Shown: in pieces, positions 1 through 50,578 of the stretch
Layout: the number at the start of each line of letters is the position of its first letter
Numbering within the stretch: the first letter of the stretch is position 1
Position numbers and translations under genes: made by a program
The notes under the pieces: model-generated
The model's database searches: none
What the model was told of the DNA's origin: nothing
Seen by the model: the letters and a program-made list of their open reading frames with translations, nothing else
UHGV virus genome: UHGV-1367765
From: a virus
Direction: 5' to 3' (one strand)
Length of the DNA: 50,578 bases

Positions 1-55
1 AGTCATCGGGCATTATCTGAACATAAAACACTATCAATAAGTTGGAGTCATTACC
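1..55 (+). mobile_element. IS1 right-end terminal fragment (last 55 bp, includes terminal inverted repeat and the insB stop)
   Basis: Sequence AGTCATCGGGCATTATCTGAACATAAAACACTATCAATAAGTTGGAGTCATTACC matches the IS1 right terminus as recalled; element body lies left of the window. Confidence 0.85.
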
Positions 56-511
56 GTTATTATCGGTGCTGCAGGTAAAGGGGGGGGAGCCGGAAGAAAT
101 TCAGGTAGTGAAGGTGGCACAACTTATTTCGGTTCCCTGATAACTGCACCGGGTGGTACAGGCGGTGGCGCGGGGGGAGCATCTGCAAACACATCATATA
201 TTCAGGGTATTTCATGGGGTGCCAGTCCGACATCGTCCGGTACTGTACTAAGAGCATTTCGCTGTAGTGCAAAAACACCAGGTGCAATGGTTATCTCTGT
301 TAAAGCTGTTGCAGGTGGTACCGGGGGGGATACACCACTAGGTTCAGGCGGTATAGGTGGTGCAAGTTCTTCATCATTCAGCGGACGTGGTGGTGGTAAA
401 GCTGAGGGCTTTGGTGCTGGCGGAGGCGGAGCCTGCGCACCTGCCAGAAGTGAGGCTCAATCGGGAGGTGACGGTGCCCCGGGAATAGTTATTGTTGAGG
501 AGTATGCCTGA
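56..511 (+). pseudogene. IS1-truncated side tail fibre gene, Gly-rich C-terminal portion
   Basis: Frame open from the IS1 junction at 56 through the listed ORF 287..511; GxGG-rich repeats typical of lambdoid side tail fibres; no start codon, 5' part removed by IS1. Confidence 0.55.
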
Positions 512-777
512 TGAGTAATTTTGCTCTGATTGAACATGGCGTGGTGAAAAATATTATTATCTGGGATGGAGAGGGTGATTTATTCTCTAACTGCGAAATT
601 ATAAATATTGATCATATAGATGCAGGCGTCGGTTGGTTCTATTCTGACGGAGAGTTTATAGCGCCACCGGAACCGGAAATGACTGAATATGATGTTGGTA
701 ATATCGACGCGGTGATGGAATCAGATACCAGCACCGCGCCGGGGGTTATCTGGCCAGTTCCACCTGAGATGGTTTAA
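511..777 (+). CDS. tail fibre assembly protein (short Tfa-like)
   Basis: ATG overlaps the fibre stop (ATGA) with a GAGGAG RBS; C-terminus [10 protein letters not shown] resembles the Tfa at 14794..15396. Confidence 0.5.
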   Translation: MSNFALIEHGVVKNIIIWDGEGDLFSNCEIINIDHIDAGVGWFYSDGEFIAPPEPEMTEYDVGNIDAVMESDTSTAPGVIWPVPPEMV

Positions 778-943
778 TCTCAATCAGAATGGGTTCGCCC
801 TTCTCGTTAACAGATATTTCCATTCCTTCAGGGATTTCAGATGCAGTAAAAAACCAGTTATCTTCTGGTAATTCCACAGCCCCGGTCACGTCATGAAGAC
901 CGGGGATTACTTCAGTCAAAGTAACAGGATTAAACAGGCGCAC
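746..943 (-). CDS. putative tail fibre assembly chaperone of the opposite-strand fibre cassette (start uncertain)
   Basis: Lies directly after the minus-strand fibre stop at 930; GTG with GGAGAG RBS around 943; the listed ORF start at 1033 would overlap the fibre by about 100 nt. Confidence 0.3.
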
Positions 944-1852
944 AATAAACTCTCCAGGAAAAAGCACTTGTTGATGGTCTTCCGTCGTACATCTGGCAGC
1001 GGACATAAAAACCTGTATTACTGATCTGGTCATCCACGATCATTGAAACGTGAACGTTATTAGGTGTGGCCTCGTAATCTGTTCTTATTCTTTCCGCTAT
1101 GCTGATAAAACGTGAAAGCTTAGGTAGTGCAATTGGATAAACGACTTTAGCCAGCCCATTATCATTGGAACCACCAGTTCCAAATACTTCTATTGCACCA
1201 TCTGACCAGCGTATCCACGCACCATTGGCATTAGCTCCTCGCTGAATGACATATCTGGCTTCTCCCAAACCAAGGTTTTCGAGAGCTGTTTTCACCGTGC
1301 CATCCGATTTGATATCGCCAAACGGATTCTTGCGGCTTAACAGCAGCGCACGAAGCGCGGTAAGCAGCTGGTCGTGCCGCCCCTTCTCCAGGCTGGCACC
1401 GGATGCCTCCACCACGCTGCAAAGCTCCTCCTGCAACATGTCAAAGTAGTCATCATCCAGATCGGTGGCAGGCGTGCCGGTCTGGGGGTTACCACGGGTA
1501 AAACCGTTCTTACCCGCGCCGAACTTATCCTTCTGCGCGGTTTCCAGCCCAGCAGAGTCTTAAAGAGCATCTGCCGGACATCGTCCACCACATCATACGA
1601 AGCAAACTGACCGCGCTCATCACGCCCGTTACTCAGTATGACAACCACGGAGAAGCCCTCTTTCAGCTCCTGCCAGTAGTCGGTCTGGCTTTTGTTTTCT
1701 CCCGGAGAGTCATCACCCGGTACCACATACGCCGCCGGGAGTCTCAGCTTTCCGACCTCCGGCAGATTTTTGAACTGTGCCGCGCCTGCCACCCGGTTTT
1801 CAAAATACGGGCAGCGGGCACGCAGCGCAGCAATAACAGGCGTCAGTTTCAT
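930..1852 (-). pseudogene. tail fibre gene with an apparent frameshift near 1540-1560
   Basis: N-terminal frame (MKLTPVIAALRARCPYFENR...) runs into junk after LLGWKP; the fibre-like sequence with the conserved motif [24 protein letters not shown] continues in another frame to 930. Confidence 0.45.
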
Positions 1853-2355
1853 CTGTGTCGTCGCTCCGGCTTCAGTGATTTACGCAATTCCCGCGCCAGA
1901 AAATAGCGTGTCCAGCTGCGGTTCTTTTCAAGCGTTTCCACCATGAAGTTATTACGTGGAGCCAGTCGCCAGCCGCTGCCACCGGATGCACCACGATGAT
2001 GGCTGCGACGACGCTTTGCCCCTCGCCTCACGCCATAGAACAAAAAAGCCGGATAAAAATCACCGGTGATACGGCGGTTTCCCTCTCCATTACGCTGGTT
2101 AGGGGCTATACGTGCCATAAAACCAGGGCGATGTTTACTGGCTCTGGGTACCATGTAACCAATCGAACGAGCCAGGCGTCCGGTCTGATAACCGGGGTTT
2201 TCACCCGGTGCCGACCGCGCACGGCGCATCACCAGCCGACGGGCATCACGCATATGACGCTGACCAATCGTGACAAACGCCCGCCGGACACGGGCGCGGT
2301 TAAAGCGCATCTCCGCGGGCTGCTGAAAATCAACGTGCAAAAAGGAAGTCGTCAT
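1849..2355 (-). CDS. phage virion morphogenesis protein (Mu G / tail-completion S-like), likely a remnant
   Basis: Arg-rich protein with TGRLARSIGY-type motif resembling the Mu G family; family call from memory. Confidence 0.35.
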   Translation of the reverse strand: MTTSFLHVDFQQPAEMRFNRARVRRAFVTIGQRHMRDARRLVMRRARSAPGENPGYQTGRLARSIGYMVPRASKHRPGFMARIAPNQRNGEGNRRITGDFYPAFLFYGVRRGAKRRRSHHRGASGGSGWRLAPRNNFMVETLEKNRSWTRYFLARELRKSLKPERRHR

Positions 2356-2593
2356 TGTTGCCTCCGTGACTCTGCCTACATTCGCCCAGCTCCGTACACT
2401 CCAGCAGCAGAAAGCGCCGCGCCCCGTTCAGATCGCGCTGACGTTTCATCCGGTAACCGCGCTGATGACGGGATTGTCCTGGCTTGTATTGCTTCCAGCC
2501 TTCGCTTTTGTGGCTTTCACAATAGCCTGACGGGTCTGTGGTGGTATGGCGGCAGCCACGAACACGGCAGGCTTTTGGGATTCGTGATGGCAT
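2330..2593 (-). CDS. small Cys-rich (zinc-ribbon-like) protein
   Basis: Internal ATG (MPSRIPKACRVRGCRH...) preceded by GGAG; CxxxGC...C.SH pattern; function unknown. Confidence 0.3.
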   Translation of the reverse strand: MPSRIPKACRVRGCRHTTTDPSGYCESHKSEGWKQYKPGQSRHQRGYRMKRQRDLNGARRFLLLECTELGECRQSHGGNNDDFLFAR

Positions 2594-2713
2594 ATGTACT
2601 CCAATGAAGAAGCCACCGACATAGCCTCCTCCATTCATCGTGAAACTATTTTCATCTACCCAGTAATGAATTCTTTGTAGAGTTGTGATCAATACAACTC
2701 ACTAATGGAGAGG

Positions 2714-2735
2714 CTTGTCCAACACGTTGGACAAG
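2714..2735. promoter_or_regulatory. perfect 22-bp palindrome CTTGTCCAACACGTTGGACAAG
   Basis: 10-bp arms around a 2-bp centre, about 120 bp upstream of the ATG of the minus-strand ORF 2330..2593; candidate operator. Confidence 0.35.
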
Positions 2736-3118
2736 TTTCCTGTTTGATTTACTGGACACTATAGAAGGACAGAATGCCTTCATCACTCGAATAACATCAA
2801 TTAAGGAGGTTCAACATGTTTCATTCCACAAATCATCAGGCTGTAATTATGGCTGCATCAGCTTGTACCACAGACCTTTTCCGCTTCACTTTGAGCCTGA
2901 TTCATTTCTACCTGACCGGCTCGCCTCTATCTTTTTAATCCCCGCTTTATCCAAATTGCATTGCCAGAATGCCGACAACAGACTGACATTCAAATCCAGA
3001 CTACCTCCAATAGTCTGACCGTACACCTATATAGTTTTAATTTTCATCAATCCATTTAACTATCGTTTAATTGTTGTCACATAGGATTCTGCCGTTTTTA
3101 ACAATGCAGGATAATAAG

Positions 3119-3412
3119 ATGAAAAAAATGTTGTTTTCTGCCGCTCTGGCAATGCTTATTACAGGATGTGCTCAACAGACGTTTACTGTTGGAAACAAAC
3201 CGACAGCAGTAACACCAAAGGAAACCATCACCCATCATTTCTTCGTTTCGGGAATTGGACAGGAGAAAACTGTTGATGCAGCCAAAATTTGTGGCGGCGC
3301 AGAAAATGTGGTTAAAACAGAAACCCAGCAAACATTCGTAAATGGATTGCTCGGTTTTATTACTTTAGGCATTTATACTCCGCTGGAAGCGCGGGTGTAT
3401 TGCTCACAATAA
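3119..3412 (+). CDS. bor: Bor outer-membrane lipoprotein (serum-resistance, lambda Bor / Iss family)
   Basis: MKKML...LITGCAQQTFTV lipobox; near-identical to lambda Bor as recalled; AGGA RBS; opposite strand to the lysis genes as in lambda. Confidence 0.9.
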   Translation: MKKMLFSAALAMLITGCAQQTFTVGNKPTAVTPKETITHHFFVSGIGQEKTVDAAKICGGAENVVKTETQQTFVNGLLGFITLGIYTPLEARVYCSQ

Positions 3413-3424
3413 TTGCATGAGTTG

Positions 3425-3442
3425 CCCATCGATATGGGCAGC
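3425..3442. terminator. hairpin between convergent bor and Rz
   Basis: TGCCCAT-CGAT-ATGGGCA stem-loop between the two stop codons. Confidence 0.3.
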
Positions 3443-3443
3443 G

Positions 3444-3905
3444 CTATCTGCACTGCTCATTAATATACTTCTGGGTTCCTTCCAGTTGTTTTTGCATAGT
3501 GATCAGCCTCTCTCTGAGGGTGAAATAATCCCGTTCAGCGGTGTCTGCCAGTCGGGGGGAGGCTGCATTATCCACGCCGGAGGCGGTGGTGGCTTCACGC
3601 ACTGACTGACAGACTGCTTTGATGTGCAACCGACGACGACCAGCGGCAACATCATCACGCAGAGCATCATTTTCAGCTTTCGCATCAGCTAACTCCTTCG
3701 TGTATTTTGCATCGAGCGCAGCAACATCACGCTGACGCATCTGCATGTCAGTAATTGTCGAGTTCGCCAGCTTCAGTTCTCTGGCATTTTTGTCGCGCTG
3801 GGCTTTGTAGGTAATGGCGTTATCGCGGTAATGATTAACAGCCCATGACAAGCAAACGATGATGCAGATAACCAGAGCGGAAATAATCGCGGTTACTCTG
3901 CTCAT
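3444..3905 (-). CDS. Rz: i-spanin Rz
   Basis: N-terminus [26 protein letters not shown] matches lambda Rz; start overlaps the endolysin stop. Confidence 0.85.
3503..3685 (-). CDS. Rz1: o-spanin Rz1 lipoprotein embedded in Rz
   Basis: Out-of-frame ORF inside Rz with lipobox LVVVGC and a proline-rich segment, as in lambda Rz1. Confidence 0.8.
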
Positions 3906-4378
3906 ACCTCAATCTCTCTGACCGTTCCGCCTGCTTCTTTGAATTTTGCAATCAGGCTGTCAGCCTTATGCTCGAACTGACCATAACCAGCGCCCGGCAG
4001 TGAAGCCCAGATATTGCTGCAACGGTCAATTGCCTGACGAATATCACCGCGATCAATCATCGGTAAAGCGCCACGCTCCTTAATCTGCTGCAATGCCACA
4101 GCATCCTGGCTTTTCGGAGAGAAGTCTTTCAGAGCAAGCTGCTTACGGTAAGCATCCCACCAGCGTGAAAGAAGCTGATAACGTCCGGCGGCTGTTGATT
4201 TGAGTTTGGGGTTTAGCGTGACACGTTTGCGAGGGTGATCGGAGTAATCAGTGAACAGTTCACCACCAACAATAACATCATAACCGTGGTTACGTGTCGG
4301 TTGTCGCCCGTTATCCGTTCCTTCTGACCATGCCACCATATCCAGGAAAGCTTTACGCTGGGAATTTAGTGCCTGCAT
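3902..4378 (-). CDS. R: endolysin R (lambda-type lytic transglycosylase)
   Basis: 158 aa, near-identical over most of its length to lambda R ([19 protein letters not shown]...). Confidence 0.9.
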
Positions 4379-4381
4379 AAA

Positions 4382-4708
4382 TTACTCCTTCGAGCTACCA
4401 AATTTGTTACCGATTACTCGCATTGCAGCCCCACGAATAGCATCGACACCGATCAGCCCCACGCCACCACCAATGGCAACAGAAAGCGATTTAGGCCATC
4501 CGACATACTCAAGAGCGGATGCAAAGGTCAGCGTCAGAGCGCCACATAGCAAAATCTCGAGCGTTTTTCGCTTCCAGCCACCACCACCGCCAAAATAGGC
4601 GATGCGCAAACCAGCCATAACGATCGACATAATCACTGCACCCAGCGGTGTGTCTCCACGCCACCAGCTCTGGACCAAGTCCAGCCAGGTATTTGGGTTA
4701 TGAGGCAT
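4382..4708 (-). CDS. holin (non-lambda type; start taken at internal ATG)
   Basis: Directly upstream of the endolysin; hydrophobic Gly-rich segments; RBS before MPHNPNTW. Confidence 0.55.
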   Translation of the reverse strand: MPHNPNTWLDLVQSWWRGDTPLGAVIMSIVMAGLRIAYFGGGGGWKRKTLEILLCGALTLTFASALEYVGWPKSLSVAIGGGVGLIGVDAIRGAAMRVIGNKFGSSKE

Positions 4709-4751
4709 TTCGTCATCTCTCACCTCGCGATATTTGCGGGTGCTGTGTTGG

Positions 4752-4777
4752 AAATAAAAAGGCCACGCAACGTGGCC
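4752..4777 (-). terminator. Rho-independent terminator between the methyltransferase gene and the holin
   Basis: GGCCACG-caa-CGTGGCC hairpin followed by a T-run on the minus strand. Confidence 0.5.
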
Positions 4778-4784
4778 ACCAGAA

Positions 4785-5837
4785 TTATTTCCCCACCAGT
4801 TCACTTACCTCTTTCACCGTCTGATTAAACCGCTCTGACTCAAGTTCAACACCTAACGCCCGACGCCCCAGCGCCATTGCTGCTTTTATTGTGGAACCGG
4901 ATCCCATAAAGAAATCAGCAACCAGATCACCAGGTCGACTACTGGCATTGATTATTTGCCGGAGCATATCCGCCGGTTTCTCGCACGGATGTTTACCCGG
5001 GTAGAACTGAACGGGCTTATGCGTCCAGACATCGGTATAAGGCACGGAGACTGATACGGAGAAATAGCGCCGGAGAGATTTAAACTCATCCAGCAATTCA
5101 GAATATTTGCGATTCAGTGAATCATAAGATGCCACCAGCTGGTGGTGTGGTTGTTCCAGTTGTTGTTCCTGAAACTTCTCTGCCGCTATACGGGAAAACA
5201 GTGCCTGTAACTTCCGATAGTCAGCCTCATTCGGCAACTGCCACTGACTGGCACCAAACCAGTGGGAAACCATATTTTTCTTACCTGTGGCTTCGGCAAT
5301 TTGTTTTGCCGTTATACCCAGTTCGGCACGAGCATCCCTGAAATACGATATCAGCGGTGCCATTATGTGCTGTTTGAGTTCCCTTTCTTTTGCCGCATAG
5401 CCGTCACTTTTGCCGCGATATGGCCCCTGGTAATGTTCAGCAAACAGAACGCGCTCTGTGGCAGGAAAATATGCGCGCAGACTTTCTTTATTACACCCAT
5501 TCCAACGTCCGGACGGCTTCGCCCAGATGATATGGTTAAGCACGTTGAAACGTTCACGCATCATGATCTCAATATCAGATGCCAGGCGATGCCCACAGAA
5601 CAGGTAAAGGCTTCCGGCAGGTTTTAACACCCGCCAGAACTGGGCCAGACAGTGGTCCAGCCACTTAAGGTAATCTTCGTCCCCTTTCCACTGATTGTCC
5701 CAGCCGTTGGGTTTCACCTTGAAGTACGGCGGATCGGTAACAATCAGGTCAATGGAATCATCAGGCAGGGACTGAATAAAATGCAGGCAATCAGCGTTGA
5801 TTAAATCAACACTGTTTATTTTTACAGTATTTTTCAT
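4785..5837 (-). CDS. DNA methyltransferase (N6-adenine/N4-cytosine class, DPPY motif)
   Basis: DLIVTDPPYF near the N-terminus and FFMGSGST near the C-terminus; no adjacent restriction enzyme. Confidence 0.8.
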   Translation of the reverse strand: MKNTVKINSVDLINADCLHFIQSLPDDSIDLIVTDPPYFKVKPNGWDNQWKGDEDYLKWLDHCLAQFWRVLKPAGSLYLFCGHRLASDIEIMMRERFNVLNHIIWAKPSGRWNGCNKESLRAYFPATERVLFAEHYQGPYRGKSDGYAAKERELKQHIMAPLISYFRDARAELGITAKQIAEATGKKNMVSHWFGASQWQLPNEADYRKLQALFSRIAAEKFQEQQLEQPHHQLVASYDSLNRKYSELLDEFKSLRRYFSVSVSVPYTDVWTHKPVQFYPGKHPCEKPADMLRQIINASSRPGDLVADFFMGSGSTIKAAMALGRRALGVELESERFNQTVKEVSELVGK

Positions 5838-5971
5838 GGATCAGTAAGCGTAACTCTGGTAGGCTCACTCTGCTTTTGCGCTAAAGCAGTGGGCCGTGGT
5901 TCGCTTGTGACCAGTAAGCATGAGCGAATGGCTGGCAGGTGCTACCAACACCCACCAGCCGCCCATTTTCA

Positions 5972-5999
5972 CAAATTAAAAGCCCTTCATTGCTGAAGG
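5972..5999 (-). terminator. terminator-like hairpin overlapping the 3' end of the 72-aa gene
   Basis: CCTTCA-gcaa-TGAAGG stem followed by a T-rich tract on the minus strand. Confidence 0.35.
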
Positions 6000-6205
6000 C
6001 GTCTGTAACAGCCGAACTGGTAATCTGCCAGCCCCGCCATAACCAGCTGGGTCAGTATTAACTGACAGCGTTCGCGTGAAAGGTATGTGTTTTGTGCAAT
6101 CTCCCCGACTGTTGCCGGTTTGCCGTTTAATTCATTAAAAACAACTTTCGCCGTTTCTGTCATATCTAGCTGTTTTAGCATGTTTTTTACCTTCATGGTT
6201 AACAT
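5987..6205 (-). CDS. small hypothetical protein (72 aa), possible winged-helix regulator
   Basis: ATG start; helix-turn-helix-like segment TVGEIAQNTYLSRERCQLILTQL; upstream of the methyltransferase on the same strand. Confidence 0.4.
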   Translation of the reverse strand: MLTMKVKNMLKQLDMTETAKVVFNELNGKPATVGEIAQNTYLSRERCQLILTQLVMAGLADYQFGCYRRLQQ

Positions 6206-6303
6206 GACATACCAATAACTCTTGTCTAAAAAGCCAGCAAGATAAAAAGTCAGTATTCACGACCACCAGCGTGTTTACCGTACTGCACCAGGTTTACAGG
6301 TAC

Positions 6304-6330
6304 AAAAAAACCCGCTCGACGGCGGGTTTA
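6304..6330. terminator. A/T-flanked GC hairpin (bidirectional terminator-like)
   Basis: AAACCCGC-tcgacg-GCGGGTTT with an A-run on one side, in the AT-rich region upstream of nmpC. Confidence 0.3.
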
Positions 6331-6754
6331 AGCTGTGTGGCGAAGTAACCACTCTTAACAGCATAACCAATTTTTTACGTACGTAAACCTCTAAACAATA
6401 TTTGTGAGAATGATATCGAGTGTTCAAAACACCACCACAATCACATAAGGAAAAATAAACAAATAATCATTAAATAATTTCCGACGTTATTTTCAATGAG
6501 TTTAAATTAAAGAGATGATTTATAGAACACTTATTAATAACAACCTTTAATATAATTTAGCTACCAAATTTATTTTCTTTCAGAGAATAGTCATGTACAG
6601 CATGCAATAGAAAAAGTTCAGATAAAAATAGAGATCTAGATCACAATTTAAATAAGAATCTAAAACTTATATCTTGAATTAATCACATTGATTAGATGAA
6701 TATTTGTCGCGCAGGGCATCATTTTTTAATAAATGTTCAAAAAAAGGTCTCACG

Positions 6755-7852
6755 ATGAAAAAATTAACAGTGGCAATTTCTGCTGTAGCTGCATCAGTAC
6801 TGCTGGCGATGTCTGCTCAGGCAGCAGAGATTTATAATAAAGACAGTAACAAGCTGGATCTGTACGGAAAAGTTAATGCTAAGCACTACTTCTCCTCTAA
6901 CGAGGCAGATGATGGTGACACTACTTATGTTCGTCTGGGCTTCAAAGGCGAAACCCAAATCAACGATCAACTGACTGGTTTCGGTCAGTGGGAATACGAA
7001 TTCAAAGGCAACCGTGCTGAATCTCAGGGTTCTTCCAAAGATAAAACCCGTCTTGCCTTCGCTGGTCTGAAATTCGGTGACTACGGCTCCATCGATTATG
7101 GTCGTAACTACGGTGTAGCATACGACATCGGTGCGTGGACTGACGTACTGCCAGAATTCGGTGGTGATACCTGGACTCAAACCGACGTATTCATGACTCA
7201 GCGTGCAACTGGTGTTGCAACTTACCGTAATAACGACTTCTTTGGTCTGGTTGATGGCCTGAACTTTGCTGCTCAGTATCAGGGCAAAAATGACCGTAAC
7301 GATTTCGAGAACTACACCGAAGGTAACGGTGATGGCTTCGGTTTCTCTGCTACCTATGAATACGAAGGATTCGGCATTGGTGCGACCTATGCAAAATCTG
7401 ATCGTACCGACACTCAAGTCAATGCAGGGAAAGTTCTTCCTGAAGTATTTGCTTCCGGTAAAAATGCAGAAGTTTGGGCTGCAGGTCTGAAATATGACGC
7501 TAACAACATTTACCTGGCCACTACCTATTCTGAAACCCAGAATATGACGGTGTTTGCTGATCACTTCATTGCTAATAAAGCACAGAACTTCGAAGCTGTT
7601 GCACAATATCAGTTCGATTTCGGTCTGCGTCCGTCCGTTGCTTACCTGCATTCTAAAGGAAAAGACTTGGGTGTTTGGGGTGATCAGGACCTGGTTGAAT
7701 ATGTTGATGTAGGTGCAACTTATTACTTCAACAAAAACATGTCTACTTTCGTTGATTACAAAATCAACCTGCTTGACAAAAATGACTTCACTAAAGCACT
7801 CGGTGTAAGCACTGACAACATCGTTGCTGTAGGATTGGTTTACCAGTTCTAA
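6755..7852 (+). CDS. nmpC: outer-membrane porin, NmpC/Lc (OmpC/OmpF/PhoE family), apparently intact
   Basis: 365 aa with signal peptide [23 protein letters not shown] and porin motifs; near-identical to E. coli NmpC as recalled; sits between Q and the lysis genes on the opposite strand, as in DLP12. Confidence 0.9.
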
Positions 7853-7876
7853 TCTGGTTACTAAAAGATATGTTGC

Positions 7877-7893
7877 GGGAGGCGTTGCCTCCC
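7877..7893. terminator. hairpin just downstream of nmpC
   Basis: GGGAGGC-gtt-GCCTCCC stem-loop about 25 nt after the nmpC stop. Confidence 0.35.
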
Positions 7894-7987
7894 CAACATA
7901 TAAGTGGCTCCCTCAAGCCACTTCCTTTAGAAGCACTACCTTGCTTCTGACTATATAAACCTTCTGTTATATATTACCCTTTATTTT

Positions 7988-8015
7988 GGGGGCGTTGACA
8001 CGCCCCATTTTTAAT
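7988..8015 (+). terminator. Rho-independent terminator downstream of nmpC
   Basis: GGGGCG-ttgaca-CGCCCC followed by ATTTTTAATAAAAT. Confidence 0.5.
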
Positions 8016-8039
8016 AAAATTAAGTGAACAATTAGCGTA

Positions 8040-8423
8040 TCAATTGGACTTCGTAACAACGATATCCATCTCTAACCGGATATCTAATGCCATTAACATT
8101 CCTTCAATTATTCCCTCAGCCTTCTGTAACTTTTTCCCGATATAACCATCAGAGCAACAATGCTTGCTTGCAAGTGACATGAATGTCATACCGCCGACAT
8201 AATAATCCACTAGTAAATCATGCAAATCGCTGTTGTTCTTTTTCAGACGGGCCATACATCCGCAAACGATCATCGCGTCATCATCACAACATTGCGGACG
8301 GGATTTTACTTTTGAAGGAAGTACCCCCTTAAAACCAGCAGCAATGGACGACCAGGTCACATCCTCACGGTTATTAGCTGCCCATGCCCCCCAACGCTCA
8401 AGAACCATCTGAATATCACGCAT
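8040..8423 (-). CDS. late-gene antiterminator Q (phage 82 / QuuD type)
   Basis: [18 protein letters not shown]... matches the Q82 family; cysteine cluster; the listed TTG start is 5 codons upstream of this ATG. Confidence 0.8.
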
Positions 8424-8440
8424 CAACTTTCTCCACAAAA

Positions 8441-9436
8441 TCAGGCCAGCACGCCAGTTGCCAGCGCACGATCGATAAAACGAAATATCAACTCCAGCTG
8501 GGAGCCATACTTCTCTTCAAATGCCGCGGTATCCGCATGCAGCTCGTCGTGATGCTTTCTGCACAAAGGCAATACAAAGAGGTCATGCGCTTTTGTACCC
8601 ATTCCGCCCTGACCGTGGCCTATCAGGTGGTGGGGATCATCAGCAGGCTTTCCACAACATGCACACGGCTGTGTCTTAACCCAGCGCGTGTACTTTTCGT
8701 TAACCCAGCGGCGACGTTTTGGGCGTAACATAAAAGACTCCGGCGACTCCGGATCCACTTTCAGCGCCAGCACCTTTTTCACTTTATCCTGGATGATGCT
8801 GGTGGCAGGAACCGAAGGAACAAGGTCACTTTCCCGGGTGACAGACGGCACAACAGGCTTCGGTAATCTCAGTGCCTTACGGGCTGCACTTTCCGGCAAG
8901 GCTCCCGCCAGGTCATTACGAACCAGCCACCAGCACAGTTCCGGCATTGTCACAACGTGACTGTCATCAAAACCGAGATCCCGACGCACAACAGACAACA
9001 CCCAGCGGGCACAGTTATCCGTTGCCATTGATTCCAGCCGTTCCGTGAACTGATCGCGCAGCTGGTTATCGCAGTGCCAGCACAGACGGATTGCACCCGG
9101 CGCGTGTCGCATTGTGGTCATGTTCTCGCTGTGCCAGTCGGAATGAGGCCACTGGCAGCCTTTTTCACGAAGTAACCAGCTTTCAAGACATTCCACGCCA
9201 CCAGCACGACGGATCACTGCCTCATTGCGGAACACGGCCCGAACGGCAGGATCATCCGCCAGCGGTTGTGATGCCGCCGGAACAGCACCACTGGCGAAAG
9301 ATGAATAACGTTCCGGCTCAGGCTCCAGCAGGACACGCCCCTGCATAAACAGGGGCATCAGCTCTGAACCTGGTCTGAACAATACGATCCCCATACGCGG
9401 GGCAATTTCAGGGGTCAGTAGTGCTCTCACGGTCAC
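8441..9436 (-). CDS. prophage protein with Cys/His-rich zinc-binding C-terminus (DUF968-like)
   Basis: CACCGKP...[10 protein letters not shown]...CRKHHDELH motifs; GTG start; family from memory. Confidence 0.45.
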
Positions 9437-9437
9437 C

Positions 9438-10235
9438 TCAATGAACGATATCGAGCAGCTTTAACAGCTCAGGGAATCGGGATTCGAAGAAATGCGGCTG
9501 CGTCTCGCGCGGATTTGCGGGACTGGTGATGTTCTTGCCGAACATGCAGCCTTTCGCTGTCAGCGACCAGAATTTTTTGATGTTGTTAATCGTGGTACGG
9601 CTGTATCGTTCGCGCTGCTCGACGATCCCCAGCTTCACCATCTGGTGATATGCCTGATTAGCCGTCAGGCGTATACCATACTGTTTCAGCAGTGCACTCA
9701 GTGACAGTGTCGGGCGACTTGAGCCATCGTGTGCATCAGCAGGAGCATCAATGGCATAGCGCGGTGCCAGATTCGGTAAGCCAACAGCCTCCTGGAGTTT
9801 CTGACAGGCTCCAAGCACTGAAGAGTTAGACAGGTTTAATTCCCGGCGCATAAAGTCCAGCAGAATCACACCAGCCTGCATCTTGTCAGCAGCCTGTCCG
9901 GATAATTTTTCCGGTGCGCTGGTTACCATATCGAAAGTACGGATCACCTTCAGATGGAATGACGGGCTGATCCACATTGCATAGGCATACACCAGTTCTT
10001 TGCAGACATACGTCCCCTGGTTATTTCCGCCACGAATAACGTTAACTGGCTCTATATTGACCGAGTTGCAAATCTGCAACTCGCTTATTAAACGTTCAGT
10101 TTGCTCATTGCGGAGCCAGAATGCAGGCTTATGCTTATCCAGAGAACCGGCAGCCCTGTGCAGATCGTTCAGGCTGTAACGCCCATAAGCATCACGACGA
10201 ACTTCAATACCATCAATGACCATCAGATTATTCAT
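9438..10235 (-). CDS. KilA-N domain protein
   Basis: N-terminus MNNLMVIDGIEVRRDAYGRYSLNDLHRAAG is KilA-N-like; GAGGAG RBS before this internal ATG. Confidence 0.6.
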   Translation of the reverse strand: MNNLMVIDGIEVRRDAYGRYSLNDLHRAAGSLDKHKPAFWLRNEQTERLISELQICNSVNIEPVNVIRGGNNQGTYVCKELVYAYAMWISPSFHLKVIRTFDMVTSAPEKLSGQAADKMQAGVILLDFMRRELNLSNSSVLGACQKLQEAVGLPNLAPRYAIDAPADAHDGSSRPTLSLSALLKQYGIRLTANQAYHQMVKLGIVEQRERYSRTTINNIKKFWSLTAKGCMFGKNITSPANPRETQPHFFESRFPELLKLLDIVH

Positions 10236-10254
10236 ACTTCGTTTCTCCTCTTGA

Positions 10255-10644
10255 TCAGGCGGCTGCACCCGCCGTTTTCTCGTACTTACTGATAGTGATC
10301 TCGATCTTCCCTCCCGGGATAACCGGTCCCCACTCAACCAGCATTCTTTTCACCTGACTGTCGTCTTCCCACACACCCGCGTGGGTCAGGGCGTCAAACA
10401 GCGCCTTGTTATAGTTGTCCAGATCGCGGATCCGGTTATCCGGAGGAAACAACACGATCTCCACTGAAGCAGGTGCCGACGTTGGTTTCGGCAGGCGACG
10501 TAACTGCTCAACTATTGCTGCGCACGCCGCGCTCTGGAATTTGCGCCCCGCTGCGCTTATCAGACTCTTACCAGCAAACGCCCCTTTGTTGGGGTGTCGC
10601 CAGTACGTGTTCACGCTGGGCGGGAAAGGCAAGATCAGCTTCAT
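10255..10644 (-). CDS. rusA: Holliday-junction resolvase RusA
   Basis: PPSVNTYW and RDLDNYNKALFDAL motifs of the RusA family. Confidence 0.8.
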   Translation of the reverse strand: MKLILPFPPSVNTYWRHPNKGAFAGKSLISAAGRKFQSAACAAIVEQLRRLPKPTSAPASVEIVLFPPDNRIRDLDNYNKALFDALTHAGVWEDDSQVKRMLVEWGPVIPGGKIEITISKYEKTAGAAA

Positions 10645-10967
10645 ACTTTCAGGCCCCTCTCATGTAACCAGTGGGCTGCACGCAGCCTGCCGTTTTCCTC
10701 ACCGGCAAGCAGTGCGCGGATAATCCCGACCGCCTCGCTGTCGTCGTCCTTCACCGCGGTATGAAGCGTTATCCCCCGGGCCACGCCACGCTTTATCGTG
10801 ATGACGCCTTTTTTCTCCAGTGCACGAAGATGCTCTACCGCTGCATTCACTGAACGGTATCCCAGCATGGTTGCCACCTCCTGATTGGTTGGCGGAAAGC
10901 CACGCTCTTTCTGGTAAGAAATCAGCATATCCAGCACCTGCTGCTGGCATTGAGTTAACGTCGTCAT
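10641..10967 (-). CDS. LexA-like winged-helix DNA-binding protein without a peptidase domain
   Basis: TQCQQQVLDMLISYQKERGFPPTNQEVATMLGYRSVNAAVEHLRALEKKGVI resembles the LexA N-terminal domain; stop overlaps the rusA start (ATGA). Confidence 0.55.
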   Translation of the reverse strand: MTTLTQCQQQVLDMLISYQKERGFPPTNQEVATMLGYRSVNAAVEHLRALEKKGVITIKRGVARGITLHTAVKDDDSEAVGIIRALLAGEENGRLRAAHWLHERGLKV

Positions 10968-11455
10968 TACGCCCCCACGTAATTCCCTGACAGATACCAC
11001 TCATCACTCGATACAGCGCGCTTGCTGCTTTTCCGTAAACACTGCTCACGACGCGCCAGAAAATTGTTTCGTTCTGGCTGGGAGTGGCTTTCACGGAATG
11101 CCGCCATCCACACCGTTGCAGCACGACGGTATAAGCCCCTGGACTCCAGTTCTTCTGACTGGCGGGTCAGGCACAAAATCTCCCGCGGGTCGTTAGTGCC
11201 GACATAGAAATTGCGCACAGGTCTGGTTTCACGAACTGGTTGCGGTTCCGGTTCCTGCGCTCTCTCAGTCAGGCGCGGGAAATGTCTGCGTGTATCTCCT
11301 TCACAACGGTGAGCCACACGCCCACTCTGACGTAACTTGCTTGCTGACTGCAGAACGCGCTGCCGTGAGTAACCTGCAAAAGCATCCGCAATGTCTCCGG
11401 AAGTACATCCCGGATGGGCTTCAATGAATTTCTGAACTTCATTCAAAAGACTCAT
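10967..11455 (-). CDS. PerC-family transcriptional regulator-like protein
   Basis: C-terminal LESRGLYRRAATVWMAAF...RREQCL resembles the PerC motif; translationally coupled (TAATG) to the LexA-like gene. Confidence 0.5.
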   Translation of the reverse strand: MSLLNEVQKFIEAHPGCTSGDIADAFAGYSRQRVLQSASKLRQSGRVAHRCEGDTRRHFPRLTERAQEPEPQPVRETRPVRNFYVGTNDPREILCLTRQSEELESRGLYRRAATVWMAAFRESHSQPERNNFLARREQCLRKSSKRAVSSDEWYLSGNYVGA

Positions 11456-11457
11456 GA

Positions 11458-12180
11458 TCACCCCCTGAATCCTGCCGGGATCTGGCTGTAGTCCACGTTG
11501 TCGTAACTGGATTTGAAGTACGGGTCTTCGCGTTTTTCGGTGTACGTGCTGACGGACGGTGATAAGCGCAGGGAAAGCTCATCCCATTTTTCCCGCAACT
11601 TCGACGGGCTGAGCACGTTACGGCACCAGAACGGATCGCGGCTGACGCGGCTGTACATCTCGCAGATTTGTTTGTGAGTACGACCATCCTGCACACACAT
11701 CAGGCGAATTTCGTTTGCCCAGGCTGTCCAGTTCGGTTCTTTGGGACGAACCACCTCGCCGTCACATTCGGCGGCTTGCTCGTACAGGGCGATGATTTTT
11801 TTCCAGAGCCACTGTGCGCAGGTCAAATCATCCTGCGTTCCCCACTGGCGCTTTTTAGGGCTGAATACAACCGCATCAGGATGGCGAGTTAAAAAATCCT
11901 GTTCATCCGTCTGCGTGTCCGGTTGCGAAGCGTCCGGACGAGAAGGTTTTTTATCTGACGGATCATGTTTTGATTTTACTGACGGATCCCCGCCAGATTC
12001 TGACGGGTGAAAACCCGCTTTTTTGCCAGATTTCGACGCATCAAATTTTGACGGGTCAGATTTTGATGCGTCAGATTTTGACGGGTCAGAATCTGACAGT
12101 TGAGAAAATGCCGCTGCCTGAAGCTTCGCAACGTTAAGCTGATAAACATTCGACGCATTGCGGTTATCGGAGTTACGCAA
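11458..12180 (-). pseudogene. 5'-truncated replication-initiator (O-like) remnant with a repeat-encoded Asp/Ser/Lys-rich segment
   Basis: No in-frame ATG near the 5' end (listed start is TTG); iteron-like DNA repeats encode DPSKSDASKSDPSKFDASKS; abuts a divergent plus-strand gene. Confidence 0.35.
11950..12105. repeat. iteron-like direct repeats (about 8 copies of TTTTGACGGGTCAGA-like units)
   Basis: Visible tandem units, each with a small TGAC..GTCA dyad, at roughly 16-17 bp spacing. Confidence 0.5.
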
Positions 12181-12543
12181 ATGCGCATGAATGTTTTCGA
12201 AATGGAAGGGTTTCTTCGTGGGAGATGTGTACCGCGAGATCTGAAAGTGAATGAAACAGATGCTGAATACCTGGTGCGTAAATTCGATGCGCTTGAAGCT
12301 AAATGTGCAGCACAGGAAAACAAAGTAATACCAGTGTCAACTGAACTGCCACCAGCAAATGAAAGTGTTTTGTTATTCGATGCTAACGGAGAAGGCTGGC
12401 TAATTGGCTGGCGTTCTCTCTGGTACACCTGGGGACAAAAAGAAACCGGAGAATGGCAGTGGACATTTCAGGTCGGGAGCCTTGAAAACGTCAATATCAC
12501 TCACTGGGCAGTAATGCCAAAAGCACCGGAGGCTGGAGCATAA
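12181..12543 (+). CDS. DUF551-like prophage protein
   Basis: ATG with GGAG RBS; Trp-rich C-terminus ending NITHWAVMPKAP resembles the DUF551 signature. Confidence 0.45.
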   Translation: MRMNVFEMEGFLRGRCVPRDLKVNETDAEYLVRKFDALEAKCAAQENKVIPVSTELPPANESVLLFDANGEGWLIGWRSLWYTWGQKETGEWQWTFQVGSLENVNITHWAVMPKAPEAGA

Positions 12544-12848
12544 TGACCACTTTTACCGACAAAGAACTGATTAAAGAAATTAAAGAGCGTATCAGCAGCC
12601 TTGACGTGCGAGACGATATTGAGCGCCGTGCTTATGAAATCGCACTCCTATCTCTGGAAGTAGAACCAGATGAACGCGAAGCTTATGAATTATTCATGGA
12701 AAAGCGTTTCGGTGACTTAGTAGATCGTCGGAGAGCAAAAAACGGCGATAACGAATACATGGCATGGGATATGACTCTCGGTTGGATCGTCTGGCAGCAA
12801 CGAGCAGGTATCCATTTTTCAACAATGTCACAACAAGAGGTGAAATAA
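12543..12848 (+). CDS. hypothetical protein (101 aa)
   Basis: ATG overlaps the upstream stop (TAATG); continuous with xis and int on the same strand. Confidence 0.45.
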   Translation: MTTFTDKELIKEIKERISSLDVRDDIERRAYEIALLSLEVEPDEREAYELFMEKRFGDLVDRRRAKNGDNEYMAWDMTLGWIVWQQRAGIHFSTMSQQEVK

Positions 12849-13198
12849 TGGAGCCATACAGCCTCACACTCGATGAGGCCTGTCATTTTCTTAAGATATC
12901 CAGACCGACTGCCATTAACTGGATACGCACAGGGCGTCTTCAGGCAACACGCAAAGATCCCACTAAGAATAAATCTCCTTACCTCACAACACGACAAGCC
13001 TGCATTGCGGCTCTTCAGTCTCCGCTGCATACTGTCCAGGTGAGCGCGGGTGATGGCATAACAGAGGAAAGAAAATGTCACTCTTCCGCAGAGGTGAAAT
13101 ATGGTACGCCAGTTTCACATTGCCGAACGGTAAAAGATTTAAACAGTCTCTTGGAACAAAGGACAAAAGGCAGGCGACAGAACTCCATGACAAGCTAA
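12848..13198 (+). CDS. xis: excisionase-like DNA-binding protein
   Basis: HTH-like N-terminus ([26 protein letters not shown]); immediately upstream of and overlapping int. Confidence 0.5.
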
Positions 13199-14238
13199 AG
13201 GCTGAAGCATGGCGGGTCAGCAAACTTGGTGAAATACCTGATATAACGTTCGAGGAAGCGTGTGTCAGGTGGCTTGAAGAGAAAGCACATAAAAAATCAC
13301 TGGACGATGACAAAAGCCGGATCGGATTCTGGCTTCAACATTTCGCAGGAATGCAACTAAGAGACATTACTGAATCAAAAATTTATTCAGCAATGCAGAA
13401 AATGACGAACCGGCGTCATGAGGAAAACTGGAAACTCAGGGCAGAAGCATGCAGAAAAAAAGGGAAACCTGTTCCAGAATACACGCCAAAACCAGCGTCC
13501 GTTGCAACGAAGGCTACGCATCTTTCATTTATAAAGGCCCTACTAAGAGCCGCAGAGCGTGAATGGAAAATGCTGGATAAGGCACCAATTATTAAAGTGC
13601 CTCAACCAAAGAATAAACGGATCCGCTGGCTGGAGCCCCATGAAGCACAAAGGCTGATTGATGAATGTCCGGAGCCATTAAAGTCTGTTGTTGAATTTGC
13701 ACTGGCAACAGGCTTAAGACGCTCGAACATCATCAACCTTGAATGGCAACAAATAGACATGCAGCGCCGGGTGGCATGGATAAACCCGGAAGAGAGTAAA
13801 TCAAACCGCGCAATTGGCGTTGCGCTGAATGATACTGCATGTCGCGTTTTGAAAAAACAAATCGGGAATCATCACCGTTGGGTATTTGTGTACAAGGAAA
13901 GCTGTACCAAACCAGACGGAACGAAAGCGCCAACAGTAAGGAAGATGCGGTATGACGCAAACACAGCCTGGAAAGCGGCGCTGAGACGGGCTGGTATTGA
14001 TGATTTCAGATTTCACGACTTGAGACACACCTGGGCAAGTTGGCTGGTTCAAGCCGGAGTCCCGTTGTCAGTGTTACAGGAAATGGGAGGCTGGGAGTCT
14101 ATCGAAATGGTTCGTCGATATGCTCACCTTGCACCTAATCACCTTACCGAACACGCACGGCAAATAGACTCGATCCTGAACCCATCGGTCCCAAATTTGT
14201 CCCAGTCAAAAAATAAGGAAGGTACTAATGATGTGTAA
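13075..14238 (+). CDS. int: tyrosine integrase (lambdoid Int family)
   Basis: 387 aa with the R..HxxR..Y catalytic pattern ([10 protein letters not shown]...VRRYAH); very similar to E. coli lambdoid prophage integrases as recalled; 3' end faces the att core. Confidence 0.9.
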
Positions 14239-14252
14239 CTTATTGATTTAAA

Positions 14253-14298
14253 TGGTGCCGATAATAGGAGTCGAACCTACGACCTTCGCATTACGAAT
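14253..14298 (-). other. att core: 46-nt copy of the 3' end of tRNA-Thr (thrW-type), not a complete tRNA
   Basis: Minus strand reads ...ATTCGTAATGCGAAGGTCGTAGGTTCGACTCCTATTATCGGCACCA; similarity to the tRNA stops upstream of this; 14 bp after the int stop. Confidence 0.7.
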
Positions 14299-14460
14299 CT
14301 GTAGCACCAATCATAACTATCTGTTTTAGCAAGCATTAACCGCATTCACTAAGCTATAGTTGATGGCACAAACAGAAAGCTGATGCATGATGTTGTCATG
14401 TGTATGTCACAAATACGGCACAACGATCTTCAAACATGTAGCCACACATCCACAGAAGAG

Positions 14461-14494
14461 CACAAAGCCTTGCAATCCAGTGCAAAGCTTTGTG
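14461..14494. other. extended imperfect hairpin in the inter-prophage junction
   Basis: CACAAAGC-C-TTGCA-atccag-TGCAA-A-GCTTTGTG nested inverted repeats followed by a T-rich tract. Confidence 0.3.
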
Positions 14495-14793
14495 CGCCTC
14501 AGTTTTGTCTAAGCGTTCTACTGAAAACATAGTAAAATCGGTAACTGCTGGAAATCATTCACTACTCGCACTATCGAAAGTTCGCCAGCCAGCCGCAGCA
14601 CGTTCTTGCATACGGCGTGTCTGCGGTTTCATTCATCTCCGACCGGAAACTTCTTATACAAAGTCGATACGCCAACATCATAGATGATCACCACCTTCTG
14701 GCGAGAAACTCCTGATGCAATATAATTTGTGGCTGGATTATCTGGACGCACTGGAACTGGTTGATACCTCCAGTGCTCCAGATATTGAATGGC

Positions 14794-15396
14794 CTACGCC
14801 TCCAGCAGTTCAGGCCAGATGACATCCGGCGCGGTGCTGGTATCTGTTGCCGTCACCGCGTCAATGTAATCCAGCACGGCGTTAAGTCGGGTTGTTTCTG
14901 CCTGCGTCAACTTCCGTCCGGCCTGTAATTTCAGCTGAATCAGACTAATGGAAGCCATTGCTGCATCAATCAGTGACTGGCGCTGTGCTTCTGCCGCTTC
15001 TACTGCGGCGCTATGCTGTGCCTCGGTATCCGTCACCCATTTCTCGCCATCCCATTGATCATATGGCGTGGATGGTGCTGCGGTGGTTGTTCCTTCCGGG
15101 TATTCTCCCAACTGTGAAACTTTCACAGGATTGCCAGTGGTGGTGCTGTAAACCGTTTCGCCGCGATGGTCTGGCACATATTCCCATGATTTTAAATCCA
15201 CAGAGCGGCAAATTGTATAACCATCCTTATATGCACCAGGGGCGTCTAAACAGGAATGCGCAGGGATACCGACACCAATGGCAAGATATTCATTTGAAGA
15301 GGAAATATATTCCCGAGTTTCACCATCATAGTTATAAACAGTAATATCCCCTGCCTTCGTAGCAATAAACTCGCTATTTAATACAGCGTTATCCAT
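14794..15396 (-). CDS. tail fibre assembly protein (Tfa)
   Basis: 200 aa, C-terminus ...DTSTAPDVIWPELLEA typical of TfaE/TfaQ-type chaperones; directly after the tail fibre gene. Confidence 0.7.
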   Translation of the reverse strand: MDNAVLNSEFIATKAGDITVYNYDGETREYISSSNEYLAIGVGIPAHSCLDAPGAYKDGYTICRSVDLKSWEYVPDHRGETVYSTTTGNPVKVSQLGEYPEGTTTAAPSTPYDQWDGEKWVTDTEAQHSAAVEAAEAQRQSLIDAAMASISLIQLKLQAGRKLTQAETTRLNAVLDYIDAVTATDTSTAPDVIWPELLEA

Positions 15397-16229
15397 TATG
15401 CAGCCCTCACAATGTAGTTAAATGCAACGTTCACCGGGCGAGTTTCATTGGCGGTATTTGCCACCCTTGACATATCGAAATCAAATGTTGTGACACCATC
15501 CCCTCCACCAGTGCCTGTAACCGCTGTTAATCCAGTAGTCAGAAAGTTATTACCGTTATTACGAAATGGACCACTGACAACTAAGTCATTAAAAAGCTGA
15601 ATTTTCCCTATTGAACCAGTGACGTTTTGCATTGCATGCTCCTGTGAAGCCAATAGAATCCTTCCTGGGTCAATGCCTCTCCCGTCATCCCAGCCACGAA
15701 TAAACTCACCGCGTAAATCAGGCAATTTATTTGTCGGGTAAGCCTTTGCCAGTTCCGGATACTCTTCGGCAGAAAAAGGCGCACCATTGCATTTCAGCCA
15801 GCCTGTTGGCGGAGTGGCTAAAGGCCACGGAACGGGCGCACCAACAGGTAATGCAGAACCTTCTCCCAAACCAAGGTTTTCGAGAGCCGTTTTCACCGTG
15901 CCATCCGATTTGATATCACCAAACGGATTCTTGCGGCTCAGGTATTCAACAGCAAACCCCGATCCCAGCAATTCAACAAAACCGGGCAGATCACCATTAT
16001 CAAGCACATCCCGTTGCGTTTTATCACTTACAAACTGGGCCAGAGCTGCAGCAATAAAGCTGGCCTGTCGAATAACCTTATTGACTTGCGCACTGGATGC
16101 TTTCCCTGCTGTAAATCCGGATAAAAGCGCAGGCAACGCTTCCCATTCCTCCTGCGACATAACATTGGCATTCCGATCAGTTGCAAACGCTTTAAAGTCA
16201 TTTTTCGCCATCAGAGTAATACTCCCCAT
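15396..16229 (-). CDS. tail fibre protein
   Basis: Contains the conserved [24 protein letters not shown] segment shared with the prophage A fibre; follows the baseplate genes. Confidence 0.65.
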
Positions 16230-16891
16230 GCCCCTACATCAAAACCACTGATGTATTCGTTATCAATATCAAACCCAAATAATTTAGAACCCTCGGAAGG
16301 TGTTTCAACCGAAGGCGTTTCAACGTCACCGGCCCATACACCAGCTGCTTTAACGGTGAGATAGCCCTGTTTGATAGCGGCGATCAGTTCGAGAGAGACA
16401 TCAGCAATATCGGTTTCCGGGAATACCCAGACCGATATCGTCATGTCCTGGTTGTCGACGATCTGCATCCTCAGGCCTGAGCCTGCGGTAGCAGCGTCAA
16501 GGATGGGAGGCAGAGAGTCGTTCCGACCATCCCAGTTGTTGATAGCGATTTTCGCTTTCAGAATGATGCGGTACGTCTCATCACTCAGCGTCGTATAGCC
16601 ATAATCAGGATCATATGGCCCTTGCCAGATGCCCTGGTCATATCCAAGCCCGTCAGTGTCCCAACTAAAATAAACGCCGCTAATTGGCTCGCTGACTATG
16701 CGACTACGACCAATCCACAGACCGAGCGTGTCGAGCTGCACGCCGACCGCCGTATCGATATCGAAGGCTGTTACAAGCCCTGACATAGTGCTGGACACAT
16801 CAATCAGCGGGCGAGTACTCAGATCTATATGGTCAAAAAAGAGTGGCTTGGTAGCGTGGTAGTTCGTGATAAGTTCGGTGTATTTGCTCAT
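16211..16891 (-). CDS. tail protein (DUF2313 / Mu gp48-like)
   Basis: Position between the baseplate J-like gene and the fibre; start taken at internal ATG (MSKYTELI). Confidence 0.55.
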
Positions 16892-18087
16892 GAGGTCACC
16901 GTGATAGTGACGTGACTCGCAACGCATGACGCAGATTCGTCATAAGCAATATCGATATTTCCGCTTGCGACTGAGTCAGAGGATTTGCCGATGAGCAGCT
17001 CCTGAATGTCGTAATAGCGAGCACTGCCTCCGCTTACCACGCCAAGGTTTGCCGGGGAATAAATACGACTCAGCAGAACGTCATCGCCAATTGCCAGGCC
17101 ATTTATATAATCGGCAACAGCCTGTTTTATCTGCTCGCCGATTTGAGATGTATACCCGGTAAAAACTTTCAGGGTAATGGCTACAAAAATTGGCACATCG
17201 GTAGAACGCGAAAAACTGATGACGTGAGGATTACCGTAAGTATCCGGCACCGTGACAGAAGTTGTCCCGTAGGTTGCCGTTCCCTGTCCTTTATTCCCCC
17301 TGATGGTCTGGGCTATTTCGGTAACATCTCCACCATCGACGATGGCGGAAATTGAGTGCGGCGGCAGCCCGTTGCTGTCGGTTGCCCCTGTGTCGTTCTC
17401 ATACAGCTTGTGACGTGTCACGCCAGCAACGTTAGCTATTGCACCGTCGACACTTTCAAACGGTGTGATCGATGGTAGCGCGACGCTTTGCCCCTGCCGA
17501 ATGCGCAGCTCTGCGTCGGTTTCTGCTGGTGAACCGACAGTAGCCGCTGCTGGGTTGGTTACCGACACCCAGCCGCGAGTCGGTGTGTTAATGGTGGTAA
17601 TAGTCCCGGCCATCGCCGCAACCGAACCGCTATTCGCACATGTGGCCGTCACCAGCACAGTACCATCAACCCCGATTGCTACACTCGCGGGAAAATTCCA
17701 GATAATGCCGTTTTTATCCCGTGCGGAGCCATTCGTGATAGTCGTGCCCGCCGTACCGGTTAACAGAAGGTCAGCAGTAGAGTTTGTCGCTACTTTTCGC
17801 GTGATCCCGTTAATTTTCACATTGCTGCTAAGCGCTGCGGCCTGCGCTGTCGTCGGTGAAAACGAGTTGTAGATCTCGATAGCGGTATTGTTAGCATCAT
17901 GCACAGCCAGAGCCACCAGCGCGACCATCTGCCCGTCTTTGCTGTCTGGTTCTAGGTAGGCATCACTACCGTAAATCTGCCTGAAATAGCTGGTCAGTGT
18001 ATCTAGGATTGTCTGGTAATCAGGCGCACTAATCCCCTGGGCGGTTACCGTTGCCGATAGCCCCAGCGTGTCGAGGTTCAAAGCCAT
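16888..18087 (-). CDS. baseplate J-like protein (Mu gp47 / P2 gpJ family)
   Basis: 399 aa; position and composition consistent with baseplate J. Confidence 0.7.
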   Translation of the reverse strand: MALNLDTLGLSATVTAQGISAPDYQTILDTLTSYFRQIYGSDAYLEPDSKDGQMVALVALAVHDANNTAIEIYNSFSPTTAQAAALSSNVKINGITRKVATNSTADLLLTGTAGTTITNGSARDKNGIIWNFPASVAIGVDGTVLVTATCANSGSVAAMAGTITTINTPTRGWVSVTNPAAATVGSPAETDAELRIRQGQSVALPSITPFESVDGAIANVAGVTRHKLYENDTGATDSNGLPPHSISAIVDGGDVTEIAQTIRGNKGQGTATYGTTSVTVPDTYGNPHVISFSRSTDVPIFVAITLKVFTGYTSQIGEQIKQAVADYINGLAIGDDVLLSRIYSPANLGVVSGGSARYYDIQELLIGKSSDSVASGNIDIAYDESASCVASHVTITVTS

Positions 18088-18441
18088 TTATGCCTCGCTT
18101 GTTACAGTCGTCTGGCCGTAGATTGTGTCAATGGAGGAAGTGAAAGTGACGCGGCGGCTGGTGCCGTCATAATTGGTATCGAAGGAAAGAATCGACAGAA
18201 CGCCCGGCGTGTCCTGTATGCGTTCGCGTATAGCCAGGATGTAGACGTCTGATCGCTGTTTCCCAAGCACTGACTGAACATACGGCGTGCCTTCCGTCAG
18301 ATCGAGAAACCACTGACCGCGCCAGAGCTCGAAACGGGTTTTTACGGCCTGGGCGACACATTCCGGACTGTCGATAAGGAAGGTGTCGTCACCTTGCCCG
18401 AAAGTGTAATCGCCGTCAGCATCTTCTCGTCGGTATCGCAT
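18088..18441 (-). CDS. baseplate wedge protein (Mu gp46 / P2 gpW, GPW/gp25 family)
   Basis: 117 aa, adjacent to the J-like gene. Confidence 0.65.
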   Translation of the reverse strand: MRYRREDADGDYTFGQGDDTFLIDSPECVAQAVKTRFELWRGQWFLDLTEGTPYVQSVLGKQRSDVYILAIRERIQDTPGVLSILSFDTNYDGTSRRVTFTSSIDTIYGQTTVTSEA

Positions 18442-19181
18442 TATTGCGGCCCTCCAGTAGTTCCCCCGCCTGTCTGAACTCCGCCATGTTTATGCGTGGC
18501 GACACTTATACCTGAAGCTGTCACATCATTCGTTACCGTAACCGGCCCAAGCATCGTCGCAGTACCACCACTTTCTCCCATTCCCTGAGACAGATTGCCA
18601 TTAATCGTTACGTTGCCGTTCAGCGTGATAGTCGGGGATGTGATTGTCGTTCCACCTTCAGCCGTAGCCGTGAGCTGGCCCGGTGTTTGAACGGTGATGT
18701 TATGTCCTGCGGAAACCTCTACGAACGCCGCACCATCATCGGTTCGCAGCTGCGCGGCGCTGGTACTGATACCGCTGATTTTTTGCGCTTGCGACTGCGG
18801 GCCAACGATGGCGAACGCATCAGATAAGTCATGCTGGCGCGGGTCGACGGTCTCCTGAACGCCGCCGCTCTGCCACCAGAAATCGATGCAACGGTCGGCA
18901 AAGATCAGCAGGCACTCATCGCCTTCTTTTACCGGAAAGGTCAGCGTGCAACCGCCTCCGCGCGGGAAGATGACAGGCACATCCACCAGCGGTTTTAATT
19001 CGGTGGAGTCGTCGCCAACAATACCGCGAAGCGCCACCTCTACTGTGCAGGTTACAGCGTCAGGATCGAACGACTGAATGATGCCAGGCATCGCTACGCG
19101 CATCTGAGTAGACACCGAATCGGCAATGGCCTGCGCGGTCTGCTGCTCGCCGCCGATCTGTGATTGAGTAGGAATTGGCAT
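18441..19181 (-). CDS. baseplate spike / assembly protein V (Mu gp45-like)
   Basis: 246 aa with a Gly/Thr-rich repetitive C-terminus typical of spike proteins. Confidence 0.65.
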   Translation of the reverse strand: MPIPTQSQIGGEQQTAQAIADSVSTQMRVAMPGIIQSFDPDAVTCTVEVALRGIVGDDSTELKPLVDVPVIFPRGGGCTLTFPVKEGDECLLIFADRCIDFWWQSGGVQETVDPRQHDLSDAFAIVGPQSQAQKISGISTSAAQLRTDDGAAFVEVSAGHNITVQTPGQLTATAEGGTTITSPTITLNGNVTINGNLSQGMGESGGTATMLGPVTVTNDVTASGISVATHKHGGVQTGGGTTGGPQ

Positions 19182-19192
19182 AAAAACCCCAT

Positions 19193-19216
19193 AAAAAAAC
19201 CAGCCGAAGCTGGTTT
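19193..19216 (-). terminator. Rho-independent terminator (minus strand) just upstream of the spike gene
   Basis: CCAGC-cgaa-GCTGG hairpin followed by a run of 7 T on the minus strand. Confidence 0.45.
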
Positions 19217-19403
19217 GGTATCAATTATCTCTTAGTAACTAAGCTACATCAGTGTGAAGTAAGGCTTTTCCGCTGCAATGGCACATATTCACAAGGTGTA
19301 TTAGGATATATTTGCAACAAGTAAGCATTAAAAATCAATTTCAGCCATGAAGCCGCCATAGAGTGGACCTGCACCATCGCATTCTTGACTACAGGAGTAA
19401 CAA

Positions 19404-19694
19404 ATGGGCTTTAGATTTCGCAAAAGAATCCGGATTGCGCCCGGACTCGCGATCAACATTAGCAAAAGCGGAGTAAGCACTTCAATTGGTGGTAAAGGTT
19501 CCACCATTAACATCGGGAAAAAAGGCGTAAAGATGACAAATGGCCTTCCCGGCACGGGGCTGTCGCATACCACTAACCTTTACTCTCCCGGGAAATCGAC
19601 AGAAAAAAAACAACTTACTCATAAGCAAAAAATAATTAGAAACATCCTGTTCGTAATTATTGTGTTTATTATAATTAAAGCTCAATATTTTTGA
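19404..19694 (+). CDS. DUF4236-like small membrane protein (inserted gene, opposite strand to the tail operon)
   Basis: MGFRFRKRIRIAPGLAINISKSGVSTSIGGKG signature; C-terminal hydrophobic helix; AGGAG RBS. Confidence 0.6.
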   Translation: MGFRFRKRIRIAPGLAINISKSGVSTSIGGKGSTINIGKKGVKMTNGLPGTGLSHTTNLYSPGKSTEKKQLTHKQKIIRNILFVIIVFIIIKAQYF

Positions 19695-19699
19695 CGCAT

Positions 19700-19730
19700 G
19701 CCCGCCTATCTGGCGGGCTATTTTACTTTT
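19700..19730 (+). terminator. Rho-independent terminator after the DUF4236 gene
   Basis: GCCCGCC-tatct-GGCGGGC followed by TATTTTACTTTT. Confidence 0.45.
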
Positions 19731-20071
19731 CGGCAGTCGTATGTTGCATACTGACGCGGCGCATTCATGCTGGCTTGCAGCCACTGGACATTGAGAATGG
19801 CTTTTCCGTTGCGCCCAATGAACTCCATTCCCACCCAGCGACCGGGTTGATCGGTAGCAACAACCCACTCAAATTTTACATTGTTATAATCACCTTCTTT
19901 TTTCAGAAAAGTGATTTTTTGAGTTTCTGGTTTTGCGCCATTAATTCTTGCAAGCCCATCATCCGCCCAGTGCACCCTGTAGTTACCACATTGTGAATCA
20001 GCAAATGCACTCAAGGATAAAAACGAAGTCAGCAGAAAAATTACGGCTGCTACACGCTTCACAATATTCAC
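19718..20071 (-). CDS. small secreted protein with signal peptide (inserted gene in the tail operon)
   Basis: N-terminus VAAVIFLLTSFLSLSAFA then a mature domain with two Cys; GTG start directly after the upstream stop. Confidence 0.45.
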   Translation of the reverse strand: MNIVKRVAAVIFLLTSFLSLSAFADSQCGNYRVHWADDGLARINGAKPETQKITFLKKEGDYNNVKFEWVVATDQPGRWVGMEFIGRNGKAILNVQWLQASMNAPRQYATYDCRKVK

Positions 20072-20072
20072 C

Positions 20073-21137
20073 TCAATAGTTGGTTTTCAGCATGGCATTC
20101 TGGCTGTAAAGCTCGCGAGCCCCACGCGCAAAACACATCAAATCCATGTACCACGCCTGACCTCTGGTGTCGCCAGTATAGTCGATAGCTTTGACGATAT
20201 AAACGCCATCTGTCGCAATGCTGGCAGCCTGTGACGTTGTGCCGGTCAGTACGCGGTTGCCGTTCTCTTCTGTTTCGGTGATGCGACCGGGCGACTGTGC
20301 TATTTCGCTATTACCGAGCGCGGCGCGGTACACCGAAGCCTGATCGAGCTGGATAAGACCATTAATACGGATGTTTGGGTTTATCAGGCACCGCACGTTT
20401 ACTCCGCCGCCCATCGTTTGTTGCGGCATACCGATCAGGCCAGTATCGGCATTCAACACAATGGCTTCGTGAATATATTTATCCTCCGGCACCATCTGGA
20501 CCTGACCATCCACCAGCTGCCATGTCGCTTTGCACTGCGCAGCAATATTATCCATCACGTTACGGGTGGATGAATAAATCGCACGGCCACGAGGAAACAC
20601 GGTATCAGGAAAATCGCCGGTAATGCCCTGTGTCACGCCGAACGCGTTGAAATCCTGCATCGTCGCCCGGTGCAGATCCGCAACGGTATAGCCAGCGGCA
20701 AGCGTGGTGATGGTGGTCGCATAGAGGAACGCTTCGTGATCACCAATGGCCTGAATCAACACCCAGGAATCCGTAATGTTGTCCTTCCCGGTGACGGTGA
20801 AGCGAATATCACCGTCAAAAATCAGGCCGTAGTTCTGACCGTTCACCTGCCCTATCTGGTCTGGTGAAATCTCCCGGGACACACCAACCTGGCTCGCATC
20901 AACATCCGGCGCTATACCGTCATACCCGGCAATGATGCGAATTTTTGCAAACTCCTGCCCCAGTATCTTGTTCGTGGTATCGGTCGAAAGGTTGTAAATT
21001 TTTACGTTCGCCACTCGCGGCCAGCGTGTATCTGCCCACTCGATCTGGAACGTGACCTTAAAATCAGACAGGGAAACGCCCTGCCCGTTCTGGTCCAACA
21101 GCTGCAACTCAAAATGGCGCATCCAGTTAAGAGACAT
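20073..21137 (-). CDS. tail/baseplate hub protein (Mu P gp44 / P2 gpD-like)
   Basis: 354 aa between the post-tape-measure genes and the baseplate genes. Confidence 0.55.
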   Translation of the reverse strand: MSLNWMRHFELQLLDQNGQGVSLSDFKVTFQIEWADTRWPRVANVKIYNLSTDTTNKILGQEFAKIRIIAGYDGIAPDVDASQVGVSREISPDQIGQVNGQNYGLIFDGDIRFTVTGKDNITDSWVLIQAIGDHEAFLYATTITTLAAGYTVADLHRATMQDFNAFGVTQGITGDFPDTVFPRGRAIYSSTRNVMDNIAAQCKATWQLVDGQVQMVPEDKYIHEAIVLNADTGLIGMPQQTMGGGVNVRCLINPNIRINGLIQLDQASVYRAALGNSEIAQSPGRITETEENGNRVLTGTTSQAASIATDGVYIVKAIDYTGDTRGQAWYMDLMCFARGARELYSQNAMLKTNY

Positions 21138-21139
21138 TT

Positions 21140-21445
21140 CTACTCCTGTACGAAAATGAGGTGGCTGTATGTGCCGAGGTTGGTTTTGGTGGGCTCGTCT
21201 GGTGCGCCCTTATCGGTCGCCACCACCAGCGCGCCATCAATGCCAAGCTGTGGATATTGTCGTAATAGGTTCACGCCGGTCAGTAGAGGTACGCCAGAGA
21301 GAAGCGCGGCACCGCCGCTATCCATCACGTCCATAATCCAGCCAGCCGCATCACGCCAGATGATCCTGAGTGTATACGTGGTATTGCCCAGCAAAACGCG
21401 GAACTGCTGATTGTCAGGAGAAAGCGGTATTTCGTTAAACTGCAT
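21140..21445 (-). CDS. putative tail protein
   Basis: Co-linear in the tail operon; no recognisable motif. Confidence 0.35.
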   Translation of the reverse strand: MQFNEIPLSPDNQQFRVLLGNTTYTLRIIWRDAAGWIMDVMDSGGAALLSGVPLLTGVNLLRQYPQLGIDGALVVATDKGAPDEPTKTNLGTYSHLIFVQE

Positions 21446-21446
21446 A

Positions 21447-22049
21447 TCATCCCCCGAATGCTGATGTAACGCTTCCGCCCAGCTGGCTCAGCAAGGATTC
21501 GTTTGGCGGTGTAGTGGATTTCATCCCGGAATTCTGCACCGCCGATGTGCTGACGCCATCCTGCATATCTGATTTATCTGCAACGGTGACATTTTTTGTC
21601 TGCGTTATGATGACTTCACGCAGGGTAAGCGTGCAGTTCAGCACGTTCTCGCTGGTTTTATCGGTCGTCACCTCGATGGCGCGCACCAGCATATTGCTGT
21701 ACACCCGCTTGCCAGTCACCACATCGAACGGCACCCGAGAGGACTGGAGATCCAGCAATTGCTGATAAGTCTCTTTCGGGCTCAGTCCGGCGCTGAGGCC
21801 GATTGAAGATGTATCGATGAAGTCCAGCAACGAACCGCCACCAGCGAAGCCGCATTCCATTGTGACTTCGCTGGGACGCTTATACGCATGATCGGCGATG
21901 AAACCCGACGCGCTATTCGTTGTTGGCTTCTCCACCGGATGCTCAGTAATTTCGAGCGCATCAGAATGCTTTTCGGAGACGACCACGCTGGGGATCAGCA
22001 GGCCAATTCGCCGGGATTGCTGGCGAAAAATCGCTGATAAAATATCCAT
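21447..22049 (-). CDS. putative tail protein following the tape measure gene
   Basis: Start overlaps the tape measure stop; position analogous to Mu N / P2 U. Confidence 0.35.
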   Translation of the reverse strand: MDILSAIFRQQSRRIGLLIPSVVVSEKHSDALEITEHPVEKPTTNSASGFIADHAYKRPSEVTMECGFAGGGSLLDFIDTSSIGLSAGLSPKETYQQLLDLQSSRVPFDVVTGKRVYSNMLVRAIEVTTDKTSENVLNCTLTLREVIITQTKNVTVADKSDMQDGVSTSAVQNSGMKSTTPPNESLLSQLGGSVTSAFGG

Positions 22050-24130
22050 TATCTCGGTCCTGCGGGGAGTTGCTGGGTTAACTGTGAATTCACGCCCTTT
22101 TGACGGTCAACAGTCAAACGGGCAGCTTCACGCGGATCGGAAACACCGTGGATGTTAATATTCGTTTCCTGCTGAATCACCGGGGCGCTGGTGGGCATAT
22201 TGCTCATTACTTTCGGAATGTAGTTGCGCGTTTCCTGCGGCATTAGCCCCATTCCATAACGCTTAACATTCCCGATCCCCCAGTTATATGATGCCAGTGC
22301 TTTGCTAAGGTCTCCGCCGTTCTGCCGCAACAGCTGGCTGAGGTACTTAGCGGCTGCCTGAGCTGACTTTTCCGGGTCGAATACATCATTCCCACGCAGG
22401 CCCATGTCGCGCGCCGTGCCATCCATAAACTGAAACAGACCTTTCGCGCCTGCGCCGGACACAGCGAACTGGTTACCACCCGACTCGGTGATCGCCACGC
22501 TTTTCAACAGGCCAGCAGGCAGCTGATAAAGAGATTCCAGCTTATTGAACAATGGCCCCATCCAGTCGAGCAAAACCTTGCCCTGCGCTGTGGCTTGTGG
22601 GCGTTTAACCGACTGCGCTCGCTGCTCCGGCTCCAGTCCCATCTCCTGAATTTTTCGCTGGATTTGCTCATCAGTGAAAAAGTCTTTGCCGGGATTTTCC
22701 TTTATCAGCGCCTCATATGCCTGCTGCCTTTCAGGTACGATATTGCTGCCTATACCGCCAATCGACGCCATTTCTTCACTGGTGGTCGGCGTATTGTTGG
22801 CAGGAATGAACATAAGCAACCAGGGATTCTTGATTGCCAACTGAGCGATCCCCTGCGCCAGCTTACCCAGCCCACCAATAGAGCCGCCAATTGCCTTACC
22901 GAGCCCCATAAATCCGGCGACAAGTCGCCCGATACCAGTGAGCATGGAGAACAGCTTCGCACCGGCCAGAAAGCCAAACAGGATGGTAAGCGTATTTTTC
23001 CAGCCGCCGAGGTTGTCCTTGAGCTCCAGAAACTTATCGCGCAGCCACTTGAACACCTTCTTTGCCTGCTCAATTTCTGGCTGCCATTTGGACCAGTCAA
23101 TCAGGCTTTTACCGCCCTCTTTCCACGTCTGGTAATCGTCGTACAGCAATCCGATCGCCAGAATCAGTGTGGTGATAATTCCAATCGGGGATTTCAGGAA
23201 CGCAGAATTAAGCAGACGCCATGCGACCAGTAGAGCACCGAATATTTTCAGCAGATTTTTACTGCCATCATCAAGACGCTTCCACCAGTCAATGACAGAG
23301 CCAGCGCCCTGTATAAGCCGCCACGCCATTCGTGTGAAGGCGTTTGCAAGCCAGATCACGCCCTTAATAACTTTGGTCAGAGTCTCTTCAATCTTCGGGA
23401 AGTTGTCGAGGATGCGCCGCCGCAGGCTGTCCAGCGAACCAGCCAAGCCACCAGCGAGATTTGAGCCGATCTTGTCCCGCATAATGCCAAACAGCGACGT
23501 AAGCCCGTGCATGGACGTCATGAATTTGTTGGACTGAACGGCTGCCTTATCAGCGTTGAACCCCGTCTTTTGCAGCATAGACTGGTAATCGGCGGTAAAG
23601 CCATTCATGCCGCGCCGCATCGCCATCAGCGTGTTTTCATCGATACCGAGCATCTGCGCGTATTGCTTCGCGCGGTAATACGGCATGTTGTTGAGCTTTT
23701 GCCCAACGCCAGTAAAGATGGCAGCAGTATCACGCATCTTTCCGCTGGCATCGCGGGTCTGGACACCAAGACGGTTCAGGAACCCTTCCGCCCCCGGATT
23801 GCTACGCATGAAGCCAGCCAACCCTTCGAGGGAGGACATGGCCGACTCAGCGCTGGCGCCAGTTTGCGATGCGGCATAGCCCAGCGCTTTGATGCCCTGG
23901 ACGCTGGCCCCCGTCCGCTGGGATGCCCAGTAAATTTTATCCAGACCATTCGCGATCTGGGTGGTAAATCCGACAATGCTCAGCGCTGCGCCTTCCACCA
24001 CCGCGCCGACCTTCATAACGTTTGCGGTAACGCCTTTCAGCACGGCTTCAAACTTATTAGCGCCAGCCTGATCGATATCGAATCCCAGCGAAACAAGGAA
24101 ATCTTTAATCGTATCTGCGTTACCGCTCAT
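22049..24130 (-). CDS. tail tape measure protein with C-terminal lytic transglycosylase (SLT) domain
   Basis: 693 aa, Ala/Gly-rich helical body; C-terminal ...ITESGGNQFAVSGAGAKGLFQFM... SLT motif. Confidence 0.75.
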   Translation of the reverse strand: MSGNADTIKDFLVSLGFDIDQAGANKFEAVLKGVTANVMKVGAVVEGAALSIVGFTTQIANGLDKIYWASQRTGASVQGIKALGYAASQTGASAESAMSSLEGLAGFMRSNPGAEGFLNRLGVQTRDASGKMRDTAAIFTGVGQKLNNMPYYRAKQYAQMLGIDENTLMAMRRGMNGFTADYQSMLQKTGFNADKAAVQSNKFMTSMHGLTSLFGIMRDKIGSNLAGGLAGSLDSLRRRILDNFPKIEETLTKVIKGVIWLANAFTRMAWRLIQGAGSVIDWWKRLDDGSKNLLKIFGALLVAWRLLNSAFLKSPIGIITTLILAIGLLYDDYQTWKEGGKSLIDWSKWQPEIEQAKKVFKWLRDKFLELKDNLGGWKNTLTILFGFLAGAKLFSMLTGIGRLVAGFMGLGKAIGGSIGGLGKLAQGIAQLAIKNPWLLMFIPANNTPTTSEEMASIGGIGSNIVPERQQAYEALIKENPGKDFFTDEQIQRKIQEMGLEPEQRAQSVKRPQATAQGKVLLDWMGPLFNKLESLYQLPAGLLKSVAITESGGNQFAVSGAGAKGLFQFMDGTARDMGLRGNDVFDPEKSAQAAAKYLSQLLRQNGGDLSKALASYNWGIGNVKRYGMGLMPQETRNYIPKVMSNMPTSAPVIQQETNINIHGVSDPREAARLTVDRQKGVNSQLTQQLPAGPR

Positions 24131-24307
24131 TGGCCGCTCTCCATTTATCTACCCGGGCGTCGTTATCCTCGCGCATGTCGAGGTAGTCATTGAGAAGCGC
24201 GATGCGGCAGAGGTCTACCGCACCGCTGTTAAGGTCTTTCTGGTCAATCTGGAAGGCAAGCGCCGGACGAAGAATAAAATCTTCACCGCCCGGCAGGCTG
24301 TTGAAGG

Positions 24308-24733
24308 TTATTCCGCTGGCGGGGTGGGCGTCTCGCTGGTAGGGAGTCCTTGCAAAAAATTTCCCAGCGAGTCGGCGACCACCCGCGCCACCAGTTGCAG
24401 CATGGTCAGCAGGTCTATATCGTCAAACGCCATTTCGCCATGCTGGCAGACCGGCACCCAGCCTTTCATATGCTCGCGTGAAACGACGGAAAGGCAGGGG
24501 AACAGGATAGCGTCCACGTCGCCATCGCTCAGATCGGACACAGCATTGGCAATCTTTGGCAGGATGGTAGCCATCGCGCCTTCTGTGTCTTTGCTACTGA
24601 TCTTCTCCTGAACGCTCCGGAAGTCAGAAACCATCCCGGCCAGCACCGGCAACAGCTTGCGGGACACCTTCAGCTGTTCGAAAACGCTGAGCTTTGCGGT
24701 GCGATATTTCACGCCTTTAATTTCGAATTCCAT
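24308..24733 (-). CDS. tail assembly chaperone
   Basis: 141 aa between the tube and tape measure genes; 178-nt gap before the tape measure gene could hold a frameshift extension. Confidence 0.45.
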   Translation of the reverse strand: MEFEIKGVKYRTAKLSVFEQLKVSRKLLPVLAGMVSDFRSVQEKISSKDTEGAMATILPKIANAVSDLSDGDVDAILFPCLSVVSREHMKGWVPVCQHGEMAFDDIDLLTMLQLVARVVADSLGNFLQGLPTSETPTPPAE

Positions 24734-24736
24734 GCG

Positions 24737-25177
24737 TTAAAACTCCCCGAGCAGCTGGTCAATCTTGCCGCAATCAAATACCCAGGCAACAGTTCCGCCC
24801 TCTTTGGCGTTATTGAAATCAGGCTGTTTCTGGAATGCACACGAACGCGCAGTAGAAATATCACCCGATGCCGTGTTGCGAATGACGATCACGTTATTGC
24901 CCCAGGTGGCAGAGGACTGGCTTTGCGCGTTATACGCCAGAGACAGCTTCTTGTTCACCGGGGAGGTTTTCAGCAGCGTTACCGTAATGGTGCCTGACTT
25001 ATCGGCGTGCAGGCTGTGCATCACTTCGCCATCGGCACCGATGATCATGGTGTTCTTGTTGCCGCCCATGGTCTGGGTGATACCTTCCTCAGAGTTCGCA
25101 GAACCCTGACCAAGATCGATAACGCCGGTCGGCCCGGTGAGCGACGCGGTTACATCGAGAAAAGAATAAGTTGCCAT
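24737..25177 (-). CDS. tail tube protein
   Basis: 146 aa immediately downstream of the sheath gene. Confidence 0.6.
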   Translation of the reverse strand: MATYSFLDVTASLTGPTGVIDLGQGSANSEEGITQTMGGNKNTMIIGADGEVMHSLHADKSGTITVTLLKTSPVNKKLSLAYNAQSQSSATWGNNVIVIRNTASGDISTARSCAFQKQPDFNNAKEGGTVAWVFDCGKIDQLLGEF

Positions 25178-25187
25178 TTATCGCTCC

Positions 25188-26348
25188 TTAGCGAACCACG
25201 TTGATCTGCACATCGGCATAATGAACTGCGCCAGCCAGCTTACAGGCCACCTGAATTAACGGTGCTTTGCGAGCTTCTCGGTCGGCCTGCGCCTGTTCTG
25301 ACAGAGGTTGCGCATACACGTAATAACCTTTGGTCAGCGTATCGCCGGAATTCAGCTGTCCGATAGGGCCACCATTCCACACGCCAGCCGCTACCAGACC
25401 GTTCGTGACGGACTGATCCATGGACTGTTCAACGTTGGAAAGCAGACGGGTCACACCAGCATCAGTCTGCGGAATTTTGGTGGTGCTGGTGTAAAGCAGG
25501 TTATAGAGGTTGGTCTGAACGTAGTTCTGCAACCAGTCGAGCCCGTGGCGCTCGTCGAAGAAGTCACCGTTAGCCATGACACCCTGTTGCAGGATCGCCG
25601 TGTCGTTGGCGTAGTACACGAACACGTTCGCGTTCTTCGTATCTACCGCAGCCGCCTGACCTAACGTCAGCGTTTCGTAGGTTACGCCTGGCTCCTGTTT
25701 GAACTTCAGGGTAATGGTGGTATTGCTGCCGTTGAAGTTAACAGTGAACGCACGACCGAACGCAGAAACCGCTGCATAAGAGCTACTGGTGGAATACTGA
25801 ATGAAAGTGCGGGAAAACTTGCCAGCCTTTAATTTCGACGCAACATCGGTCGTTGAAGTCGTGCTGATAATCCCGGCGTCACCAGAGGTCACACCAAAGA
25901 TACGGCTAAGGCTGGACGCTTCAATAAGTTTGGCGACCTCAATCACGTCATCAGCATCAAGCACATCGCCACCAGCGACAACATCATCAGCGACAACCAG
26001 CCCATACCAGTTGGTATATTGCAGGCAGGCATTAACGGCTTGCACGATAGTTTCAGTATCTCCACTCTCGGAAGAACTCAGCGTCTTCGCCCAGCGACCA
26101 ACATAAACCTGTGTCGGCTTCGGTGACTGGCTGAAGAAAACCTGCGCCGCTTCATATTCCGGGCTGTCGACTCCGAAGTCCTCGCCAATGTCCTCAACGG
26201 ACGCATAAAGGCGAATGCGTTCCTGCACCGGAATGACAGTGGAAGAGCCGAGGATCAGCAGCGCGCCGAAGTTACGACCAGTAGCCGCTTTCGGCGAGAT
26301 GATCACATCAACGTTTACAACGTTGGATACAGGTAAGCCCTGTGCCAT
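25188..26348 (-). CDS. contractile tail sheath protein
   Basis: 386 aa immediately upstream of the tube gene. Confidence 0.65.
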
Positions 26349-26351
26349 AGG

Positions 26352-26957
26352 TTAATCTCCAAAAAATGATACTGGTGCATCCACCAGCGATTTGATGCCG
26401 TACTCGCGCACAACCTTACGGCGCAGACGCACCGTCATGTCGTAACGGCGAACCCATTGCTGGTTGATAAGTTCGGGGAAGGGAGTCAGACCTGTGTAAT
26501 CGCCAAGAGACAGCCCCAGCGCATTCAGTGCTGCGTTGTTCTGCGGTACAGATATACCGTCACGAAACCGGGACGCATACACCATCCCCGCCGGACCATA
26601 AAACGAAGCCATACACTCAATCGTTTCATGCCGCCAGAGCTGAGAGCCATCATCGGTCTGTCTGGTGAATGCCGGACTGTCATCACCTGACCATCCGATA
26701 ACCCCAAACGCACACCAGTTCGTTTCAGCCGGTAGCAGTGGCGGTTGCTTTTTCTGCCAGCGCGGGCGAACCATCCCGGCAGACAGACCGGAAACGTTAC
26801 GCATCCACTGGCTTAGCAGCCTGTCGAGCGCTTCGTCATAAGCCGGATCGCCGCTGGTGGGTGTCAGCCAGCCGCGCTCTGTGCTGGTGTTATTACTCAA
26901 CGGGAGTACCCCCATCAAACGGCAACAGTTCGCAATGCGCCTGGACGAAGCCAGCAC
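26352..26957 (-). CDS. putative head-tail joining / tail completion protein
   Basis: Position between capsid and sheath genes. Confidence 0.35.
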   Translation of the reverse strand: MLASSRRIANCCRLMGVLPLSNNTSTERGWLTPTSGDPAYDEALDRLLSQWMRNVSGLSAGMVRPRWQKKQPPLLPAETNWCAFGVIGWSGDDSPAFTRQTDDGSQLWRHETIECMASFYGPAGMVYASRFRDGISVPQNNAALNALGLSLGDYTGLTPFPELINQQWVRRYDMTVRLRRKVVREYGIKSLVDAPVSFFGD

Positions 26958-27279
26958 CGTAAGCGGTATACGGGTCGACGAATGTCACGCGGTAATCACG
27001 GTTCTGATACGTCACGATATCGGCATCACGGCCAGTCTGCCCCTGCGTGAGTCGCTCAGTCGTCACGATTAAAATCGCCCCGCTGATAACCTGCCCGGCC
27101 TGCATGCGGCGGTTTTCAAGGGAGCGGTCAACGGTAACAACCCCTGCAAACTGCGTTTTAACTTCGCTGTCGCTGCCGATCCCGTCCTCGTCCACCGTTT
27201 GCGCGCGACGCGTTACCAACAGGTTGAAGTCGCAAAAATCGGGGTCGAAAAGCACGTCTGTTACATCAAGAGTCGGCAT
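26893..27279 (-). CDS. putative head-tail connector protein
   Basis: Position between capsid and sheath genes; listed start overlaps the neighbouring gene. Confidence 0.35.
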   Translation of the reverse strand: MPTLDVTDVLFDPDFCDFNLLVTRRAQTVDEDGIGSDSEVKTQFAGVVTVDRSLENRRMQAGQVISGAILIVTTERLTQGQTGRDADIVTYQNRDYRVTFVDPYTAYGAGFVQAHCELLPFDGGTPVE

Positions 27280-27853
27280 CTTTATCCCTCACAACATGGG
27301 TAATGGCTCTGCGGTACTGTCCGGTATCAATCAACGGCCTTACATTCTCATTGCTTATCAATTGACCAGAATCTGGGTTGATAGCATTAAGCTTTCCGTC
27401 TGCCGATCTGCGTGCTAACTCAGCTTTCGCCCCTTTGCGCCCTCGACGTGCGCGGGCTTCAACGGTGCTATCAGCAAGCGGTGTAAAGCCGGTAATAGTC
27501 ATGTAACGCCTGACGCCATTAGCGGCCAGCGTTCCGGCACGGTTGAGCGCTCTTTCTGCACCCGCCGCATTACCATCAAGCGCAGCCTGCGCCGCTGCTT
27601 TGAGCTGCGGCACTGTCTGTTCCTCTACTGATTTAACGCCGGGGACCAAGTGCGGGCGTGGGGGGATGTTTTGCGCTGGTGAGCCGTATTCGTTGACGTA
27701 ACCGATCCCGGCATTGCCAAACGGAACATCATCACGCTCACTGTCTTCCGAAGGGATACCGACCAGCACATCCTTTTTGGTTAGCGACCTGATCGCATCC
27801 AGAATGGCCTGAGCGTTATCCACCCTCGTTGTTACACCGCTTTTGAAACTCAT
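27266..27853 (-). CDS. putative head completion protein
   Basis: Position in the structural operon. Confidence 0.35.
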
Positions 27854-28257
27854 AGCTGGCGACCGCCCGCACCGAACATCGTGATCAGCTGATAAAATTC
27901 AGCGCCATATCGGGTGTTATTCCAGAAGCCTGCGTCAGGGTTTAGCGTCGCGCTGGTGTCATAGCTGACGCTTACCTTGTCAACGGACTTGGAGGATTGA
28001 ACACCATTGGTTGAACCGCCCGGGCCGCCAACCAGCATTGCCCGACTATCTGCCGCCCATAGCGTCATGTAGTGAGCCACGAACAACCCGGCAAAGTACG
28101 GAAACAAATCTTTGCCGGTGACGTTTTCGCTCAGCAGTTCATCGGCCAGATTCAGACGAAACTGGATTTGCGCTTCGGGATATTTGGCAGGGTCAGCAAA
28201 CTGCGGGAAGTCGCGGCGAAAATCACTTACCGCTGGCAGACTTTGATTCTTTGGCAT
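27850..28257 (-). CDS. putative head-tail adaptor protein
   Basis: Position after the capsid gene. Confidence 0.35.
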
Positions 28258-28444
28258 TTTTTACCTCGTTACGCGCGTCTGTGGCTTTGCCAACGGATAC
28301 TTCCGCGTGCGCACGAGTGAACCAGTGCGTGGCAACGTCTTCCTCCACTGCATGACGGCCTTTAACAAACTCGCGCCGCGAACCGTCGGGAAGCGTGAGC
28401 ACAAACGGGGTATGTACGTGTATTACTGCATTATTTTTTGCCAT
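28223..28444 (-). CDS. small structural-module protein
   Basis: 73-aa ORF directly downstream of the major capsid gene. Confidence 0.3.
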
Positions 28445-28485
28445 CGGGTCATCCTTAATGGCCCCGCCAGGGGGCCATGTGGCTG

Positions 28486-29427
28486 TTAAATGCCATCAAC
28501 GTACGAAATGGTTTCTTTGTACACTGGCTCAACCGCACCAAGCTTGCCGTAGTAGGTCGCAATCTGATACAGACCGCGATACTGGATAGGAACGCTCTGC
28601 AACGGCACCAGCGGATAGCGGACGTATTTTTTATCGTTGGTGTACGCAACCATGCGATCCTTATTCCCCACACCACGGCCTTTCAGCCATTTAACCGCGC
28701 GGATATTCAGCGGAACACCGTTCTGGTGATAGCTGATGGTGTTGGTCTGAAGGTACGTCAACAGGGACTGGTTACCCGCAGATGAAACGATGATGCTGGA
28801 CAACAGAGCAAACTGCTCTGGCGGGATCAGCAAATCACGCGGAACCACAGAGTAACCAGAAGCGGCCCACGCATCAGACAGCACCTGGTTAATGCTTGCG
28901 CGGATTTCGTCCGGTGTTGAGGTTGCCCACGTTTTGGCAGCGTTGTTGACAGGAACACCGTTCAGGGTAACAAGGCCTTTCAGGTTTAATGCGGAATCGC
29001 CAACATACACCTGCTCGTCGTTGTCCATCTGCCATTTGAGCTGCATCCCGTCGTACTTCTGGGTGTCAATCGGGCGACCTACCTGCTGAGCTGCTGCCAG
29101 CTCTACAACGGTCCAGCCAAGTTCCATCCCCCACAGGTTCAGCGGGTTACCGGATTTGCCGATATCCACGTTCACGCCAGCAATAGCGGTTGAGTCTTTG
29201 CCTACCCAGTTTTTACCGTTCGGATTTGCGCCAGTACCCGCAGCGCCAAAGCTGGTGTTAGTCCAGCTGGAAATGTCATCTGCGATAGAAACGTCTTCAC
29301 GCAGCTGAATATCGCGGGTCCAGGTGTAACCCACCAGCGGCAGGTTCAGCGTCTGGTCGAGTCGCTCCAGCTCCCCGATGAGAAAGGCACCAGAGCTATC
29401 AACGGTTGCCTGATCAAAAGTAATCAT
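28486..29427 (-). CDS. major capsid protein
   Basis: 313 aa, preceded by decoration-like and scaffold-like genes in the canonical order. Confidence 0.65.
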   Translation of the reverse strand: MITFDQATVDSSGAFLIGELERLDQTLNLPLVGYTWTRDIQLREDVSIADDISSWTNTSFGAAGTGANPNGKNWVGKDSTAIAGVNVDIGKSGNPLNLWGMELGWTVVELAAAQQVGRPIDTQKYDGMQLKWQMDNDEQVYVGDSALNLKGLVTLNGVPVNNAAKTWATSTPDEIRASINQVLSDAWAASGYSVVPRDLLIPPEQFALLSSIIVSSAGNQSLLTYLQTNTISYHQNGVPLNIRAVKWLKGRGVGNKDRMVAYTNDKKYVRYPLVPLQSVPIQYRGLYQIATYYGKLGAVEPVYKETISYVDGI

Positions 29428-29438
29428 TCGTCTGTTCC

Positions 29439-29942
29439 TTAAATCTTCCAGGAGATTTCTGCATTGCCGTTAGCGTCACCGGCCCCTGTGAATTCGGCGT
29501 TGGTCAGCGCCACGTTTTTGCCACTGACGGACGTGGACATGAAGCCGCCCAGCGGCACGTCAATGGTTGAATCGAGCGAAACGACCACGTAGACAGGATC
29601 ACCTTTTTTGATGGTGCTGGCATCGAAGCCAGATCCAAGGTTAACGGTCATGTAGCCACGTTTCATGGCGTCGCCCGGGAAATTCTTATCCGTCCCCACC
29701 TGGAGAACCATGTCTGGCTGCGATGTGGTCGGATACGGACGAACGTAGATCCCCTTCACCTTGTCGGCGGTGTCACCGTCCTCCAGCGGCACGAAAAAAC
29801 CGTCATCATCGTATTTACCAGCCAGCCCATAGGCAGCAAAGGCGTTATCGGATTTAAGGACCACCGGTTCGACGGTTAAGTCCTGCGGGCGAGAGATAGC
29901 CCCGGCAATGCCAACAGGCATCCGGTACAGATATGCAGTCAT
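29439..29942 (-). CDS. head decoration / structural protein
   Basis: 167 aa between the scaffold and capsid genes. Confidence 0.4.
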   Translation of the reverse strand: MTAYLYRMPVGIAGAISRPQDLTVEPVVLKSDNAFAAYGLAGKYDDDGFFVPLEDGDTADKVKGIYVRPYPTTSQPDMVLQVGTDKNFPGDAMKRGYMTVNLGSGFDASTIKKGDPVYVVVSLDSTIDVPLGGFMSTSVSGKNVALTNAEFTGAGDANGNAEISWKI

Positions 29943-29946
29943 TGGA

Positions 29947-31179
29947 TTATCCTTTGCGGTTAGACCAGAAGTCGGCGTTTTGTTTGTTCAGGGAAGCGAT
30001 GCTGGTCATGCCCATATTTGGACGTTGTGCATCGCCCGTGGTGCTGCGGGTGTTTCGCCCTTTGGCAATCTCTGACACGGCATTAAACGCCATGTTGACC
30101 GATTGTTTCGGCAATTTGCGGATATCCGCATCGCCGACTATCTGGCGAACCAGCGTTTTGTCAGCGGAAGCCAGAACCTCGCGTTTGAACGCGGTCGGTT
30201 TCATCTTACGGCTCAGATCGATACCCGGAACGATAACTTCGGCACGATAAGCAGCGTCACCGGTAATCGTGGTTTCCTCTTCGTCGTCCTCACCGTCGCC
30301 GGTAGGGTCTTTGTTATCTTTGCCGTCAGGCTTATCGTCGTTATCGCCCGTTGCAGTACCTTCCAGCTTAGCCAGCAGGGCTTTAAGCAAGGTTTTGATA
30401 TCGTCCTCGCCGTCGCCGGTTGGCTCTCCGCCCATTTCCGGCTTTTTGTCCGGCAATGGTTGCTGCGGTGAAAGGTTAATGTTGAGGTTAACGCCGCTGG
30501 GCAGATCCCCTTCATCACCCGTTACCGCCGCTGGCGCAGAGTCCAGCAGTTCGTTCATGGTGTCAGCGTCACCCGTTTTGATGGCCGTGCGCATGCGGGT
30601 CCACCAGCTTTTCTTTTGATTTGCCATTGTGTCTCTGTCTCCAATTGCACAACGATTTCCGGCTCTGCCTTTAGGGACAAGAGCCACATGGTTTCCGGTA
30701 ATATCGACCTGCTCGGCTTTACCTGGCTCTGTCTGCTCGTACTCCGCGTCATAGCCGCACGACACTTCACGCAGGCCATCTTCGATAAGCTGAATGGCGT
30801 TTTCGTCTTTGACGATAAGGTCAGCCAGCATCAAATCAGACTGGTCACCAGTCCCGCGCCGCACATTCTGAAGATGCCCGACAGCAAGCTCTTTCCAGTT
30901 CTCTGGATTCACCAGCCGCACATCCCCGTTTTCATCCTCGGGATGCAACACCGTGATACTCATTCCTTCGAATGAGGCGAGCGTGGCCTGATGGAATACC
31001 TGCTCAGGAGAACGCGTTACGACTATCTCACCGAGCTTGTCGGGTTTGAGGTTTGGCAGATCGGCAGCGCCGTAAAGCTGTTTACCCGTTCGACCTATCG
31101 GCACGTCTTTACACAACAGCGAGCCGTCAGCCAGCTGATAGCGGGTTTCCCCGAGCCGGGTATTGAAAAAATATTTCAT
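29947..31179 (-). CDS. head scaffolding / prohead maturation protein
   Basis: 410 aa with a highly acidic low-complexity middle (DGEDDEEE...) typical of scaffolds. Confidence 0.5.
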   Translation of the reverse strand: MKYFFNTRLGETRYQLADGSLLCKDVPIGRTGKQLYGAADLPNLKPDKLGEIVVTRSPEQVFHQATLASFEGMSITVLHPEDENGDVRLVNPENWKELAVGHLQNVRRGTGDQSDLMLADLIVKDENAIQLIEDGLREVSCGYDAEYEQTEPGKAEQVDITGNHVALVPKGRAGNRCAIGDRDTMANQKKSWWTRMRTAIKTGDADTMNELLDSAPAAVTGDEGDLPSGVNLNINLSPQQPLPDKKPEMGGEPTGDGEDDIKTLLKALLAKLEGTATGDNDDKPDGKDNKDPTGDGEDDEEETTITGDAAYRAEVIVPGIDLSRKMKPTAFKREVLASADKTLVRQIVGDADIRKLPKQSVNMAFNAVSEIAKGRNTRSTTGDAQRPNMGMTSIASLNKQNADFWSNRKG

Positions 31180-31193
31180 GGTTTACCTGCGAT

Positions 31194-31967
31194 TCAGGCG
31201 AGATAAGAATGAGGGTTGGGGAAGACGATTTCTTTGTAACAACGGCAGTTCGGCAGCTCACCAGCGTGACCGGTCATACCGTCAAGCGTTGGAGGTCGGC
31301 CCCATTCGACAAACTTCCCTTCCATCTCTCGATGAGAATGCCGGACGTCGCCATCTTCGGCTGTACGCCAGATATAACCATTCGAGCCGATTGACAGCGC
31401 ACGCGCCTGATCCAGTGCACCGGTTGCGCGCCCAAGCTCAGTCCGGGCGATAAGGTTCGCTCGTGAGCGTGACACGTCACCGGAAGCAGCTATCTCTTTC
31501 GCGAATGGCTCAGCGCGGCCACCAGTTACTACAGCCTCGATGGCCTTGTTCTGAATGTCATACACCCGATCGGCGGCCTCAAGAGGCAGAGATTTGATGT
31601 ACTTAATTTGCTCGGCGACGATGGATTTCATCACCTGGCCTACCGGGGCGCGGTCGACCATGTTGCGTAGTTCTGCGCTGATGTTCCGACTGTGCTGACG
31701 CCACTGCTTTTCATTCTGGCGCGCAATGTCGGCGGTGAAGCTCTCAGCAACCTTAGTCGCCCAGGGGGTGATGATTTCGCTGTAGCGCTCCAGCGCATCC
31801 ATTATTTCGGTAACGCTATCATTTGAACCATCGTAGCGCCCATTTACGATATCCCCGACCGCCCGCGCTATCTGCCGTAGGCTCGTTCGATATCGGATCT
31901 CCGCCTGGCGACTCTGGCGGTTTGTCGCCAAGTTCGCCGATGCCTGGCGGCGCTTCGTCTTCGGCAT
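31194..31967 (-). CDS. head morphogenesis protein (Mu F / SPP1 gp7 family); start uncertain
   Basis: C-terminal motifs (GYIWRTAEDGDVRHSHREMEG...LPNCRCY) typical of MuF-like proteins; listed start overlaps the portal gene by about 150 nt, an internal ATG near 31802 is the alternative. Confidence 0.55.
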   Translation of the reverse strand: MPKTKRRQASANLATNRQSRQAEIRYRTSLRQIARAVGDIVNGRYDGSNDSVTEIMDALERYSEIITPWATKVAESFTADIARQNEKQWRQHSRNISAELRNMVDRAPVGQVMKSIVAEQIKYIKSLPLEAADRVYDIQNKAIEAVVTGGRAEPFAKEIAASGDVSRSRANLIARTELGRATGALDQARALSIGSNGYIWRTAEDGDVRHSHREMEGKFVEWGRPPTLDGMTGHAGELPNCRCYKEIVFPNPHSYLA

Positions 31968-33285
31968 TCTCTATGTCCTCGTCGGTAATGGACGCCCCGA
32001 TGCCGGTTACGTCAGAATTTTCGCGCAAATCGGTCATAGCGGCTTTCAGTGTCATCAGACCATCACCCAGCGCCGTACTGATTGCGTTGGTAGTGTTTAA
32101 CGCCACCGTTGAGCGATCGACATCAGACATTTGCCAGAGCGGGTTAAACTCAAACGTGAAATCGTCCGGCAGCGGCTTACCGAGTTCCGAGCGGTGCATA
32201 ATGTCCAGTATCCGGCGCATCGGCATCCGTAAGCGGCGTTCCTGCAATGAGCTCACCCGGTCGTAATAGTTGGCGAGGTCTGCGTCACCAGTAGAGAAGC
32301 CTTTCGGGGATTGACCGAACAGTCGCACCAGCGGGATACCAACGGCACCGCTGATCTGCTCAGCGAACTGCGAAAGAATGTCATCCAGACCGCTGAAGCT
32401 GTACTGGTGGGTTTCGAACTTATCCCGCGAGTCCATGAGCGTCATGCCTTCATTGCTCTGGAACTGGCGGATCAGGTCGATGTTCTTCAGCAGCGCTTCA
32501 TACGCAGGACCACCAAGTGCGATAAGCTCGCGTAGCTTCTCCACGCTGTAGGTACGCAAATGCGCTTTGTAGACCAGCTGCGCCGCGCCGACAGTGGCGC
32601 TGTCGAACGCAGTAAGCCGATCCCAGATTCGCTCTACAACCGACATTCCCCATTCGTTTTCGGTCATCTTCTGCTGGAATGGCAGCGTCACCCCGTCGAA
32701 GCGAATCAGGCGGCTGTGATGGATGCGCCAGGCAGGAATTCCCGTTGCAGTGGTCACCACGTCGTAAAACTCAGGTTTACCCAGGTCCGGCCCCATCTCT
32801 TTAATGCGGCGGGTCAGCACCGGGTTAATCATCCAGCGGTCGAGCGGGAGAATACCCTTAAACTTGCCTTCTCCAATGGTTTCGAGCCGCAGCGGGGTCA
32901 TTGGTGCCTGCCCCTCAATCATGATGAACCCCACCGCGCCGCCGTAGAGGCGCGACCATTTCAGCACGTCATTCAGCGCATCCCAGATTTGCAACTCATC
33001 CAGTTGTGATTCGAGAATGCCGCGATCTTTTGCATCAATCTCCGAAGTGATACGAATGCCTTTCCGGGTCATATCGTCCGGGATAGCGTCGACCGCTTCG
33101 CCGATGATCCAGGACGAGCGATAGGACCATTCCACCAGCATGCGGTTGCGGCTGGTGAAGTTAGCCCGGTAGGTCGATGCTGAGTGCTGGTTAGGCGTCT
33201 GCATCCCTACGCGGGCGACAAAGTTCTCATAGCCATCAGCGGTGGCCTGCGCAGTTCTCCGCAGGGCTTGTTTGTTTCGTGCCAT
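31819..33285 (-). CDS. portal protein
   Basis: 488 aa immediately downstream of the large terminase. Confidence 0.65.
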   Translation of the reverse strand: MARNKQALRRTAQATADGYENFVARVGMQTPNQHSASTYRANFTSRNRMLVEWSYRSSWIIGEAVDAIPDDMTRKGIRITSEIDAKDRGILESQLDELQIWDALNDVLKWSRLYGGAVGFIMIEGQAPMTPLRLETIGEGKFKGILPLDRWMINPVLTRRIKEMGPDLGKPEFYDVVTTATGIPAWRIHHSRLIRFDGVTLPFQQKMTENEWGMSVVERIWDRLTAFDSATVGAAQLVYKAHLRTYSVEKLRELIALGGPAYEALLKNIDLIRQFQSNEGMTLMDSRDKFETHQYSFSGLDDILSQFAEQISGAVGIPLVRLFGQSPKGFSTGDADLANYYDRVSSLQERRLRMPMRRILDIMHRSELGKPLPDDFTFEFNPLWQMSDVDRSTVALNTTNAISTALGDGLMTLKAAMTDLRENSDVTGIGASITDEDIENAEDEAPPGIGELGDKPPESPGGDPISNEPTADSAGGRGYRKWALRWFK

Positions 33286-34907
33286 CAGGCCTGTCTCCCT
33301 AGCAGCTCCCAGATGTTCAGGGCTGAATTCATTGGCGCGTAGCTGATCATCACCGAGTCGGCGAGGTTCGGCGACTTGGTGCCATCAGGCTGTTTATCAA
33401 CAACGATTTTCCCCACGCCATTAATGGAGTAGGTCGGCTGCGACAGCTCAATGATGAGTTTGTCTTTGCTCGCCATGGCGCTGCTGATTGAGATGATTTC
33501 GTCCGGGTTGTAGGCCATGCCCTCAACCACGGCGCGATAGGTGTTCTGGAAAAGCTTGCGTAGCCACCACCAGCTCTGGGCCTTGGCGTTGGCGAAGAAG
33601 TCCTTGTTCAGGCGTGCGGCCTGTCCGTTGTCCCCGCGCACCGCTTCATCGTCCGGATCAAATACCGCGCCGCTACCACGAAACGGTGTGGCGAGTATTG
33701 ACGGTCGGCGCGCTGCGTAACGCAGTTCGTTGATGGCGCGCGCATCGCCGCGAACGCCAGCACCCAGGCCGTCCTCGTCGAAGCGAAACTCTTCGAGGTT
33801 GTCCTGTTCGCAAAAGCCGAAGACCTTCTCAACAGACTGGTAAATGTCGCTGCCAACGCCGGACCATTCACGCACGTTCTCCAGAAGGAAGCCGTGACGG
33901 GTCGAAAAGGCATTTTTGTCCCGGCCTTCGTCGGCGACGTCCATCGCGCCCAGTCGCTTGCCCGTTGGCTGAATACCAAGTTTGATATGCGCGTCGACGG
34001 CAGCCTGTACCCAATCGGACGGGATCAGGACGCCTTCCGCAGATGCGCTGTAGTTCAGGTCAAGTTCCTGCGCCACCACCACCGGATTGTCGATTTTCTC
34101 GCACTCCCTGCGATACCACTCTTCATCCTTGCGCGGGTCATCTCGCCAGTGGAACGTGAATACTGGTATCTTTCCGCCGTGGCGCTTCTGCGCGAACGGG
34201 TTCGCCATGCCATTAACCGAGCTCAGGTCAATACGGCAACGGGTGGTTTGCGACAGCGCCGCATCAATCAACAGAGGACGCTGGAGGAATGCAGCTTCAT
34301 CCACCAGGTAGAGCGTGGTACGGTCACCACGACCAATATTATCGCCAGCCTCGCCTTTGATGACCGCGCCAGTATCGGGAAACTCAACGCGCATGTACGG
34401 GGCGTGTTTCTTCTCGTCCCACGAACCGCGAAACTCGACGGGCAGCGTTTCCACGAACTTGCGCGCCTTCCAGAACAGCGCCTTCGGGTCACCGGTACTG
34501 TCGACGTATTCCTCTTTACGGGAGCCGAAGCCGATGACCATTTCTTTGTTGAAGAGGCAGAGCGAACAGGCCAGCCCGATCGCCGTCCAGCTGAGCCCCA
34601 TTTCGCGGCTCTTTTCGGTGATGCCGTTCTCCAGTCGTTCGCGCCGCTCCATGATCCAGTGAATCCACTCTTCCTGTTTCGGGAACAGCAGAAAAGGGAT
34701 GGTGACCGGCAGGCCATAATCGATGTTACGCGGGTCAGTAGTCATACCCCAGTCGATGATGAACTGTGCCGGGTTGGTGCGGTAAAACTGCTTTAGCGCT
34801 GGCAGCATTTCAGGGTTCTGGCGAATGCGCTGTAAGCGTTCCATCCGCCATTCAAAAACCATCTGGTAATCAGGATGTTTAAAATCGAAGGGAAATGGTA
34901 ACGGCAT
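33285..34907 (-). CDS. terminase large subunit
   Basis: 540 aa; ATPase plus nuclease architecture; follows the small subunit. Confidence 0.8.
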
Positions 34908-34909
34908 AC

Positions 34910-35464
34910 TTAGCCCATCATTTTTTTATACGCTTCTGCAGCCTGCTCCGGCGTTAAGTTGGTAATTTCTGTTCTGACTGGTCCTCCGTCAGCACCAGTC
35001 ACTTCATTTTTGACATTGTCTTTAAACGCCTGAACAGAAACATGACGCCCGAGCAACTCAAGGTTTTTAACCTTATCAGGCCATTTGATTTTCTTCAGGA
35101 GAGCAGCACTATCTGCTGATGCCATCTCGACGACATCCATTCCTGATAGCGTTGTACGCCACACCTTAGGCCAGTCTTTAATCGGCTTCAGTTCGCCATT
35201 GGCAAGCAGAATGTCAAGCACGTCCATCTGATCGATTTCAGTCAGCCGTCGCAATACATAGGCAGCGTCTATACCTACCTCTTCATTGCGTTCAGCCTTT
35301 AGCTCAGCAATGCGATCTGCTATGTCAGGTTTTGACAGGTTCTCGCTACCAGTGGCGCGAGCAGTTTTCTCGCTGTAACCCGCCCTGATAGCTGCCTGAG
35401 TGGCGTTTAAATCTTTCAGGTACTCACGGGCAAACAGCTCTTGTTTGTCTGTGAGCTTTGCCAT
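34910..35464 (-). CDS. terminase small subunit
   Basis: N-terminus [31 protein letters not shown] typical of small terminase subunits. Confidence 0.7.
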
Positions 35465-35571
35465 TATTGGCTCCGTTTATCCGTTAAAAGGGATATCAGT
35501 TAAGTTATCCCGTGTAGGGTATAAGCCATTATCAAAGCCATTCTGCAAGGAATGGCTTTTGTGATGGCAAT

Positions 35572-35591
35572 AAAAAACCGCCCGGAGGCGG
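35572..35591 (-). terminator. Rho-independent terminator after the 94-aa inserted gene
   Basis: CCGCC-cgga-GGCGG hairpin followed by a T-run on the minus strand, immediately after the stop at 35592. Confidence 0.5.
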
Positions 35592-35876
35592 TTACAGTGT
35601 TTTGTATGGTTTCGGCTTAGGGTCACCATGCTGGATGTGTGACATAATCACATCGTCACTAGGCTTATTCCCATGACAGCCAACCAGATAAATTTCATCA
35701 CCAAGCTGATATTCGAAAACATCAAACTCAGCATCCTCGAAGATCGGGGCACCCCCAGAGCTTTTCAGAAGCCTAAATGTCCGATCAGGAGCCTTAATAA
35801 CGGGACTGTAGCTCTCGAGAGCCCAAACATCACCTTTCCAGCCAGCACCAAACAAAATTATTGTCAGCATAGTCAT
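35592..35876 (-). CDS. hypothetical protein (94 aa) between the lysis module and terminase
   Basis: ORF with its own terminator; no recognisable motif. Confidence 0.4.
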   Translation of the reverse strand: MTMLTIILFGAGWKGDVWALESYSPVIKAPDRTFRLLKSSGGAPIFEDAEFDVFEYQLGDEIYLVGCHGNKPSDDVIMSHIQHGDPKPKPYKTL

Positions 35877-36073
35877 CCCTCTCGTAGTAGAGGATTAATT
35901 ATACCAACAGCAAAATAATCATTGCAAATCAGCTAATTATGTCAACCACAATAAAAATTGCGATATTCATCCCCATTATCAAGCCCACCCGCAGATGGGC
36001 TTTGTAATGGATAGCCGTTGCTCAGTTCTCGTAATGCTTTGATTTTTCCGATAACGCAGTTTTGCGTTTGCCA

Positions 36074-36595
36074 TCAGCACGCGATATCGAGAGTCAACTG
36101 CAGTTGCTCGCGCCAGTACTCAACATTTGCTTCAATAACCGGCTTATCCCATCGCCAGCGAGCCATCTCTCTTGCCCCATTGCTGGCTTTTGATTTCCGG
36201 TCATCACGAATGCGACATGCTTGCTCATATTTCTGCTGCTCAGTCAGTTCACCGCGAAGCAGACTATCAATGTGCAGGTCGCACCATACGGAGAATTTCG
36301 GATCGCACCATCTTGCAAAGGCAACTGATAACTTTGGATGCAGCCATGTTCCGCCGCCCCTGTCCTTTCGTGCCTTGCTTGTTTTTACATACCCGGAATC
36401 ACGGGTATGTAGAATTTTCGATGGTTCACCTGAATAAACCTCATCCAGAGCTCTAACGTATTCGAGAGTTTCAGCGTTGGACAACCAGTGATCCAGACGC
36501 TTCCCGAAACGTTTTGCAATATCAGTGGCATTAATCCAGCCATCAGTATTGAAGCGGATAGGTTCGCCTTTGTAATTCAGTGGAACGATATTCAT
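36074..36595 (-). CDS. KilA-N domain protein
   Basis: MNIVPLNYKGEPIRFNTDGWINATDIAKRFGKRLDHWL is KilA-N-like. Confidence 0.6.
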   Translation of the reverse strand: MNIVPLNYKGEPIRFNTDGWINATDIAKRFGKRLDHWLSNAETLEYVRALDEVYSGEPSKILHTRDSGYVKTSKARKDRGGGTWLHPKLSVAFARWCDPKFSVWCDLHIDSLLRGELTEQQKYEQACRIRDDRKSKASNGAREMARWRWDKPVIEANVEYWREQLQLTLDIAC

Positions 36596-36742
36596 AGCGT
36601 CTTTACCTTTTAGAAAGTGAGCCTGTCTCACAGAAAAGCCGCCCCGAGATGGTCGCCACCATATACGGCAGTTCTCAGGCTCAACTTTCTGAAAGGCTCG
36701 GGTGATGTAATATGCGCGTGAGATGCGCGTTTACTGCGGACA

Positions 36743-36765
36743 TAAAAAAGCCCCGCATCGCGAGG
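36743..36765 (-). terminator. terminator-like hairpin after the lysis cassette
   Basis: GCCCCGC-atc-GCGAGGC (one mismatch) followed by a T-run on the minus strand. Confidence 0.4.
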
Positions 36766-36798
36766 CTCATTAAATGGACTTTGTGATTTGCAAAAAAA

Positions 36799-37236
36799 TT
36801 ATTTCAGGCATTGCGTCCTGATGTATTCCTGCAGGTAGTTAACCTGCGCGGTTATCTTGTCGATTCCACTTCGTAGACGGTAATAATTGAGTTCAGCATC
36901 TGCTGTAAGTCTTGGGCTTTCTCCATCGCCCATGCTGCTGGCTCCGGTCGTTGACTTTGCACAGGTGGCGGCGACTTGCATGCGCTTACGACCAGCAGAA
37001 ACATCAGCACGGAGACTTTCGATAGTCGAGTTAGCATCAGCAAGCTCCTTTGTGTATCTGGCGTCAAGTTCTGCTACGTCACGTTGACGCTTCTGCATAT
37101 CAGCGATGATGGATGTGGCTTTGTCGCGCTGGGCTTTGTAGGCGATGGCGTTATCCCGGTAATGATTAACAGCCCATGACAGGCAAACGATGATGCAGAT
37201 AACCAGAGCGGAGATAATCGCGGTGACTCTGCTCAT
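36799..37236 (-). CDS. Rz: i-spanin Rz
   Basis: N-terminus identical to the prophage A Rz and lambda Rz. Confidence 0.85.
36852..37037 (-). CDS. Rz1: o-spanin Rz1 lipoprotein embedded in Rz (start taken at internal ATG)
   Basis: Out-of-frame ORF with lipobox LLVVSAC and a Pro-rich stretch. Confidence 0.65.
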
Positions 37237-37709
37237 ACCTCAATCTCTCTGACCGTTCCGCCAGCCTCTTTGAATTTTGCAATCAGGCTGTCAGCCTTAT
37301 GCTCGAACTGGCCATAACCAGCGCCCGGCAGTGAAGCCCAGATATTGCTGCAACGGTCGATTGCCTGACGAATATCACCGCGGTCAATCATCGGTAAAGC
37401 GCCACGCTCTTTAATCTGTTGCAGTGCCACAGCGTCCTGGCTTTTCGGAGAGAAGTCTTTCAGGCCAAGCTGCTTGCGGTAGGCATCCCACCAACGGGAA
37501 AGAAGCTGGTAGCGTCCGGCGGCTGTTGATTTGAGTTTCGGATTTAGCGTGACAAGTTTGCGAGGGTGATCGGAGTAATCAGTGAATAGCTCTCCGCCTA
37601 CAATGACGTCATAACCATGATTTCTGGTTTTCTGACGTCCGTTATCAGTTCCCTCTGACCACGCCAGCATATCGAGGAACGCCTTACGTTGATTATTGAT
37701 TTCCACCAT
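37233..37709 (-). CDS. R: endolysin R (lambda-type lytic transglycosylase)
   Basis: [35 protein letters not shown]... essentially identical to lambda R as recalled. Confidence 0.9.
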
Positions 37710-38016
37710 CTTCTACTCCGGCTTTTTTAGCAGCGAAGCGTTTGATAAGCGAACCAATCGAGTCAGTACCGATGTAGCCGATAAACACGCTCGTTATATA
37801 AGCGAGATTGCTACTTAGTCCGGCGAAGTCGAGAAGATCACGAATGAACCAGGCGATAATGGCGCACATCGTTGCGTCGATTACTGTTTTTGTAAACGCA
37901 CCGCCATTATATCTGCCGCGAAGGTACGCCATTGCAAACGCAAGGATTGCCCCGATGCCTTGTTCCTTTGCCGCGAGAATGGCGGCTAACAGGTCATGTT
38001 TTTCTGGCATCTTCAT
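37693..38016 (-). CDS. S: holin S (lambda type, dual-start MKM)
   Basis: [35 protein letters not shown]... matches lambda S; overlaps R by 17 nt as in lambda. Confidence 0.9.
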
Positions 38017-38258
38017 GTCTTAGCCCCAATAAGGGGATTTGCTCTATTTAATTAGGAATAAGGTCGATTACTGATAGAACAAATCCAGGCTACTGTGTTT
38101 AGTAATCAGATTTGTTCGTGACCGATATGCACGGGCAAAACGGCAGGAGGTTGTTAGCGCGACCTCCTGTCACCCGCTTTCACGAAGATCATGTGTAGAA
38201 GGCCGCAGCGTAACTATCACTGATGAATTCAGGATAGCCAGTGGATACGGCTCAGTTA

Positions 38259-38334
38259 TGGTGCTGGTTAACGGACTTGAACCGCTACCCATTCGCTTAC
38301 AAGGCGACCGCTCTACCATTGGAGCTAAACCAGC
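38259..38334 (-). tRNA. tRNA-Thr (anticodon UGU inferred)
   Basis: Hand-folded cloverleaf: 7-bp acceptor stem, D-stem GCTC/GAGC, anticodon loop CTTGTAA, T-loop TTCAAGT, 3' ACCA. Confidence 0.55.
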
Positions 38335-38339
38335 ATGTT

Positions 38340-38414
38340 TGGCGGGACAGCGTGGACTCGAACCACGATAAGAAGGTTAACAGCCTTCCGTAATGACCTT
38401 TATACGACTGACCC
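38340..38414 (-). tRNA. tRNA-like gene, anticodon GUU (Asn) inferred; possibly degenerate
   Basis: Cloverleaf with anticodon loop CTGTTAA, T-arm CGTGG-TTCGAGT-CCACG, 3' GCCA, but a U-U mismatch in the acceptor stem and a 3-bp D-stem. Confidence 0.4.
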
Positions 38415-38416
38415 AA

Positions 38417-38500
38417 ATAAAAAAAGCCACCGTTGCAACTTAAGAGTCACTAACGGCAGCTTATGCGAATAGTGTTGCTCATTTGCTCAATGATGTCAAC
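38417..38500 (-). promoter_or_regulatory. candidate late promoter pR' and tR' terminator downstream of Q
   Basis: TTGACA hexamer followed by a hairpin and T-run on the minus strand between Q and the tRNAs; element positions approximate. Confidence 0.35.
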
Positions 38501-38505
38501 ACGTT

Positions 38506-38994
38506 CTATGCTACATGTTTAATTTTCTCTACACGTTTCCGGTTTTTAAACGCACCATCCAGAACAGGGTAAATCATAAACAACGAGGAATTGAGGATTT
38601 CGTCAACTTCCCGGCGACAGGTTGCGAGCGATGGTTTTTGAATGCGCCCGCCGCCCCGGCATAACATCTTGCGAGGTCTTGCGACGCGATGATAGTAAGA
38701 TGCAATGGCGTGCTTGGAAGAGCCGTGGGCGTAGTAACTGAGGAGGATGCCAAAGGCTTTCTTGTCAATGTACATGACGGAATCGACGACCTGAGAAATC
38801 AACATTCCATCATCATCATTACACATTGGCCTTGTCATAACTCTTCCCGGCTCTACGCTCTCCATGAACTTCGCTATTACGCTGCTCATGCGCTTTTCCA
38901 GACGACCTGAATAAACCCATGCGCCCCACAGTTCAAGCCATCCATTCAGCCAATCGTGCTGCTCTTTGGTGAGGTTTAGTTCTCTTATGCTCAT
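38506..38994 (-). CDS. late-gene antiterminator Q (Q82/21 family)
   Basis: WLELWGAWVY motif shared with the prophage A Q; cysteine cluster; directly upstream of the late promoter region. Confidence 0.65.
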   Translation of the reverse strand: MSIRELNLTKEQHDWLNGWLELWGAWVYSGRLEKRMSSVIAKFMESVEPGRVMTRPMCNDDDGMLISQVVDSVMYIDKKAFGILLSYYAHGSSKHAIASYYHRVARPRKMLCRGGGRIQKPSLATCRREVDEILNSSLFMIYPVLDGAFKNRKRVEKIKHVA

Positions 38995-39179
38995 CGTCTT
39001 CCCCTCTTGCCCTGTTTGACCATCAGGACGCCGTTAACTATTACGTGACGCTCGCCTTTGCTGTCTCGGTTGTACTTGAGCACTGTTCCTCTTGCGCAGG
39101 AAAGCATCCTCGCCACTTCGGTCTGATTTCCTCGTGTCTGGATAAGAAGCTCTGGTATCGTTTGAATTGTGGCGTTCAT
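38991..39179 (-). CDS. ninH: NinH
   Basis: TIPELLIQTRGNQTEVARMLSCARGTVLKY matches lambda NinH as recalled. Confidence 0.75.
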   Translation of the reverse strand: MNATIQTIPELLIQTRGNQTEVARMLSCARGTVLKYNRDSKGERHVIVNGVLMVKQGKRGRR

Positions 39180-39538
39180 ACGTTCTCCAGTTCGGTGATT
39201 TTTATTCCAAGCCGTCCGCCTGGTACTTTCACACCACGAATTACGTGAATGTCATCGAATTGCTCGTCGTCTTCCGCAAATCCGGCGTGGATAAGGGAGT
39301 CGAGTAAACCCTTCAGGATGTTATCGAGGTCGCGGCGGCGGGAGTCTGGAACGTCTGCGATGACTTTGATGCGGAGTCGTGATTTGGTGAAAATGTCTAA
39401 CTTAAGTTGGCGGATGATTTGCTGAACGTCTTTTCGGTATTTCTGGCCTTTATCGCTGATGTAGTATTGACTTCCCCGTCTTCGCCAGTAGGTATTCACC
39501 GACGGCGGGTATGGAAGCACAAACTGATATTCGTTCAT
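39176..39538 (-). CDS. rusA: Holliday-junction resolvase RusA
   Basis: LPYPPSVNTYW and RRRDLDN motifs. Confidence 0.75.
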   Translation of the reverse strand: MNEYQFVLPYPPSVNTYWRRRGSQYYISDKGQKYRKDVQQIIRQLKLDIFTKSRLRIKVIADVPDSRRRDLDNILKGLLDSLIHAGFAEDDEQFDDIHVIRGVKVPGGRLGIKITELENV

Positions 39539-39813
39539 TGGACAAACACCCTCCCATTGTTAACCAATTTTTTAAGGGTAAGCACAATGGCCCGATCCAT
39601 TTCAGCCCTTCGCTCTTCCCTGCTCATATCTCTCCCATTATCAATTCTTGAATGACAATCAACACATAGCGCAGCAGTAAGGCAATCATCTACTTTAATC
39701 CCAACCCCCTTCCCTTCATTTCTGTGAGCGGCCTGAACTCCGTATCTTCCGCAAAGAACGCAAAATTCAATATCCCTGACTGCCTGAAGCCATTTTTTGC
39801 TTCTAAACATCAA
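39535..39813 (-). CDS. DUF1364 (YbcO-like) putative nuclease
   Basis: Cys/His pattern CVLCGRY...AAHRN...CVDCHSRIDNG typical of YbcO-like proteins. Confidence 0.5.
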   Translation of the reverse strand: MMFRSKKWLQAVRDIEFCVLCGRYGVQAAHRNEGKGVGIKVDDCLTAALCVDCHSRIDNGRDMSREERRAEMDRAIVLTLKKLVNNGRVFVQ

Positions 39814-40312
39814 TCCCCTCCAAAAAACGTCGGTACGCTGATTTGTTTTTTATGTTGCACACTGTCTGCGCACAAACACCAAATTCTTTGGCTATATCTC
39901 TGTATTTGCCTTTTGATTTATATATTGATTTCACTTGTTCTGGCGTTAGTTTGCAGAAGTGATGATTAAACCCATGAACAAGCAATCCGGAATCAAATCC
40001 ATGTTTCGCATTTTCTGTTCGCGTTACCCACTCAAGATTTTCAACTTTATTATTAAGTTTATTTCCATCCTTGTGATTAACTTCCGGTTTGCCATCTGGG
40101 TTATCAATAAATACTTCTGCAACAATTCTGTGAACCATTTTATATGATGGTCTTTTCCCGCCACCTGGATACAGACCGACAAATGCATATCCTCCTGGTT
40201 TAATGCCATGAGATAATTTTTTTGATTTACGGCATGAAATGATGTCTCCATTTTCAGTTACTTTATATATACCCTCAAAGCCGGGGATATCTTTTTCTTT
40301 AACATCACTCAT
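39803..40312 (-). CDS. HNH homing-endonuclease-like protein (NUMOD4 + HNH + C-terminal HTH)
   Basis: IPGFEGIYKVTENGDI (NUMOD4-like), VNHKDGNKLNNKVENLEWVTRTEN (HNH); AT-rich island. Confidence 0.65.
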   Translation of the reverse strand: MSDVKEKDIPGFEGIYKVTENGDIISCRKSKKLSHGIKPGGYAFVGLYPGGGKRPSYKMVHRIVAEVFIDNPDGKPEVNHKDGNKLNNKVENLEWVTRTENAKHGFDSGLLVHGFNHHFCKLTPEQVKSIYKSKGKYRDIAKEFGVCAQTVCNIKNKSAYRRFLEGIDV

Positions 40313-40481
40313 CGTCTTCTTCCTCGTACATTGAGCTATTCGGATCGCTCATCAGTTCTGCGCAGCAGTGCTCACACACGTGAACTTCCAGCACATGCAG
40401 CTTCTGACCGCAGTTAGCGCACGTTAAAGCTCGCTCGACGCTTTCTTTCTGGTATTGAAGGGTTTGTGATGGGCTAAGCAT
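40305..40481 (-). CDS. ninF: NinF (58 aa; not in the supplied ORF track)
   Basis: Own translation [44 protein letters not shown]... matches lambda NinF as recalled; coordinates from manual reading. Confidence 0.55.
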   Translation of the reverse strand: MLSPSQTLQYQKESVERALTCANCGQKLHVLEVHVCEHCCAELMSDPNSSMYEEEDDE

Positions 40482-40863
40482 TATTGACGTCCTGCATCAT
40501 GAGGAAGACAATCATGGCGGCACGGAGTGGATTGTCATATGCGACACCAACATTCGGTCCGGCATCATCAAACAATTCCCTTGCGTTGTCTGTAGCGCAC
40601 GGCATTGAGGGATTGTCTAAAATTATGCTGATGTTGTTTTCAGTGATAATCGGCCATGCGTCTGCTGGGTTTGCGCATGGGTTAAAGGATCCGCGCTCAA
40701 CCTCTACTTCAACTGCGTCTCCGTTTACAATGTCTCCCTCAAATGAGATAAACACCATCGCGCCATTCTCACCTTCTTTGTAATCCGGTGATCCGTTATG
40801 AATGGCTTCGAATACCGCCACGTTAATTTCAAAATCACTTAACTGTGAATAATCCATTGTCAT
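40474..40863 (-). CDS. hypothetical nin-region protein (NinX-like?)
   Basis: Start taken at internal ATG ([12 protein letters not shown]); family uncertain. Confidence 0.35.
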
Positions 40864-41036
40864 TTCCTCGCACGATGTCTTAGCCACCGGATATCCCACA
40901 GGTGAGCCGTGTAGTTGAAGGTTTTTACGTCAGATTCTTTTGGGATTGGCTTGCGTTTATTTCTGGAGCGTTTCGTTGGAAGGTATTTGCAGTTTTCGCA
41001 GATGATGTCGGTGATACTTCGTCGCTGTCGCCTCAT
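40860..41036 (-). CDS. ninE: NinE
   Basis: [23 protein letters not shown]...[18 protein letters not shown] matches lambda NinE; AGGAGG RBS. Confidence 0.75.
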
Positions 41037-41560
41037 GCCGCCCTCCTGACGCCCTGCCCGATCGCCATCAATGCCGCTTTGGATACGGTAGTAAACATCC
41101 GTCGAGGACTGATGAGCGGGCGCCAAATCAGCAGCATTGAGCCTTTGCTGTTTCCCTTCTTCTCCAGCCCCGTCGATGGTTCGATAAAATTAATCCGTCC
41201 ATCAGTGATGATGCGAACTTCGTCAACGCTCTCCAGAGCCTTGCTGAACCATCCGACTGACATATCCTCTGGCACAAGCATAACTACCGTCTGTCGCTGT
41301 TGTATGCACTGCTCAGCGGCTTTTTCCACCCACGGCCTGATATTGCTGTACGGTTGGTTATTCCAGATTGCACCGTGGCTTACCCACTCAGAATTGAGCG
41401 CGTCGTCGGCCTCAGTTAGCCAGTGAGCACACAGAGCATTTTTGTCGCTCGCTGCCGAATCCAGCCAGAATCCAAACTCAATATCCAGTGCATCAAAAAG
41501 CCAAAGCGGCGTTTGCCAGCAGTCCTTGTCGTGTGCTGGCGTATTTGATTTGATAGTCAT
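41033..41560 (-). CDS. phage DNA N6-adenine methyltransferase (Dam-type)
   Basis: [12 protein letters not shown]...NQPYSN motif pattern of lambdoid-phage Dam methylases. Confidence 0.7.
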
Positions 41561-41997
41561 GCAGCCCGATCTCCCCATCTCGCTTTCCACTCCAGAGCCA
41601 GTCTCGCTTCGTCTGACCACTTAACGCCACGCTCTGTACCGAATGCCTGTATAAGCTCTAATAGCTCCGCAAATTCGCTTACACGCATCCTGCTGGTTGA
41701 CTGGCCTATTACCACAAAGCCATTCCCGGCAAGGTTAGGAACAACATCCTGCTGCTTTAATGCTGCGGTAAACACACACTTCCAGCTTTCTGCATCCAGC
41801 CAGCGACCATGCCATTCAACCTGACGAGAGACGTCACCTAAGCAGGCCCATAGCTTCCTGTTTTGGTCTAAGCTGCGGTTGCGTTCCTGAATGGTTACTA
41901 CGATTGGTTTGGTTGGGTCTGGAAGGATTTGCTGTACTGCGTGAATAGCGTTTTGCTGATGTGCTGGAGATCGAATTTCAAAGGTTAGTTTTTTCAT
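41557..41997 (-). CDS. ninB: recombination protein NinB
   Basis: 146 aa, MKKLTFEIRSPAHQQNAIHAVQQILPDPTKPIVVTIQERNRSLDQN matches lambda NinB. Confidence 0.85.
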   Translation of the reverse strand: MKKLTFEIRSPAHQQNAIHAVQQILPDPTKPIVVTIQERNRSLDQNRKLWACLGDVSRQVEWHGRWLDAESWKCVFTAALKQQDVVPNLAGNGFVVIGQSTSRMRVSEFAELLELIQAFGTERGVKWSDEARLALEWKARWGDRAA

Positions 41998-42190
41998 GAC
42001 TTCCCTCTCTAACAGATTTCAGGTTATTCCACTCCGTTACCGCACTGCGATAATTCGCGGCCGCCACAGCAGCGTGGTTAGCGCAGTAGATTTGGCACCC
42101 GTTCTCCATGTCGAATATTGTCGGTGATTTTCCGCATTTACATTTTTTGGCACGCGGTGCGTCTGAACACATTCCGTTAACGGTGTCCAT
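41978..42190 (-). CDS. small Cys-rich hypothetical protein
   Basis: 70 aa with a CxC...C...C pattern; between the helicase and ninB. Confidence 0.35.
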   Translation of the reverse strand: MDTVNGMCSDAPRAKKCKCGKSPTIFDMENGCQIYCANHAAVAAANYRSAVTEWNNLKSVREGSHEKTNL

Positions 42191-42274
42191 CAGGATCCCC
42201 CTCGCTCTTAATCCAATAAAAAAGGGCTACTGTGTAAATAGCCCCTGTTATTATCTCAGTGATGTAGATGGTCA

Positions 42275-43711
42275 TCAGAATCCTCCTTTCTTCTTGGACT
42301 GCGGTTCCTCGCGTTCACGTCGGCGCATTTCAGCAGACTGTTGGTCTGTGTCATAAATAGCGCCATTTGCCTGAATGCAATACACCGTGCCGGTATTGCC
42401 ATGACGATTGAGACGAAGGATTAGTTCGGTTTCACCAGGTGGAACACTGTCATCAAAAGCGCCTTCACGATGGATCCCAACCCAATAATCGCAATCCTGT
42501 TCAATCTGCCCTGTATCTCGTGAGTCACTTGGTAATGGGCGTTTATTGGTTCGGCTTTCCAGTGCGCGGTTAAGCTGCGTCAGAAGCACAACAACGCAAT
42601 CAAGCTCTTTGGCAAGGTTCTTCAGTCCTTTGGTGATCATGCCGTAAGCAAGGTCGTTGCGATCGGCCTTCTCAGCGGTCATTAGTGTCAGGTAATCGAC
42701 CAGAATCATGCCAACACATCCTTTTTCTCGCTTGATTCGACGGCTTTCGCTGACGATTTGAGCCAGAGATAATCCCGGCGTGTCGTCGATGTAAAGCAGG
42801 TCGATTTCACTCAAGCGATTGGCTGTTTCGATCGCCCTGTTGAAGTCACCATCGTAATCACCCTGATAGCCGTCATCAGCGTCATTTGTCGCCGGAAGGT
42901 AAAAAATATTCGGGTTAACACCAGACTTCTGCCCTACCAGTTTTTCCAGTATCTGATCACCTGGCATTTCAAGGCTGAACATCAGAGCGGGCTTTTTCTC
43001 ATGCACTGCGCAGTTGATTGCCATCTGGCTGTATAGCGTCGTTTTCCCCATCTTAGGGCGAGCGCCAATGACGAACAGAGAGCCTTTCACCAGACCTTTC
43101 GGTGACAGCATCCTGTCCAGCGATGGTATTCCTGTGCTCATTCCTCGTTGTTCACCTGACGGGTCAAATCGCTTCTCAAGGTCGCTAACCCAGTCTTCCA
43201 TGACCTCACCAAATGAGCGAAGGCCGCGACGCGATCCGGTTTTTGCATGGTCTGTCAGTTGCGTGAAAATCGACTGAATAGCTTCGTACTTCTGTGTTGC
43301 AGTCATTCCGTTGCGGGAATAGAGCAATTCCGTCGCTTCAGTCATGCGGTTGATGGCGTAGCGTTCCATTGCGGTTTCACGAACCTGCATTGCATAGGCA
43401 ACGATGTTTGCTGCGCTTGGCGTGTTCTTTGCGATCTCAGCGATATAAGCAAAACCGCCAACAGACGCCGTTAACGATTTACGCTCCAGTTCATCGAAAA
43501 GCGTCAGGCCATCTACTGGCTTTTGCTCCCGGTGCATTCTGGTTATTTCTTCGAAAAGGATTTTGTGTGGTCGGCTGTAAAATGAGTCAGGCTTCAGCAT
43601 CGCCAGAACCTTCTGGACGCGCTCACTGCTGTCATCATCCAGAAGCAATCCACCAATCACCGCCTGCTCTGCCTCGATGCTATGGGGCGGCGCATAAAAA
43701 TTATCGGTCAT
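42275..43711 (-). CDS. replicative DNA helicase (DnaB-like)
   Basis: Walker A GARPKMGKT and DnaB-type N-terminal domain; downstream of the O-like initiator. Confidence 0.8.
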   Translation of the reverse strand: MTDNFYAPPHSIEAEQAVIGGLLLDDDSSERVQKVLAMLKPDSFYSRPHKILFEEITRMHREQKPVDGLTLFDELERKSLTASVGGFAYIAEIAKNTPSAANIVAYAMQVRETAMERYAINRMTEATELLYSRNGMTATQKYEAIQSIFTQLTDHAKTGSRRGLRSFGEVMEDWVSDLEKRFDPSGEQRGMSTGIPSLDRMLSPKGLVKGSLFVIGARPKMGKTTLYSQMAINCAVHEKKPALMFSLEMPGDQILEKLVGQKSGVNPNIFYLPATNDADDGYQGDYDGDFNRAIETANRLSEIDLLYIDDTPGLSLAQIVSESRRIKREKGCVGMILVDYLTLMTAEKADRNDLAYGMITKGLKNLAKELDCVVVLLTQLNRALESRTNKRPLPSDSRDTGQIEQDCDYWVGIHREGAFDDSVPPGETELILRLNRHGNTGTVYCIQANGAIYDTDQQSAEMRRREREEPQSKKKGGF

Positions 43712-44591
43712 CGTGTTCACCCTCACGAACTTTCAGGTAGGTATTATCGTTAAGCAGGAAATCAAATCCCTTTTTGTGCCAGACGGTTCCGCGCTGATGG
43801 TTTGGGCGCTCTTCGAACATCCATCGGCAATTTTCGCCTACGTAGCTCAAATAATTTCTCCAGTCCTGCATCGTGAAACCATGCCCGTCAAGCTGTCGGG
43901 TTATCACTCCGGCTTTGCGCCAGAACGTTCGGATCTGGTTTTTACGCTTGTCATTCAGTGCGCGGATTCTTGGCGCTTCAGGAAGGATTTCGTGGTAAGC
44001 ATCGACAACATCCTGACAGCTAACGGAAGGTTTTTTCTTGTCAGACTTTTTGTCTGCTGTGGCACTCTCTAATACGTCAGTATTAGAGATATTATTTATA
44101 TTATTGTTTATGGACAACCGTTGGACAACCGTTGGACAATCTCCGCTGAGAGCCGCGCCATTACTGGTGTTTGCGTTGGACAACCGTTGGACAACCGTTG
44201 GACAATTTTTTGCCTGAAAATCGTCATATTTAACGATTGTAAACAGGCTAAATTTCTTCCCCATCGAGCAAATATTAAGCATACCTTTCGACTCAAAAGT
44301 CCGTAATAAGCTCCGAACTTTGTTGTCGGGGATGAATGTTTCTCTGACCAGCGACGGGCGTCCAGTTATCATCTGACCGCGATCAACAGTTATCGGACCG
44401 ATATCCGTATTGACGACAGTAGATTCGTGATTAGCCTTGAGGATTAAGTGAAGCCAAAGATGTACTGCCTGAGAGTCCTTATAGAGCCTGCTGTCCATAA
44501 ACTGGCGGTGTATAGAGACATACCCCATACTGGATGCCTCCTGATGTTGTACAGGGTTATGCCTGTAATCAGCTAATTTAACGACGCCCAT
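43701..44591 (-). CDS. replication initiator (O-like) with internal origin iterons
   Basis: Central repeat-encoded segment (CPTVVQRLS... twice); sits immediately upstream of the helicase as in lambdoid phages. Confidence 0.7.
   Translation of the reverse strand: MGVVKLADYRHNPVQHQEASSMGYVSIHRQFMDSRLYKDSQAVHLWLHLILKANHESTVVNTDIGPITVDRGQMITGRPSLVRETFIPDNKVRSLLRTFESKGMLNICSMGKKFSLFTIVKYDDFQAKNCPTVVQRLSNANTSNGAALSGDCPTVVQRLSINNNINNISNTDVLESATADKKSDKKKPSVSCQDVVDAYHEILPEAPRIRALNDKRKNQIRTFWRKAGVITRQLDGHGFTMQDWRNYLSYVGENCRWMFEERPNHQRGTVWHKKGFDFLLNDNTYLKVREGEHDDR
44110..44205. repeat. origin iterons: two clusters of tandem CCGTTGGACAA repeats inside the O-like gene
   Basis: Direct repeats GGACAACCGTTGGACAACCGTTGGACAAT occur twice about 50 bp apart. 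Confidence 0.6.
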
Positions 44592-44739
44592 GTTTCACTC
44601 CTGCTTTGGCTAGTCTGTAAACACCAACAAGGCGCTCTGCGAACGCCCTGTTATTTGCTGCGGCTACCACTAATCCCTCAGGTGAATCAGGGTGTCGAAT
44701 CTCTTCTTTTTCCTGGTATTTCTTACGACGTTTTGTCAT
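44578..44739 (-). CDS. small basic protein (53 aa; not in the supplied ORF track)
   Basis: ATG with CAGGAG RBS between cII and O; overlaps the O start by 14 nt. Confidence 0.35.
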   Translation of the reverse strand: MTKRRKKYQEKEEIRHPDSPEGLVVAAANNRAFAERLVGVYRLAKAGVKHGRR

Positions 44740-44773
44740 AATTACTCCTGTGGATTGATCCAGTCTTTCTACA

Positions 44774-45052
44774 TTAGGCCTCGAAGAATTCGCCGTTCTT
44801 CGGGGCTTTTTCTTTTGTCAGCATTCTGGCTACTTGCTTAGCCAGTTCCGCCAACTCCTCGTCTTCAACACCCCATTCAAGAACAGCCAGAAGCATTCCC
44901 ATTTTGGGGATGAAGCTGTCTTTCCATCGCGAAATTTGCGATTCATTAATCCCTAACGCGTCGGCCACCTTTCGCTGACCACGTACAGCAATTCGATTCA
45001 GGATGTTGCTTGTAATTGCATTCGCTTTCTTGCGAGTACTTGTAAGTTGCAT
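44774..45052 (-). CDS. cII: CII-like transcriptional activator
   Basis: GINESQISRWKDSFIPKMGMLLAVLEWGVED matches the lambda CII core. Confidence 0.75.
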   Translation of the reverse strand: MQLTSTRKKANAITSNILNRIAVRGQRKVADALGINESQISRWKDSFIPKMGMLLAVLEWGVEDEELAELAKQVARMLTKEKAPKNGEFFEA

Positions 45053-45121
45053 ATGTAAGTATTTCCTTAGATAACAATTGATTGAATGTATGCAAATAAA
45101 TGCATACACCATAGGTGTGGT

Positions 45122-45153
45122 TTAATTTGATGCCCTTTTTCAGGGCTGGGATG
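45122..45153 (-). promoter_or_regulatory. nutR (boxA CGCTCTTAC plus boxB GCCCTGAAAAAGGGC)
   Basis: Canonical lambda nutR boxA and boxB on the minus strand directly downstream of cro. Confidence 0.65.
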
Positions 45154-45171
45154 TGTAAGAGCGGGAATGTC

Positions 45172-46524
<1,353 letters not shown>

Positions 46525-46573
46525 TCCCCACCTCAATCTCAGTAACCCAAAAACAAACTATTTTCCGTTTAAA

Positions 46574-46641
46574 AACAATGGAGTTTGTTTTTTGCACCTC
46601 CATTTACAATATTTCTTGTTTACAACATACAATCTTTCTTG
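46574..46641. promoter_or_regulatory. OL operators (three ACAA-N6-TTGT sites) with pL
   Basis: ACAATGGAGTTTGT, ACAATATTTCTTGT and ACAATCTTTCTTGT. Confidence 0.7.
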
Positions 46642-46686
46642 TAATTTTAAGCCATCAGCAGGACGCACTAACCACCATGAAGGTGA

Positions 46687-46717
46687 CGCTCTTAAAAATT
46701 AAGCCCTGAAGAAGGGC
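46687..46717 (+). promoter_or_regulatory. nutL (boxA CGCTCTTAA plus boxB GCCCTGAAGAAGGGC)
   Basis: Canonical boxA and boxB hairpin upstream of N. Confidence 0.7.
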
Positions 46718-46985
46718 AGCATTCAAAGCAGAAAGCTTTGGGGTGTGGTGAAGCCAGCTAGTCACTGGCAAGTGCTTACCTACTGTTGAGCGGTGAAGCG
46801 CTCCCAACGCTAGCAATAGCGTGGACGAGATGGGGAGCCGCGGGCGATAAGGCCGCCATAACGCGCACGTTGTCGCATGGAAAAATCGCTGGGGTGCCGG
46901 TTATACCCCTCCGAATGAGACTCAACAAGCTGGAGCTAGACTACCAGCCACCACACCACCAAAGCTAACTGACAGGAGAATCCAG

Positions 46986-47312
46986 ATGGATGCACAAACA
47001 CGCCGCCGCGAACGTCGCGCAGAGAAACAGGCTCAATGGAAAGCAGCAAATCCCCTGTTGGTTGGGGTAAGCGCAAAACCAGTTAACCGCCCTATTCTCT
47101 CGCTGAATCGCAAACCGAAATCACGAGTAGACAGCGCACTGAATCCGATAGACCTTACGGTGCTGGCTGAATACCACGAACAGATTGAAAGCAACCTGCA
47201 ACGTATTGAACGCAAGAATCAGCGCACATGGTACAGCAAGCCACGCAGTGAAATGGGTGTGACTTGTGTTGGTCGCCAGAAAATGAAATTAGGTAGCAAA
47301 CCACTTATTTGA
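46986..47312 (+). CDS. N: antiterminator N
   Basis: MDAQTRRRERRAEKQAQWKAANPLLVGVSAKPVNRP... matches lambda N (arginine-rich motif). Confidence 0.85.
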   Translation: MDAQTRRRERRAEKQAQWKAANPLLVGVSAKPVNRPILSLNRKPKSRVDSALNPIDLTVLAEYHEQIESNLQRIERKNQRTWYSKPRSEMGVTCVGRQKMKLGSKPLI

Positions 47313-47320
47313 GGTGAGAT

Positions 47321-47572
47321 ATGGAATTTCATGAAAGTGCGATTTGTGATTTTCGCGCTAACGCAAATTCAGTAAAACCACAGCCAATTGCAGTTCTTTT
47401 TAAAACAATGGGTGCGTGGGCTGTTTTATGCTTCGCCGCTGATGACACTGACGCAAGAATGGCAATAGGCCAAGAGATGGAGATGGACCCGACAAACGAT
47501 GAATTCATAATTTATGGCGCTCCATCTAATTACTTACTTGATACCTGCAACATTTACAATAAGGCTGCCTGA
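47321..47572 (+). CDS. hypothetical early protein (83 aa)
   Basis: GAGGTGAG RBS; first gene after N. Confidence 0.45.
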   Translation: MEFHESAICDFRANANSVKPQPIAVLFKTMGAWAVLCFAADDTDARMAIGQEMEMDPTNDEFIIYGAPSNYLLDTCNIYNKAA

Positions 47573-47743
47573 TGGTGGCCTTTATTTTTGGCCGTAAATA
47601 ATAGAGGTGAAGATGAACGCAGTTGAATTTACAAAATGGATGGCAGAGCAAGATATCACAGGAGCCGACGAAAAGGCTGTGTACTACATGGCTCTGCTAT
47701 GGATTCACAAAGCAAAAGAGGCTGCAAATGCTCTTGGAGGTGA

Positions 47744-47935
47744 GTGATGAAAGTAAAAATAACTGCTTCTAATACCAGTTTTATTAGTGTTGGTGATATT
47801 ACAGAAGTAATAACAAACCATGATGGAACACAAGTTATGTGGTCTGATTTTTGTAAAAGATATGAGCGAGTTAGTTGGTGTAAAAACGTATGGGGAGTCG
47901 AATACGAAGAATTACCTGAAATGCATGACGAATAA
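47744..47935 (+). CDS. hypothetical early protein (63 aa)
   Basis: ORF in the pL operon overlapping the stop of a small unlisted upstream ORF. Confidence 0.35.
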   Translation: MMKVKITASNTSFISVGDITEVITNHDGTQVMWSDFCKRYERVSWCKNVWGVEYEELPEMHDE

Positions 47936-48030
47936 GCACTGTGTATTCATTCCAACGAGTGAATACACGGAGCAATGTCGCTCGTAACTAAACAGGAGCC
48001 GACTTGTTCTGATTATTGGAAATCTTCTTT

Positions 48031-48058
48031 GCCCTCCAGTGTGAGGGCAGTTTTTTTT
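48031..48058 (+). terminator. Rho-independent terminator (tL-like)
   Basis: GCCCTC-cagtgt-GAGGGC followed by a run of 8 T. Confidence 0.6.
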
Positions 48059-48071
48059 GACGGAGTAAACG

Positions 48072-48320
48072 ATGATAAAAACTGATTACCCTGCAGATCT
48101 TAAACAAAAAGTAATAACAGCAATTAAATGCTCTTTTATCTCATGTCGTACAGATGAAGAACGATATGTCGTTGAGTGTGCAATTGTCGAGTTTCTCACA
48201 GCGATGGAATTTACCGCTGCAGAATCAATAGATGTATTAAAGCAATCAGACGGAAATGATATTGAAACGGATGATGTTATTGACCGACTAATAAAATCAT
48301 TCGAAGAAGAAATAGAGTAG
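48072..48320 (+). CDS. acidic hypothetical early protein (82 aa)
   Basis: ORF after the terminator; acidic C-terminus. Confidence 0.4.
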   Translation: MIKTDYPADLKQKVITAIKCSFISCRTDEERYVVECAIVEFLTAMEFTAAESIDVLKQSDGNDIETDDVIDRLIKSFEEEIE

Positions 48321-48403
48321 CCGCCTGAGCGCGGCTTTACCGCATACCAATAATGCTTCACGAGAGGCATTTTCGTTATGCAATCAAATATAAGGAGTTA
48401 CCC

Positions 48404-48538
48404 ATGATGCACTTTCAGCTCGCGGGTAGCGGCGTCATGTCCGCTTTCTACCCGCACGAATCTGAATTATCACGCCGAGTTAAACAATTAATCAGAGCAG
48501 CAAAGAAACAACTGGAGGCGTTATGCGCAATGAAATAG
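48404..48538 (+). CDS. CIII-like protein (protease-inhibitor regulator of CII)
   Basis: AAGGAG RBS; short protein with an amphipathic helix (SELSRRVKQLIRAAKKQLEA) in the cIII position. Confidence 0.4.
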   Translation: MMHFQLAGSGVMSAFYPHESELSRRVKQLIRAAKKQLEALCAMK

Positions 48539-48931
48539 CCATCAATCACCAGATGCTTCGTGCTGCACAGAACAAAGCAGTAATAGCCAGATTTATTGGT
48601 GATTCCAAAATGTGGCTTGAAGCAAATAAAGCGATGAAATCAGCTATCAACCTTCCGTGGTATCGCAGGAAATGAGTTTTACAGATAACTGGTCAGACGA
48701 AGAATTCATTCGTCAGATGAAAGAATTAATCGGTAACGAAGGAGATATTCATGTCACTTGCAACCACAGTGAAGGAGAGCAAGTTACAGAGGCGCATGTA
48801 CACGCAGAAAGCTCTCTGGTATCGCCATAATGGTGACCGCGAAGGAATGCGGGTATGCCTTAACTTGTCCCGAGTCGAAGTATTAAATCAGCGTTATTTC
48901 CTTGGGCCGTGTCCATTCTGAGAACAATCAT

Positions 48932-49537
48932 ATGAGCAAAGAATTTTACGCAAGACTGGCAGCTATTCAGGAGAATCTGAACGCGCCAAAGAATCAGTAC
49001 AACTCATTCGGTAAATATAAATACAGAAGCTGCGAAGACATTCTTGAAGGCGTTAAGCCGTTACTGAATGGCCTGTTTTTATCAATCAGCGATGAAGTTG
49101 TGTTGATTGGTGATCGGTATTACGTGAAAGCCACGGCAACTATTACCGATGGCGAAAACAGCCATACGGCAACCGCTCTTGCACGAGAGGAAGAAAGCAA
49201 GAAAGGAATGGATTCTGCACAAGTTACGGGAGCTACAAGCTCTTATGCACGCAAGTATTGCCTCAATGGTTTGTTCGGCATTGATGATGCGAAAGATGCA
49301 GATACAGACGAGCATAAACATCAGCAGAACGCAGCAGCAAAGCAATCAAAACCATCACCTACATCTGAACAGGTTCTAAAAGCATTCACTGACGCAGCAA
49401 TGCAGAAAAACACCGTGGAAGATCTTAAACAGGCGTTCGCCAAAGCGTGGAAGATGCTCGAAGGCACACCGGAGCAGCACAAAGCGCAGGACGTTTACAA
49501 CATCAGACGAGACGAATTAGAAGGAGCGTCTGCTTAA
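48932..49537 (+). CDS. erf: Erf single-strand annealing recombinase (P22 Erf type)
   Basis: MSKEFYARLAAIQENLNAPKNQYNSFGKYKYRSCEDILEG... matches P22 Erf as recalled. Confidence 0.85.
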   Translation: MSKEFYARLAAIQENLNAPKNQYNSFGKYKYRSCEDILEGVKPLLNGLFLSISDEVVLIGDRYYVKATATITDGENSHTATALAREEESKKGMDSAQVTGATSSYARKYCLNGLFGIDDAKDADTDEHKHQQNAAAKQSKPSPTSEQVLKAFTDAAMQKNTVEDLKQAFAKAWKMLEGTPEQHKAQDVYNIRRDELEGASA

Positions 49538-49920
49538 TGGCACATTCGATTACTGTAAGACTAAACAAGCCCGCAAGAGAGTTTCAGGCCGGGGAAAATA
49601 TCGGATTCAACATCCGTGCTGGCGTTCAGTATTACGATCGCCAGACAAAAAAGAAAGAATGGACAAACTACAGCGCCGTTGTATTTGCCAAGCCGGGAGC
49701 GCAAGCGGATTACTACCGTAGCGTTCTTGTTGAAGGTGGCATTGTGGAAATTACCGGAGAAAACATCAGGGTTGATGTTTATCAGGGGCAAAATGGTCAA
49801 TCAATCACTCTTGAATTACTGAATGCAAAGATTGGATTTGCAGCTTCAGGAAATGGCCCGCAGCAGCAAAGTAGTAACCAGCAGAACACTCCTGTATACG
49901 ACGATTCCATCCCATTCTGA
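49537..49920 (+). CDS. ssb: phage single-stranded DNA-binding protein
   Basis: OB-fold-like N-terminus and acidic C-terminal tail ending DDSIPF; start overlaps the erf stop (TAATG). Confidence 0.7.
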   Translation: MAHSITVRLNKPAREFQAGENIGFNIRAGVQYYDRQTKKKEWTNYSAVVFAKPGAQADYYRSVLVEGGIVEITGENIRVDVYQGQNGQSITLELLNAKIGFAASGNGPQQQSSNQQNTPVYDDSIPF

Positions 49921-49943
49921 TTCAGAAAAATAAGGATTTAATC

Positions 49944-50240
49944 ATGCCAGCGCCTCTGTATGGTGCGGATGACCCGCGCCGCTGTTCCGGCAATTCCGTA
50001 TCGGAGGTGCTGGATAAATTCAGAAAAAACTACGATCGGATAATGTCGCTACCGCAGGAAACGAAAGAGGAAAAGGAATTTCGCCATTGTATATGGCTTG
50101 CAGAGAAAGAAGAGCGCGAGCGAATTTACCAGACATCAATCCGACCATTCCGCAAAGCAACATATACCCACTTCCCTGAATATATCGACCAGCGCCTGCG
50201 TAATTACCGCTCACGTTATGGCGCTATCAGTAATGACTGA
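49944..50240 (+). CDS. hypothetical early protein (98 aa)
   Basis: AAGGA RBS; downstream of ssb. Confidence 0.45.
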   Translation: MPAPLYGADDPRRCSGNSVSEVLDKFRKNYDRIMSLPQETKEEKEFRHCIWLAEKEERERIYQTSIRPFRKATYTHFPEYIDQRLRNYRSRYGAISND

Positions 50241-50250
50241 GGAATTAACA

Positions 50251-50523
50251 ATGAAAACAATGAAGCTAAACATCGACCTCGGCAAATACGTTATTACCGG
50301 AACCAAACACGACCTGATTCTTAGCGAAAGAGGAATTATCAAAGAAGGTGAGAATGCAGGGAAAGAAACACTAAGCCGTATCGGTTATTACAGCAAGTTT
50401 GAGCATCTGGTTAAAGAGTTATGCAACCGTGAAATCCTGTTATCTCAGGCGCAGACGCTACAGGATATTCAGCAGCACATCGAGACATTAGGTGTGTCAC
50501 TTAGCATGGCTATTGACCAGTTC
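50251..50523 (+). pseudogene. early gene truncated at its 3' end by IS1
   Basis: ATG with GAGGA RBS; frame stays open to the IS1 junction at 50524; not listed in the ORF track. Confidence 0.5.
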
Positions 50524-50578
50524 GGTAATGACTCCAACTTATTGATAGTGTTTTATGTTCAGATAATGCCCGATGACT
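50524..50578 (-). mobile_element. IS1 right-end terminal fragment, inverted relative to the copy at 1-55
   Basis: GGTAATGACTCCAACTTATTGATAGTGTTTTATGTTCAGATAATGCCCGATGACT is the exact reverse complement of positions 1-55. Confidence 0.85.

What the first reader, a model, noticed from the sequence alone, without database searches (positions are those of the whole stretch)
14253..14298. Two lambdoid prophages joined at a 46-bp tRNA-Thr 3'-end att core
The integrase of prophage A ends 14 bp before a 46-nt copy of the 3' end of a thrW-type tRNA-Thr, and the tail-fibre end of prophage B lies 500 bp beyond it. Both prophages have the same gene polarity, as expected for tandem or sequential integration at one att site. 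Prophage A lacks immunity and head genes, so the array may behave as a helper/satellite pair or a recombination substrate.
Basis: partly seen in the sequence, partly recalled or inferred. Interest (0 to 1): 0.48.

Follow-up and report, generated by a model that had tools for sequence, protein, structure and literature searches.

The report
Tandem prophages at thrW att site
Two prophages sit head-to-tail, joined by the well-known 46-bp attachment core that P22 and Shigella SfIV/SfX-type phages share with the threonine tRNA gene thrW; this arrangement is ordinary and has already been made in the laboratory.

Summary
Window 14253-14298 is an exact copy, on the minus strand, of the last 46 nt of thrW (anticodon loop to CCA). 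It lies 14 bp after the stop codon of a 387-aa tyrosine integrase and 495 bp before a tail-fibre assembly gene. The integrase is 100% identical to Shigella phage SfIV Int and 89.9% to P22 Int.

Left of the core is an SfIV/SfV-like prophage remnant. Three short-microhomology deletions removed its tail, head/terminase and immunity modules. Right of the core is a lambdoid myovirus prophage whose att arm matches the attP arm of phages SfX and HK75.

The site is therefore a hybrid, attP-like junction made by site-specific integration of the second phage into the thrW rebuilt by the first. E. coli VTB97584v carries the same array in full: three exact cores, with intact thrW and proA at the far end. 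Forty-eight of 5426 complete E. coli genomes share the junction. A laboratory SfX lysogen of S. flexneri has the same junction (94% identity).

The window is a contig that ends in IS1 at both ends, so the second att copy and the intact tRNA cannot be seen. The helper/satellite idea is not supported: prophage A is decayed. Known phenomenon, low interest.

The parts
1..55 (.). Terminal 55 nt of an IS1 copy (contig end). It is the exact inverted copy of 50524-50578.
   Evidence: matches the end of an annotated IS1 in L003, and window 1-56 is 100% the reverse complement of 50523-50578.
55..1543 (-). Prophage A: remnant of the tail-fibre / invertible-segment region of an SfV-like (Mu-type tail) prophage, cut by IS1 on the left.
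   Evidence: 98.2% identical to L004 12001-13489. Deletion junction 1 lies at about 1543 and removes about 9.6 kb of baseplate-to-sheath genes.
1543..2454 (-). Prophage A: truncated tail-terminator gene, a hypothetical gene and a truncated head-closure gene.
   Evidence: matches L001 6001-6918 and L004 23082-23994. Deletion junction 2 lies at 2454/2455 and removes 6.7 kb, from head closure through capsid, portal and terminase into the HNH gene.
2455..12166 (-). Prophage A late-regulatory, lysis and nin block. Contents: Bor/Iss lipoprotein 3119-3412 (+); Rz 3444-3905; lysozyme 3902-4378; holin 4382-4708; DNA methyltransferase 4785-5837; porin 6755-7852 (+); Q antiterminator 8040-8423; DUF968; KilA-N; RusA; PerC-like; and a replication gene lacking its N-terminus, 11458-12166.
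   Evidence: (99.8% identical to L001 13620-23332, annotation transferred) and Pfam.
12163..13198 (+). Prophage A early-left remnant and excisionase-like gene. Deletion junction 3 at 12163-12166 removes 3.8 kb, including the cI-like repressor, the cro-like gene and ymfL. Then come a hypothetical gene, yfdT 12543-12848 and the HTH_17 Xis-like gene 12764-13198.
13075..14238 (+). Tyrosine integrase of prophage A, 387 aa and intact.
   Evidence: 100% identical to SfIV Int and 89.9% to P22 Int. Pfam Phage_integrase, E = 3e-48; catalytic R215, H314-x-x-R317, W340 and Y349, aligned to HP1 integrase.
14239..14252 (.). 14-bp spacer CTTATTGATTTAAA between the int stop codon and the core. It belongs to the int-side (P') arm and is conserved in both Int lineages.
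   Evidence: It is absent from the chromosomal side of the leftmost att site in VTB97584v, so it is not part of the core.
14253..14298 (-). 46-bp att core, equal to the 3' 46 nt of thrW tRNA-Thr(CGU). It is the crossover region of a hybrid attP-like site.
   Evidence: Literature: the 46-bp attP of SfIV/SfI/SfV (PMC3851460) and the P22 att site in thrW (bioRxiv 10.1101/2020.10.05.325894).
14299..14629 (.). Tail-side (P) att arm of prophage B, of the SfX/HK75 type.
   Evidence: matches HK75 attP; 94% identical to the printed SfX attP and to the attR of the laboratory SfX lysogen; 98.9% identical to the middle junction of VTB97584v.
14460..14495 (-). Stable 15-bp-stem hairpin inside the P arm, also present in the SfX attP. 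It is probably the terminator at the end of the late/tail operon.
   Evidence: terminator-like; -32.1 kcal/mol, z = -5.6 on the minus strand.
14794..16229 (-). Prophage B tail-fibre assembly gene (14794-15396) and tail-fibre gene (15396-16229).
   Evidence: Caudo_TAP and Collar domains.
16211..35464 (-). Prophage B myovirus structural module: baseplate, tape-measure/transglycosylase, sheath, major head protein, portal, TerL and small terminase.
   Evidence: PHROGs; synteny with VTB97584v, Citrobacter phage Omnitron, vB_EcoM-611R5 and SEN34.
36799..38994 (-). Prophage B lysis cassette (Rz, lysozyme, holin; 36799-38016), tRNA-Thr(UGU) and tRNA-Asn (38259-38414), and Q antiterminator (38506-38994).
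38991..46123 (.). Prophage B nin region, DnaB-like helicase (42275-43726), O-like initiator (43701-44591), cII (44774-45112), cro-like gene, and cI-type S24 repressor (45491-46123, +).
46124..50523 (+). Prophage B early-left operon, including Erf (48902-49537) and Abc2 (49944-50240), interrupted by IS1 before xis/int.
50524..50578 (.). Terminal 55 nt of a second IS1 copy (contig end), in inverted orientation relative to the copy at 1-55.

Best explanation
The 46-mer is the crossover core of a phage attachment site in thrW, and it sits between two prophages integrated in tandem.

Prophage A (window 55-14252) is the remnant of an SfIV/SfV-like phage. It integrated by Int-mediated recombination between its 46-bp attP core and the 3' end of thrW, which rebuilt an intact thrW next to its int gene.

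A second phage, prophage B (14299 to at least 50523), is a lambdoid myovirus with an SfX/HK75-type att arm. It later integrated into that rebuilt thrW. The old junction (A int, core, 5' half of thrW) was thereby split. The window keeps A int, the core and B's tail-side arm. The intact thrW moved to the far, proA-proximal end of B, which lies outside this contig.

The middle site is thus attP-like, combining the P' arm of A with the P arm of B. It serves as the int-side end of A and the tail-side end of B at once. Prophage A then decayed, or had already decayed, through three illegitimate deletions and an IS1 insertion.

Shown here: the sequence identities, the breakpoints, the gene content, and the complete analogue in another genome. 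Inferred: the order of arrival, that B's own Int is of the SfX/HK75 type, and that the site is still recombinogenic.
For: Core and boundaries
- The core is an exact match to the thrW 3' end and unique in the window.
- Homology to SfIV attP (int side plus core, 99.5%) ends at 14298. Many E. coli genomes with a single prophage match up to 14298 and then continue into thrW and proA.
- From 14299 the sequence matches the attP arm of the free phage HK75 and of SfX.

Integrase
- Int is intact, 100% identical to SfIV Int and 89.9% to P22 Int, with the catalytic residues present.

Two separate phages
- There are two independent sets of Q and lysis genes.

Related genomes
- E. coli VTB97584v has the same array complete. 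Its three exact cores sit at the left flank, the middle, and inside intact thrW followed by proA-proB. The second prophage there carries its own Int, 56% identical to A's.
- The int-core-B-arm junction occurs in 48 of 5426 complete E. coli genomes, in S. flexneri SFBU1023 and in E. coli ECMA0423.

Experimental precedent
- A laboratory SfX lysogen of S. flexneri has the SfX arm, core and resident phage int junction, 94% identical to window 14221-14509. There the incoming phage took the intact thrW next to proA (PMC3306764 text and supplement).
- Tandem prophages at thrW are also reported in O157:H7 (PMC9997748).

Decay of prophage A
- A has three deletions relative to a 99.8%-identical intact prophage. 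Junction overlaps are 1-4 nt and each junction cuts genes mid-ORF.
Against: - The second att copy, B's integrase and the intact thrW are not in the window, because both contig ends stop in IS1. That this particular array still ends in thrW-proA is inferred from analogues. An IS1-mediated rearrangement beyond 50523 cannot be excluded.
- The structure alone does not fix the order of arrival.
- No Int arm-type binding sites could be recognised in the arms, so functionality of the hybrid site is not shown.
Confidence: 0.93

Rival explanations
1. The junction is the native attP of one phage, and the window is a single element: a circularly permuted phage genome or one continuous prophage, not two.
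For: Locally, the order int, core, P arm, tail fibre is exactly the layout of a free-phage attP. The 70-nt spacer + core + arm string is present verbatim in the free phage HK75 and in about ten other phage-sized IMG/VR contigs.
Against: - The window has two Q genes, two lysis cassettes and remnants of a second, Mu-type tail module.
- The left part is colinear at 99.8% with an SfIV-like prophage that elsewhere stands alone at thrW.
- The arm type (SfX/HK75) and the Int type (SfIV/P22, only 56% identical to HK75 Int) belong to different att modules.
- Both window ends are IS1, not phage ends.
- VTB97584v shows three cores.
Confidence: 0.02
2. The two elements were joined by RecA-dependent homologous recombination, for example an exchange between a resident prophage and an incoming or neighbouring one within shared sequence, and not by integrase action at the core.
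For: - Lambdoid prophages recombine frequently.
- The shared stretch at the att sites is 60 bp (14-bp spacer plus 46-bp core).
- PMC9997748 describes a second prophage acquired by homologous recombination at another locus.
Against: - The switch of homology sits exactly at the edges of the known Int crossover core.
- It reproduces the junction obtained experimentally by SfX lysogenisation.
- 60 bp is a poor RecA substrate compared with the longer homologies available elsewhere in the two prophages.
- The full three-core architecture in VTB97584v is what site-specific integration predicts.
Confidence: 0.04
3. Prophage A is a functional satellite or parasite that depends on prophage B as helper for packaging and spread.
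For: A lacks head, most tail, terminase and immunity genes. It keeps an intact int and xis-like gene next to an attP-like site, plus Q, lysis and accessory (moron) genes.
Against: - All three gaps are deletions relative to a 99.8%-identical complete phage, and they truncate genes mid-ORF: HNH/head-closure, tail terminator/tail fibre, and replication gene/yfdR.
- The replication initiator gene is truncated.
- The repressor and the early-promoter region, the small terminase gene and the adjoining DNA are all gone. No primase or capsid-redirecting gene is present.
- A's structural remnants (HK97-type head, Mu-type tail) are unrelated to B's virion module.
- The same three deletions are found in none of the 5426 complete E. 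coli genomes. That argues against a spreading element.
Confidence: 0.03

Closest known systems
attP/attB core of Shigella flexneri serotype-converting phages SfIV, SfI, SfV, SfII and of Salmonella phage P22 (thrW)
   Same: The 46-bp core is the same and equals the 3' end of thrW. The core lies just downstream of int. Int is 100% identical to SfIV Int and 89.9% to P22 Int. The int-side arm plus core is 99.5% identical to SfIV (PMC3851460).
   Different: In SfIV the other arm leads into gtrA-gtrB-gtrIV. Here it is an SfX/HK75-type arm leading into the tail-fibre genes of a different phage. No gtr genes lie next to the site.
Laboratory and natural tandem lysogens at thrW: S. flexneri 036_X / 036_1d (SfX, then SfI, next to a resident cryptic int) and the tandem prophages at thrW of E. 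coli O157:H7
   Same: The junction has the same architecture: SfX-type arm, 46-bp core, then the resident SfIV-type int. It is 94% identical over 290 bp. The incoming phage occupies the proA-proximal thrW (PMC3306764). Deletion of parts of one partner is also reported (PMC9997748).
   Different: The second phage here is not a gtr-carrying serotype converter. It is a lambdoid myovirus related to Omnitron, vB_EcoM-611R5 and SEN34. The array is additionally broken by two IS1 copies.
E. coli VTB97584v chromosome (NZ_CP178707.1), thrW region
   Same: It has the same pair of prophage types in the same order and polarity. Its middle junction is 98.9% identical across window 12163-14629. It shows the complete array, with three exact cores and thrW-proA.
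   Different: There prophage A' is full length (39 kb, with head, tail and immunity genes). Large parts of B' are only 77-95% identical to B.
Escherichia phage HK75 attP
   Same: The core and the 14-bp spacer are exact, and the P arm matches window 14299-14614 at about 96%.
   Different: HK75 is a siphovirus whose Int is only 56% identical to the Int in the window.

Membership tests
P22 / SfIV-type thrW attachment site (46-bp core) | The core is identical to the 3' 46 nt of thrW tRNA-Thr(CGU). | tested here: met
   46/46 identity to the annotated thrW in L001 and L003 and to the attP core in SfIV and HK75.
P22 / SfIV-type thrW attachment site (46-bp core) | Homology between att sites of different kinds (attP, attB-derived, hybrid) switches at the edges of the core. 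| tested here: met
   The three cores of VTB97584v, SfIV and the window share only the 46 bp on the tail side. On the int side they additionally share the 14-bp phage spacer, which is absent from the chromosomal left flank.
P22 / SfIV-type thrW attachment site (46-bp core) | The core is adjacent to a cognate integrase gene. | tested here: met
   The int stop codon lies 14 bp from the core. Int is 100% identical to SfIV Int.
P22 / SfIV-type thrW attachment site (46-bp core) | The site is actually recombined by Int (with or without Xis). | not testable with these tools
   This needs induction or PCR assays. The only support is by analogy to the SfX/SfI experiments (PMC3306764).
Tyrosine recombinase / phage integrase (Pfam PF00589) | A catalytic domain with the R...HxxR...H/W...Y residues. 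| tested here: met
   PF00589 at 164 bits. R215, H314, R317, W340 and Y349 align to the HP1 integrase catalytic residues.
Tandem (poly)lysogen at one att site | Two independent phage gene sets of the same polarity on either side of an att copy whose two arms come from different phages. | tested here: met
   There are two Q genes and two lysis cassettes. The arms are SfIV-type on one side and SfX/HK75-type on the other.
Tandem (poly)lysogen at one att site | Outer att copies, with the intact tRNA at the end next to the second integrase. | tested here: inconclusive
   These are not in the window, which holds one core only, because the contig ends in IS1. They are present in the analogue VTB97584v.
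Phage satellite (P4-like / PICI-like) | Own replication initiator or primase, and its own regulatory switch. | tested here: not met
   The O-like gene lacks its N-terminus, and the repressor, cro-like gene and early-promoter region are deleted. No primase was seen among the annotated genes.
Phage satellite (P4-like / PICI-like) | A compact, intact gene set evolved to hijack helper capsids (capsid-size or packaging redirection). | tested here: not met
   The gaps are deletions that cut ORFs, relative to a 99.8%-identical full phage. The small terminase gene and the adjoining DNA are lost. A dedicated satellite-model search was not run.

The most novel reading that the evidence does not exclude
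The decayed prophage A may still matter functionally. Its intact SfIV-type int and xis-like gene sit directly on the hybrid attP-like site. They could act in trans on the array, for example by excising or rearranging prophage B, whose own xis/int lie beyond an IS1 insertion that separates them from the early-left operon. They could also keep the thrW locus open for capture of further phages. That would be a cross-complementing pair, not a dead remnant next to a live phage. A second possibility is that the conserved hairpin in the B arm now lies downstream of A's int and modulates it, as lambda's sib site does.
Probability: 0.07. Interest if true: 0.3.

Novelty: already known. Interest (0 to 1): 0.1.

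Why it matters
It matters mainly for annotation. The site marks the exact boundary between two prophages that automated tools would probably merge into one 50-kb 'phage'. It also shows that the left one is a defective remnant.

It is one more example of thrW as a hot spot for repeated phage integration by two Int lineages (SfIV/P22-type and SfX/HK75-type, 56% identical) that use the same 46-bp core. It does not open a new question.

Tried and rejected
- **Arm-type Int binding sites.** I looked for repeated motifs in the two arms. The repeat finder gave only 9-nt two-copy chance repeats. A TGGGACAAA-like motif, seen doubled at the int 3' end, is not enriched (10 found against 13.6 expected). 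No claim is made.
- **Partial tRNA in Rfam.** A permissive scan of 14150-14850 did not report the tRNA fragment. It gave only a sub-threshold CssrB hit. The tRNA identity therefore rests on direct alignment to annotated thrW.
- **Source genome.** I tried to find it in order to see the outer att sites. The single genome-contig scan, run with the 70-nt junction string, returned only S. flexneri SFBU1023 and E. coli ECMA0423. Both carry a different, more reduced remnant. No complete E. coli genome has the same three deletions.
- **Single phage with an internal attP.** Considered and rejected.
- **Helper/satellite pair.** Considered and rejected (see rival explanations).
- **ORF 14490-14687 (65 aa) in the B arm.** It has no Pfam match and is treated as spurious.

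Full report
**1. The observation**

Window 14253-14298 reads TGGTGCCGATAATAGGAGTCGAACCTACGACCTTCGCATTACGAAT. It occurs once in the window. It never appears in 100 shuffles, even with 3 mismatches allowed.

I aligned it, as the reverse complement, with the annotated tRNA-Thr genes next to proA in two E. coli chromosomes (L001, L003). It is identical to their last 46 nt, from the anticodon loop (ATTCGTAAT, anticodon CGT) to the CCA end. Identity stops exactly where the intact genes continue with the 5' half of the tRNA.

ARAGORN and Rfam find only two tRNAs in the window, both at 38.3 kb and none here. So this is a fragment and not a gene.

The 387-codon ORF 13075-14238 ends 14 bp before it. The first gene on the other side is a tail-fibre assembly gene (Caudo_TAP) at 14794-15396 on the minus strand, 495 bp away.

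**2. The integrase and the left arm**

- The ORF is a tyrosine recombinase (PF00589, 164 bits).
- Its catalytic residues R215, H314-x-x-R317, W340 and Y349 align to those of HP1 integrase.
- It is 100% identical over 387 aa to the integrase of Shigella phage SfIV and 89.9% to P22 Int.
- An HTH_17 excisionase-like gene overlaps its start, as in SfIV.
- The DNA from 12163 to 14298 is 99.5% identical to SfIV, and that match ends exactly at the last base of the core.
- In SfIV the other side of the core leads into gtrA-gtrB-gtrIV. That is not what follows here.
- The SfIV paper states that a 46-bp att site, identical to that of SfI and SfV, flanks the prophage (PMC3851460). P22-type phages rebuild thrW on integration (bioRxiv 10.1101/2020.10.05.325894).

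**3. Prophage A is a decayed SfIV/SfV-like prophage**

In E. coli strain 5735 a complete prophage sits alone at thrW-proA. It carries a P27-type terminase, an HK97-type head, a Mu-type contractile tail, a LexA-like repressor, a Q gene and a lysis cassette.

The window matches it in three blocks: 1538-2455 (94%), 2454-12166 (99.8%) and 12163-14298 (99.2%). A further block, 55-1543, matches the tail-fibre region of a sister prophage.

Relative to these relatives, three segments are missing:

- about 9.6 kb, from baseplate to sheath, with the junction at about 1543;
- 6.7 kb, from head closure through capsid, portal and terminase into the HNH gene, with the junction at 2454/5;
- 3.8 kb, covering the repressor, the cro-like gene, ymfL and the N-terminus of the replication gene, with the junction at 12163-6.

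Each junction overlaps by only 1-4 nt and cuts genes mid-ORF.

What remains is as follows:

- Bor/Iss lipoprotein
- Rz, lysozyme and holin
- a DNA methyltransferase
- a porin
- Q antiterminator
- DUF968, KilA-N, RusA and a PerC-like gene
- the xis-like gene and int

None of the 5426 complete E. coli genomes carries the same deletions.

**4. Prophage B and the right arm**

From 14299 the window holds a lambdoid phage with a myovirus virion module. In order it contains:

- tail fibre, baseplate, tape measure/transglycosylase, sheath, major head protein, portal and TerL;
- a lysis cassette, tRNA-Thr(UGU) and tRNA-Asn, and Q;
- the nin genes, a DnaB-like helicase and an O-like initiator;
- cII, a cro-like gene and a cI-type S24 repressor;
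- Erf and Abc2.

Its nearest described relatives are Citrobacter phage Omnitron, vB_EcoM-611R5 and SEN34.

The first 330 bp after the core (14299-14629) match the attP arm of the free phage HK75. There the exact core lies between the tail-fibre gene and int.

They also match the attP of phage SfX as printed in the supplement of PMC3306764.

HK75 Int, and the Int of the equivalent prophage in E. coli VTB97584v, are only 56% identical to the window's Int. So the two arms of the site in the window belong to two different att/Int modules that share one core.

**5. Proof of the tandem model from a complete genome**

E. coli VTB97584v (NZ_CP178707.1) has the same pair in the same order. Its layout is:

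- chromosomal flank;
- core;
- a full-length A-type prophage ending in the same int;
- core;
- a B-type prophage from tail fibre to early-left genes, followed by its xis-like gene and int;
- core within an intact thrW;
- proA and proB.

The three cores are exact. Outside them, the three sites share only the 14-bp spacer on the int side, which is phage DNA and is absent from the chromosomal left flank. The middle junction there is 98.9% identical to window 12163-14629.

A 301-bp probe across the junction is fully covered in 48 of 5426 complete E. coli genomes. A 70-nt spacer + core + arm string is found in S. flexneri SFBU1023 and E. coli ECMA0423. As a native attP, it is also found in HK75 and other phage-sized IMG/VR contigs.

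**6. Mechanism and order of events**

The structure is what two successive Int-mediated integrations at thrW produce.

There is an experimental precedent. S. flexneri strain 036 already carries a resident 'putative phage int' next to thrW, with the same int 3' end and spacer as here. Lysogenisation with SfX produced a junction of SfX arm, core and resident int. That junction aligns to window 14221-14509 at 94% (273/290). A further infection with SfI again used the att site that holds the intact thrW next to proA (PMC3306764).

By that logic, B is the proA-proximal prophage and so the later arrival. This fits A's decay. The order is an inference and is not shown.

The middle site is an attP-like hybrid (P arm of B, core, P' arm of A). 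It functions as the int-side end of A and the tail-side end of B. Excision of B would use it together with the site in thrW, leaving A int next to thrW. I could not recognise arm-type Int sites, so activity is untested.

**7. What cannot be seen**

Window 1-55 and 50524-50578 are the same IS1 terminus in inverted orientation. This is the signature of a short-read contig that stops in repeats.

The left IS1 interrupts A's tail-fibre segment. The right IS1 interrupts B's early-left operon about 280 bp after abc2, before xis/int. Relatives have int a few kb further on.

B's integrase, the intact thrW and the outer att copies are therefore outside the window. Whether an IS1-mediated rearrangement has occurred there is unknown.

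**8. Rival explanations**

- **A single element with an internal attP.** This is contradicted by the duplicated Q and lysis modules, the unrelated structural remnants, the mismatch between arm type and Int type, and the three-core analogue.
- **Homologous recombination instead of site-specific recombination.** This is unlikely, because the switch of homology is exactly at the edges of the known crossover core and reproduces the experimental product.
- **A helper/satellite relationship.** This is not supported. A has lost its repressor, part of its replication gene and its packaging region through ORF-cutting deletions, and it has no satellite hallmarks.

As a recombination substrate the array offers only a 725-bp lysis segment at 85% identity and a 79-bp tail-fibre segment in direct orientation.

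**9. Verdict**

This is a textbook tandem prophage array at the thrW att site used by P22 and by SfIV/SfX-type phages. It is already documented in Shigella and E. coli, both experimentally and by comparative genomics (PMC3306764, PMC9997748, PMC3851460).

Its value is for correct prophage boundary annotation. Interest is low.

Noticed in passing
window 1-55 and 50524-50578: Both contig ends are the same 55-nt IS1 terminus in inverted orientation (100% reverse complements). The window is therefore a whole short-read contig bounded by two IS1 copies with the same end facing inward. One copy sits in prophage A's invertible tail-fibre segment, the other about 280 bp after abc2 in prophage B.
   Followed up: partly
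window 1543, 2454-2455 and 12163-12166: Three deletion junctions in prophage A have only 1-4 nt of overlap, and each fuses truncated genes: tail terminator to tail fibre, HNH to head closure, and replication gene to yfdR. None of the 5426 complete E. coli genomes shares them.
   Followed up: yes
window 3119-3412 (+) and 6755-7852 (+): Accessory (moron) genes are retained in the defective prophage A: a Bor/Iss serum-resistance lipoprotein (PF06291) and a full-length general porin (PF00267). Both are transcribed opposite to the surrounding late genes.
   Followed up: partly
window 14460-14495: A strong hairpin lies in prophage B's att arm (15-bp stem, -32.1 kcal/mol on the minus strand, z = -5.6) and is conserved in the published SfX attP. 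It is probably the late-operon terminator. In the tandem array it now lies about 220 bp downstream of prophage A's int, recalling lambda's sib site.
   Followed up: partly
window 14594-14651 (-): A sub-threshold Rfam hit (20 bits against a gathering score of 76, E = 0.09) matches the 3' hairpin of CssrB, a chromosome-encoded Shigella sRNA, inside the att arm of prophage B. It is probably only a shared terminator-like hairpin.
   Followed up: no
window 38259-38414 (-): Phage-borne tRNA-Thr(UGU) and tRNA-Asn(GUU) lie between Q and the holin gene of prophage B, the position reported for Sf6 and other P22-like phages. They are unrelated to the thrW fragment at the att site.
   Followed up: partly
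window 3636-4360 vs 36988-37691; 1259-1337 vs 15860-15938: The two prophages share a 725-bp lysis segment (85%) and a 79-bp tail-fibre segment (97.5%), both in direct orientation. These are potential sites for RecA-mediated deletion or chimera formation.
   Followed up: partly
L008 (S. flexneri SFBU1023, CP182556.1) and L009 (E. coli ECMA0423, CP178302.1): Both genomes carry the same int, core and SfX-type arm junction, but with an even smaller remnant on the int side. There a tail-fibre fragment matching window 1258-1543 lies only about 1.3 kb from the int block matching 12940-14508.
   Followed up: no
E. coli NT1F10 (NZ_CP075462.1), hits H25 and H145: This genome has the int-core-arm junction at about 3.640 Mb and a 99.8%-identical int next to thrW at about 3.705 Mb. 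The second prophage of its array therefore carries the SfIV-type int together with the SfX-type arm, which shows that arms and int genes reassort.
   Followed up: no

What the first reader, a model, noticed from the sequence alone, without database searches (positions are those of the whole stretch)
19193..20071. Terminator-flanked insert inside the tail operon: DUF4236 membrane protein on the opposite strand plus a secreted protein
Between the baseplate hub gene and the spike gene sit two non-structural genes: a plus-strand DUF4236-type protein with a C-terminal transmembrane helix, and a minus-strand secreted protein. The DUF4236 gene has its own RBS and is bracketed by a plus-strand terminator and a minus-strand terminator just before the spike gene. 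This is a classic moron layout, expressed independently of late transcription. Neither product has an assigned function.
Basis: partly seen in the sequence, partly recalled or inferred. Interest (0 to 1): 0.58.

Follow-up and report, generated by a model that had tools for sequence, protein, structure and literature searches.

The report
Swappable cargo slot in prophage baseplate
Between two baseplate genes of an E. coli prophage lies a swappable cargo slot, here holding a backwards-facing gene for a small membrane protein of unknown function, next to a separately inherited exported protein; this is an ordinary prophage add-on gene ("moron").

Summary
Both ORFs, the PF14020 match, the C-terminal membrane helix, the signal peptide, the ribosome-binding site and both terminators are present.

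The "two-gene insert" reading is only half right.
- ORF117, the exported protein, follows the hub gene in nearly all relatives, including sequenced Klebsiella, Salmonella and E. coli phages. It diverges fast: median 79% nt identity, against 95-96% for hub and spike.
- The minus-strand terminator before the spike gene is a conserved flank in every relative, whatever the cargo. Two of its seven stem pairs show compensatory changes.
- Only the DUF4236 cassette is variable cargo. It occurs in 19 of 53 related E. coli prophage regions at about 98.6% identity. Elsewhere it is replaced by Phd/Doc or other small, often membrane or exported, proteins.
- Both genes are GC-poor (40-45% against 53-57%).

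The layout copies the HK97 gp15 and gp23 morons. Phage-borne small DUF4236 membrane proteins recur at tail-tip and baseplate junctions of several unrelated tail types, but chromosomal homologues do not.

My best guess, which is inferred, is a lysogen-expressed inner-membrane protein that excludes superinfecting phages at DNA entry. No promoter was found and expression is untested. It is a new member of a known kind, of modest interest.

The parts
20073..21137 (-). Baseplate hub gene, forming the upstream (5') border. Its last ~25 codons are already mosaic among relatives.
   Evidence: phrog_196 E=8.6e-83; Pfam E217_GP41 weak; alignment of the 3' end shows homology breaking before the stop codon.
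19718..20071 (-). ORF117, an exported ~93-aa mature protein (likely start GTG 20062). It has a Sec-type signal peptide, two invariant Cys and a predicted 8-stranded beta-barrel. It holds a conserved position after the hub gene, but its sequence diverges fast and is GC-poor.
19700..19718 (+). Intrinsic terminator of the DUF4236 transcription unit. It overlaps the ORF117 stop codon and has no U-tract on the minus strand.
   Evidence: dG -16.7, z -4.4. Equivalent hairpins plus T-runs follow the DUF4236 homologues in Hafnia and Klebsiella.
19404..19694 (+). DUF4236 gene, 96 aa. The product has a basic N-terminal six-strand beta-meander (net charge +12 over residues 1-72), a linker and a C-terminal transmembrane helix, so it is tail-anchored with a predicted N-in topology.
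   Evidence: PF14020 73.6 bits; AF2 model; hydropathy; homologues carrying a C-terminal SH3 domain after the TM helix.
19393..19397 (+). Shine-Dalgarno AGGAG, 6 nt before the DUF4236 ATG. It lies within a TTGACTACAGGAG motif shared with the Klebsiella homologue.
19217..19403 (+). AT-rich leader (GC 39.6%) that must contain the DUF4236 promoter, which was not identified.
   Evidence: Only weak 8/12 sigma-70 matches at 19278-19312; GC; an 11-bp indel variant exists in relatives.
19197..19216 (-). Conserved intrinsic terminator immediately 5' of the spike gene. It forms the downstream border of the cargo slot in all relatives.
   Evidence: Alignment of 8 relatives keeps 7 pairs, 2 of them with compensatory changes, with an invariant U-tract and AUGGGGUUUUUAUG.
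18441..19181 (-). Baseplate spike gene (gpV-type N-domain plus Apex), forming the downstream border.
   Evidence: Pfam E=1.4e-41 and 5.9e-09.

Best explanation
The hub-spike junction of this Q-antiterminated, Pam3/E217-type myovirus prophage holds two separate accessory modules.

Module A is ORF117. It was acquired long ago and is now fixed in the lineage. It encodes an exported beta-barrel protein, abuts the hub gene on the late strand, and diverges quickly.

Module B is a cargo slot bounded by the 3' end of ORF117 and by a conserved terminator just before the spike gene. Cargo is exchanged by recombination in these conserved flanks. In this window the slot holds a 'reverse moron': the DUF4236 gene with its own SD and terminator.

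Inferred operation. In the lysogen a promoter in 19217-19403 drives the gene, and its product inserts into the inner membrane by its C-terminal helix, with the basic beta-meander facing the cytoplasm. On induction, Q-modified late transcription reads through both terminators, runs antisense across the gene and silences it.

Most likely function, also inferred: superinfection exclusion at the DNA-entry step (tape-measure or spike insertion into the inner membrane), as for HK97 gp15.

My confidence differs by layer: about 0.85 for the anatomy and the moron/cargo-slot reading, and about 0.3-0.35 for the exclusion mechanism.
For: Cargo slot.
- Eleven related E. coli loci carry at least six different contents between ORF117 and the spike gene: DUF4236, Phd/Doc, a 604-bp cassette with an EACC1-like ORF, and 106-aa, 210-aa and 371-aa proteins.
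- The DUF4236 cassette is in 19 of 53 genomes, once each.
- Its median identity to the window is 98.6%, against 79.4% for ORF117, 94.7% for spike and 96.2% for hub.
- GC is 40-41% against 53-57% in the tail genes.

Independent transcription unit. The gene is reverse-oriented and has an SD and a strong terminator. The same architecture surrounds the 52-58%-identical homologues in Hafnia and Klebsiella prophages in the same slot.

Read-through. A Q antiterminator is annotated in the 98%-identical prophage.

Precedent.
- HK97 has the gp15 moron followed by a terminator right before the TMP gene, and the 'reverse moron' gp23.
- gp15 is a prophage-expressed inner-membrane exclusion protein (PMC3594210).
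- Genes antisense to lytic operons are transcribed in lysogens (PMC7067206).

Linkage to the entry machinery.
- About 68 of the top 80 IMG/VR DUF4236 loci lie at tail-tip or baseplate junctions: hub|spike, TMP|M, K|I and before TMP.
- phiCD38-2 gp15 lies between the tail assembly chaperone and TMP.
- In Acinetobacter Ab11510-phi the gene lies between the tail tube gene and TMP.
- Pseudomonas and Leclercia prophages give further examples.

Topology. The N-terminus is basic, and SH3-bearing homologues carry that domain after the TM helix.
Against: - No convincing promoter was found.
- There are no expression or phenotype data, and the searchable literature says nothing on DUF4236 function.
- There is no PADLOC hit and no informative structural relative.
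- The IMG/VR sample is ranked by similarity to the query, so it is dominated by a few lineages.
- In a species-representative genome sample only 6 of 80 loci are in recognisable tail modules. Neighbours of 24 small-type loci show integrases, RadC, methylases and housekeeping genes, but no tail families.
- In deposited virulent or jumbo phages the domain sits elsewhere, for example near nrdA or after terL.
- In several phages the gene is co-oriented with the tail genes, so lysogen-only expression is not general.
- HK97 gp15 is unrelated in sequence and has the opposite topology.
Confidence: 0.45

Rival explanations
1. The DUF4236 protein has a phage-intrinsic role in the lytic cycle, for example aiding tail-tip or tape-measure function at the membrane, setting lysis timing, or protecting progeny. 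On this view it is not a lysogen-expressed host-benefit gene.
For: The gene is tightly linked to tail-tip genes in several tail types. It is co-oriented with the tail operon in phiCD38-2, Acinetobacter Ab11510-phi and Pseudomonas prophages. No lysogenic promoter was identified.
Against: About two thirds of closely related prophages, and the sequenced relative Citrobacter phage Omnitron, lack it and carry unrelated cargo instead. In the myovirus lineages it is reverse-oriented, so late transcription would be antisense to it. Many homologues are chromosomal and outside prophages.
Confidence: 0.15
2. The DUF4236 protein is an abortive-infection or toxin-like membrane effector. Its oligomerising beta-meander on the inner membrane would depolarise or permeabilise the cell when triggered by an infecting phage.
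For: It is a small, basic, tail-anchored membrane protein with an open beta-sheet that should pair with partners or with itself. The slot also carries a Phd/Doc toxin-antitoxin pair and an EACC1-like conflict-system component in relatives. Convergent antisense transcription could keep it in check.
Against: There is no partner antitoxin or sensor gene in the cassette and no PADLOC match. The gene is intact in all 26 loci compared, with no sign of counter-selection.
Confidence: 0.15
3. The gene is a lysogenic-conversion factor unrelated to phages. It would encode a small envelope or stress-response membrane protein that changes host physiology. Its position in the tail module would then only reflect where lambdoid late operons tolerate insertions.
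For: Homologues are widespread in chromosomes and other mobile elements across Proteobacteria, Firmicutes, Bacteroidota and Actinomycetota, with varied C-terminal domains. Morons in general have diverse functions (PMC3594210).
Against: The gene has been placed independently at five or more different junctions, all within tail-tip or baseplate modules of unrelated tails. That is hard to explain by permissiveness alone.
Confidence: 0.15
4. ORF117 and the DUF4236 protein form one two-gene functional module, a periplasmic partner with an inner-membrane partner, inserted together. This is what the first reader's 'insert' implies.
For: The two genes are adjacent and convergent, and both are GC-poor. 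They co-occur in E. coli, Hafnia, Klebsiella and Serratia prophages.
Against: ORF117 occurs with at least five other cargos. DUF4236 occurs without it in three settings: the Hafnia loci with a 158-aa protein, the lambda-like contexts, and the diverged myovirus loci such as L183. A nearly invariant cassette sits beside ORF117 alleles only 74-100% identical.
Confidence: 0.07

Closest known systems
HK97 gp15 moron (Juhala et al. 2000; Cumby et al. 2012)
   Same: A small inner-membrane protein gene sits inside the tail operon of a Q-antiterminated temperate phage. It is followed by an intrinsic terminator placed just before the next essential tail gene. It is absent from relatives, and it is expressed from the prophage to block DNA entry of superinfecting phages (PMC3594210).
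   Different: There is no sequence similarity. gp15 is 62 aa with an N-terminal TM helix and belongs to the YebO family. The protein here is 96 aa with an N-terminal beta-meander domain and a C-terminal TM helix. The gene here is reverse-oriented, and its junction is hub|spike rather than chaperone|TMP. Its function is untested.
HK97 gp23 'reverse moron' between tail genes I and J
   Same: An accessory gene lies on the strand opposite to the tail operon, with its own terminator. A further terminator sits just upstream of the next tail gene.
   Different: The protein is unrelated and soluble-looking, the junction is different, and its function is also unknown.
Prophage and satellite defence hotspots (for example the P2/P4 hotspots of Rousset et al. 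2022, as cited in PMC11364771)
   Same: A fixed position is bounded by conserved genes and holds alternative accessory cargo in related elements, including a toxin-antitoxin pair.
   Different: The slot lies inside the baseplate gene block. Its cargo is mostly small membrane or exported proteins with no match to known defence systems.
Periplasmic or outer-membrane self-exclusion proteins encoded near entry genes (T4 Spackle, T5 Llp, phi80/N15 Cor). This comparison concerns ORF117 and rests on my own knowledge.
   Same: ORF117 is a small exported protein encoded next to the genes of the cell-puncturing apparatus. It diverges fast, as expected for a protein in an arms race.
   Different: There is no sequence or fold relationship. 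ORF117 is an avidin-like 8-strand barrel with no significant PDB or BFVD relative. It has no lipobox, and neither its target nor its timing of expression is known.

Membership tests
Moron (Hendrix/Juhala definition) | Present in some closely related phages and absent or replaced in others | tested here: met
   The DUF4236 cassette is in 19 of 53 related E. coli prophage regions, and at least five other cargos occupy the same slot. This is NOT met for ORF117, which is present in nearly all relatives.
Moron (Hendrix/Juhala definition) | Base composition differs from the surrounding genes | tested here: met
   The cassette is 40-41% GC and ORF117 44.6%, against 53-57% for the tail genes. GC3 is 0.42 against 0.58-0.63.
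Moron (Hendrix/Juhala definition) | Own transcription terminator | tested here: met
   The terminator at 19700-19718 has dG -16.7, z -4.4 and a U-rich tail. Analogous terminators follow the Hafnia and Klebsiella homologues.
Moron (Hendrix/Juhala definition) | Own promoter | tested here: inconclusive
   Only 8/12 sigma-70 matches lie upstream and no conserved -35/-10 appears across homologues. The reverse orientation implies a promoter must exist.
Moron (Hendrix/Juhala definition) | Expressed from the repressed prophage | not testable with these tools
   This needs RNA-seq or TSS mapping of a lysogen. The only support is general precedent for antisense-oriented prophage genes (PMC7067206).
Pfam PF14020 (DUF4236) | HMM score above the gathering threshold | tested here: met
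   73.6 bits against a cut-off of 27, covering profile positions 1-54 of 55.
HK97 gp15 / YebO superinfection-exclusion family | Sequence homology and an N-terminal TM topology | tested here: not met
   The gp15 sequence has an N-terminal TM helix and no resemblance to the protein here, which has a C-terminal TM helix. Only position and layout are analogous.
PHROG 3443 (ORF117) | HMM match over the full length | tested here: met
   E=8.9e-46, residues 5-117 on profile positions 2-114 of 115. The family has no assigned function.
MliC/PliC-type periplasmic lysozyme inhibitors (considered for ORF117) | Sequence-family match, or a specific structural match to MliC/PliC barrels | tested here: not met
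Known anti-phage defence systems (PADLOC) | Match to any PADLOC model | tested here: not met
   Neither DUF4236 nor ORF117 gives a hit at E<=0.1.

The most novel reading that the evidence does not exclude
Small tail-anchored DUF4236 proteins may be a widespread, unrecognised family of superinfection-exclusion (DNA-entry blocking) proteins. On this reading, selection keeps them linked to the tape-measure, hub and spike genes in temperate phages of Enterobacterales, Pseudomonas, Acinetobacter and Clostridioides. The hub-spike junction, together with the fast-evolving exported ORF117, would then be a dedicated 'entry-immunity' locus of this myovirus lineage.
Probability: 0.25. Interest if true: 0.62.

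Novelty: new member of a known kind. Interest (0 to 1): 0.37.

Why it matters
If the inference holds, a domain of unknown function found across bacteria would gain a first functional lead. It would point to a phage-exclusion role at the inner membrane, with a ready set of natural "allelic" prophages, with and without the cassette, for testing.

The work also defines a clean, conserved cargo slot inside a baseplate operon. Its borders are the ORF117 3' end and a covarying terminator before the spike gene. This slot could be mined for other small envelope-acting anti-phage genes that defence-system catalogues miss.

As it stands, however, it is an ordinary moron layout with an uncharacterised product.

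Tried and rejected
1. PADLOC scan of both proteins and of alternative cargo: no hits, apart from a weak SngB match for one relative's ORF.
2. Fold searches.
   - The DUF4236 model matches only fragments of beta-barrels and Rhs shells.
   - The afdb50 library was unavailable.
3. PDB profile searches: nothing significant.
4. Rfam on the whole window: only two tRNAs and no known sRNA in the slot.
5. Repeat search for insertion footprints around the cassette: only chance-level short repeats, so no transposition signature.
6. Promoter hunting by consensus scan, relaxed scan and cross-genus comparison of upstream regions: nothing convincing. The candidate ORF117 promoter inside the hub 3' end (20203-20175) is confounded by coding conservation.
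7. Literature: one irrelevant mention of DUF4236. The C. difficile CDHS-1 transcriptome paper gives no gene-level information on its DUF4236 gene.
8. The idea that DUF4236 is always tail-linked was rejected. Genome-wide sampling shows many non-phage contexts.
9. The idea that ORF117 and DUF4236 form one module was rejected on independent assortment.

Full report
**Observation**

The tail and baseplate operon runs on the minus strand. It comprises the tape measure with an SLT domain (22049-24130), a Dit-like gene (21447-22049), the plug (21140-21445), the hub (20073-21137), the spike (18441-19181), the sheath initiator (18088-18441) and gp47/J (16888-18087).

Two ORFs lie between hub and spike.

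- ORF117 (19718-20071, minus strand) abuts the hub stop codon. The likelier start is GTG 20062, preceded by GAGGTG; PGAP chose this start in a 98%-identical genome. Its N-terminus is a typical Sec signal peptide ending AFA|D.
- The 96-aa plus-strand ORF (19404-19694) matches PF14020 at 73.6 bits. AGGAG lies 6 nt upstream of its ATG. Its C-terminal hydrophobic helix is clear (KD 3.05 over residues 77-91; AF2 helix 73-95).

Both terminators are credible.

- The plus-strand terminator at 19700-19718 has dG -16.7 kcal/mol, z -4.4 and a U-rich tail.
- The minus-strand terminator at 19216-19197 has a UUCG loop and a U7 tail, and ends 15 nt before the spike ATG.

**Comparison with relatives**

The 2.8-kb region is found in 53 of 5426 complete E. 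coli genomes and in Citrobacter phage Omnitron. The 98%-identical prophage in strain CUPF09 is lambdoid in regulation (Q antiterminator, lambda-type holin) and has a Pam3/E217-type contractile tail.

Eleven related loci show that the stretch between hub and spike has two parts.

- A homologue of ORF117 follows the hub gene in all but one locus. In that locus (L009) a 371-aa lipoprotein replaces it.
- The same family (phrog_3443, E=8.9e-46) holds this position in sequenced phages Mulock, SEN34, ST405-OXA48phi1.2, vB_EcoM-683R1 and RCIP0034, and in Hafnia, Klebsiella and Serratia prophages.
- The stretch between the ORF117 stop and the spike ATG is variable. It holds the DUF4236 cassette, or Phd/Doc, or a 604-bp cassette with a plus-strand EACC1-like ORF, or 106-aa or 210-aa proteins.
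- I saw no empty slot.

**The terminator before the spike gene**

All relatives keep the sequence AAAAAC(C/T)CCATAAAAAAA next to the spike ATG, followed by a hairpin. In an alignment of eight loci the 7-bp stem is retained, and two of its pairs show compensatory double changes. The terminator is therefore a conserved flank of the slot, not a property of the DUF4236 gene.

In a Q-antiterminated late operon it would be read through during lytic growth. In the lysogen it would insulate the downstream baseplate genes from cargo promoters. This is an inference resting on the established behaviour of lambdoid Q.

HK97 shows the same design.

- The gp15 moron is followed by a terminator 13 nt before the TMP gene.
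- Terminators lie just before genes I and J.
- An annotated 'reverse moron', gp23, lies between I and J.

**The DUF4236 cassette as mobile cargo**

The cassette (19217-19717) occurs in 19 of the 53 genomes, once each.

Across 26 cassette-bearing loci, median nucleotide identity to the window is as follows.

| Segment | Median identity to window |
|---|---|
| DUF4236 cassette | 98.6% |
| ORF117 | 79.4% |
| Spike | 94.7% |
| Hub | 96.2% |

A nearly invariant cassette thus sits beside very different ORF117 alleles, so the two assort independently.

Both are GC-poor: the cassette is 40-41% and ORF117 44.6%, against 53-57% for the tail genes. ORF117 therefore looks like an old, fixed and fast-evolving acquisition.

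No flanking repeats suggest transposition. Exchange by homologous recombination in the conserved flanks is the simplest reading.

A decayed remnant of the prophage in strain EC596 still carries both genes at 100% identity.

**The proteins**

ORF117 models confidently (pLDDT 83.6) as an eight-stranded beta-barrel behind its signal peptide, with two invariant cysteines.

- A PDB profile search gives borderline avidin hits.
- BFVD gives nothing significant.
- The family is confined to Enterobacterales.

The DUF4236 protein models as a six-strand antiparallel beta-meander, a linker and a C-terminal helix. It has only generic structural matches and no PDB relative.

- Its first ~30 residues are almost identical between E. 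coli, Klebsiella and Leclercia homologues, while the linker and TM segment vary.
- The N-terminal part is strongly basic (+12).
- Homologues of 167 aa carry SH3 domains after the TM helix. This fits a topology with the N-terminus in the cytoplasm and the C-terminus outside.

**Where DUF4236 genes sit**

Homologues at 52-58% identity occupy the same hub-spike slot, in the same reverse orientation and each with its own downstream terminator, in Hafnia and Klebsiella prophages and in Klebsiella phage RCIP0034.

Other small homologues lie at other tail junctions.

- Between TMP and gpM of a lambda-like Leclercia prophage.
- Between gpK and gpI/J, or just before TMP, in Pseudomonas prophages.
- Between the tail assembly chaperone and TMP in C. 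difficile phage phiCD38-2.
- Between the tail tube gene and TMP in Acinetobacter phage Ab11510-phi.

Of the 80 best IMG/VR loci, about 68 lie in recognisable tail-tip or baseplate modules of several lineages.

This linkage is not universal.

- That IMG/VR sample is ranked by similarity to the query.
- In a species-representative genome sample only 6 of 80 loci are in recognisable tail modules.
- The neighbours of 24 small-type loci from other Proteobacteria are integrases, RadC, methylases and housekeeping genes.
- In virulent or jumbo phages the domain sits elsewhere.

**Mechanism**

Shown:

- the cargo-slot anatomy;
- the independent assortment of cassette and ORF117;
- the compositional signature;
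- the SD and terminator;
- the predicted tail-anchored architecture.

Inferred:

- a lysogenic promoter in 19217-19403, which was not found;
- expression in the lysogen;
- silencing by antisense late transcription on induction;
- the function itself.

I commit to superinfection exclusion at the DNA-entry step as the most likely function, at about 0.3-0.35. The reasons are the HK97 gp15 precedent, the repeated independent placement next to tape-measure, hub and spike genes, and the envelope-directed nature of the other cargo in these slots.

The rivals are a lytic-cycle role, an abortive-infection effector, and phage-unrelated lysogenic conversion, each at about 0.15. A joint ORF117-DUF4236 module is unlikely.

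For ORF117 the best guess is a periplasmic protein aimed at the entry apparatus or its receptor, analogous to Spackle, Llp or Cor. This rests only on its position, its export signal and its rapid divergence.

**Verdict**

The finding is real. It is a textbook moron arrangement, with the refinement that only the DUF4236 cassette is the moron.

- ORF117 is a conserved, fast-evolving resident.
- The spike-proximal terminator is part of the conserved slot.
- No function is known for either protein.

The novelty is modest: it is a new member of a known kind. The recurrent tail-module linkage of phage-borne DUF4236 genes is a testable lead.

Noticed in passing
window 19718-20071, with loci L001-L010 and L114-L137: ORF117 is by far the most divergent gene in the baseplate block, with median 79% nt identity against 95-97% for its neighbours. 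The homology break begins inside the last ~25 codons of the hub gene. This suggests diversifying selection or allele swapping of an exported protein.
   Followed up: partly
L002 2341-3161 (E. coli ECONIH5); L003 2498-2848; L009 2347-3462: Alternative cargo in the same slot includes a Phd/Doc toxin-antitoxin pair, a plus-strand ORF with a threshold-level EACC1 (conflict-system) match, and a 371-aa lipoprotein that replaces ORF117. Most other cargo has N-terminal TM or signal sequences.
   Followed up: partly
L011 (E. coli EC596, NZ_CP156718 3591146-3596660): A decayed remnant of this prophage runs from the tail fibre genes to a truncated hub gene, which abuts integrases and a type I R-M/Zorya island. 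It still carries ORF117 and the DUF4236 cassette at 100% identity to the window.
   Followed up: no
window 38259-38414 (minus strand): Two adjacent phage-borne tRNA genes, Thr(TGT) and Asn(GTT), lie between the lysis cassette and the Q region of the prophage.
   Followed up: no
window 3927-4357: A 431-bp stretch is 86% identical to the lysis-gene region (annotated as glycoside hydrolase/lysis protein) of the related prophage in L012. This hints at a second prophage or remnant in the first 14 kb of the window.
   Followed up: no
L034-L113 (GTDB genomes) and one search hits: The 55-aa DUF4236 domain is always N-terminal but is fused to very different C-termini. These include a bare TM helix; TM plus SH3; zinc ribbons plus TM; multi-TM/TM2 domains; and 200-880-aa soluble or membrane regions. 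The pattern is that of a reusable N-terminal module.
   Followed up: partly
L018/L019 (Hafnia) 6418-6894: In some Hafnia prophages the post-hub position holds an unrelated 158-aa protein that also has a signal peptide. The position directly after the hub gene therefore seems reserved for exported proteins, even when the ORF117 family is absent.
   Followed up: no
window 19385-19397 and L021/L031 upstream regions: The 13-nt motif TTGACTACAGGAG just before the start codon is shared by the E. coli and Klebsiella DUF4236 genes (52% aa identity), although the rest of their leaders is unrelated. Its significance, whether as 5'-UTR element or common ancestry, is unknown.
   Followed up: no

What the first reader, a model, noticed from the sequence alone, without database searches (positions are those of the whole stretch)
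35572..35876. Terminator-flanked 94-aa gene of unknown function beside the terminase genes
A small ORF with no recognisable motif sits downstream of the KilA-N gene and is followed immediately by a strong hairpin plus T-run before the small terminase gene. Together with the KilA-N gene it forms an accessory insert at the lysis-packaging junction, a common cargo site.
Basis: inference. Interest (0 to 1): 0.4.

Follow-up and report, generated by a model that had tools for sequence, protein, structure and literature searches.

The report
Self-contained orphan cargo gene in prophage
The small gene is real, but it is an ordinary kind of thing: a rare, swappable prophage cargo gene with its own promoter and terminator, encoding a 92-residue protein of unknown family, and it may be a candidate phage-bacterium conflict factor.

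Summary
A minus-strand ORF (35592..35876) lies between a KilA-N gene and the small terminase gene. A 7-bp GC-rich hairpin plus T6 starts inside its stop codon.

The true start is almost certainly the third codon (35870), giving 92 aa. The gene is under purifying selection (dN/dS 0.2-0.4).

It is a classic moron cassette:
- a conserved extended -10 promoter
- a Shine-Dalgarno sequence
- the ORF
- an intrinsic terminator

The cassette sits between two related about 40-nt palindromic linkers. The same cassette recurs in 33 of 35 related loci, behind very different lysis and packaging modules.

It is rare:
- 24 of 5,426 complete E. coli genomes
- 2 of 185,579 species representatives
- none of 50,697 phage records or 72,556 plasmids

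Relatives have the slot empty or filled with other cargo.

The protein is an orphan (PHROG 17438, no Pfam, NCBIfam or PADLOC hit). Structure models were poor and matched no fold. RefSeq's occasional "PP2C phosphatase" label is not supported.

In several loci the upstream neighbour is Acb2 or a Tad2-like gene. My best guess, at low confidence, is a small binding protein in phage-host conflict: counter-defence or defence. Interest is modest.

The parts
35973..36010 (-). Upstream linker palindrome A (CCATTACAAAGCCCA-loop-TGGGCTTGATAATGG). It lies just after the KilA-N stop and marks the 5' boundary of the cassette slot.
   Evidence: Pattern match with 0 expected by chance. RNA fold -24 kcal/mol, z -4.3. 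Present about 130-140 nt upstream of the start codon in all 25 unique upstream sequences. Single copy at the empty site L006. 8 of 13 consensus pairs show compensatory changes.
35937..35945 (-). Invariant 9-mer TTGACATAA upstream of the promoter. Its role is unknown: it is 36 nt (24 nt in a short variant) from the -10 hexamer, which is the wrong spacing for a -35 element.
   Evidence: Present in 33 of 35 loci. Invariant in 25 unique upstream sequences. Coordinates.
35898..35927 (-). Predicted sigma-70 promoter of the cassette: -35-like TTGCAA (35927..35922), an 18-nt spacer, and an extended -10 TGGTATAAT (35906..35898). The inferred transcription start is near 35891.
   Evidence: Promoter scan gives 10 of 12 matches with TG upstream. 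The extended -10 lies at a fixed 27-29 nt from the ATG in 28 of 35 loci. TGnTATAAT is nearly invariant in the alignment. The start site is inferred, not measured.
35876..35883 (-). Shine-Dalgarno region (GAGAGGGA), 5-8 nt upstream of the ATG at 35870.
   Evidence: Sequence. A GGGGG or GGAGG run is conserved at this position in all loci.
35592..35870 (-). Coding sequence of the 92-aa orphan protein (identical to RefSeq WP_001548473.1; PHROG 17438).
   Evidence: ORF list. PHROG 17438, E 2.1e-36. 33 full-length homologue clusters. dN/dS 0.2-0.4. RefSeq CDS of 279 nt.
35572..35593 (-). Intrinsic terminator: stem AACCGCC / GGCGGTT, loop TCCG, then T6. It overlaps the last two bases of the stop codon.
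   Evidence: Conserved in 31 of 35 loci. 84-100% nucleotide identity even where the CDS is only 57-66% identical.
35526..35567 (-). Downstream linker palindrome B (CCATCACAAAAGCCATTC-loop-GAATGGCTTTGATAATGG), the 3' boundary of the slot. It belongs to the site, not to the cargo.
   Evidence: RNA fold -21.1 kcal/mol, z -4.9. Also retained behind the alternative cargos of HK544 and of the Gp49 locus L019. It shares CCATTATCAA (plus strand) with linker A; the empty site keeps one hybrid copy.
35469..35525 (-). Conserved leader and ribosome-binding site of the first packaging gene. It is not part of the cassette and marks the far edge of the slot.
   Evidence: Identical in loci whose next gene is TerS, DUF2560 or HNH. 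It directly follows the linker in at least 39 of 117 IMG/VR junctions.
36074..36595 (-). KilA-N domain gene (173 aa), the upstream neighbour. It is an independent accessory module.
   Evidence: Pfam KilA-N, E 2.8e-24. PHROG 129, transcriptional regulator. RefSeq WP_001028468.1 in relatives with and without the ORF.
34910..35464 (-). Small terminase subunit gene (Terminase_2), the downstream neighbour.
   Evidence: Pfam PF03592, E 5e-40. PHROG 51.

Best explanation
What it is (shown, or read directly from sequence). The ORF is a genuine 92-aa gene carried in a self-contained moron cassette inside the late operon of a lambdoid E. coli prophage. On the minus strand the order is:
1. linker palindrome A
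2. invariant TTGACATAA
3. extended -10 promoter
4. Shine-Dalgarno sequence
5. ORF
6. intrinsic terminator
7. linker palindrome B
8. leader of the small terminase gene

How it moves. The cassette is rare. It moves as a unit between unrelated lambdoid backbones of Enterobacteriaceae. The most likely route is homologous recombination at the short conserved linkers and at its own conserved ends.

How it is expressed (inferred). In a lysogen the cassette's own sigma-70 promoter should make a monocistronic mRNA of about 320 nt, ending at its terminator. During lytic growth, Q-modified RNA polymerase coming from upstream of the lysis genes should read through both hairpins, so the insert does not break late transcription.

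What the protein does (inference, low confidence). The protein is soluble, mildly acidic (pI about 5) and predicted to be beta-rich. It has no catalytic signature. Its middle (residues 10-48) is variable and its C-terminal half is conserved. I therefore expect it to act by binding a partner or a small ligand rather than by catalysis, in phage-host or phage-phage conflict. I lean slightly towards counter-defence, because in several loci it sits directly behind Acb2 or a Tad2-like gene. Lysogen-expressed defence is almost as likely.

Confidence by layer: cassette architecture and accessory status about 0.85; a conflict role of either direction about 0.6; counter-defence specifically about 0.3.
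For: Real gene:
- dN/dS is 0.2-0.4 in all informative pairs.
- pN/pS is 0.47 overall across 23 unique CDS.
- There are 33 full-length clusters, all of 91-94 aa.

Cassette:
- The promoter scan finds it.
- TTGACATAA is present in 33 of 35 loci, the extended -10 in 28 of 35 at a fixed distance, and the terminator in 31 of 35.
- Promoter and terminator are conserved even where the protein is only about 50% identical.
- Cassette GC is 43%, against 50% for the window.

Accessory and mobile:
- It is in 24 of 5,426 E. coli genomes, while the flanks are in 2,549.
- A 99.5-100% identical cassette sits in backbones with different packaging modules.
- Empty and alternative fillings of the same slot exist.
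- In other genera it lies behind different lysis genes and ahead of Terminase_2, GpA/cos, DUF1441 or other terminases.
- Synonymous divergence collapses at codons 87-92 (pS 0.15 against 0.53 overall), and the ends of the cassette are near-identical. This is the pattern expected of recombination boundaries.
- The linker model is an established idea for lambdoid mosaicism (PMC3233612, citing Susskind and Botstein 1978 and Clark et al. 2001).

Conflict role:
- Acb2 lies immediately upstream in L009, L010, L041, L043 and L045. A 53%-identical Acb2 allele lies upstream in L044.
- A Tad2-like gene (PF11195, E 1.9e-24) lies upstream in L030.
- Anti-defence genes tend to cluster, and guilt by association has worked before (PMC11724313).
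- The protein is small, acidic and patchily distributed, with a variable centre.
Against: - No expression data. The promoter is predicted from sequence only.
- The strictly conserved TTGACATAA is at the wrong distance to serve as the -35 element of the conserved -10 hexamer. The regulatory logic is therefore not understood.
- Function rests on neighbourhood alone. Only 3 independent contexts out of roughly 20 place it beside a known anti-defence gene. Most neighbours are KilA-N or Rha regulators, or other orphans. About two thirds of known anti-defence genes stand alone (PMC11724313).
- The Acb2 and Tad2-like neighbours lack their own promoter and terminator, whereas this gene has both. That difference fits a lysogen-expressed defence or host-fitness moron at least as well.
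- Structure models are poor (pLDDT 63-64), so 'binding protein' is an argument from absence.
- The conserved C-terminal tail may reflect DNA-level rather than protein-level constraint.
Confidence: 0.62

Rival explanations
1. Lysogen-expressed defence or superinfection-exclusion moron. The prophage makes the protein constitutively from its own promoter, and the protein blocks other incoming phages. The variable centre would track phage targets.
For: - It has its own promoter and terminator, the hallmark of morons expressed from a repressed prophage. The moron definition is as summarised in bioRxiv 10.1101/2024.10.15.618418.
- The known anti-defence neighbours Acb2 and Tad2-like lack such signals.
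- Distribution is rare and patchy, and allelic diversity is high.
- Characterised lambdoid morons such as HK97 gp15 are exclusion factors (own knowledge; Cumby et al. 2012).
Against: - No PADLOC hit.
- No membrane segment or signal peptide, unlike most known exclusion proteins (sequence).
- No effector-like domain.
- It sits beside counter-defence genes in three independent contexts.
Confidence: 0.28
2. It is a PP2C-family serine/threonine phosphatase, or a fragment of one, as RefSeq names the identical protein in some genomes.
For: - PGAP labels WP_001548473.1 'PP2C family serine/threonine-protein phosphatase' and WP_227533682.1 'serine/threonine-protein phosphatase'.
- The 94-aa form gives a weak SpoIIE match: E 0.24, 11.8 bits against a cut-off of 25.
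Against: - With the 92-aa start the match disappears. None of the 34 family members hits any PP2C or SpoIIE model at E <= 10.
- A family profile finds no PP2C among all PDB chains at E <= 10.
- Fold searches give no PP2C.
- At 92 aa the protein is well under half a PP2C domain (more than 190 residues).
- No aspartate is invariant in the family, so the binuclear metal site cannot be formed. The residue that aligns to the TDG aspartate varies (H, N or S).
Confidence: 0.02
3. It is a late-function helper for lysis timing or DNA packaging, and it sits at this junction because it works with the neighbouring genes.
For: - The position is strikingly constant. In nearly all loci the gene lies between the last lysis-region gene and the first packaging gene, on the same strand as the late operon.
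Against: - It is absent from the vast majority of phages with the same lysis and packaging genes.
- It combines with at least four unrelated terminase types and several lysis cassettes.
- It has its own promoter and terminator, so it is uncoupled from late regulation.
- One subfamily sits after a primase gene instead.
- The constant position is explained by the linker-bounded slot.
Confidence: 0.05
4. The ORF is not functional as a protein. What is conserved is the DNA (promoter, terminator, linkers), for example as a transcriptional insulator or a small-RNA unit.
For: - The ends of the cassette are more conserved than the coding part.
- Frameshifted 73-aa alleles exist (P0016, P0017).
- A truncated copy exists (H75).
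Against: - Length is held at 91-94 aa across 33 clusters down to 34% identity, and the start and Shine-Dalgarno sequence are conserved.
- dN/dS is 0.2-0.4 and pN is below pS in every region.
- No Rfam match.
Confidence: 0.05

Closest known systems
Phage 'morons' (Juhala et al. 2000; Cumby et al. 2012), e.g. lambda bor and lom, and HK97 gp15
   Same: A single extra gene with its own promoter and intrinsic terminator. It is inserted between two genes that are adjacent in related phages, its GC content is lower than that of its surroundings, and it is present in few relatives.
   Different: The product is a soluble cytoplasmic orphan protein, not a membrane or outer-membrane protein. Expression from the prophage has not been shown here. 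The cassette sits in a slot bounded by conserved palindromic linkers, and its ends are conserved across alleles that differ by about 50% in protein sequence.
Anti-defence loci of temperate phages (Acb2, Tad2, and anti-CRISPR loci with their own promoter inside late operons of Mu-like Pseudomonas phages)
   Same: A small, acidic, patchily distributed protein. It lies directly next to Acb2 or a Tad2-like gene in several loci. Like acr loci, it has an autonomous promoter in the middle of a late operon.
   Different: No sequence or profile similarity to Acb2 or Tad2 (hhalign probability 1.2% or less). No Aca-like regulator gene in the cassette. No functional test.
PHROG 17438 (unknown function)
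   Same: Full-length match at E 2.1e-36. This is the family the protein belongs to.
   Different: The family has no annotation, no structure and no literature.
PP2C / SpoIIE phosphatases (the RefSeq label)
   Same: Only a sub-threshold local resemblance between residues 2-61 of the 94-aa form and the middle of the SpoIIE model.
   Different: Well under half the domain length, no invariant metal-binding aspartates, and no significant profile or fold match.
Conserved inter-gene 'boundary' or linker sequences of lambdoid phages (Susskind and Botstein 1978; Clark et al. 2001, as cited in PMC3233612)
   Same: Short conserved sequences at gene boundaries that flank interchangeable modules and could target homologous recombination.
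   Different: Here the linkers are about 40-nt extended hairpins with conserved outer arms and covarying inner stems. They may therefore also act as RNA 3'-end or processing structures. I did not check whether these particular elements have been described.

Membership tests
Moron (autonomously expressed accessory gene of a temperate phage) | Present in some phages and absent from otherwise similar ones, between genes that are adjacent in relatives | tested here: met
   The empty site L006 joins linker and leader directly. Alternative cargo sits in HK544, L005 and L019. 24 of 5,426 genomes carry the gene, against 2,549 with the flanks. 3 of 117 linker-bearing junctions carry the cassette.
Moron (autonomously expressed accessory gene of a temperate phage) | Own promoter upstream of the gene | tested here: met
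   At sequence level only: TTGCAA-18-TGGTATAAT, 10 of 12 matches plus the TG motif. The extended -10 is conserved at 27-29 nt from the ATG in 28 of 35 loci.
Moron (autonomously expressed accessory gene of a temperate phage) | Own factor-independent terminator downstream | tested here: met
   7-bp GC-rich stem plus T6, -12.8 kcal/mol. Conserved in 31 of 35 loci.
Moron (autonomously expressed accessory gene of a temperate phage) | Transcribed from the repressed prophage | not testable with these tools
   Needs RNA-seq, 5'-RACE or a reporter fusion in a lysogen.
Moron (autonomously expressed accessory gene of a temperate phage) | Base composition differs from the surrounding phage genes | tested here: met
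   Cassette 43.2% GC and its promoter region 33%, against 50.1% for the window and 48-57% for the neighbouring genes. The difference is modest.
PP2C / SpoIIE serine/threonine phosphatase | Significant match to a PP2C-type profile over a domain of more than 190 residues | tested here: not met
   Best match is SpoIIE at E 0.24, 11.8 bits against a cut-off of 25, and only for the 94-aa form. 0 of 34 members match at E <= 10. The PDB profile search finds no PP2C. The protein is 92 aa.
PP2C / SpoIIE serine/threonine phosphatase | Invariant aspartates that hold the two catalytic metal ions | tested here: not met
   The invariant columns are M1, F7, G10, G13, V51, Y61, L62, G64 and P70. No aspartate is invariant.
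PP2C / SpoIIE serine/threonine phosphatase | PP2C fold (beta-sandwich flanked by helices) | tested here: inconclusive
   Models have low confidence (pLDDT 63-64). Foldseek finds no PP2C and nothing better than E 0.2.
Tad2-like (DUF2829) or Acb2 immune-signal sponges | Sequence or profile similarity to the family | tested here: not met
   No PF11195 or PF24729 hit in 34 members. hhalign against a 32-sequence Tad2-like profile gives probability 1.2%. Against an Acb2 sequence it gives 0.2%.
Tad2-like (DUF2829) or Acb2 immune-signal sponges | Binds cyclic or ADP-ribose-derived immune signals as an oligomer | not testable with these tools
   Needs biochemistry. Only monomer prediction was available.
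PHROG 17438 | Full-length profile match | tested here: met
   E 2.1e-36, residues 3-94 against profile positions 1-88 of 88.
Known anti-phage defence systems (PADLOC-DB v2) | Match to any defence-protein model | tested here: not met
   0 families at E <= 10.

The most novel reading that the evidence does not exclude
The 92-aa protein founds a new family of phage immune-evasion proteins. It would be a small oligomeric binder, for instance a sponge for a nucleotide immune signal that uses its conserved glycine-rich F-x-x-G-x-x-G loop, or an inhibitor of a defence effector. It would be delivered as a plug-in cassette with its own constitutive promoter into the same linker-bounded slot that carries Acb2 and Tad2-like genes in sister prophages.
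Probability: 0.2. Interest if true: 0.6.

Novelty: new member of a known kind. Interest (0 to 1): 0.33.

Why it matters
On present evidence this is a textbook moron, so the finding itself is ordinary. Three points give it modest value.

1. It is a clean, compact candidate for functional screening: 92 aa, soluble, with its own promoter. It comes from a slot that also carries Acb2 and Tad2-like counter-defence genes, so a phage-challenge assay has a realistic chance of revealing a new defence or counter-defence protein.
2. The slot is a clear natural example of cassette exchange at short conserved, hairpin-forming linkers. That bears on the old question of how lambdoid mosaic boundaries arise.
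3. RefSeq's 'PP2C family phosphatase' name for this protein is unsupported and should not be propagated.

Tried and rejected
- PP2C phosphatase (RefSeq label): rejected.
- Homology to the neighbouring Tad2-like or Acb2 proteins: rejected by profile-profile comparison. The shared 'GW-G' string is chance.
- Known defence protein: no PADLOC hit. No NCBIfam hit either.
- Structure route: two AlphaFold2 runs, with 16- and 34-sequence alignments, gave pLDDT 63.9 and 63.0, and the five models disagreed. Foldseek against PDB (twice) and BFVD gave nothing better than E 0.2 and TM 0.42 or lower. The small-GTPase hits come from the beta-strand plus glycine-loop start and are not meaningful.
- Rossmann-type GxGxxG reading of FGAGWKG: the first glycine is replaced by aspartate in many members and the protein is too short. 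I keep it only as a hint of a phosphate-binding loop.
- Secreted or membrane protein: no signal peptide, lipobox or hydrophobic span. The N-terminus is polar in several subfamilies.
- Deep homologue search: the exhaustive profile search of 1.84 billion representatives added only three distant members and one spurious repeat protein.
- Isolated phages and plasmids: tblastn with three divergent members found none. Given the cassette's roughly 0.4% occupancy, this absence is not statistically telling.
- Rfam: nothing but the two tRNAs.
- 5'-UTR hairpin that sequesters the Shine-Dalgarno sequence: weak (z -1.2) and not conserved.
- Literature: no paper mentions the protein accessions or the PHROG.

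Full report
**Observation**

All genes of this part of the window run on the minus strand. In order they are:
- Q antiterminator (38506..38994)
- tRNA-Asn and tRNA-Thr (38414..38259)
- holin, lysozyme, Rz/Rz1 (38016..36799)
- a terminator (36768..36748)
- a KilA-N gene (36595..36074)
- the ORF in question (35876/35870..35592)
- small terminase (35464..34910), large terminase, portal

The hairpin is a 7-bp stem (5 G-C) with a tetraloop and T6, at -12.8 kcal/mol and z -3.0. It begins inside the stop codon. No Pfam, NCBIfam or PADLOC family matches. The only hit is PHROG 17438, of unknown function, at E 2.1e-36.

**Corrections to the anatomy**

The start is the ATG at 35870, giving 92 aa, rather than 35876.
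- The GAGAGGGA Shine-Dalgarno sequence abuts the first ATG but is correctly spaced for the second.
- Nearly all homologues start at the second.
- RefSeq annotates 279 nt.

TTGCAA, an 18-nt spacer, and TGGTATAAT (an extended -10) lie at 35927..35898. They are preceded by an invariant TTGACATAA at 35945..35937.

The upstream 'terminator' is a strong palindrome without a T-run (36010..35973, -24 kcal/mol). A related palindrome (35567..35526, -21 kcal/mol) follows the real terminator.

**Is it a real gene?**

Yes.
- A word-indexed search of 5.8 billion proteins and an exhaustive profile search of 1.84 billion representatives recover only 33 full-length clusters. All are 91-94 aa and all come from Enterobacteriaceae: Escherichia, Enterobacter, Atlantibacter, Kluyvera, Leclercia and Cronobacter.
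- Pairwise dN/dS is 0.2-0.4.
- Across 23 unique coding sequences, pN is below pS in every region. The centre (codons 10-48) is the most variable, at pN/pS 0.58.
- A few frameshifted or truncated copies exist, as expected for dispensable cargo.

**It is a cassette**

I collected 35 loci from E. coli genomes, other genera and IMG/VR.
- TTGACATAA is present in 33.
- The extended -10 sits at a fixed 27-29 nt from the ATG in 28.
- The terminator is present in 31.

These signals stay nearly identical where the protein is only about 50% identical. The last six codons share this conservation (pS 0.15 against 0.53 overall). The constraint at both ends therefore acts on the DNA. That is the pattern expected if alleles are exchanged by recombination within conserved ends.

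Cassette GC is 43%, against 50% for the window.

**It is accessory and mobile**

- Flank sequences are found in 2,549 of 5,426 complete E. coli genomes. The whole region is found in 11, and any family member in 24.
- The family is in 2 of 185,579 species-representative genomes and in 24 IMG/VR contigs.
- It is in none of 50,697 phage records or 72,556 plasmids.
- A 99.5-100% identical cassette sits ahead of a Terminase_2 module in TL20 and ahead of a DUF2560 plus P22-type packaging module in fECg99.1.
- In other genera it lies behind other lysis cassettes and ahead of GpA/cos, DUF1441 or other terminases.
- One divergent subfamily lies after a primase gene and lacks the promoter and terminator.

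**The slot**

An alignment with relatives fixes the boundaries.
- At the empty site (L006), linker A is joined directly to the conserved leader of the first packaging gene.
- In HK544 and L005 the slot holds an unrelated roughly 300-bp segment.
- In L019 it holds that segment plus a Gp49/Sf6-gene-66 gene, which linker B follows directly.

Linkers A and B share the plus-strand decamer CCATTATCAA, and the empty site keeps one hybrid copy.

Linker A precedes the cassette at a fixed distance in every locus. It also occurs in at least 120 IMG/VR contigs. Of 117 usable junctions among these, 3 carry this cassette and at least 39 are empty.

The linkers have conserved outer arms and inner stems that differ while staying paired. 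Eight of 13 consensus pairs show double changes, although that alignment mixes length variants. This fits the 'short conserved boundary sequence' model of lambdoid mosaicism (PMC3233612).

**What the protein is not**

RefSeq sometimes names the identical protein a PP2C phosphatase. The evidence does not support this.
- The only trace is a SpoIIE match at E 0.24 for the 94-aa form.
- It vanishes with the correct start.
- No family member hits PP2C or SpoIIE at E <= 10.
- A profile search of all PDB sequences finds no PP2C.
- No aspartate is invariant.
- 92 residues is well under half a PP2C domain.

The protein is also unrelated to its Tad2-like or Acb2 neighbours. hhalign gives probability 1.2% and 0.2%.

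Two AlphaFold2 runs gave pLDDT 63-64. They suggest a beta-rich core, a short helix and a disordered tail. Three Foldseek searches found nothing.

**What it may do**

The protein is soluble and mildly acidic, with no signal peptide or membrane span. The conserved features are a strand followed by an F-x-x-G-x-x-G loop, a V-x-E...YL-x-G hairpin and a short helix.

The neighbours vary widely:
- KilA-N or Rha regulators, Gp49, DUF2560, a phage metallopeptidase and many orphans
- Acb2 directly upstream in five near-identical loci, and a 53%-identical Acb2 allele upstream in a sixth
- a Tad2-like gene directly upstream in another locus

Anti-defence genes tend to cluster, although most stand alone (PMC11724313). 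Unlike those neighbours, this gene carries its own promoter and terminator. That is the classical signature of a gene expressed from the repressed prophage.

I therefore commit to the following: a small binding-type protein acting in phage-host or phage-phage conflict. I lean slightly to counter-defence (about 0.3) over lysogen-expressed defence (about 0.28). Helper, pseudogene and phosphatase readings are unlikely.

The expression model rests on sequence signals plus established lambda biology, and it has not been measured. In that model the gene is monocistronic in the lysogen and is read through by Q-modified polymerase in lytic growth.

**Verdict**

The KilA-N gene is a separate module. 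The element is a new member of a known kind, a moron, that encodes an orphan protein. Interest is modest. Its value lies in being a well-defined candidate for a defence or counter-defence screen, and in being a tidy example of linker-mediated cassette exchange.

Noticed in passing
window 35973-36010 and 35526-35567 (minus strand); also L009, L011, L015, L017, L019, L027 and others: A family of about 40-nt palindromic 'linkers' lies at the 3' ends of accessory genes in the lysis-packaging junction. The outer arms are conserved (CCATTACAAAGC ... GCTTGATAATGG) and the inner stems differ but stay paired. RNAalifold finds compensatory changes in 8 of 13 pairs. The exact pattern occurs in at least 120 IMG/VR contigs. 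They could be recombination targets, RNA 3'-end or processing hairpins, or both.
   Followed up: partly
window 35469-35525 (minus strand): A 57-nt leader (CTTATACCCTACACGGGATAACTTAACTGATATCCCTTTTAACGGATAAACGGAGCC) precedes the first packaging gene. It is conserved whatever that gene is (TerS, DUF2560 or HNH). It holds three TATCCC/GGGATA-type motifs. Related variants with the same motif layout occur in other contigs. It may be a protein-binding or regulatory site.
   Followed up: no
window 35937-35945 (minus strand) and the same place in 33 of 35 loci: The 9-mer TTGACATAA is strictly invariant. It lies 36 nt from the -10 hexamer, or 24 nt in a variant that lacks 12 nt, so it is mis-spaced for a -35 element. 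With its flank it forms an imperfect inverted repeat, ATTGTG-N5-CATAAT. It could be an operator, a second promoter or a recombination boundary. It remains unexplained.
   Followed up: partly
window 35592-35609 (codons 87-92) plus the terminator: Synonymous divergence drops to 0.15 in the last six codons, against 0.53 for the whole gene. The conserved PYKTL tail may therefore reflect DNA-level constraint next to the terminator rather than protein function.
   Followed up: yes
RefSeq WP_001548473.1 and WP_227533682.1 (L002 3103-3381; L003 3137-3415): PGAP names this 92-aa protein 'PP2C family serine/threonine-protein phosphatase' in some genomes and 'hypothetical protein' in others. The phosphatase name is unsupported.
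   Followed up: yes
L009 5634-5870; L044 2801-3058; L030 5582-5860: Sister prophages carry Acb2 (anti-CBASS) or a Tad2-like (anti-Thoeris, PF11195) gene in the same junction, directly upstream of the cassette. These genes have no promoter or terminator of their own.
   Followed up: yes
L007 6001-6276 and L008 366-641 (protein P0036): A divergent subfamily (34% identity, different C-terminus) lies between a DUF927/Toprim primase gene and structural genes of another element. It has none of the conserved promoter, terminator or linker sequences.
   Followed up: partly
window 38259-38414 (minus strand): tRNA-Thr(TGT) and tRNA-Asn(GTT) genes lie between the Q antiterminator gene and the holin gene.
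   Followed up: no
window 36074-36595 (minus strand): The KilA-N protein gives a weak PADLOC match to candidate system PDC-S22 (E 3.4e-6, residues 76-105 only). Its C-terminal part resembles Rha or ORF11CD3 regulators.
   Followed up: no
window 36852-37067 within 36799-37236 (minus strand): A 71-aa ORF is embedded out of frame in the Rz gene, in the usual position of Rz1, the outer-membrane spanin.
   Followed up: no

Follow-up and report, generated by a model that had tools for sequence, protein, structure and literature searches.

The slot between the late antiterminator gene Q and the holin gene S is where Stx phages carry tRNAs and stx genes. In the prophage considered here, this slot holds two tRNA candidates, and the questions they raise are whether they are functional genes, how they are controlled, and what the phage gains from them. 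The window, i.e., the whole stretch of viral DNA that was analyzed (50,578 nucleotides, UHGV-1367765), belongs to a prophage with myovirus-type sheath and tube genes. A first-pass annotation had described, downstream of Q and of a candidate pR'/tR', one good tRNA-Thr(UGU) cloverleaf and a second, merely tRNA-like gene with anticodon GUU and a mismatch in its acceptor stem, followed directly by a lambda-type S gene, with no stx. The features of the region, in the order of transcription, are listed below.

39538..39176, minus strand: RusA, upstream
39179..38991, minus strand: NinH, upstream
38994..38506, minus strand: Q21-type late antiterminator Q, 162 aa (PF06530, E=1e-24)
38499..38494, minus strand: pR' -35 element TTGACA, identical to the phage 21 feature (OL657228)
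38491..38476, minus strand: Q-binding element (QBE) ATTGAGCAAATGAGCA, identical to phage 21
38476..38471, minus strand: pR' -10 element, mapped from phage 21
38464, minus strand: late transcription start, mapped from phage 21
38463..38457, minus strand: sigma-dependent pause element, overlapping the start of tR'
38462..38415, minus strand: leader terminator tR', identical to the tR' of phage 21 and Sf6
38414..38340, minus strand: tRNA-Asn(GUU), 75 nt, with encoded CCA and G73 (ARAGORN and Rfam)
38334..38259, minus strand: tRNA-Thr(UGU), 76 nt, with encoded CCA and A73, G26 allele (ARAGORN and Rfam)
38251..38202, minus strand: 3' trailer hairpin directly past tRNA-Thr (-21 kcal/mol, z = -3.1)
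38177..38131, minus strand: second hairpin, in the Sf6-type leader upstream of S (-22.5 kcal/mol, z = -2.2; weak U-tract)
38016..37693, minus strand: S, lambda-type holin/antiholin, 107 aa, with MKM dual start (PF05106, E=2.4e-30; synteny with Sf6 genes 60/61)
37709..37233, minus strand: R, lambda-type endolysin, 158 aa (synteny with, and same length as, Sf6 gene 62)
37236..36799, minus strand: Rz spanin, 145 aa (PF03245, E=2.6e-36)
37037..36852, minus strand: Rz1, nested in Rz in the +1 frame, lipoprotein-like (186 nt, as Sf6 gene 64)

The two tRNA genes and the late promoter

The first-pass annotation had named the rejection of both candidates by tRNA-finding software as the result that would speak against it. 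ARAGORN calls both, and no further tRNA in the whole 50.6-kb window. Both also match the Rfam model RF00005 (gathering score 29) over its full length, from 1 to 71. With the whole window as search space, tRNA-Thr scores 61.2 bits (E=6.5e-11), which bears out its description as a good cloverleaf, and tRNA-Asn scores 55.3 bits (E=2.7e-09). Rfam thresholds were reached nowhere else in a scan of the whole window; a match to mir-582 at 38020-38099 was set aside as a chance hit, with 19.7 bits versus a gathering score of 84 and E=0.33.

Both sequences contain a 7-nt anticodon loop, U33, a purine at position 37, a T-loop of the form GTTCRANTC, and a CCA end. The anticodon loop of tRNA-Asn, CUGUUAA, is that of host asnT, and the loop of tRNA-Thr, CUUGUAA, is that of host thrU. 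Host-type identity elements are likewise present, namely G73 in tRNA-Asn and G1-C72, C2-G71 and A73 in tRNA-Thr, by the identity rules of E. coli AsnRS and ThrRS. Outside these elements the resemblance fades: overall identity to the K-12 genes is about 58-62% for tRNA-Asn relative to asnT, and about 69% for tRNA-Thr relative to thrU. Because these values are so low, neither gene is a recent copy from the host. Judged from their sequences, both are indicated to be genuine tRNA genes, and tRNA-Asn would not be a pseudogene.

The secondary structures were examined by covariance-model alignment. In tRNA-Asn, the non-standard pairs are U4·U69, in the acceptor stem, and U13·U22; in tRNA-Thr, it is G27xA43, which leaves an anticodon stem of 4 bp. 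Thus, for the GUU gene, the acceptor-stem mismatch of the first-pass annotation stands, whereas the qualification 'tRNA-like' does not, given the bit score, the CCA end, G73 and the host-type loop. In minimum-free-energy (MFE) folding, the MFE of tRNA-Asn scarcely beats that of shuffled sequences (z = -1.7). Folding of tRNA-Thr alone yields no cloverleaf, a known limitation of this approach for single tRNAs; its structure was settled by the covariance model together with covariation.

The gap between Q and S is 489 nt long and contains no open reading frame of 40 or more codons except short ones that overlap the tRNAs. To the first-pass description can be added that both tRNA genes are on the minus strand and that tRNA-Asn is transcribed before tRNA-Thr; the two are separated by a 5-nt spacer and co-oriented with the late operon. 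The immediate succession of a lambda-type S and the absence of stx agree with the Pfam assignment of S (PF05106) and with a tblastn search of the window with the A and B subunits of Stx2c, in which no match was better than E = 1.2. Nor were tRNAs of the ileZ-argN-argO type found in the window, in which ARAGORN calls only Asn and Thr. The Sf6 genes syntenic with S, 60/61, are annotated as 'similar to lambda S107/S105' (AF547987), and Sf6 gene 62, the counterpart of R, as 'similar to lambda R' (AF547987); R itself has no Pfam match at E<=0.001. Further downstream are a KilA-N gene and the genes for the small and large terminase subunits.

The regulatory elements upstream of the tRNAs, i.e., pR', the QBE and the transcription start, were assigned by alignment with the homologous late region of phage 21, whose features were curated from experiments. 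The phage 21 late region is reportedly the subject of a 1991 study by Guo, Kainz and Roberts (PMID 1704887), which is cited in the phage 21 GenBank record. The Q protein encoded in the window agrees with that of phage 21 at 158 of 162 positions (98%), and is 84% identical to the product of Sf6 gene 59. The tR' hairpin has a folding energy of -20.2 kcal/mol (z = -4.7) and is followed by U7; tRNA-Asn starts 4 nt past this U-run. A simple consensus scan for promoters and terminators in the interval 37900-38700 found nothing, pR' and tR' included, and is uninformative here because the -10 element of phage 21 pR' is non-consensus and the stem of tR' is interrupted by an internal bulge and appears to enclose a long loop. 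Control of the tRNA genes by a Q21-family antiterminator, acting through its QBE, is predicted from the sequence of this region.

By this prediction, transcripts from pR' would in the lysogen end at tR', 1 nt ahead of tRNA-Asn. Upon induction, Q21 would bind the QBE and modify RNA polymerase, and the modified enzyme would read through tR'. The late transcript would then yield the tRNAs first and would also carry the lysis and virion genes; RNase P and the 3' processing enzymes of the host would presumably excise the tRNAs. For phage L, excision from the late mRNA and transcription from a promoter of their own have been left as alternatives (PMC8022706).

Relatives of the cassette and cargo of the Q-to-S slot

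With a 491-nt query spanning the gap, matches were obtained in 175 phage records, many of which are annotated with both tRNA-Thr and tRNA-Asn; among these records are Sf6, phage 21, SfI, BTP1, HK446 and SPN9CC. The tRNA-Asn gene is 100% identical (75/75) to those of phage 21, Sf6, BTP1 and L. The tRNA-Thr gene is identical to that of phage 21 at 75 of 76 positions, with G for A at position 26 and an identical anticodon arm. The phage 21 record (OL657228) annotates, in this order, the pR' -35 element, the QBE, the -10 element, the transcription start, the sigma-dependent pause element, tR', tRNA-Asn and tRNA-Thr; that of Sf6 (AF547987) labels the same tRNAs 'similar to phage 21' and places lambda-like S, R, Rz and Rz1 after them. 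The same tRNAs have also been described in SfI, Sf6, ST64T, PS3, 21 and L (PMC3636060, PMC8022706).

A three-way alignment locates the window between these two phages. Relative to phage 21, it is identical from the Q stop codon through tR' and tRNA-Asn, and from the -35 element to about 60 nt beyond tRNA-Thr there are three single-base differences, the first at position 26 of tRNA-Thr and the other two in the trailer. Its identity to Sf6 is 97% over the stretch that runs from about 38465 to S (38463-38020). The module is bounded by mosaic joints, one at about 38465 and the other at about 38197. The window has in common with phage 21 its Q, pR', QBE, transcription start, tR', tRNA spacing and trailer hairpin; phage 21 differs in having the S21 pinholin, a SAR endolysin and a U-run after the trailer hairpin, where the window, past about 38197, continues with a leader and S/R/Rz of the lambda/Sf6 type. 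The trailer hairpin itself is kept in the window, phage 21 and Sf6 up to the junction near 38197; the second hairpin (38131..38177) is found in Sf6 with mismatches and is missing from phage 21. With Sf6, a P22-like podovirus, and with SfI, BTP1, HK446 and SPN9CC, the window shares tR', both tRNAs, the trailer, the 243-nt leader and the lambda-type S/R/Rz/Rz1 genes. Sf6 differs in its diverged Q of 172 aa (84% identical) and in the QBE and promoter sequence upstream of the transcription start. The more distant parallel is the pR'-tR'-S region of lambda, which has the same plan of a Q-controlled late promoter and a leader terminator followed by S/R/Rz, with an S of the same family; the lambda leader is not known to have tRNA genes, however, and the Q/qut specificity of lambda is different.

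By its sequence, the element is identified as the known phage-21-type late-leader cassette with tRNA-Asn and tRNA-Thr, joined to a lysis module of the Sf6/lambda type. This cassette is ordinary rather than unusual. A 206-nt segment with the leader and tRNAs is matched in 828 of 5,426 complete E. coli genomes, and at least 80% of it is covered in 347; in a prophage of E. coli ET650, the 206-nt stretch is 100% identical and the overall gene order is similar. In IMG/VR, at least 120 stretches matched an 18-nt probe from the tRNA-Asn anticodon arm, and the first 60 loci among the matches listed consist of 54 with tRNA-Asn and tRNA-Thr 5 nt apart, 2 with tRNA-Asn and tRNA-Gly(UCC), 2 with tRNA-Asn alone, and 2 without a tRNA call. 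Lambdoid phages of Klebsiella carry the order Asn-Phe-Thr-Arg at the same position, behind a different Q. Phage L has tRNA-Asn together with a so-called tRNA-Leu(UAA), whose acceptor and T arms are in common with the tRNA-Thr of the cassette. As a discovery, the cassette therefore has little weight, since it is already annotated in reference phages, has been described in genome papers, and occurs in about 6% of complete E. coli genomes.

That this slot is the one used by Stx phages, as the first-pass annotation had stated, can be seen in the Stx2c prophage of E. coli O157:H7 E32511. There, a Q21-family gene of 489 nt precedes the same pR' and tR', after which come ~27 nt from the beginning of the same tRNA-Asn. 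Beyond this stub of tRNA-Asn are tRNA-Ile, tRNA-Arg and tRNA-Arg (ileZ-argN-argO), and then stx2cA and stx2cB. Stx phages thus resemble the window in the use of the Q-to-S slot and in having tRNAs at the start of the late transcript; they differ in the identity of these tRNAs (Ile, Arg, Arg), in the toxin genes, and in the further morons that precede the lysis genes. The Asn-Thr and Stx modules are alternatives at this one junction. Different phages use the Q-to-S slot as a general site for cargo, with tRNAs only in the phage studied here and with other tRNAs plus stx in Stx phages.

Variation among the copies and codon demand

We collected 126 copies of tRNA-Asn and 111 of tRNA-Thr(UGU). The majority sequence accounts for 93 of the former and 70 of the latter, and identical tRNA-Asn copies occur in phages with unrelated neighboring genes. 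The G26 allele of tRNA-Thr, which is that of the window, ranks second, with 16 of the 111 copies. Single changes are mainly at D- or T-loop positions; a few tRNA-Asn copies have a change in the discriminator or the acceptor stem. Double changes that preserve pairing are found in both genes. A diverged tRNA-Asn from a Klebsiella phage has three, at 6-66 (A-U to G-C), 7-65 (G-C to A-U) and 28-42 (A-U to C-G), and retains U4·U69 despite them; tRNA-Thr variants have double changes at 3-70, 5-68, 6-67 and 49-65. The covariation score observed was reached by 0 of 500 shuffles for each tRNA, and pairing in controls in which the structure was slid along the alignment was 23-56%, versus 90-95% in the real structure. 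Because the independent events are few, we regard the support that these alignments give to the cloverleaf pairs as moderate.

The mismatch of tRNA-Asn was followed through the same collection. Of the 16 distinct tRNA-Asn variants, 14 have U4·U69 and all have U13·U22. The closest relatives of this gene outside lambdoid phages are the tRNA-Asn genes of T4-like phages (Mosigvirus) and jumbo phages, which have the same D arm, including U13·U22, but U4·G69. Since the mismatch is kept across variants, and since the D arm is common to the T4-like and jumbo-phage relatives, U4·U69 is a trait of one phage-borne tRNA-Asn lineage, not a sign of decay.

It is in this light that a different history of tRNA-Asn has to be judged, namely that the gene is a pseudo-tRNA in decay, or is carried along passively, kept only through its linkage to tRNA-Thr in a small mobile module. 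The two non-standard pairs, the MFE close to that of shuffles (z = -1.7), and the few copies with a discriminator or acceptor change could be so explained, and the authors of the SfI genome paper offer no codon rationale for Asn (PMC3636060). A decaying gene is nevertheless hard to reconcile with a score of 55 bits on the tRNA model, or with the 93 of 126 copies that are identical next to unrelated neighbors. The Klebsiella-phage copy, with its three compensatory double changes and its U4·U69, argues in the same direction, as does a D arm common to the T4-like and jumbo-phage genes; and it is tRNA-Asn that stays constant as its partners change. On the basis of conservation and compensatory changes, we reject the pseudo-tRNA reading; decay or mere linkage seems to us very improbable.

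The cassette could also be viewed chiefly as recombination sequence, i.e., as a mosaic junction at which lambdoid phages exchange the cargo of the late leader. There are indeed traces of such exchange: the junction of the Stx2c prophage is inside tRNA-Asn, after ~27 nt; the tRNA-Thr of one IMG/VR contig has host thrU as its 3' 50 nt; mosaic joints flank the module; and the 'tRNA-Leu' of phage L has its acceptor and T arms in common with tRNA-Thr. Recombination at a conserved sequence is, however, an expected by-product of that conservation. It does not account for purifying selection on the cloverleaf pairs, nor for the activity that has been shown experimentally for the Thr allele (PMC12445682), and as the chief reason for the presence of the tRNA genes we consider it improbable.

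A more conventional explanation is that the tRNAs supplement the tRNA pool for late genes, i.e., for ACA and for AAC/AAU codons, and have no part in the evasion of host defenses. Older genome papers ascribe these tRNAs to codon supplementation (PMC3636060, PMC8022706), and a bias toward ACA relative to the host has been reported for SfI (PMC3636060). In the window, ACA is somewhat enriched, with a frequency that varies by gene class from 10.9 to 14.7 per thousand codons and a share of Thr codons that varies from 15 to 29%, and the first place in the late transcript would give high and timely expression of the tRNAs. The distribution of ACA among the genes is, however, not the one expected. ACA makes up 15% of Thr codons in 26 late structural ORFs versus 27-29% in early and lysis genes; its highest frequency is in early genes, whose expression comes too soon to benefit from a Q-dependent tRNA. 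The abundant late genes have a single ACA each, among 21 Thr codons in the major capsid gene, 32 in the sheath gene, 31 in the portal gene, and 20 in TerL. Because these four genes avoid ACA, the case for rare-codon relief is weak for Thr, and we have downgraded it as the main reason for tRNA-Thr.

For tRNA-Asn, the codon argument takes another form. E. coli has one Asn isoacceptor, encoded by four gene copies, and AAC is a preferred codon; there is, for this reason, no rare-codon gap for Asn to be filled. The argument is instead one of bulk demand, in that AAC dominates the Asn codons of abundant proteins. In the major capsid gene, 17 of 20 Asn codons are AAC here, and 24 of 25 in the capsid gene of phage L (PMC8022706). 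No Asn bias was found by the authors of the SfI study (PMC3636060). Supplementation also leaves unexplained why the stems of both tRNAs are far diverged from those of the host tRNAs while the loops are kept. As a sufficient explanation for the cassette, pure codon supplementation is possible, though we think it somewhat unlikely.

tRNA-Thr, P2 Old, and the tRNA-Asn partner

A different picture emerges from a recent study of the Old nuclease of phage P2 (Govande et al. 2025, PMC12445682). Old becomes active upon inhibition of RecBCD, and kills by cleaving the anticodon stem of the host tRNA-ThrU; it recognizes paired CNG motifs at positions 28-30 and 40-42, together with A37 (PMC12445682). Lambda is a phage excluded in this manner (PMC12445682). 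Genes for phage tRNA-Thr(UGU) rescue the cells, in that their products resist cleavage and replace ThrU, and the determinant of resistance is the anticodon arm, with an altered CNG and loss of the 27-43 pair (PMC12445682). The tRNA-Thr of phage 21 was among those that protected cells and resisted cleavage in vitro, the protection having been observed in a plasmid toxicity assay rather than as escape of the whole phage from a P2 lysogen (PMC12445682).

The anticodon arm of tRNA-Thr in the window, GUCGC-CUUGUAA-GCGAA, is identical to that of tRNA-Thr21; it has UCG/CGA in the CNG registers and a stem of 4 bp. Host thrU has CUG/CAG in these registers, five pairs, and A37. The tRNA of the window therefore combines what distinguishes Old-resistant tRNA-Thr(UGU), i.e., the UGU anticodon, the lack of a paired CNG, and a stem shortened at 27-43. 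By analogy with the allele that was assayed, from which it differs by one base outside the arm, the G26 allele would be expected to be resistant to P2 Old and protective. The phage also encodes a P22-type Abc2 protein, at 49944-50240 (PF11043, E = 5e-61). As Abc2 is an anti-RecBCD protein, it is plausible that a phage with this gene would trigger sensors of the Old type.

We propose that tRNA-Thr(UGU) would act as a stand-in for ThrU, the only ACA-decoding tRNA of the host, so that decoding of ACA would go on when a defense of the Old type fires; it would do so because its anticodon stem is without paired CNG motifs and is shortened by G27xA43. Overall, our preferred reading is that the cassette very probably provides functional tRNAs behind a Q21-controlled tR', with tRNA-Thr as a nuclease-resistant replacement of ThrU and with tRNA-Asn as a maintained gene. 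There are precedents in which a resistant phage copy replaces a depleted host tRNA, namely the tRNA-Tyr and tRNA-Lys of T5 and SP15, relative to the retron PtuAB, PARIS and PrrC systems (PMC11555353), and a hypothesis has been put forward for phage tRNAs that are anticodon-loop variants (PMC10264068). Those cases mostly concern lytic phages with large tRNA arrays, in which resistance is often due to changes in the anticodon loop (PMC11555353, PMC10264068). By contrast, the phage studied here is temperate and has two tRNAs, which match the host exactly in their anticodon loops and differ from it in their stems.

Whether the same logic extends to tRNA-Asn, such that the Asn-Thr pair would form a two-part anti-tRNase kit, is a separate matter. 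Host asnT has CGG/CCG in the CNG registers, and A37, where the phage tRNA-Asn has AAG/CUU, as do the lambdoid tRNA-Asn genes in 122 copies; in the Old study, host tRNA-Asn(GUU) is among three other tRNAs whose cleavage kinetics were followed (PMC12445682). This coincidence is a weak one, because the host tRNAs cut by Old are many (PMC12445682). In addition, the Klebsiella-phage tRNA-Asn has CAG/CUG, i.e., CNG on both strands, and the tRNA-Gly(UCC) of some cassettes retains a CNG arm of the host type; these two tRNAs rule out the generalization that every tRNA of this slot lacks CNG motifs. All considered, a two-part kit seems to us rather doubtful. If it were true, tRNA-Asn would relieve a growth defect left by tRNA-Thr alone, or would counter some other nuclease that targets tRNA-Asn, the candidates being toxins of the colicin E5 and CdiA-CT(EC869) types. 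The gene is the constant member of the slot while its partner varies, in combinations such as Asn+Gly, Asn+'Leu' and Asn-Phe-Thr-Arg. Most likely, tRNA-Asn adds Asn-decoding capacity for AAC-rich virion genes, or serves as a second resistant replacement, or both.

The significance of the cassette is in what it indicates about its carrier. It marks the prophage as one with a Q21-type late switch, a type of switch that is associated with low-expressing Stx2c phages, and it shows the Q-to-S slot with harmless cargo in place of toxin genes. Its tRNA-Thr allele has a close relative that was recently shown to neutralize the classic P2 Old exclusion system, and the cassette makes testable the question of what role is played by its ever-present partner, tRNA-Asn.

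Hairpins downstream of the tRNA genes

The sequence between the tRNA genes and S contains two predicted hairpins.

Hairpins downstream of tRNA-Thr (window coordinates)
38202-38251, minus strand: hairpin directly 3' of tRNA-Thr, -21 kcal/mol, z = -3.1
38131-38177, minus strand: further hairpin, within the Sf6-type leader that separates the tRNAs from S, -22.5 kcal/mol

The first of these is stable and is conserved between the window, phage 21 and Sf6. Because its equivalent in phage 21 is adjoined on the 3' side by a run of seven U, it reads as a putative, unannotated second terminator that brackets the tRNA module. The window and Sf6 sequence switches exactly at the place of this U-run, i.e., at a mosaic junction near 38197. 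The second hairpin is GC-rich, with a weak U-tract. Since the Sf6 copy has a mismatch in the stem and a shorter U-run, this element is probably not a conserved terminator.

Early-left operon and second prophage

On the plus strand, the main prophage has an early-left operon that encodes a P22-type anti-RecBCD protein, Abc2. This protein is of interest to the cassette because P2 Old, the nuclease that cleaves host tRNA-ThrU, is activated by RecBCD inhibition.

Early-left operon of the main prophage (window coordinates)
45491-50240, plus strand: whole operon
45491-46123, plus strand: cI-like repressor
46986-47312, plus strand: N
48353-48538, plus strand: cIII
48902-49537, plus strand: Erf recombinase
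49944-50240, plus strand: Abc2

A shortened second lambdoid prophage occupies positions 1-14238, in tandem with the main prophage and in the same orientation.

Second prophage (window coordinates)
3444-3905: Rz
3902-4378: R
4382-4804: S
4785-5837: N6/N4 DNA methylase
6704-7852, opposite strand: porin gene (PF00267, E = 2e-156)
8040-8438: Q
13075-14238: integrase

Its 3.2-kb Q-to-S slot carries the opposite-strand porin gene and the N6/N4 DNA methylase, and no tRNA; thus, within a single window, two slots of the same kind differ in their cargo.

Recombination and lineage of the tRNA genes

A recombinant cassette was found in L109, an IMGVR_UViG contig (1359-1434 and the next 80 nt). It has a normal tRNA-Asn and, after it, a hybrid tRNA-Thr, which is of the phage type over its first 26 nt and identical to K-12 thrU over the other 50; the Old-sensitive CNG anticodon arm belongs to the thrU-derived part. 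The hybrid is followed, 4 nt downstream, by a host-like tRNA-Gly(UCC).

In the Stx2c prophage of E. coli O157:H7 E32511 (NZ_CP038380.1), tR' is followed directly by a truncated phage-21-type tRNA-Asn, of which a 27-nt 5' stub is left, carrying a single G-to-A substitution (L003, about 4051-4077). The ileZ-argN-argO-stx2c module begins after this stub; that is, the junction of modules falls inside a tRNA gene.

Salmonella phage L (L131, MW013502.1) carries at 481-552 a 72-nt gene annotated as 'tRNA-Leu(UAA)'. It shares the acceptor stem, the start of the D-stem and the T arm with the window tRNA-Thr, and differs from it mainly in the D/anticodon region; by this comparison, it appears to derive from the Thr gene. 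A long variable arm is characteristic of bacterial tRNA-Leu; because the phage L gene lacks one, its annotation as tRNA-Leu is probably incorrect.

The window tRNA-Asn (38340-38414) is closer to those of T4-like and jumbo lytic phages (Mosigvirus WFL6982, L129, and an Erwinia jumbo phage, L130; about 84% match over the core) than to host asnT, and a D arm with U13·U22 is common to the lambdoid, T4-like and jumbo-phage genes. This proximity to lytic-phage tRNA-Asn suggests a phage-borne tRNA-Asn lineage common to very different phage groups.

What the first reader, a model, noticed from the sequence alone, without database searches (positions are those of the whole stretch)
39803..40312. HNH/NUMOD4 homing-endonuclease-like gene in an AT-rich island in the prophage B nin region
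The gene has NUMOD4-like and HNH motifs and a C-terminal HTH, and the local sequence is visibly AT-rich compared with neighbours. It is wedged between the DUF1364 gene and ninF with overlapping start and stop codons. This looks like a free-standing homing endonuclease, which can drive marker exclusion between co-infecting phages.
Basis: partly seen in the sequence, partly recalled or inferred. Interest (0 to 1): 0.45.

Follow-up and report, generated by a model that had tools for sequence, protein, structure and literature searches.

The report
I-HmuI-type HNH endonuclease gene in prophage
A small AT-rich gene in the nin region of a lambda-like prophage encodes an intact I-HmuI-type HNH endonuclease, an ordinary kind of selfish "homing" nuclease gene; it occurs in about 0.6% of complete E. 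coli genomes and always sits next to the same small nuclease gene.

Summary
A 169-aa ORF at 39803-40312 (- strand) scores above Pfam's cut-offs for HNH_3 and NUMOD4. It matches I-HmuI (PDB 1U3E) by sequence (E 9e-19) and by predicted fold over 165 of 169 columns, including the C-terminal helix-turn-helix. The catalytic positions are invariant in 65 relatives. Its GC is 37% against 50% for the window. It overlaps ninF and the downstream gene by 8 nt each, and there is no intron.

The gene is sporadic: 34 of 5426 complete E. coli genomes and two phages (Louie, Dewey). Other phages carry roi, a 213-bp ORF or nothing in the same slot, so HNH-less alleles exist.

Two points are new.
- The block that differs from HNH-less phages is the HNH gene plus the downstream 91-aa gene, a divergent YbcO/DUF1364 homologue. 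This pair is co-inherited down to 60% identity while the upstream genes vary.
- Most 58-75%-identical relatives carry the first 15 codons of a canonical ybcO gene fused to their N-terminus. This insertion footprint points to the 5' end of ybcO as the homing site.

Verdict: a free-standing homing-endonuclease gene, a new member of a known kind. Nuclease activity and homing are inferred, not shown. Interest is modest.

The parts
39803..40312 (-). HNH endonuclease ORF, 169 aa, I-HmuI-type. RefSeq names this protein 'NUMOD4 motif-containing HNH endonuclease' (WP_001286130.1 in loci whose sequence is identical).
40169..40294 (-). N-terminal NUMOD4-like beta-strand DNA-binding region (aa 7-48)
   Evidence: Pfam NUMOD4 29.2 bits. 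Strands E6-8, E16-19, E24-26 and E43-47 in the model. This region aligns to the I-HmuI N-terminal domain.
40001..40141 (-). HNH (beta-beta-alpha-metal) catalytic core, aa 58-104. It contains N79-H80 (40073-40078), N92 (40037-40039) and N101 (40010-40012).
   Evidence: Pfam HNH_3 42.2 bits. Residues mapped onto I-HmuI D74/H75/N87/N96. These positions are invariant in 65 relatives.
39815..39949 (-). C-terminal helical helix-turn-helix DNA-binding domain (aa 122-166)
   Evidence: Helices 124-132, 137-144, 148-155 and 161-166. The full-length Foldseek alignment to 1U3E covers this region, and there are weak matches to resolvase, sigma-4 and transposase HTH domains. Sub-threshold CENP-B_N match.
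39535..39810 (-). 91-aa divergent YbcO/DUF1364-like His-Me-finger gene, always co-inherited with the HNH gene. Candidate cleavage-resistant replacement allele or partner.
   Evidence: PHROG 131 E 6e-31. hhalign against canonical YbcO 96% probability. Directly downstream of the HNH gene in 11 of 11 loci of relatives at 60% identity or more. Its divergence tracks that of the HNH gene.
40305..40481 (-). ninF, the conserved upstream flank. The mosaic junction lies at its stop codon (ATGAGTGA, 40305-40312).
   Evidence: Pfam NinF. Homology with HNH-less phages ends at 40299-40304. The ninF 3' end is identical before roi, before orf213 and before the HNH gene.
39176..39538 (-). rusA, the conserved downstream flank. 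Homology with HNH-less phages resumes at 39538.
   Evidence: Pfam RusA

Best explanation
The ORF encodes a site-specific endonuclease with the I-HmuI architecture: an N-terminal NUMOD4 beta-sheet DNA-binding region, an HNH catalytic core and a C-terminal helix-turn-helix.

Expression (inferred). The gene has no promoter or terminator of its own. It overlaps ninF and the next gene by 8 nt each. It is therefore most likely made from the delayed-early pR transcript during lytic growth or induction, when a related co-infecting or resident lambdoid genome is available as a target.

Action (inferred from the family). The enzyme nicks or cuts a related phage genome that lacks it, near its own insertion site. 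Recombinational repair from the HNH+ genome then copies in the HNH gene together with adjacent DNA. This is intronless homing, seen genetically as localized marker exclusion.

Target (inferred from a sequence footprint). The target is most likely the 5' end of the ybcO/DUF1364-type nin gene. The divergent 91-aa YbcO-like gene that always follows the HNH gene would be the co-converted allele that lacks the target.

Shown here: family membership, fold, intact catalytic positions, free-standing status, sporadic distribution, the alternative occupants of the slot, the linkage to the 91-aa gene, and the ybcO footprint in relatives.

Inferred: nuclease activity, target site, homing, and timing of expression.
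For: Family and fold:
- Pfam HNH_3 and NUMOD4 are above their cut-offs.
- I-HmuI (1U3E) matches by sequence at E 8.9e-19 and by fold at E 6.5e-10 over 165 columns, using a model with pLDDT 92.
- N79, H80, N92, N101 and H104 are invariant in 65 relatives of 37-72% identity.
- PADLOC's 'homing endonuclease' models match at E 1e-24.

Free-standing status and expression:
- No Rfam intron model matches.
- Promoter-like sites are no more frequent than in shuffled sequence, and there are no terminator-like sites.

Distribution:
- The gene is in 34 of 5426 E. coli genomes at 95-100% identity (99% or more in 31 of the 34), in different prophage backbones.
- The eight sampled HNH+ loci share only 38990-40444.
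- The ninF-to-ybcO slot holds roi (HK620), a 213-bp ORF (720R6, ABTNLsp11242) or nothing (RM8082, SEN22).
- The same 91-aa allele occurs without the HNH gene in 3 genomes.

Linkage and footprint:
- Relatives have variable upstream genes: NinF, 81-100-aa ORFs, a 658-aa methylase or DUF1367. A YbcO-family gene is always adjacent.
- Among 80 distant relatives, only about one has any such ORF within 2.5 kb.
- 17-18 of the 25 closest relatives begin with the YbcO N-terminus MANLRKEARGRECQV.
- At DNA level this is an isolated 44-45-nt island, 86-93% identical to the first 45 nt of ybcO/hkbD.

Literature:
- Free-standing I-HmuI-like HNH genes of Skunavirus phages cluster by insertion location and cause marker exclusion (PMC12724721).
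- I-HmuI nicks 3 nt from its insertion site (PMC3017599).
- T4 mobE is a free-standing HNH gene that mobilizes flanking DNA (PMC2790892).
Against: - No nuclease or homing assay exists for this protein.
- No exact empty allele with the window's ninF allele joined directly to the window's 91-aa allele was found. That scan has low power because the collection holds one genome per species. The three HNH-less copies of the 91-aa allele carry a different ninF.
- Both junctions lie exactly at gene boundaries, as ordinary lambdoid mosaic joints do.
- The window's copy lacks the ybcO footprint, so its own target is less certain.
- The I-HmuI metal ligand D74 is Asn here. This Asn is invariant in the clade, so it is probably tolerated.
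- The element is rare (0.6% of genomes), which shows no sign of a sweep.
- One of the eight sampled copies is a pseudogene, W95*.
Confidence: 0.6

Rival explanations
1. Passive mosaic cargo. The gene is a genuine HNH-family gene, but it now moves only by the ordinary homologous or illegitimate recombination that shuffles lambdoid nin modules at gene boundaries. The nuclease would be inactive, or would have no cognate target among its current relatives.
For: - Both junctions coincide with gene borders. The ninF 3' end is identical in front of three unrelated genes.
- The flanks ninF, rusA and ninH are widely shared modules.
- The element has a low population frequency.
- One copy is a pseudogene.
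- No exact empty site was found.
Against: - Catalytic and structural positions are invariant over 37-72% divergence.
- Full-length ORFs are kept in 7 of 8 sampled loci. Of 8 distinct variant sites, 5 are synonymous.
- The ybcO 5' fusion recurs with lineage-specific sequence variants. This is expected if that segment repeatedly serves as a homology arm.
Confidence: 0.22
2. Functional two-gene module. The HNH nickase and the adjacent 91-aa YbcO-like His-Me-finger protein work together. They might each cut one strand, or they might act in phage recombination or replication or in excluding rival phages. On this reading they are kept for the phage's benefit, not as a selfish element.
For: - The pair is conserved and its two genes diverge in parallel: 73/78%, 65/62%, 60/64% and 63/64% identity for HNH/91-aa.
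- More distant relatives still sit beside YbcO or Ref-like nucleases.
- I-HmuI relatives are nickases (PMC3017599).
- nin regions are rich in recombination nucleases (PMC5714182).
- An intron-encoded HNH endonuclease gives a competitive benefit to phage PhiPA3 (PMC11620839).
Against: - The 91-aa subfamily and canonical YbcO are common without any HNH gene, as in SEN22, HK225, HK639, HK620 and RM8082. The small protein therefore does not need the HNH.
- Co-inheritance is equally expected from co-conversion of a flank.
- In one lineage the neighbour is upstream, and in another it is a different family.
Confidence: 0.12
3. Packaging-associated HNH. The protein would be an HK97 gp74-type cofactor of terminase.
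For: HNH proteins of that role exist in lambdoid phages. Two HNH+ prophages (strains 042 and Nord1) carry a separate 350-bp HNH gene next to a P27-family small terminase.
Against: - This gene lies in the early nin operon, far from the terminase genes.
- It has the I-HmuI architecture with NUMOD4 and HTH domains.
- The same prophages already have the terminase-linked HNH.
- Most backbones that carry it are P22-like, with portal and coat genes of that type.
Confidence: 0.02

Closest known systems
I-HmuI (Bacillus phage SPO1; PDB 1U3E), a nicking HNH homing endonuclease
   Same: - Same three-part architecture and size (169 aa against 174 aa).
- Sequence match at E 8.9e-19 over aa 6-121; fold match over 165 columns.
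- The equivalents of general-base His75, Asn87 and Asn96 are conserved.
   Different: - I-HmuI is encoded inside a group I intron of the DNA polymerase gene. This gene is free-standing between nin genes.
- The metal ligand Asp74 is Asn79 here.
- Identity is only about 29%.
- The target is unknown.
Free-standing HNH homing endonucleases of T-even phages (MobE and relatives) and intronless homing (PMC2790892, PMC2988022)
   Same: - An intergenic, sporadically present endonuclease gene next to a conserved gene.
- Mobilization of the gene together with flanking DNA.
   Different: - This one is in a temperate lambdoid prophage and is translationally coupled inside an early operon.
- No cleavage or homing data exist for it.
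- The protein is closer to I-HmuI than to MobE.
I-HmuI-like free-standing HNH endonucleases of lactococcal Skunavirus phages (PMC12724721)
   Same: - Variable presence between closely related phages.
- Phylogenetic clustering by insertion location.
- Truncated remnants occur.
- Most are in early or replication modules.
- Marker exclusion has been shown for some members.
   Different: - Different host and phage group, and only distant sequence relatives.
- Here the insertion location is a YbcO-type gene of the nin region.
Putative HNH homing endonuclease fused to the N-terminus of eaE in Salmonella phage epsilon34 (PMC2629481)
   Same: It is a P22-like phage in which an HNH ORF is fused in frame to the first codons of a resident gene. 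Relatives of this gene show the same thing with ybcO.
   Different: - The locus is different: the ea region against the nin region.
- The window's own copy has no such fusion.

Membership tests
I-HmuI-like HNH endonucleases (Pfam HNH_3 + NUMOD4; His-Me finger) | HNH_3 domain above Pfam's gathering score | tested here: met
   42.2 bits against 24.8, aa 58-102
I-HmuI-like HNH endonucleases (Pfam HNH_3 + NUMOD4; His-Me finger) | NUMOD4 N-terminal DNA-binding motif | tested here: met
   29.2 bits against 23.4, aa 7-48
I-HmuI-like HNH endonucleases (Pfam HNH_3 + NUMOD4; His-Me finger) | General-base His, structural Asn and metal-binding Asn (I-HmuI H75, N87, N96) | tested here: met
   H80, N92 and N101 align to these residues and are invariant in 65 relatives
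I-HmuI-like HNH endonucleases (Pfam HNH_3 + NUMOD4; His-Me finger) | Second metal ligand (I-HmuI Asp74) | tested here: inconclusive
   This position is Asn79 here and is invariant in the whole clade. Asn can probably serve as a metal ligand, but this was not shown.
I-HmuI-like HNH endonucleases (Pfam HNH_3 + NUMOD4; His-Me finger) | Overall fold, including the C-terminal helix-turn-helix | tested here: met
   AlphaFold2 pLDDT 92.3. Foldseek match to 1U3E: E 6.5e-10, probability 1.00, 165 columns.
I-HmuI-like HNH endonucleases (Pfam HNH_3 + NUMOD4; His-Me finger) | Site-specific nicking or cleavage activity | not testable with these tools
   Needs purified protein and DNA substrates
Free-standing homing endonuclease gene (intronless homing) | Not inside an intron or intein; a separate ORF between genes | tested here: met
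   No Rfam intron match. The ORF overlaps both neighbouring ORFs by 8 nt.
Free-standing homing endonuclease gene (intronless homing) | Sporadic presence among closely related genomes, with alleles that lack it | tested here: met
   - 34 of 5426 E. coli genomes and 2 of 413 matching phage records carry it.
- The slot holds roi, orf213 or nothing elsewhere.
Free-standing homing endonuclease gene (intronless homing) | An exact empty site: both flanks identical, differing only by the endonuclease gene | tested here: not met
   - HNH-less copies of the 91-aa allele carry a different ninF.
- A pattern scan for window-type ninF joined to the window-type 91-aa gene found nothing in one-genome-per-species representatives, a low-power test.
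Free-standing homing endonuclease gene (intronless homing) | Insertion footprint in, or next to, a conserved target gene | tested here: met
   - Met in relatives: ybcO codons 1-15 are fused to the HNH ORF, 86-93% DNA identity over 44-45 nt.
- Not present in the window's own copy.
Free-standing homing endonuclease gene (intronless homing) | Co-conversion of flanking DNA with the endonuclease gene | tested here: inconclusive
   The 91-aa gene is always co-inherited and diverges in parallel. HNH+ loci share a common core, 38990-40444, in varied backbones. Plain linkage would give the same pattern.
Free-standing homing endonuclease gene (intronless homing) | Cleavage of the endonuclease-less allele and biased inheritance in crosses | not testable with these tools
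   Needs biochemistry and phage crosses
Terminase-associated HNH (HK97 gp74 type) | Adjacent to terminase or cos; short stand-alone HNH | tested here: not met
   The gene lies in the nin operon between ninF and rusA. Separate terminase-linked HNH genes exist in HNH+ prophages 042 and Nord1.

The most novel reading that the evidence does not exclude
The mobile unit may be a two-gene 'cut-and-replace' cassette and not the HNH gene alone. On this reading the endonuclease targets the 5' end of canonical ybcO/DUF1364 genes of rival lambdoid phages. Repair then installs the HNH ORF, fused to the first 15 ybcO codons, together with a divergent, cleavage-resistant but functional YbcO substitute (the 91-aa gene). 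This would make homing endonucleases a direct, testable cause of some of the sharp gene-boundary mosaic joints in lambdoid nin regions.
Probability: 0.3. Interest if true: 0.5.

Novelty: new member of a known kind. Interest (0 to 1): 0.3.

Why it matters
Free-standing I-HmuI-like HNH genes are common in phages: tblastn matches 2739 phage records. RefSeq already names this protein. The gene itself is therefore ordinary.

Its modest value is that it offers a tractable case in temperate E. coli phages, which are genetically easy and for which cultured HNH+ phages (Louie, Dewey) exist. It comes with a concrete predicted homing site, the first ~45-60 nt of ybcO/hkbD, and a predicted co-converted neighbour. 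If confirmed, it would link homing endonucleases to the mosaic structure of lambdoid nin regions and to competition between co-resident prophages.

Tried and rejected
- Exact empty-site scan. The pattern was the window-type ninF 3' end, 0-30 nt, then the window-type 91-aa 5' end, searched in GTDB species representatives. It gave 0 hits. This is uninformative because only one E. coli genome is represented.
- IMG/VR scan with the HNH alignment. Only relatives of 48% identity or less were returned. I used them as a background control instead.
- Search for the fused ybcO5'::HNH cassette (L008) in complete E. coli genomes, to find an exact HNH+/HNH- pair. Only ninX/ninF fragments matched.
- NCBIfam gave no hit for either protein.
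- A PDB sequence search with the 91-aa protein gave only chance-level matches.
- The promoter and terminator scan showed no signal above shuffled sequence.
- The window holds no canonical ybcO gene that could be a resident target.
- Group I intron hypothesis: rejected.
- Terminase-cofactor HNH hypothesis: rejected on position and architecture.
- Literature search for homing endonucleases in nin regions: nothing specific to this gene.

Full report
**1. The observation**

The window has a 169-aa ORF at 39803-40312 on the - strand. It lies in a co-oriented nin operon of a lambdoid prophage. The gene order on the - strand is:
- ninB, 41557-41997
- Dam methylase, within 41033-41620
- ninX, 40474-40899
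- ninF, 40305-40481
- the ORF
- a 91-aa gene, 39535-39810
- rusA, 39176-39538
- ninH, 38991-39179
- Q, 38506-38994
- two tRNA genes, then holin and lysozyme

The ORF scores above Pfam's curated cut-offs for HNH_3 (42.2 bits against 24.8) and NUMOD4 (29.2 against 23.4). It matches PHROG 59 'HNH endonuclease' at E 7.6e-51.

Its GC content is 0.367 against 0.501 for the window. This is the second-lowest 510-nt stretch of the 50.6 kb, at the 1% tail.

The ninF stop and the ORF start share ATGAGTGA. The ORF stop and the next gene's start share ATGTTTAG.

The one correction concerns the neighbour: as a DUF1364/YbcO member it is below Pfam's cut-off (18.9 bits against 29.9).

**2. What the protein is**

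The only significant solved relative by sequence is I-HmuI, the nicking HNH homing endonuclease of Bacillus phage SPO1 (1U3E, E 8.9e-19, aa 6-121).

Mapping the alignment gives these correspondences:

| I-HmuI | This protein |
|---|---|
| H75 | H80 |
| N87 | N92 |
| N96 | N101 |
| D74 | N79 |

In an alignment of 65 relatives of 37-72% identity, N79, H80, N92, N101 and H104 are invariant. The Asp-to-Asn difference is therefore a clade trait, not decay.

An AlphaFold2 model built on that alignment is confident (mean pLDDT 92.3). Its only strong PDB match is 1U3E (E 6.5e-10, probability 1.00), aligned over 165 columns. That alignment includes the C-terminal three-helix region, which also gives weak matches to HTH domains of resolvases, sigma-4 and mariner transposases.

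No Rfam intron model matches the region, so the gene is free-standing. The promoter and terminator scan shows nothing above shuffled sequence. Together with the 8-nt overlaps, this suggests co-transcription and translational coupling with the nin genes. That is an inference.

**3. Distribution and insert-less alleles**

- The gene's DNA occurs in 34 of 5426 complete E. coli genomes, at 99% identity or more in 31. In all 30 records listed it is flanked by NinF and a 'hypothetical protein'. RefSeq calls it 'NUMOD4 motif-containing HNH endonuclease'.
- In the phage collection only Escherichia phages Louie and Dewey carry it, although 413 records match the flanks.
- Eight sampled HNH+ loci share only about 38990-40444 (ninH, rusA, the 91-aa gene, HNH and most of ninF). 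Outside this core they have different Q alleles, different genes upstream of ninF and different replication modules.
- Within the HNH ORF these loci differ at 8 distinct sites: 5 synonymous, 2 missense and one nonsense (W95* in strain EA7).

HNH-less phages match the window up to 39538 on one side and from about 40299-40304 on the other. Between the same ninF and rusA flanks they carry the following:
- HK620: roi plus hkbD
- 720R6 and ABTNLsp11242: a 213-bp ORF plus a ybcO-type gene

The ninF 3' end is identical in all of them, up to and including ATGA(G/A)TGA.

The non-homologous block in the window is therefore the HNH gene and the 91-aa gene together.

That 91-aa allele occurs in 37 E. coli genomes: the 34 HNH+ ones, and three (RM8082, DETEC-S565, NCTC9104) where it directly abuts a ninF gene with no HNH. 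In those three, homology with the window starts at 39801, four to five codons into the gene, and the ninF allele is a different one. More distant HNH-less members of the same subfamily follow NinF (SEN22), NinI (HK225) or NinE (HK639).

So insert-less alleles exist. An exact empty site with both flanks identical was not found. A pattern scan of species-representative genomes gave nothing, but its power is low.

**4. Linkage to a YbcO-type gene**

The large protein database holds a clade of 58-75%-identical relatives in E. coli, Salmonella, Klebsiella and Citrobacter.

Their upstream neighbours vary:
- NinF
- 81-100-aa ORFs
- a 658-aa DNA methylase
- DUF1367

In every locus at 60% identity or more (11 of 11) the gene immediately downstream, overlapping the HNH gene, is a 91-aa protein of the window's subfamily.

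Its divergence tracks that of the HNH gene:

| Relative | HNH identity | 91-aa identity |
|---|---|---|
| E. coli (P0003) | 73% | 78% |
| Salmonella (P0016) | 65% | 62% |
| Citrobacter (P0022) | 60% | 64% |
| Klebsiella (P0019) | 63% | 64% |

At 52-59% identity the neighbour is one of these:
- a canonical YbcO downstream (a metagenome contig)
- a canonical YbcO upstream (Aggregatibacter)
- a Ref-like RecA-dependent nuclease

Among 80 more distant relatives from IMG/VR, only one has a clear YbcO-like ORF within 2.5 kb, and it is not adjacent.

The 91-aa subfamily is only about 24% identical to HkbD/YbcO. It is nevertheless homologous in its core (hhalign 96%, E 4.7e-9, residues 24-89). Its N-terminal ~23 residues do not align.

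DUF1364/YbcO is a predicted His-Me-finger nuclease family typical of the neighbourhood of rusA and Q (PMC5714182).

**5. An insertion footprint**

Of the 25 closest relatives, 17-18 begin with M(A/S)NLRKEARGRECQV(R), followed by the usual 'DI.GFEG' start of the I-HmuI-like fold. This sequence is the N-terminus of canonical YbcO/HkbD (MANLRKEARGRECQVRIYGVCNG...).

At DNA level, the first 44-45 nt of the HNH ORF in four E. coli loci are 86-93% identical to the first 45 nt of ybcO/hkbD of 720R6, ABTNLsp11242 and HK620. This is an isolated island of homology.

More distant relatives carry variant versions of the same prefix, such as MSKLTKLARGRDCQV and MKNADLTKQARGRECTV. These resemble other YbcO variants.

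The simplest reading is that this endonuclease lineage sits inside the 5' end of a ybcO-type gene, fused in frame after codon 15. That segment would then be the upstream homology arm, and the target would be nearby. I-HmuI itself nicks 3 nt from its insertion site (PMC3017599). A parallel in-frame fusion of an HNH ORF to the start of eaE was noted in the P22-like phage epsilon34 (PMC2629481).

The window's copy lacks this prefix. It starts MSDVKEK-DIPGFEG, and its first 9 nt (ATGAGTGAT) are those of the 213-bp ORF that follows ninF in 720R6. This suggests a secondary recombination at the ninF border.

**6. Explanation and rivals**

The best-supported reading (about 0.6) is a functional free-standing homing endonuclease. 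It would be made during lytic growth. It would nick or cut related lambdoid genomes at or near the 5' end of their ybcO-type gene. It would then be copied in, together with the adjacent 91-aa allele, by recombinational repair.

This matches known free-standing HNH elements:
- T4 mobE (PMC2790892, PMC2988022)
- Skunavirus I-HmuI-like HNH genes, which cluster by insertion site, leave truncated remnants and cause marker exclusion (PMC12724721)

Rivals:
- (i) Passive mosaic cargo with no current homing (about 0.22). It is favoured by the gene-border junctions, the low frequency and the lack of an exact empty site. It is disfavoured by the invariant active site and the recurring lineage-matched ybcO prefix.
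- (ii) A cooperative two-nuclease module (about 0.12). It is favoured by the conserved pairing. It is disfavoured because YbcO-type genes are common without any HNH.
- (iii) A terminase-cofactor HNH (about 0.02). It is rejected on position and architecture.

Nuclease activity, target and homing are all untested.

**7. Novelty**

The family, the architecture and the lifestyle are known, and RefSeq already names the protein. I found no paper describing this gene or a nin-region homing endonuclease.

It is a new member of a known kind. The added value is a specific, testable prediction of target (the ybcO 5' end) and of co-converted cargo (the 91-aa gene). Interest 0.3.

Noticed in passing
L008:3001-3044, L009:3001-3044, L010:1367-1410, L011:3001-3044 (relatives; not in the window copy): The first 44-45 nt of the HNH ORF in 73%-identical relatives are 86-93% identical to the first 45 nt of canonical ybcO/hkbD. 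The result is an in-frame MANLRKEARGRECQV prefix, which I read as an insertion footprint. 17-18 of the 25 closest relatives have such a prefix.
   Followed up: yes
window 39535-39810 (-): The 91-aa gene downstream is a distinct, unnamed subfamily of YbcO/DUF1364-like His-Me-finger proteins. It is below the Pfam cut-off, has no NCBIfam model and is a 'hypothetical protein' in RefSeq. hhalign against YbcO gives 96% probability, and the N-terminal ~23 residues differ. In HNH+ loci it starts 2-5 codons later than in HNH-less loci (MFRSKKW against MAIYRSSKW, MRIFRSNKW and MRSTYRNKKW).
   Followed up: partly
L034:5001-5510 (E. coli EA7): One of the eight sampled HNH+ loci has a nonsense mutation at the invariant Trp95 (W95*). 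RefSeq annotates only the N-terminal 'NUMOD4 domain-containing protein'. This may be decay of the endonuclease gene or a sequencing error.
   Followed up: partly
window 40299-40312 and loci L002-L004: The position after ninF is a multi-allelic slot. roi (723 bp), a 213-bp ORF or the HNH gene all start in the same ATGA(G/A)TGA overlap with the ninF stop codon, and the ninF 3' ends are identical.
   Followed up: yes
window 38259-38414 (-): tRNA-Thr(TGT) and tRNA-Asn(GTT) genes lie between the Q antiterminator and the holin. The same pair is present in some but not all HNH+ prophages and in phage 720R6.
   Followed up: no
window 38990 (ninH/Q border): Five of the eight sampled HNH+ loci lose homology with the window exactly at the ninH/Q border. 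There a 624-bp Q allele replaces the window's 489-bp Q. This is another sharp mosaic joint at a gene boundary.
   Followed up: partly
L024:2217-2798 (SEN22) and L009:1996-2544: Other lambdoid phages carry a second, different HNH_3-type endonuclease gene just after ninB. nin regions therefore hold several distinct HNH insertion sites.
   Followed up: no
window 41033-41620 and 41557-41997 (-): The longest ORF for the Dam-type methyltransferase overlaps the end of ninB by 64 nt and starts at a GTG. The Pfam match begins at residue 24, so the real start is probably further downstream.
   Followed up: no
window 6343-6852: This is the lowest-GC stretch of the whole window (29.4% GC), lower than the HNH gene. 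I did not examine it.
   Followed up: no
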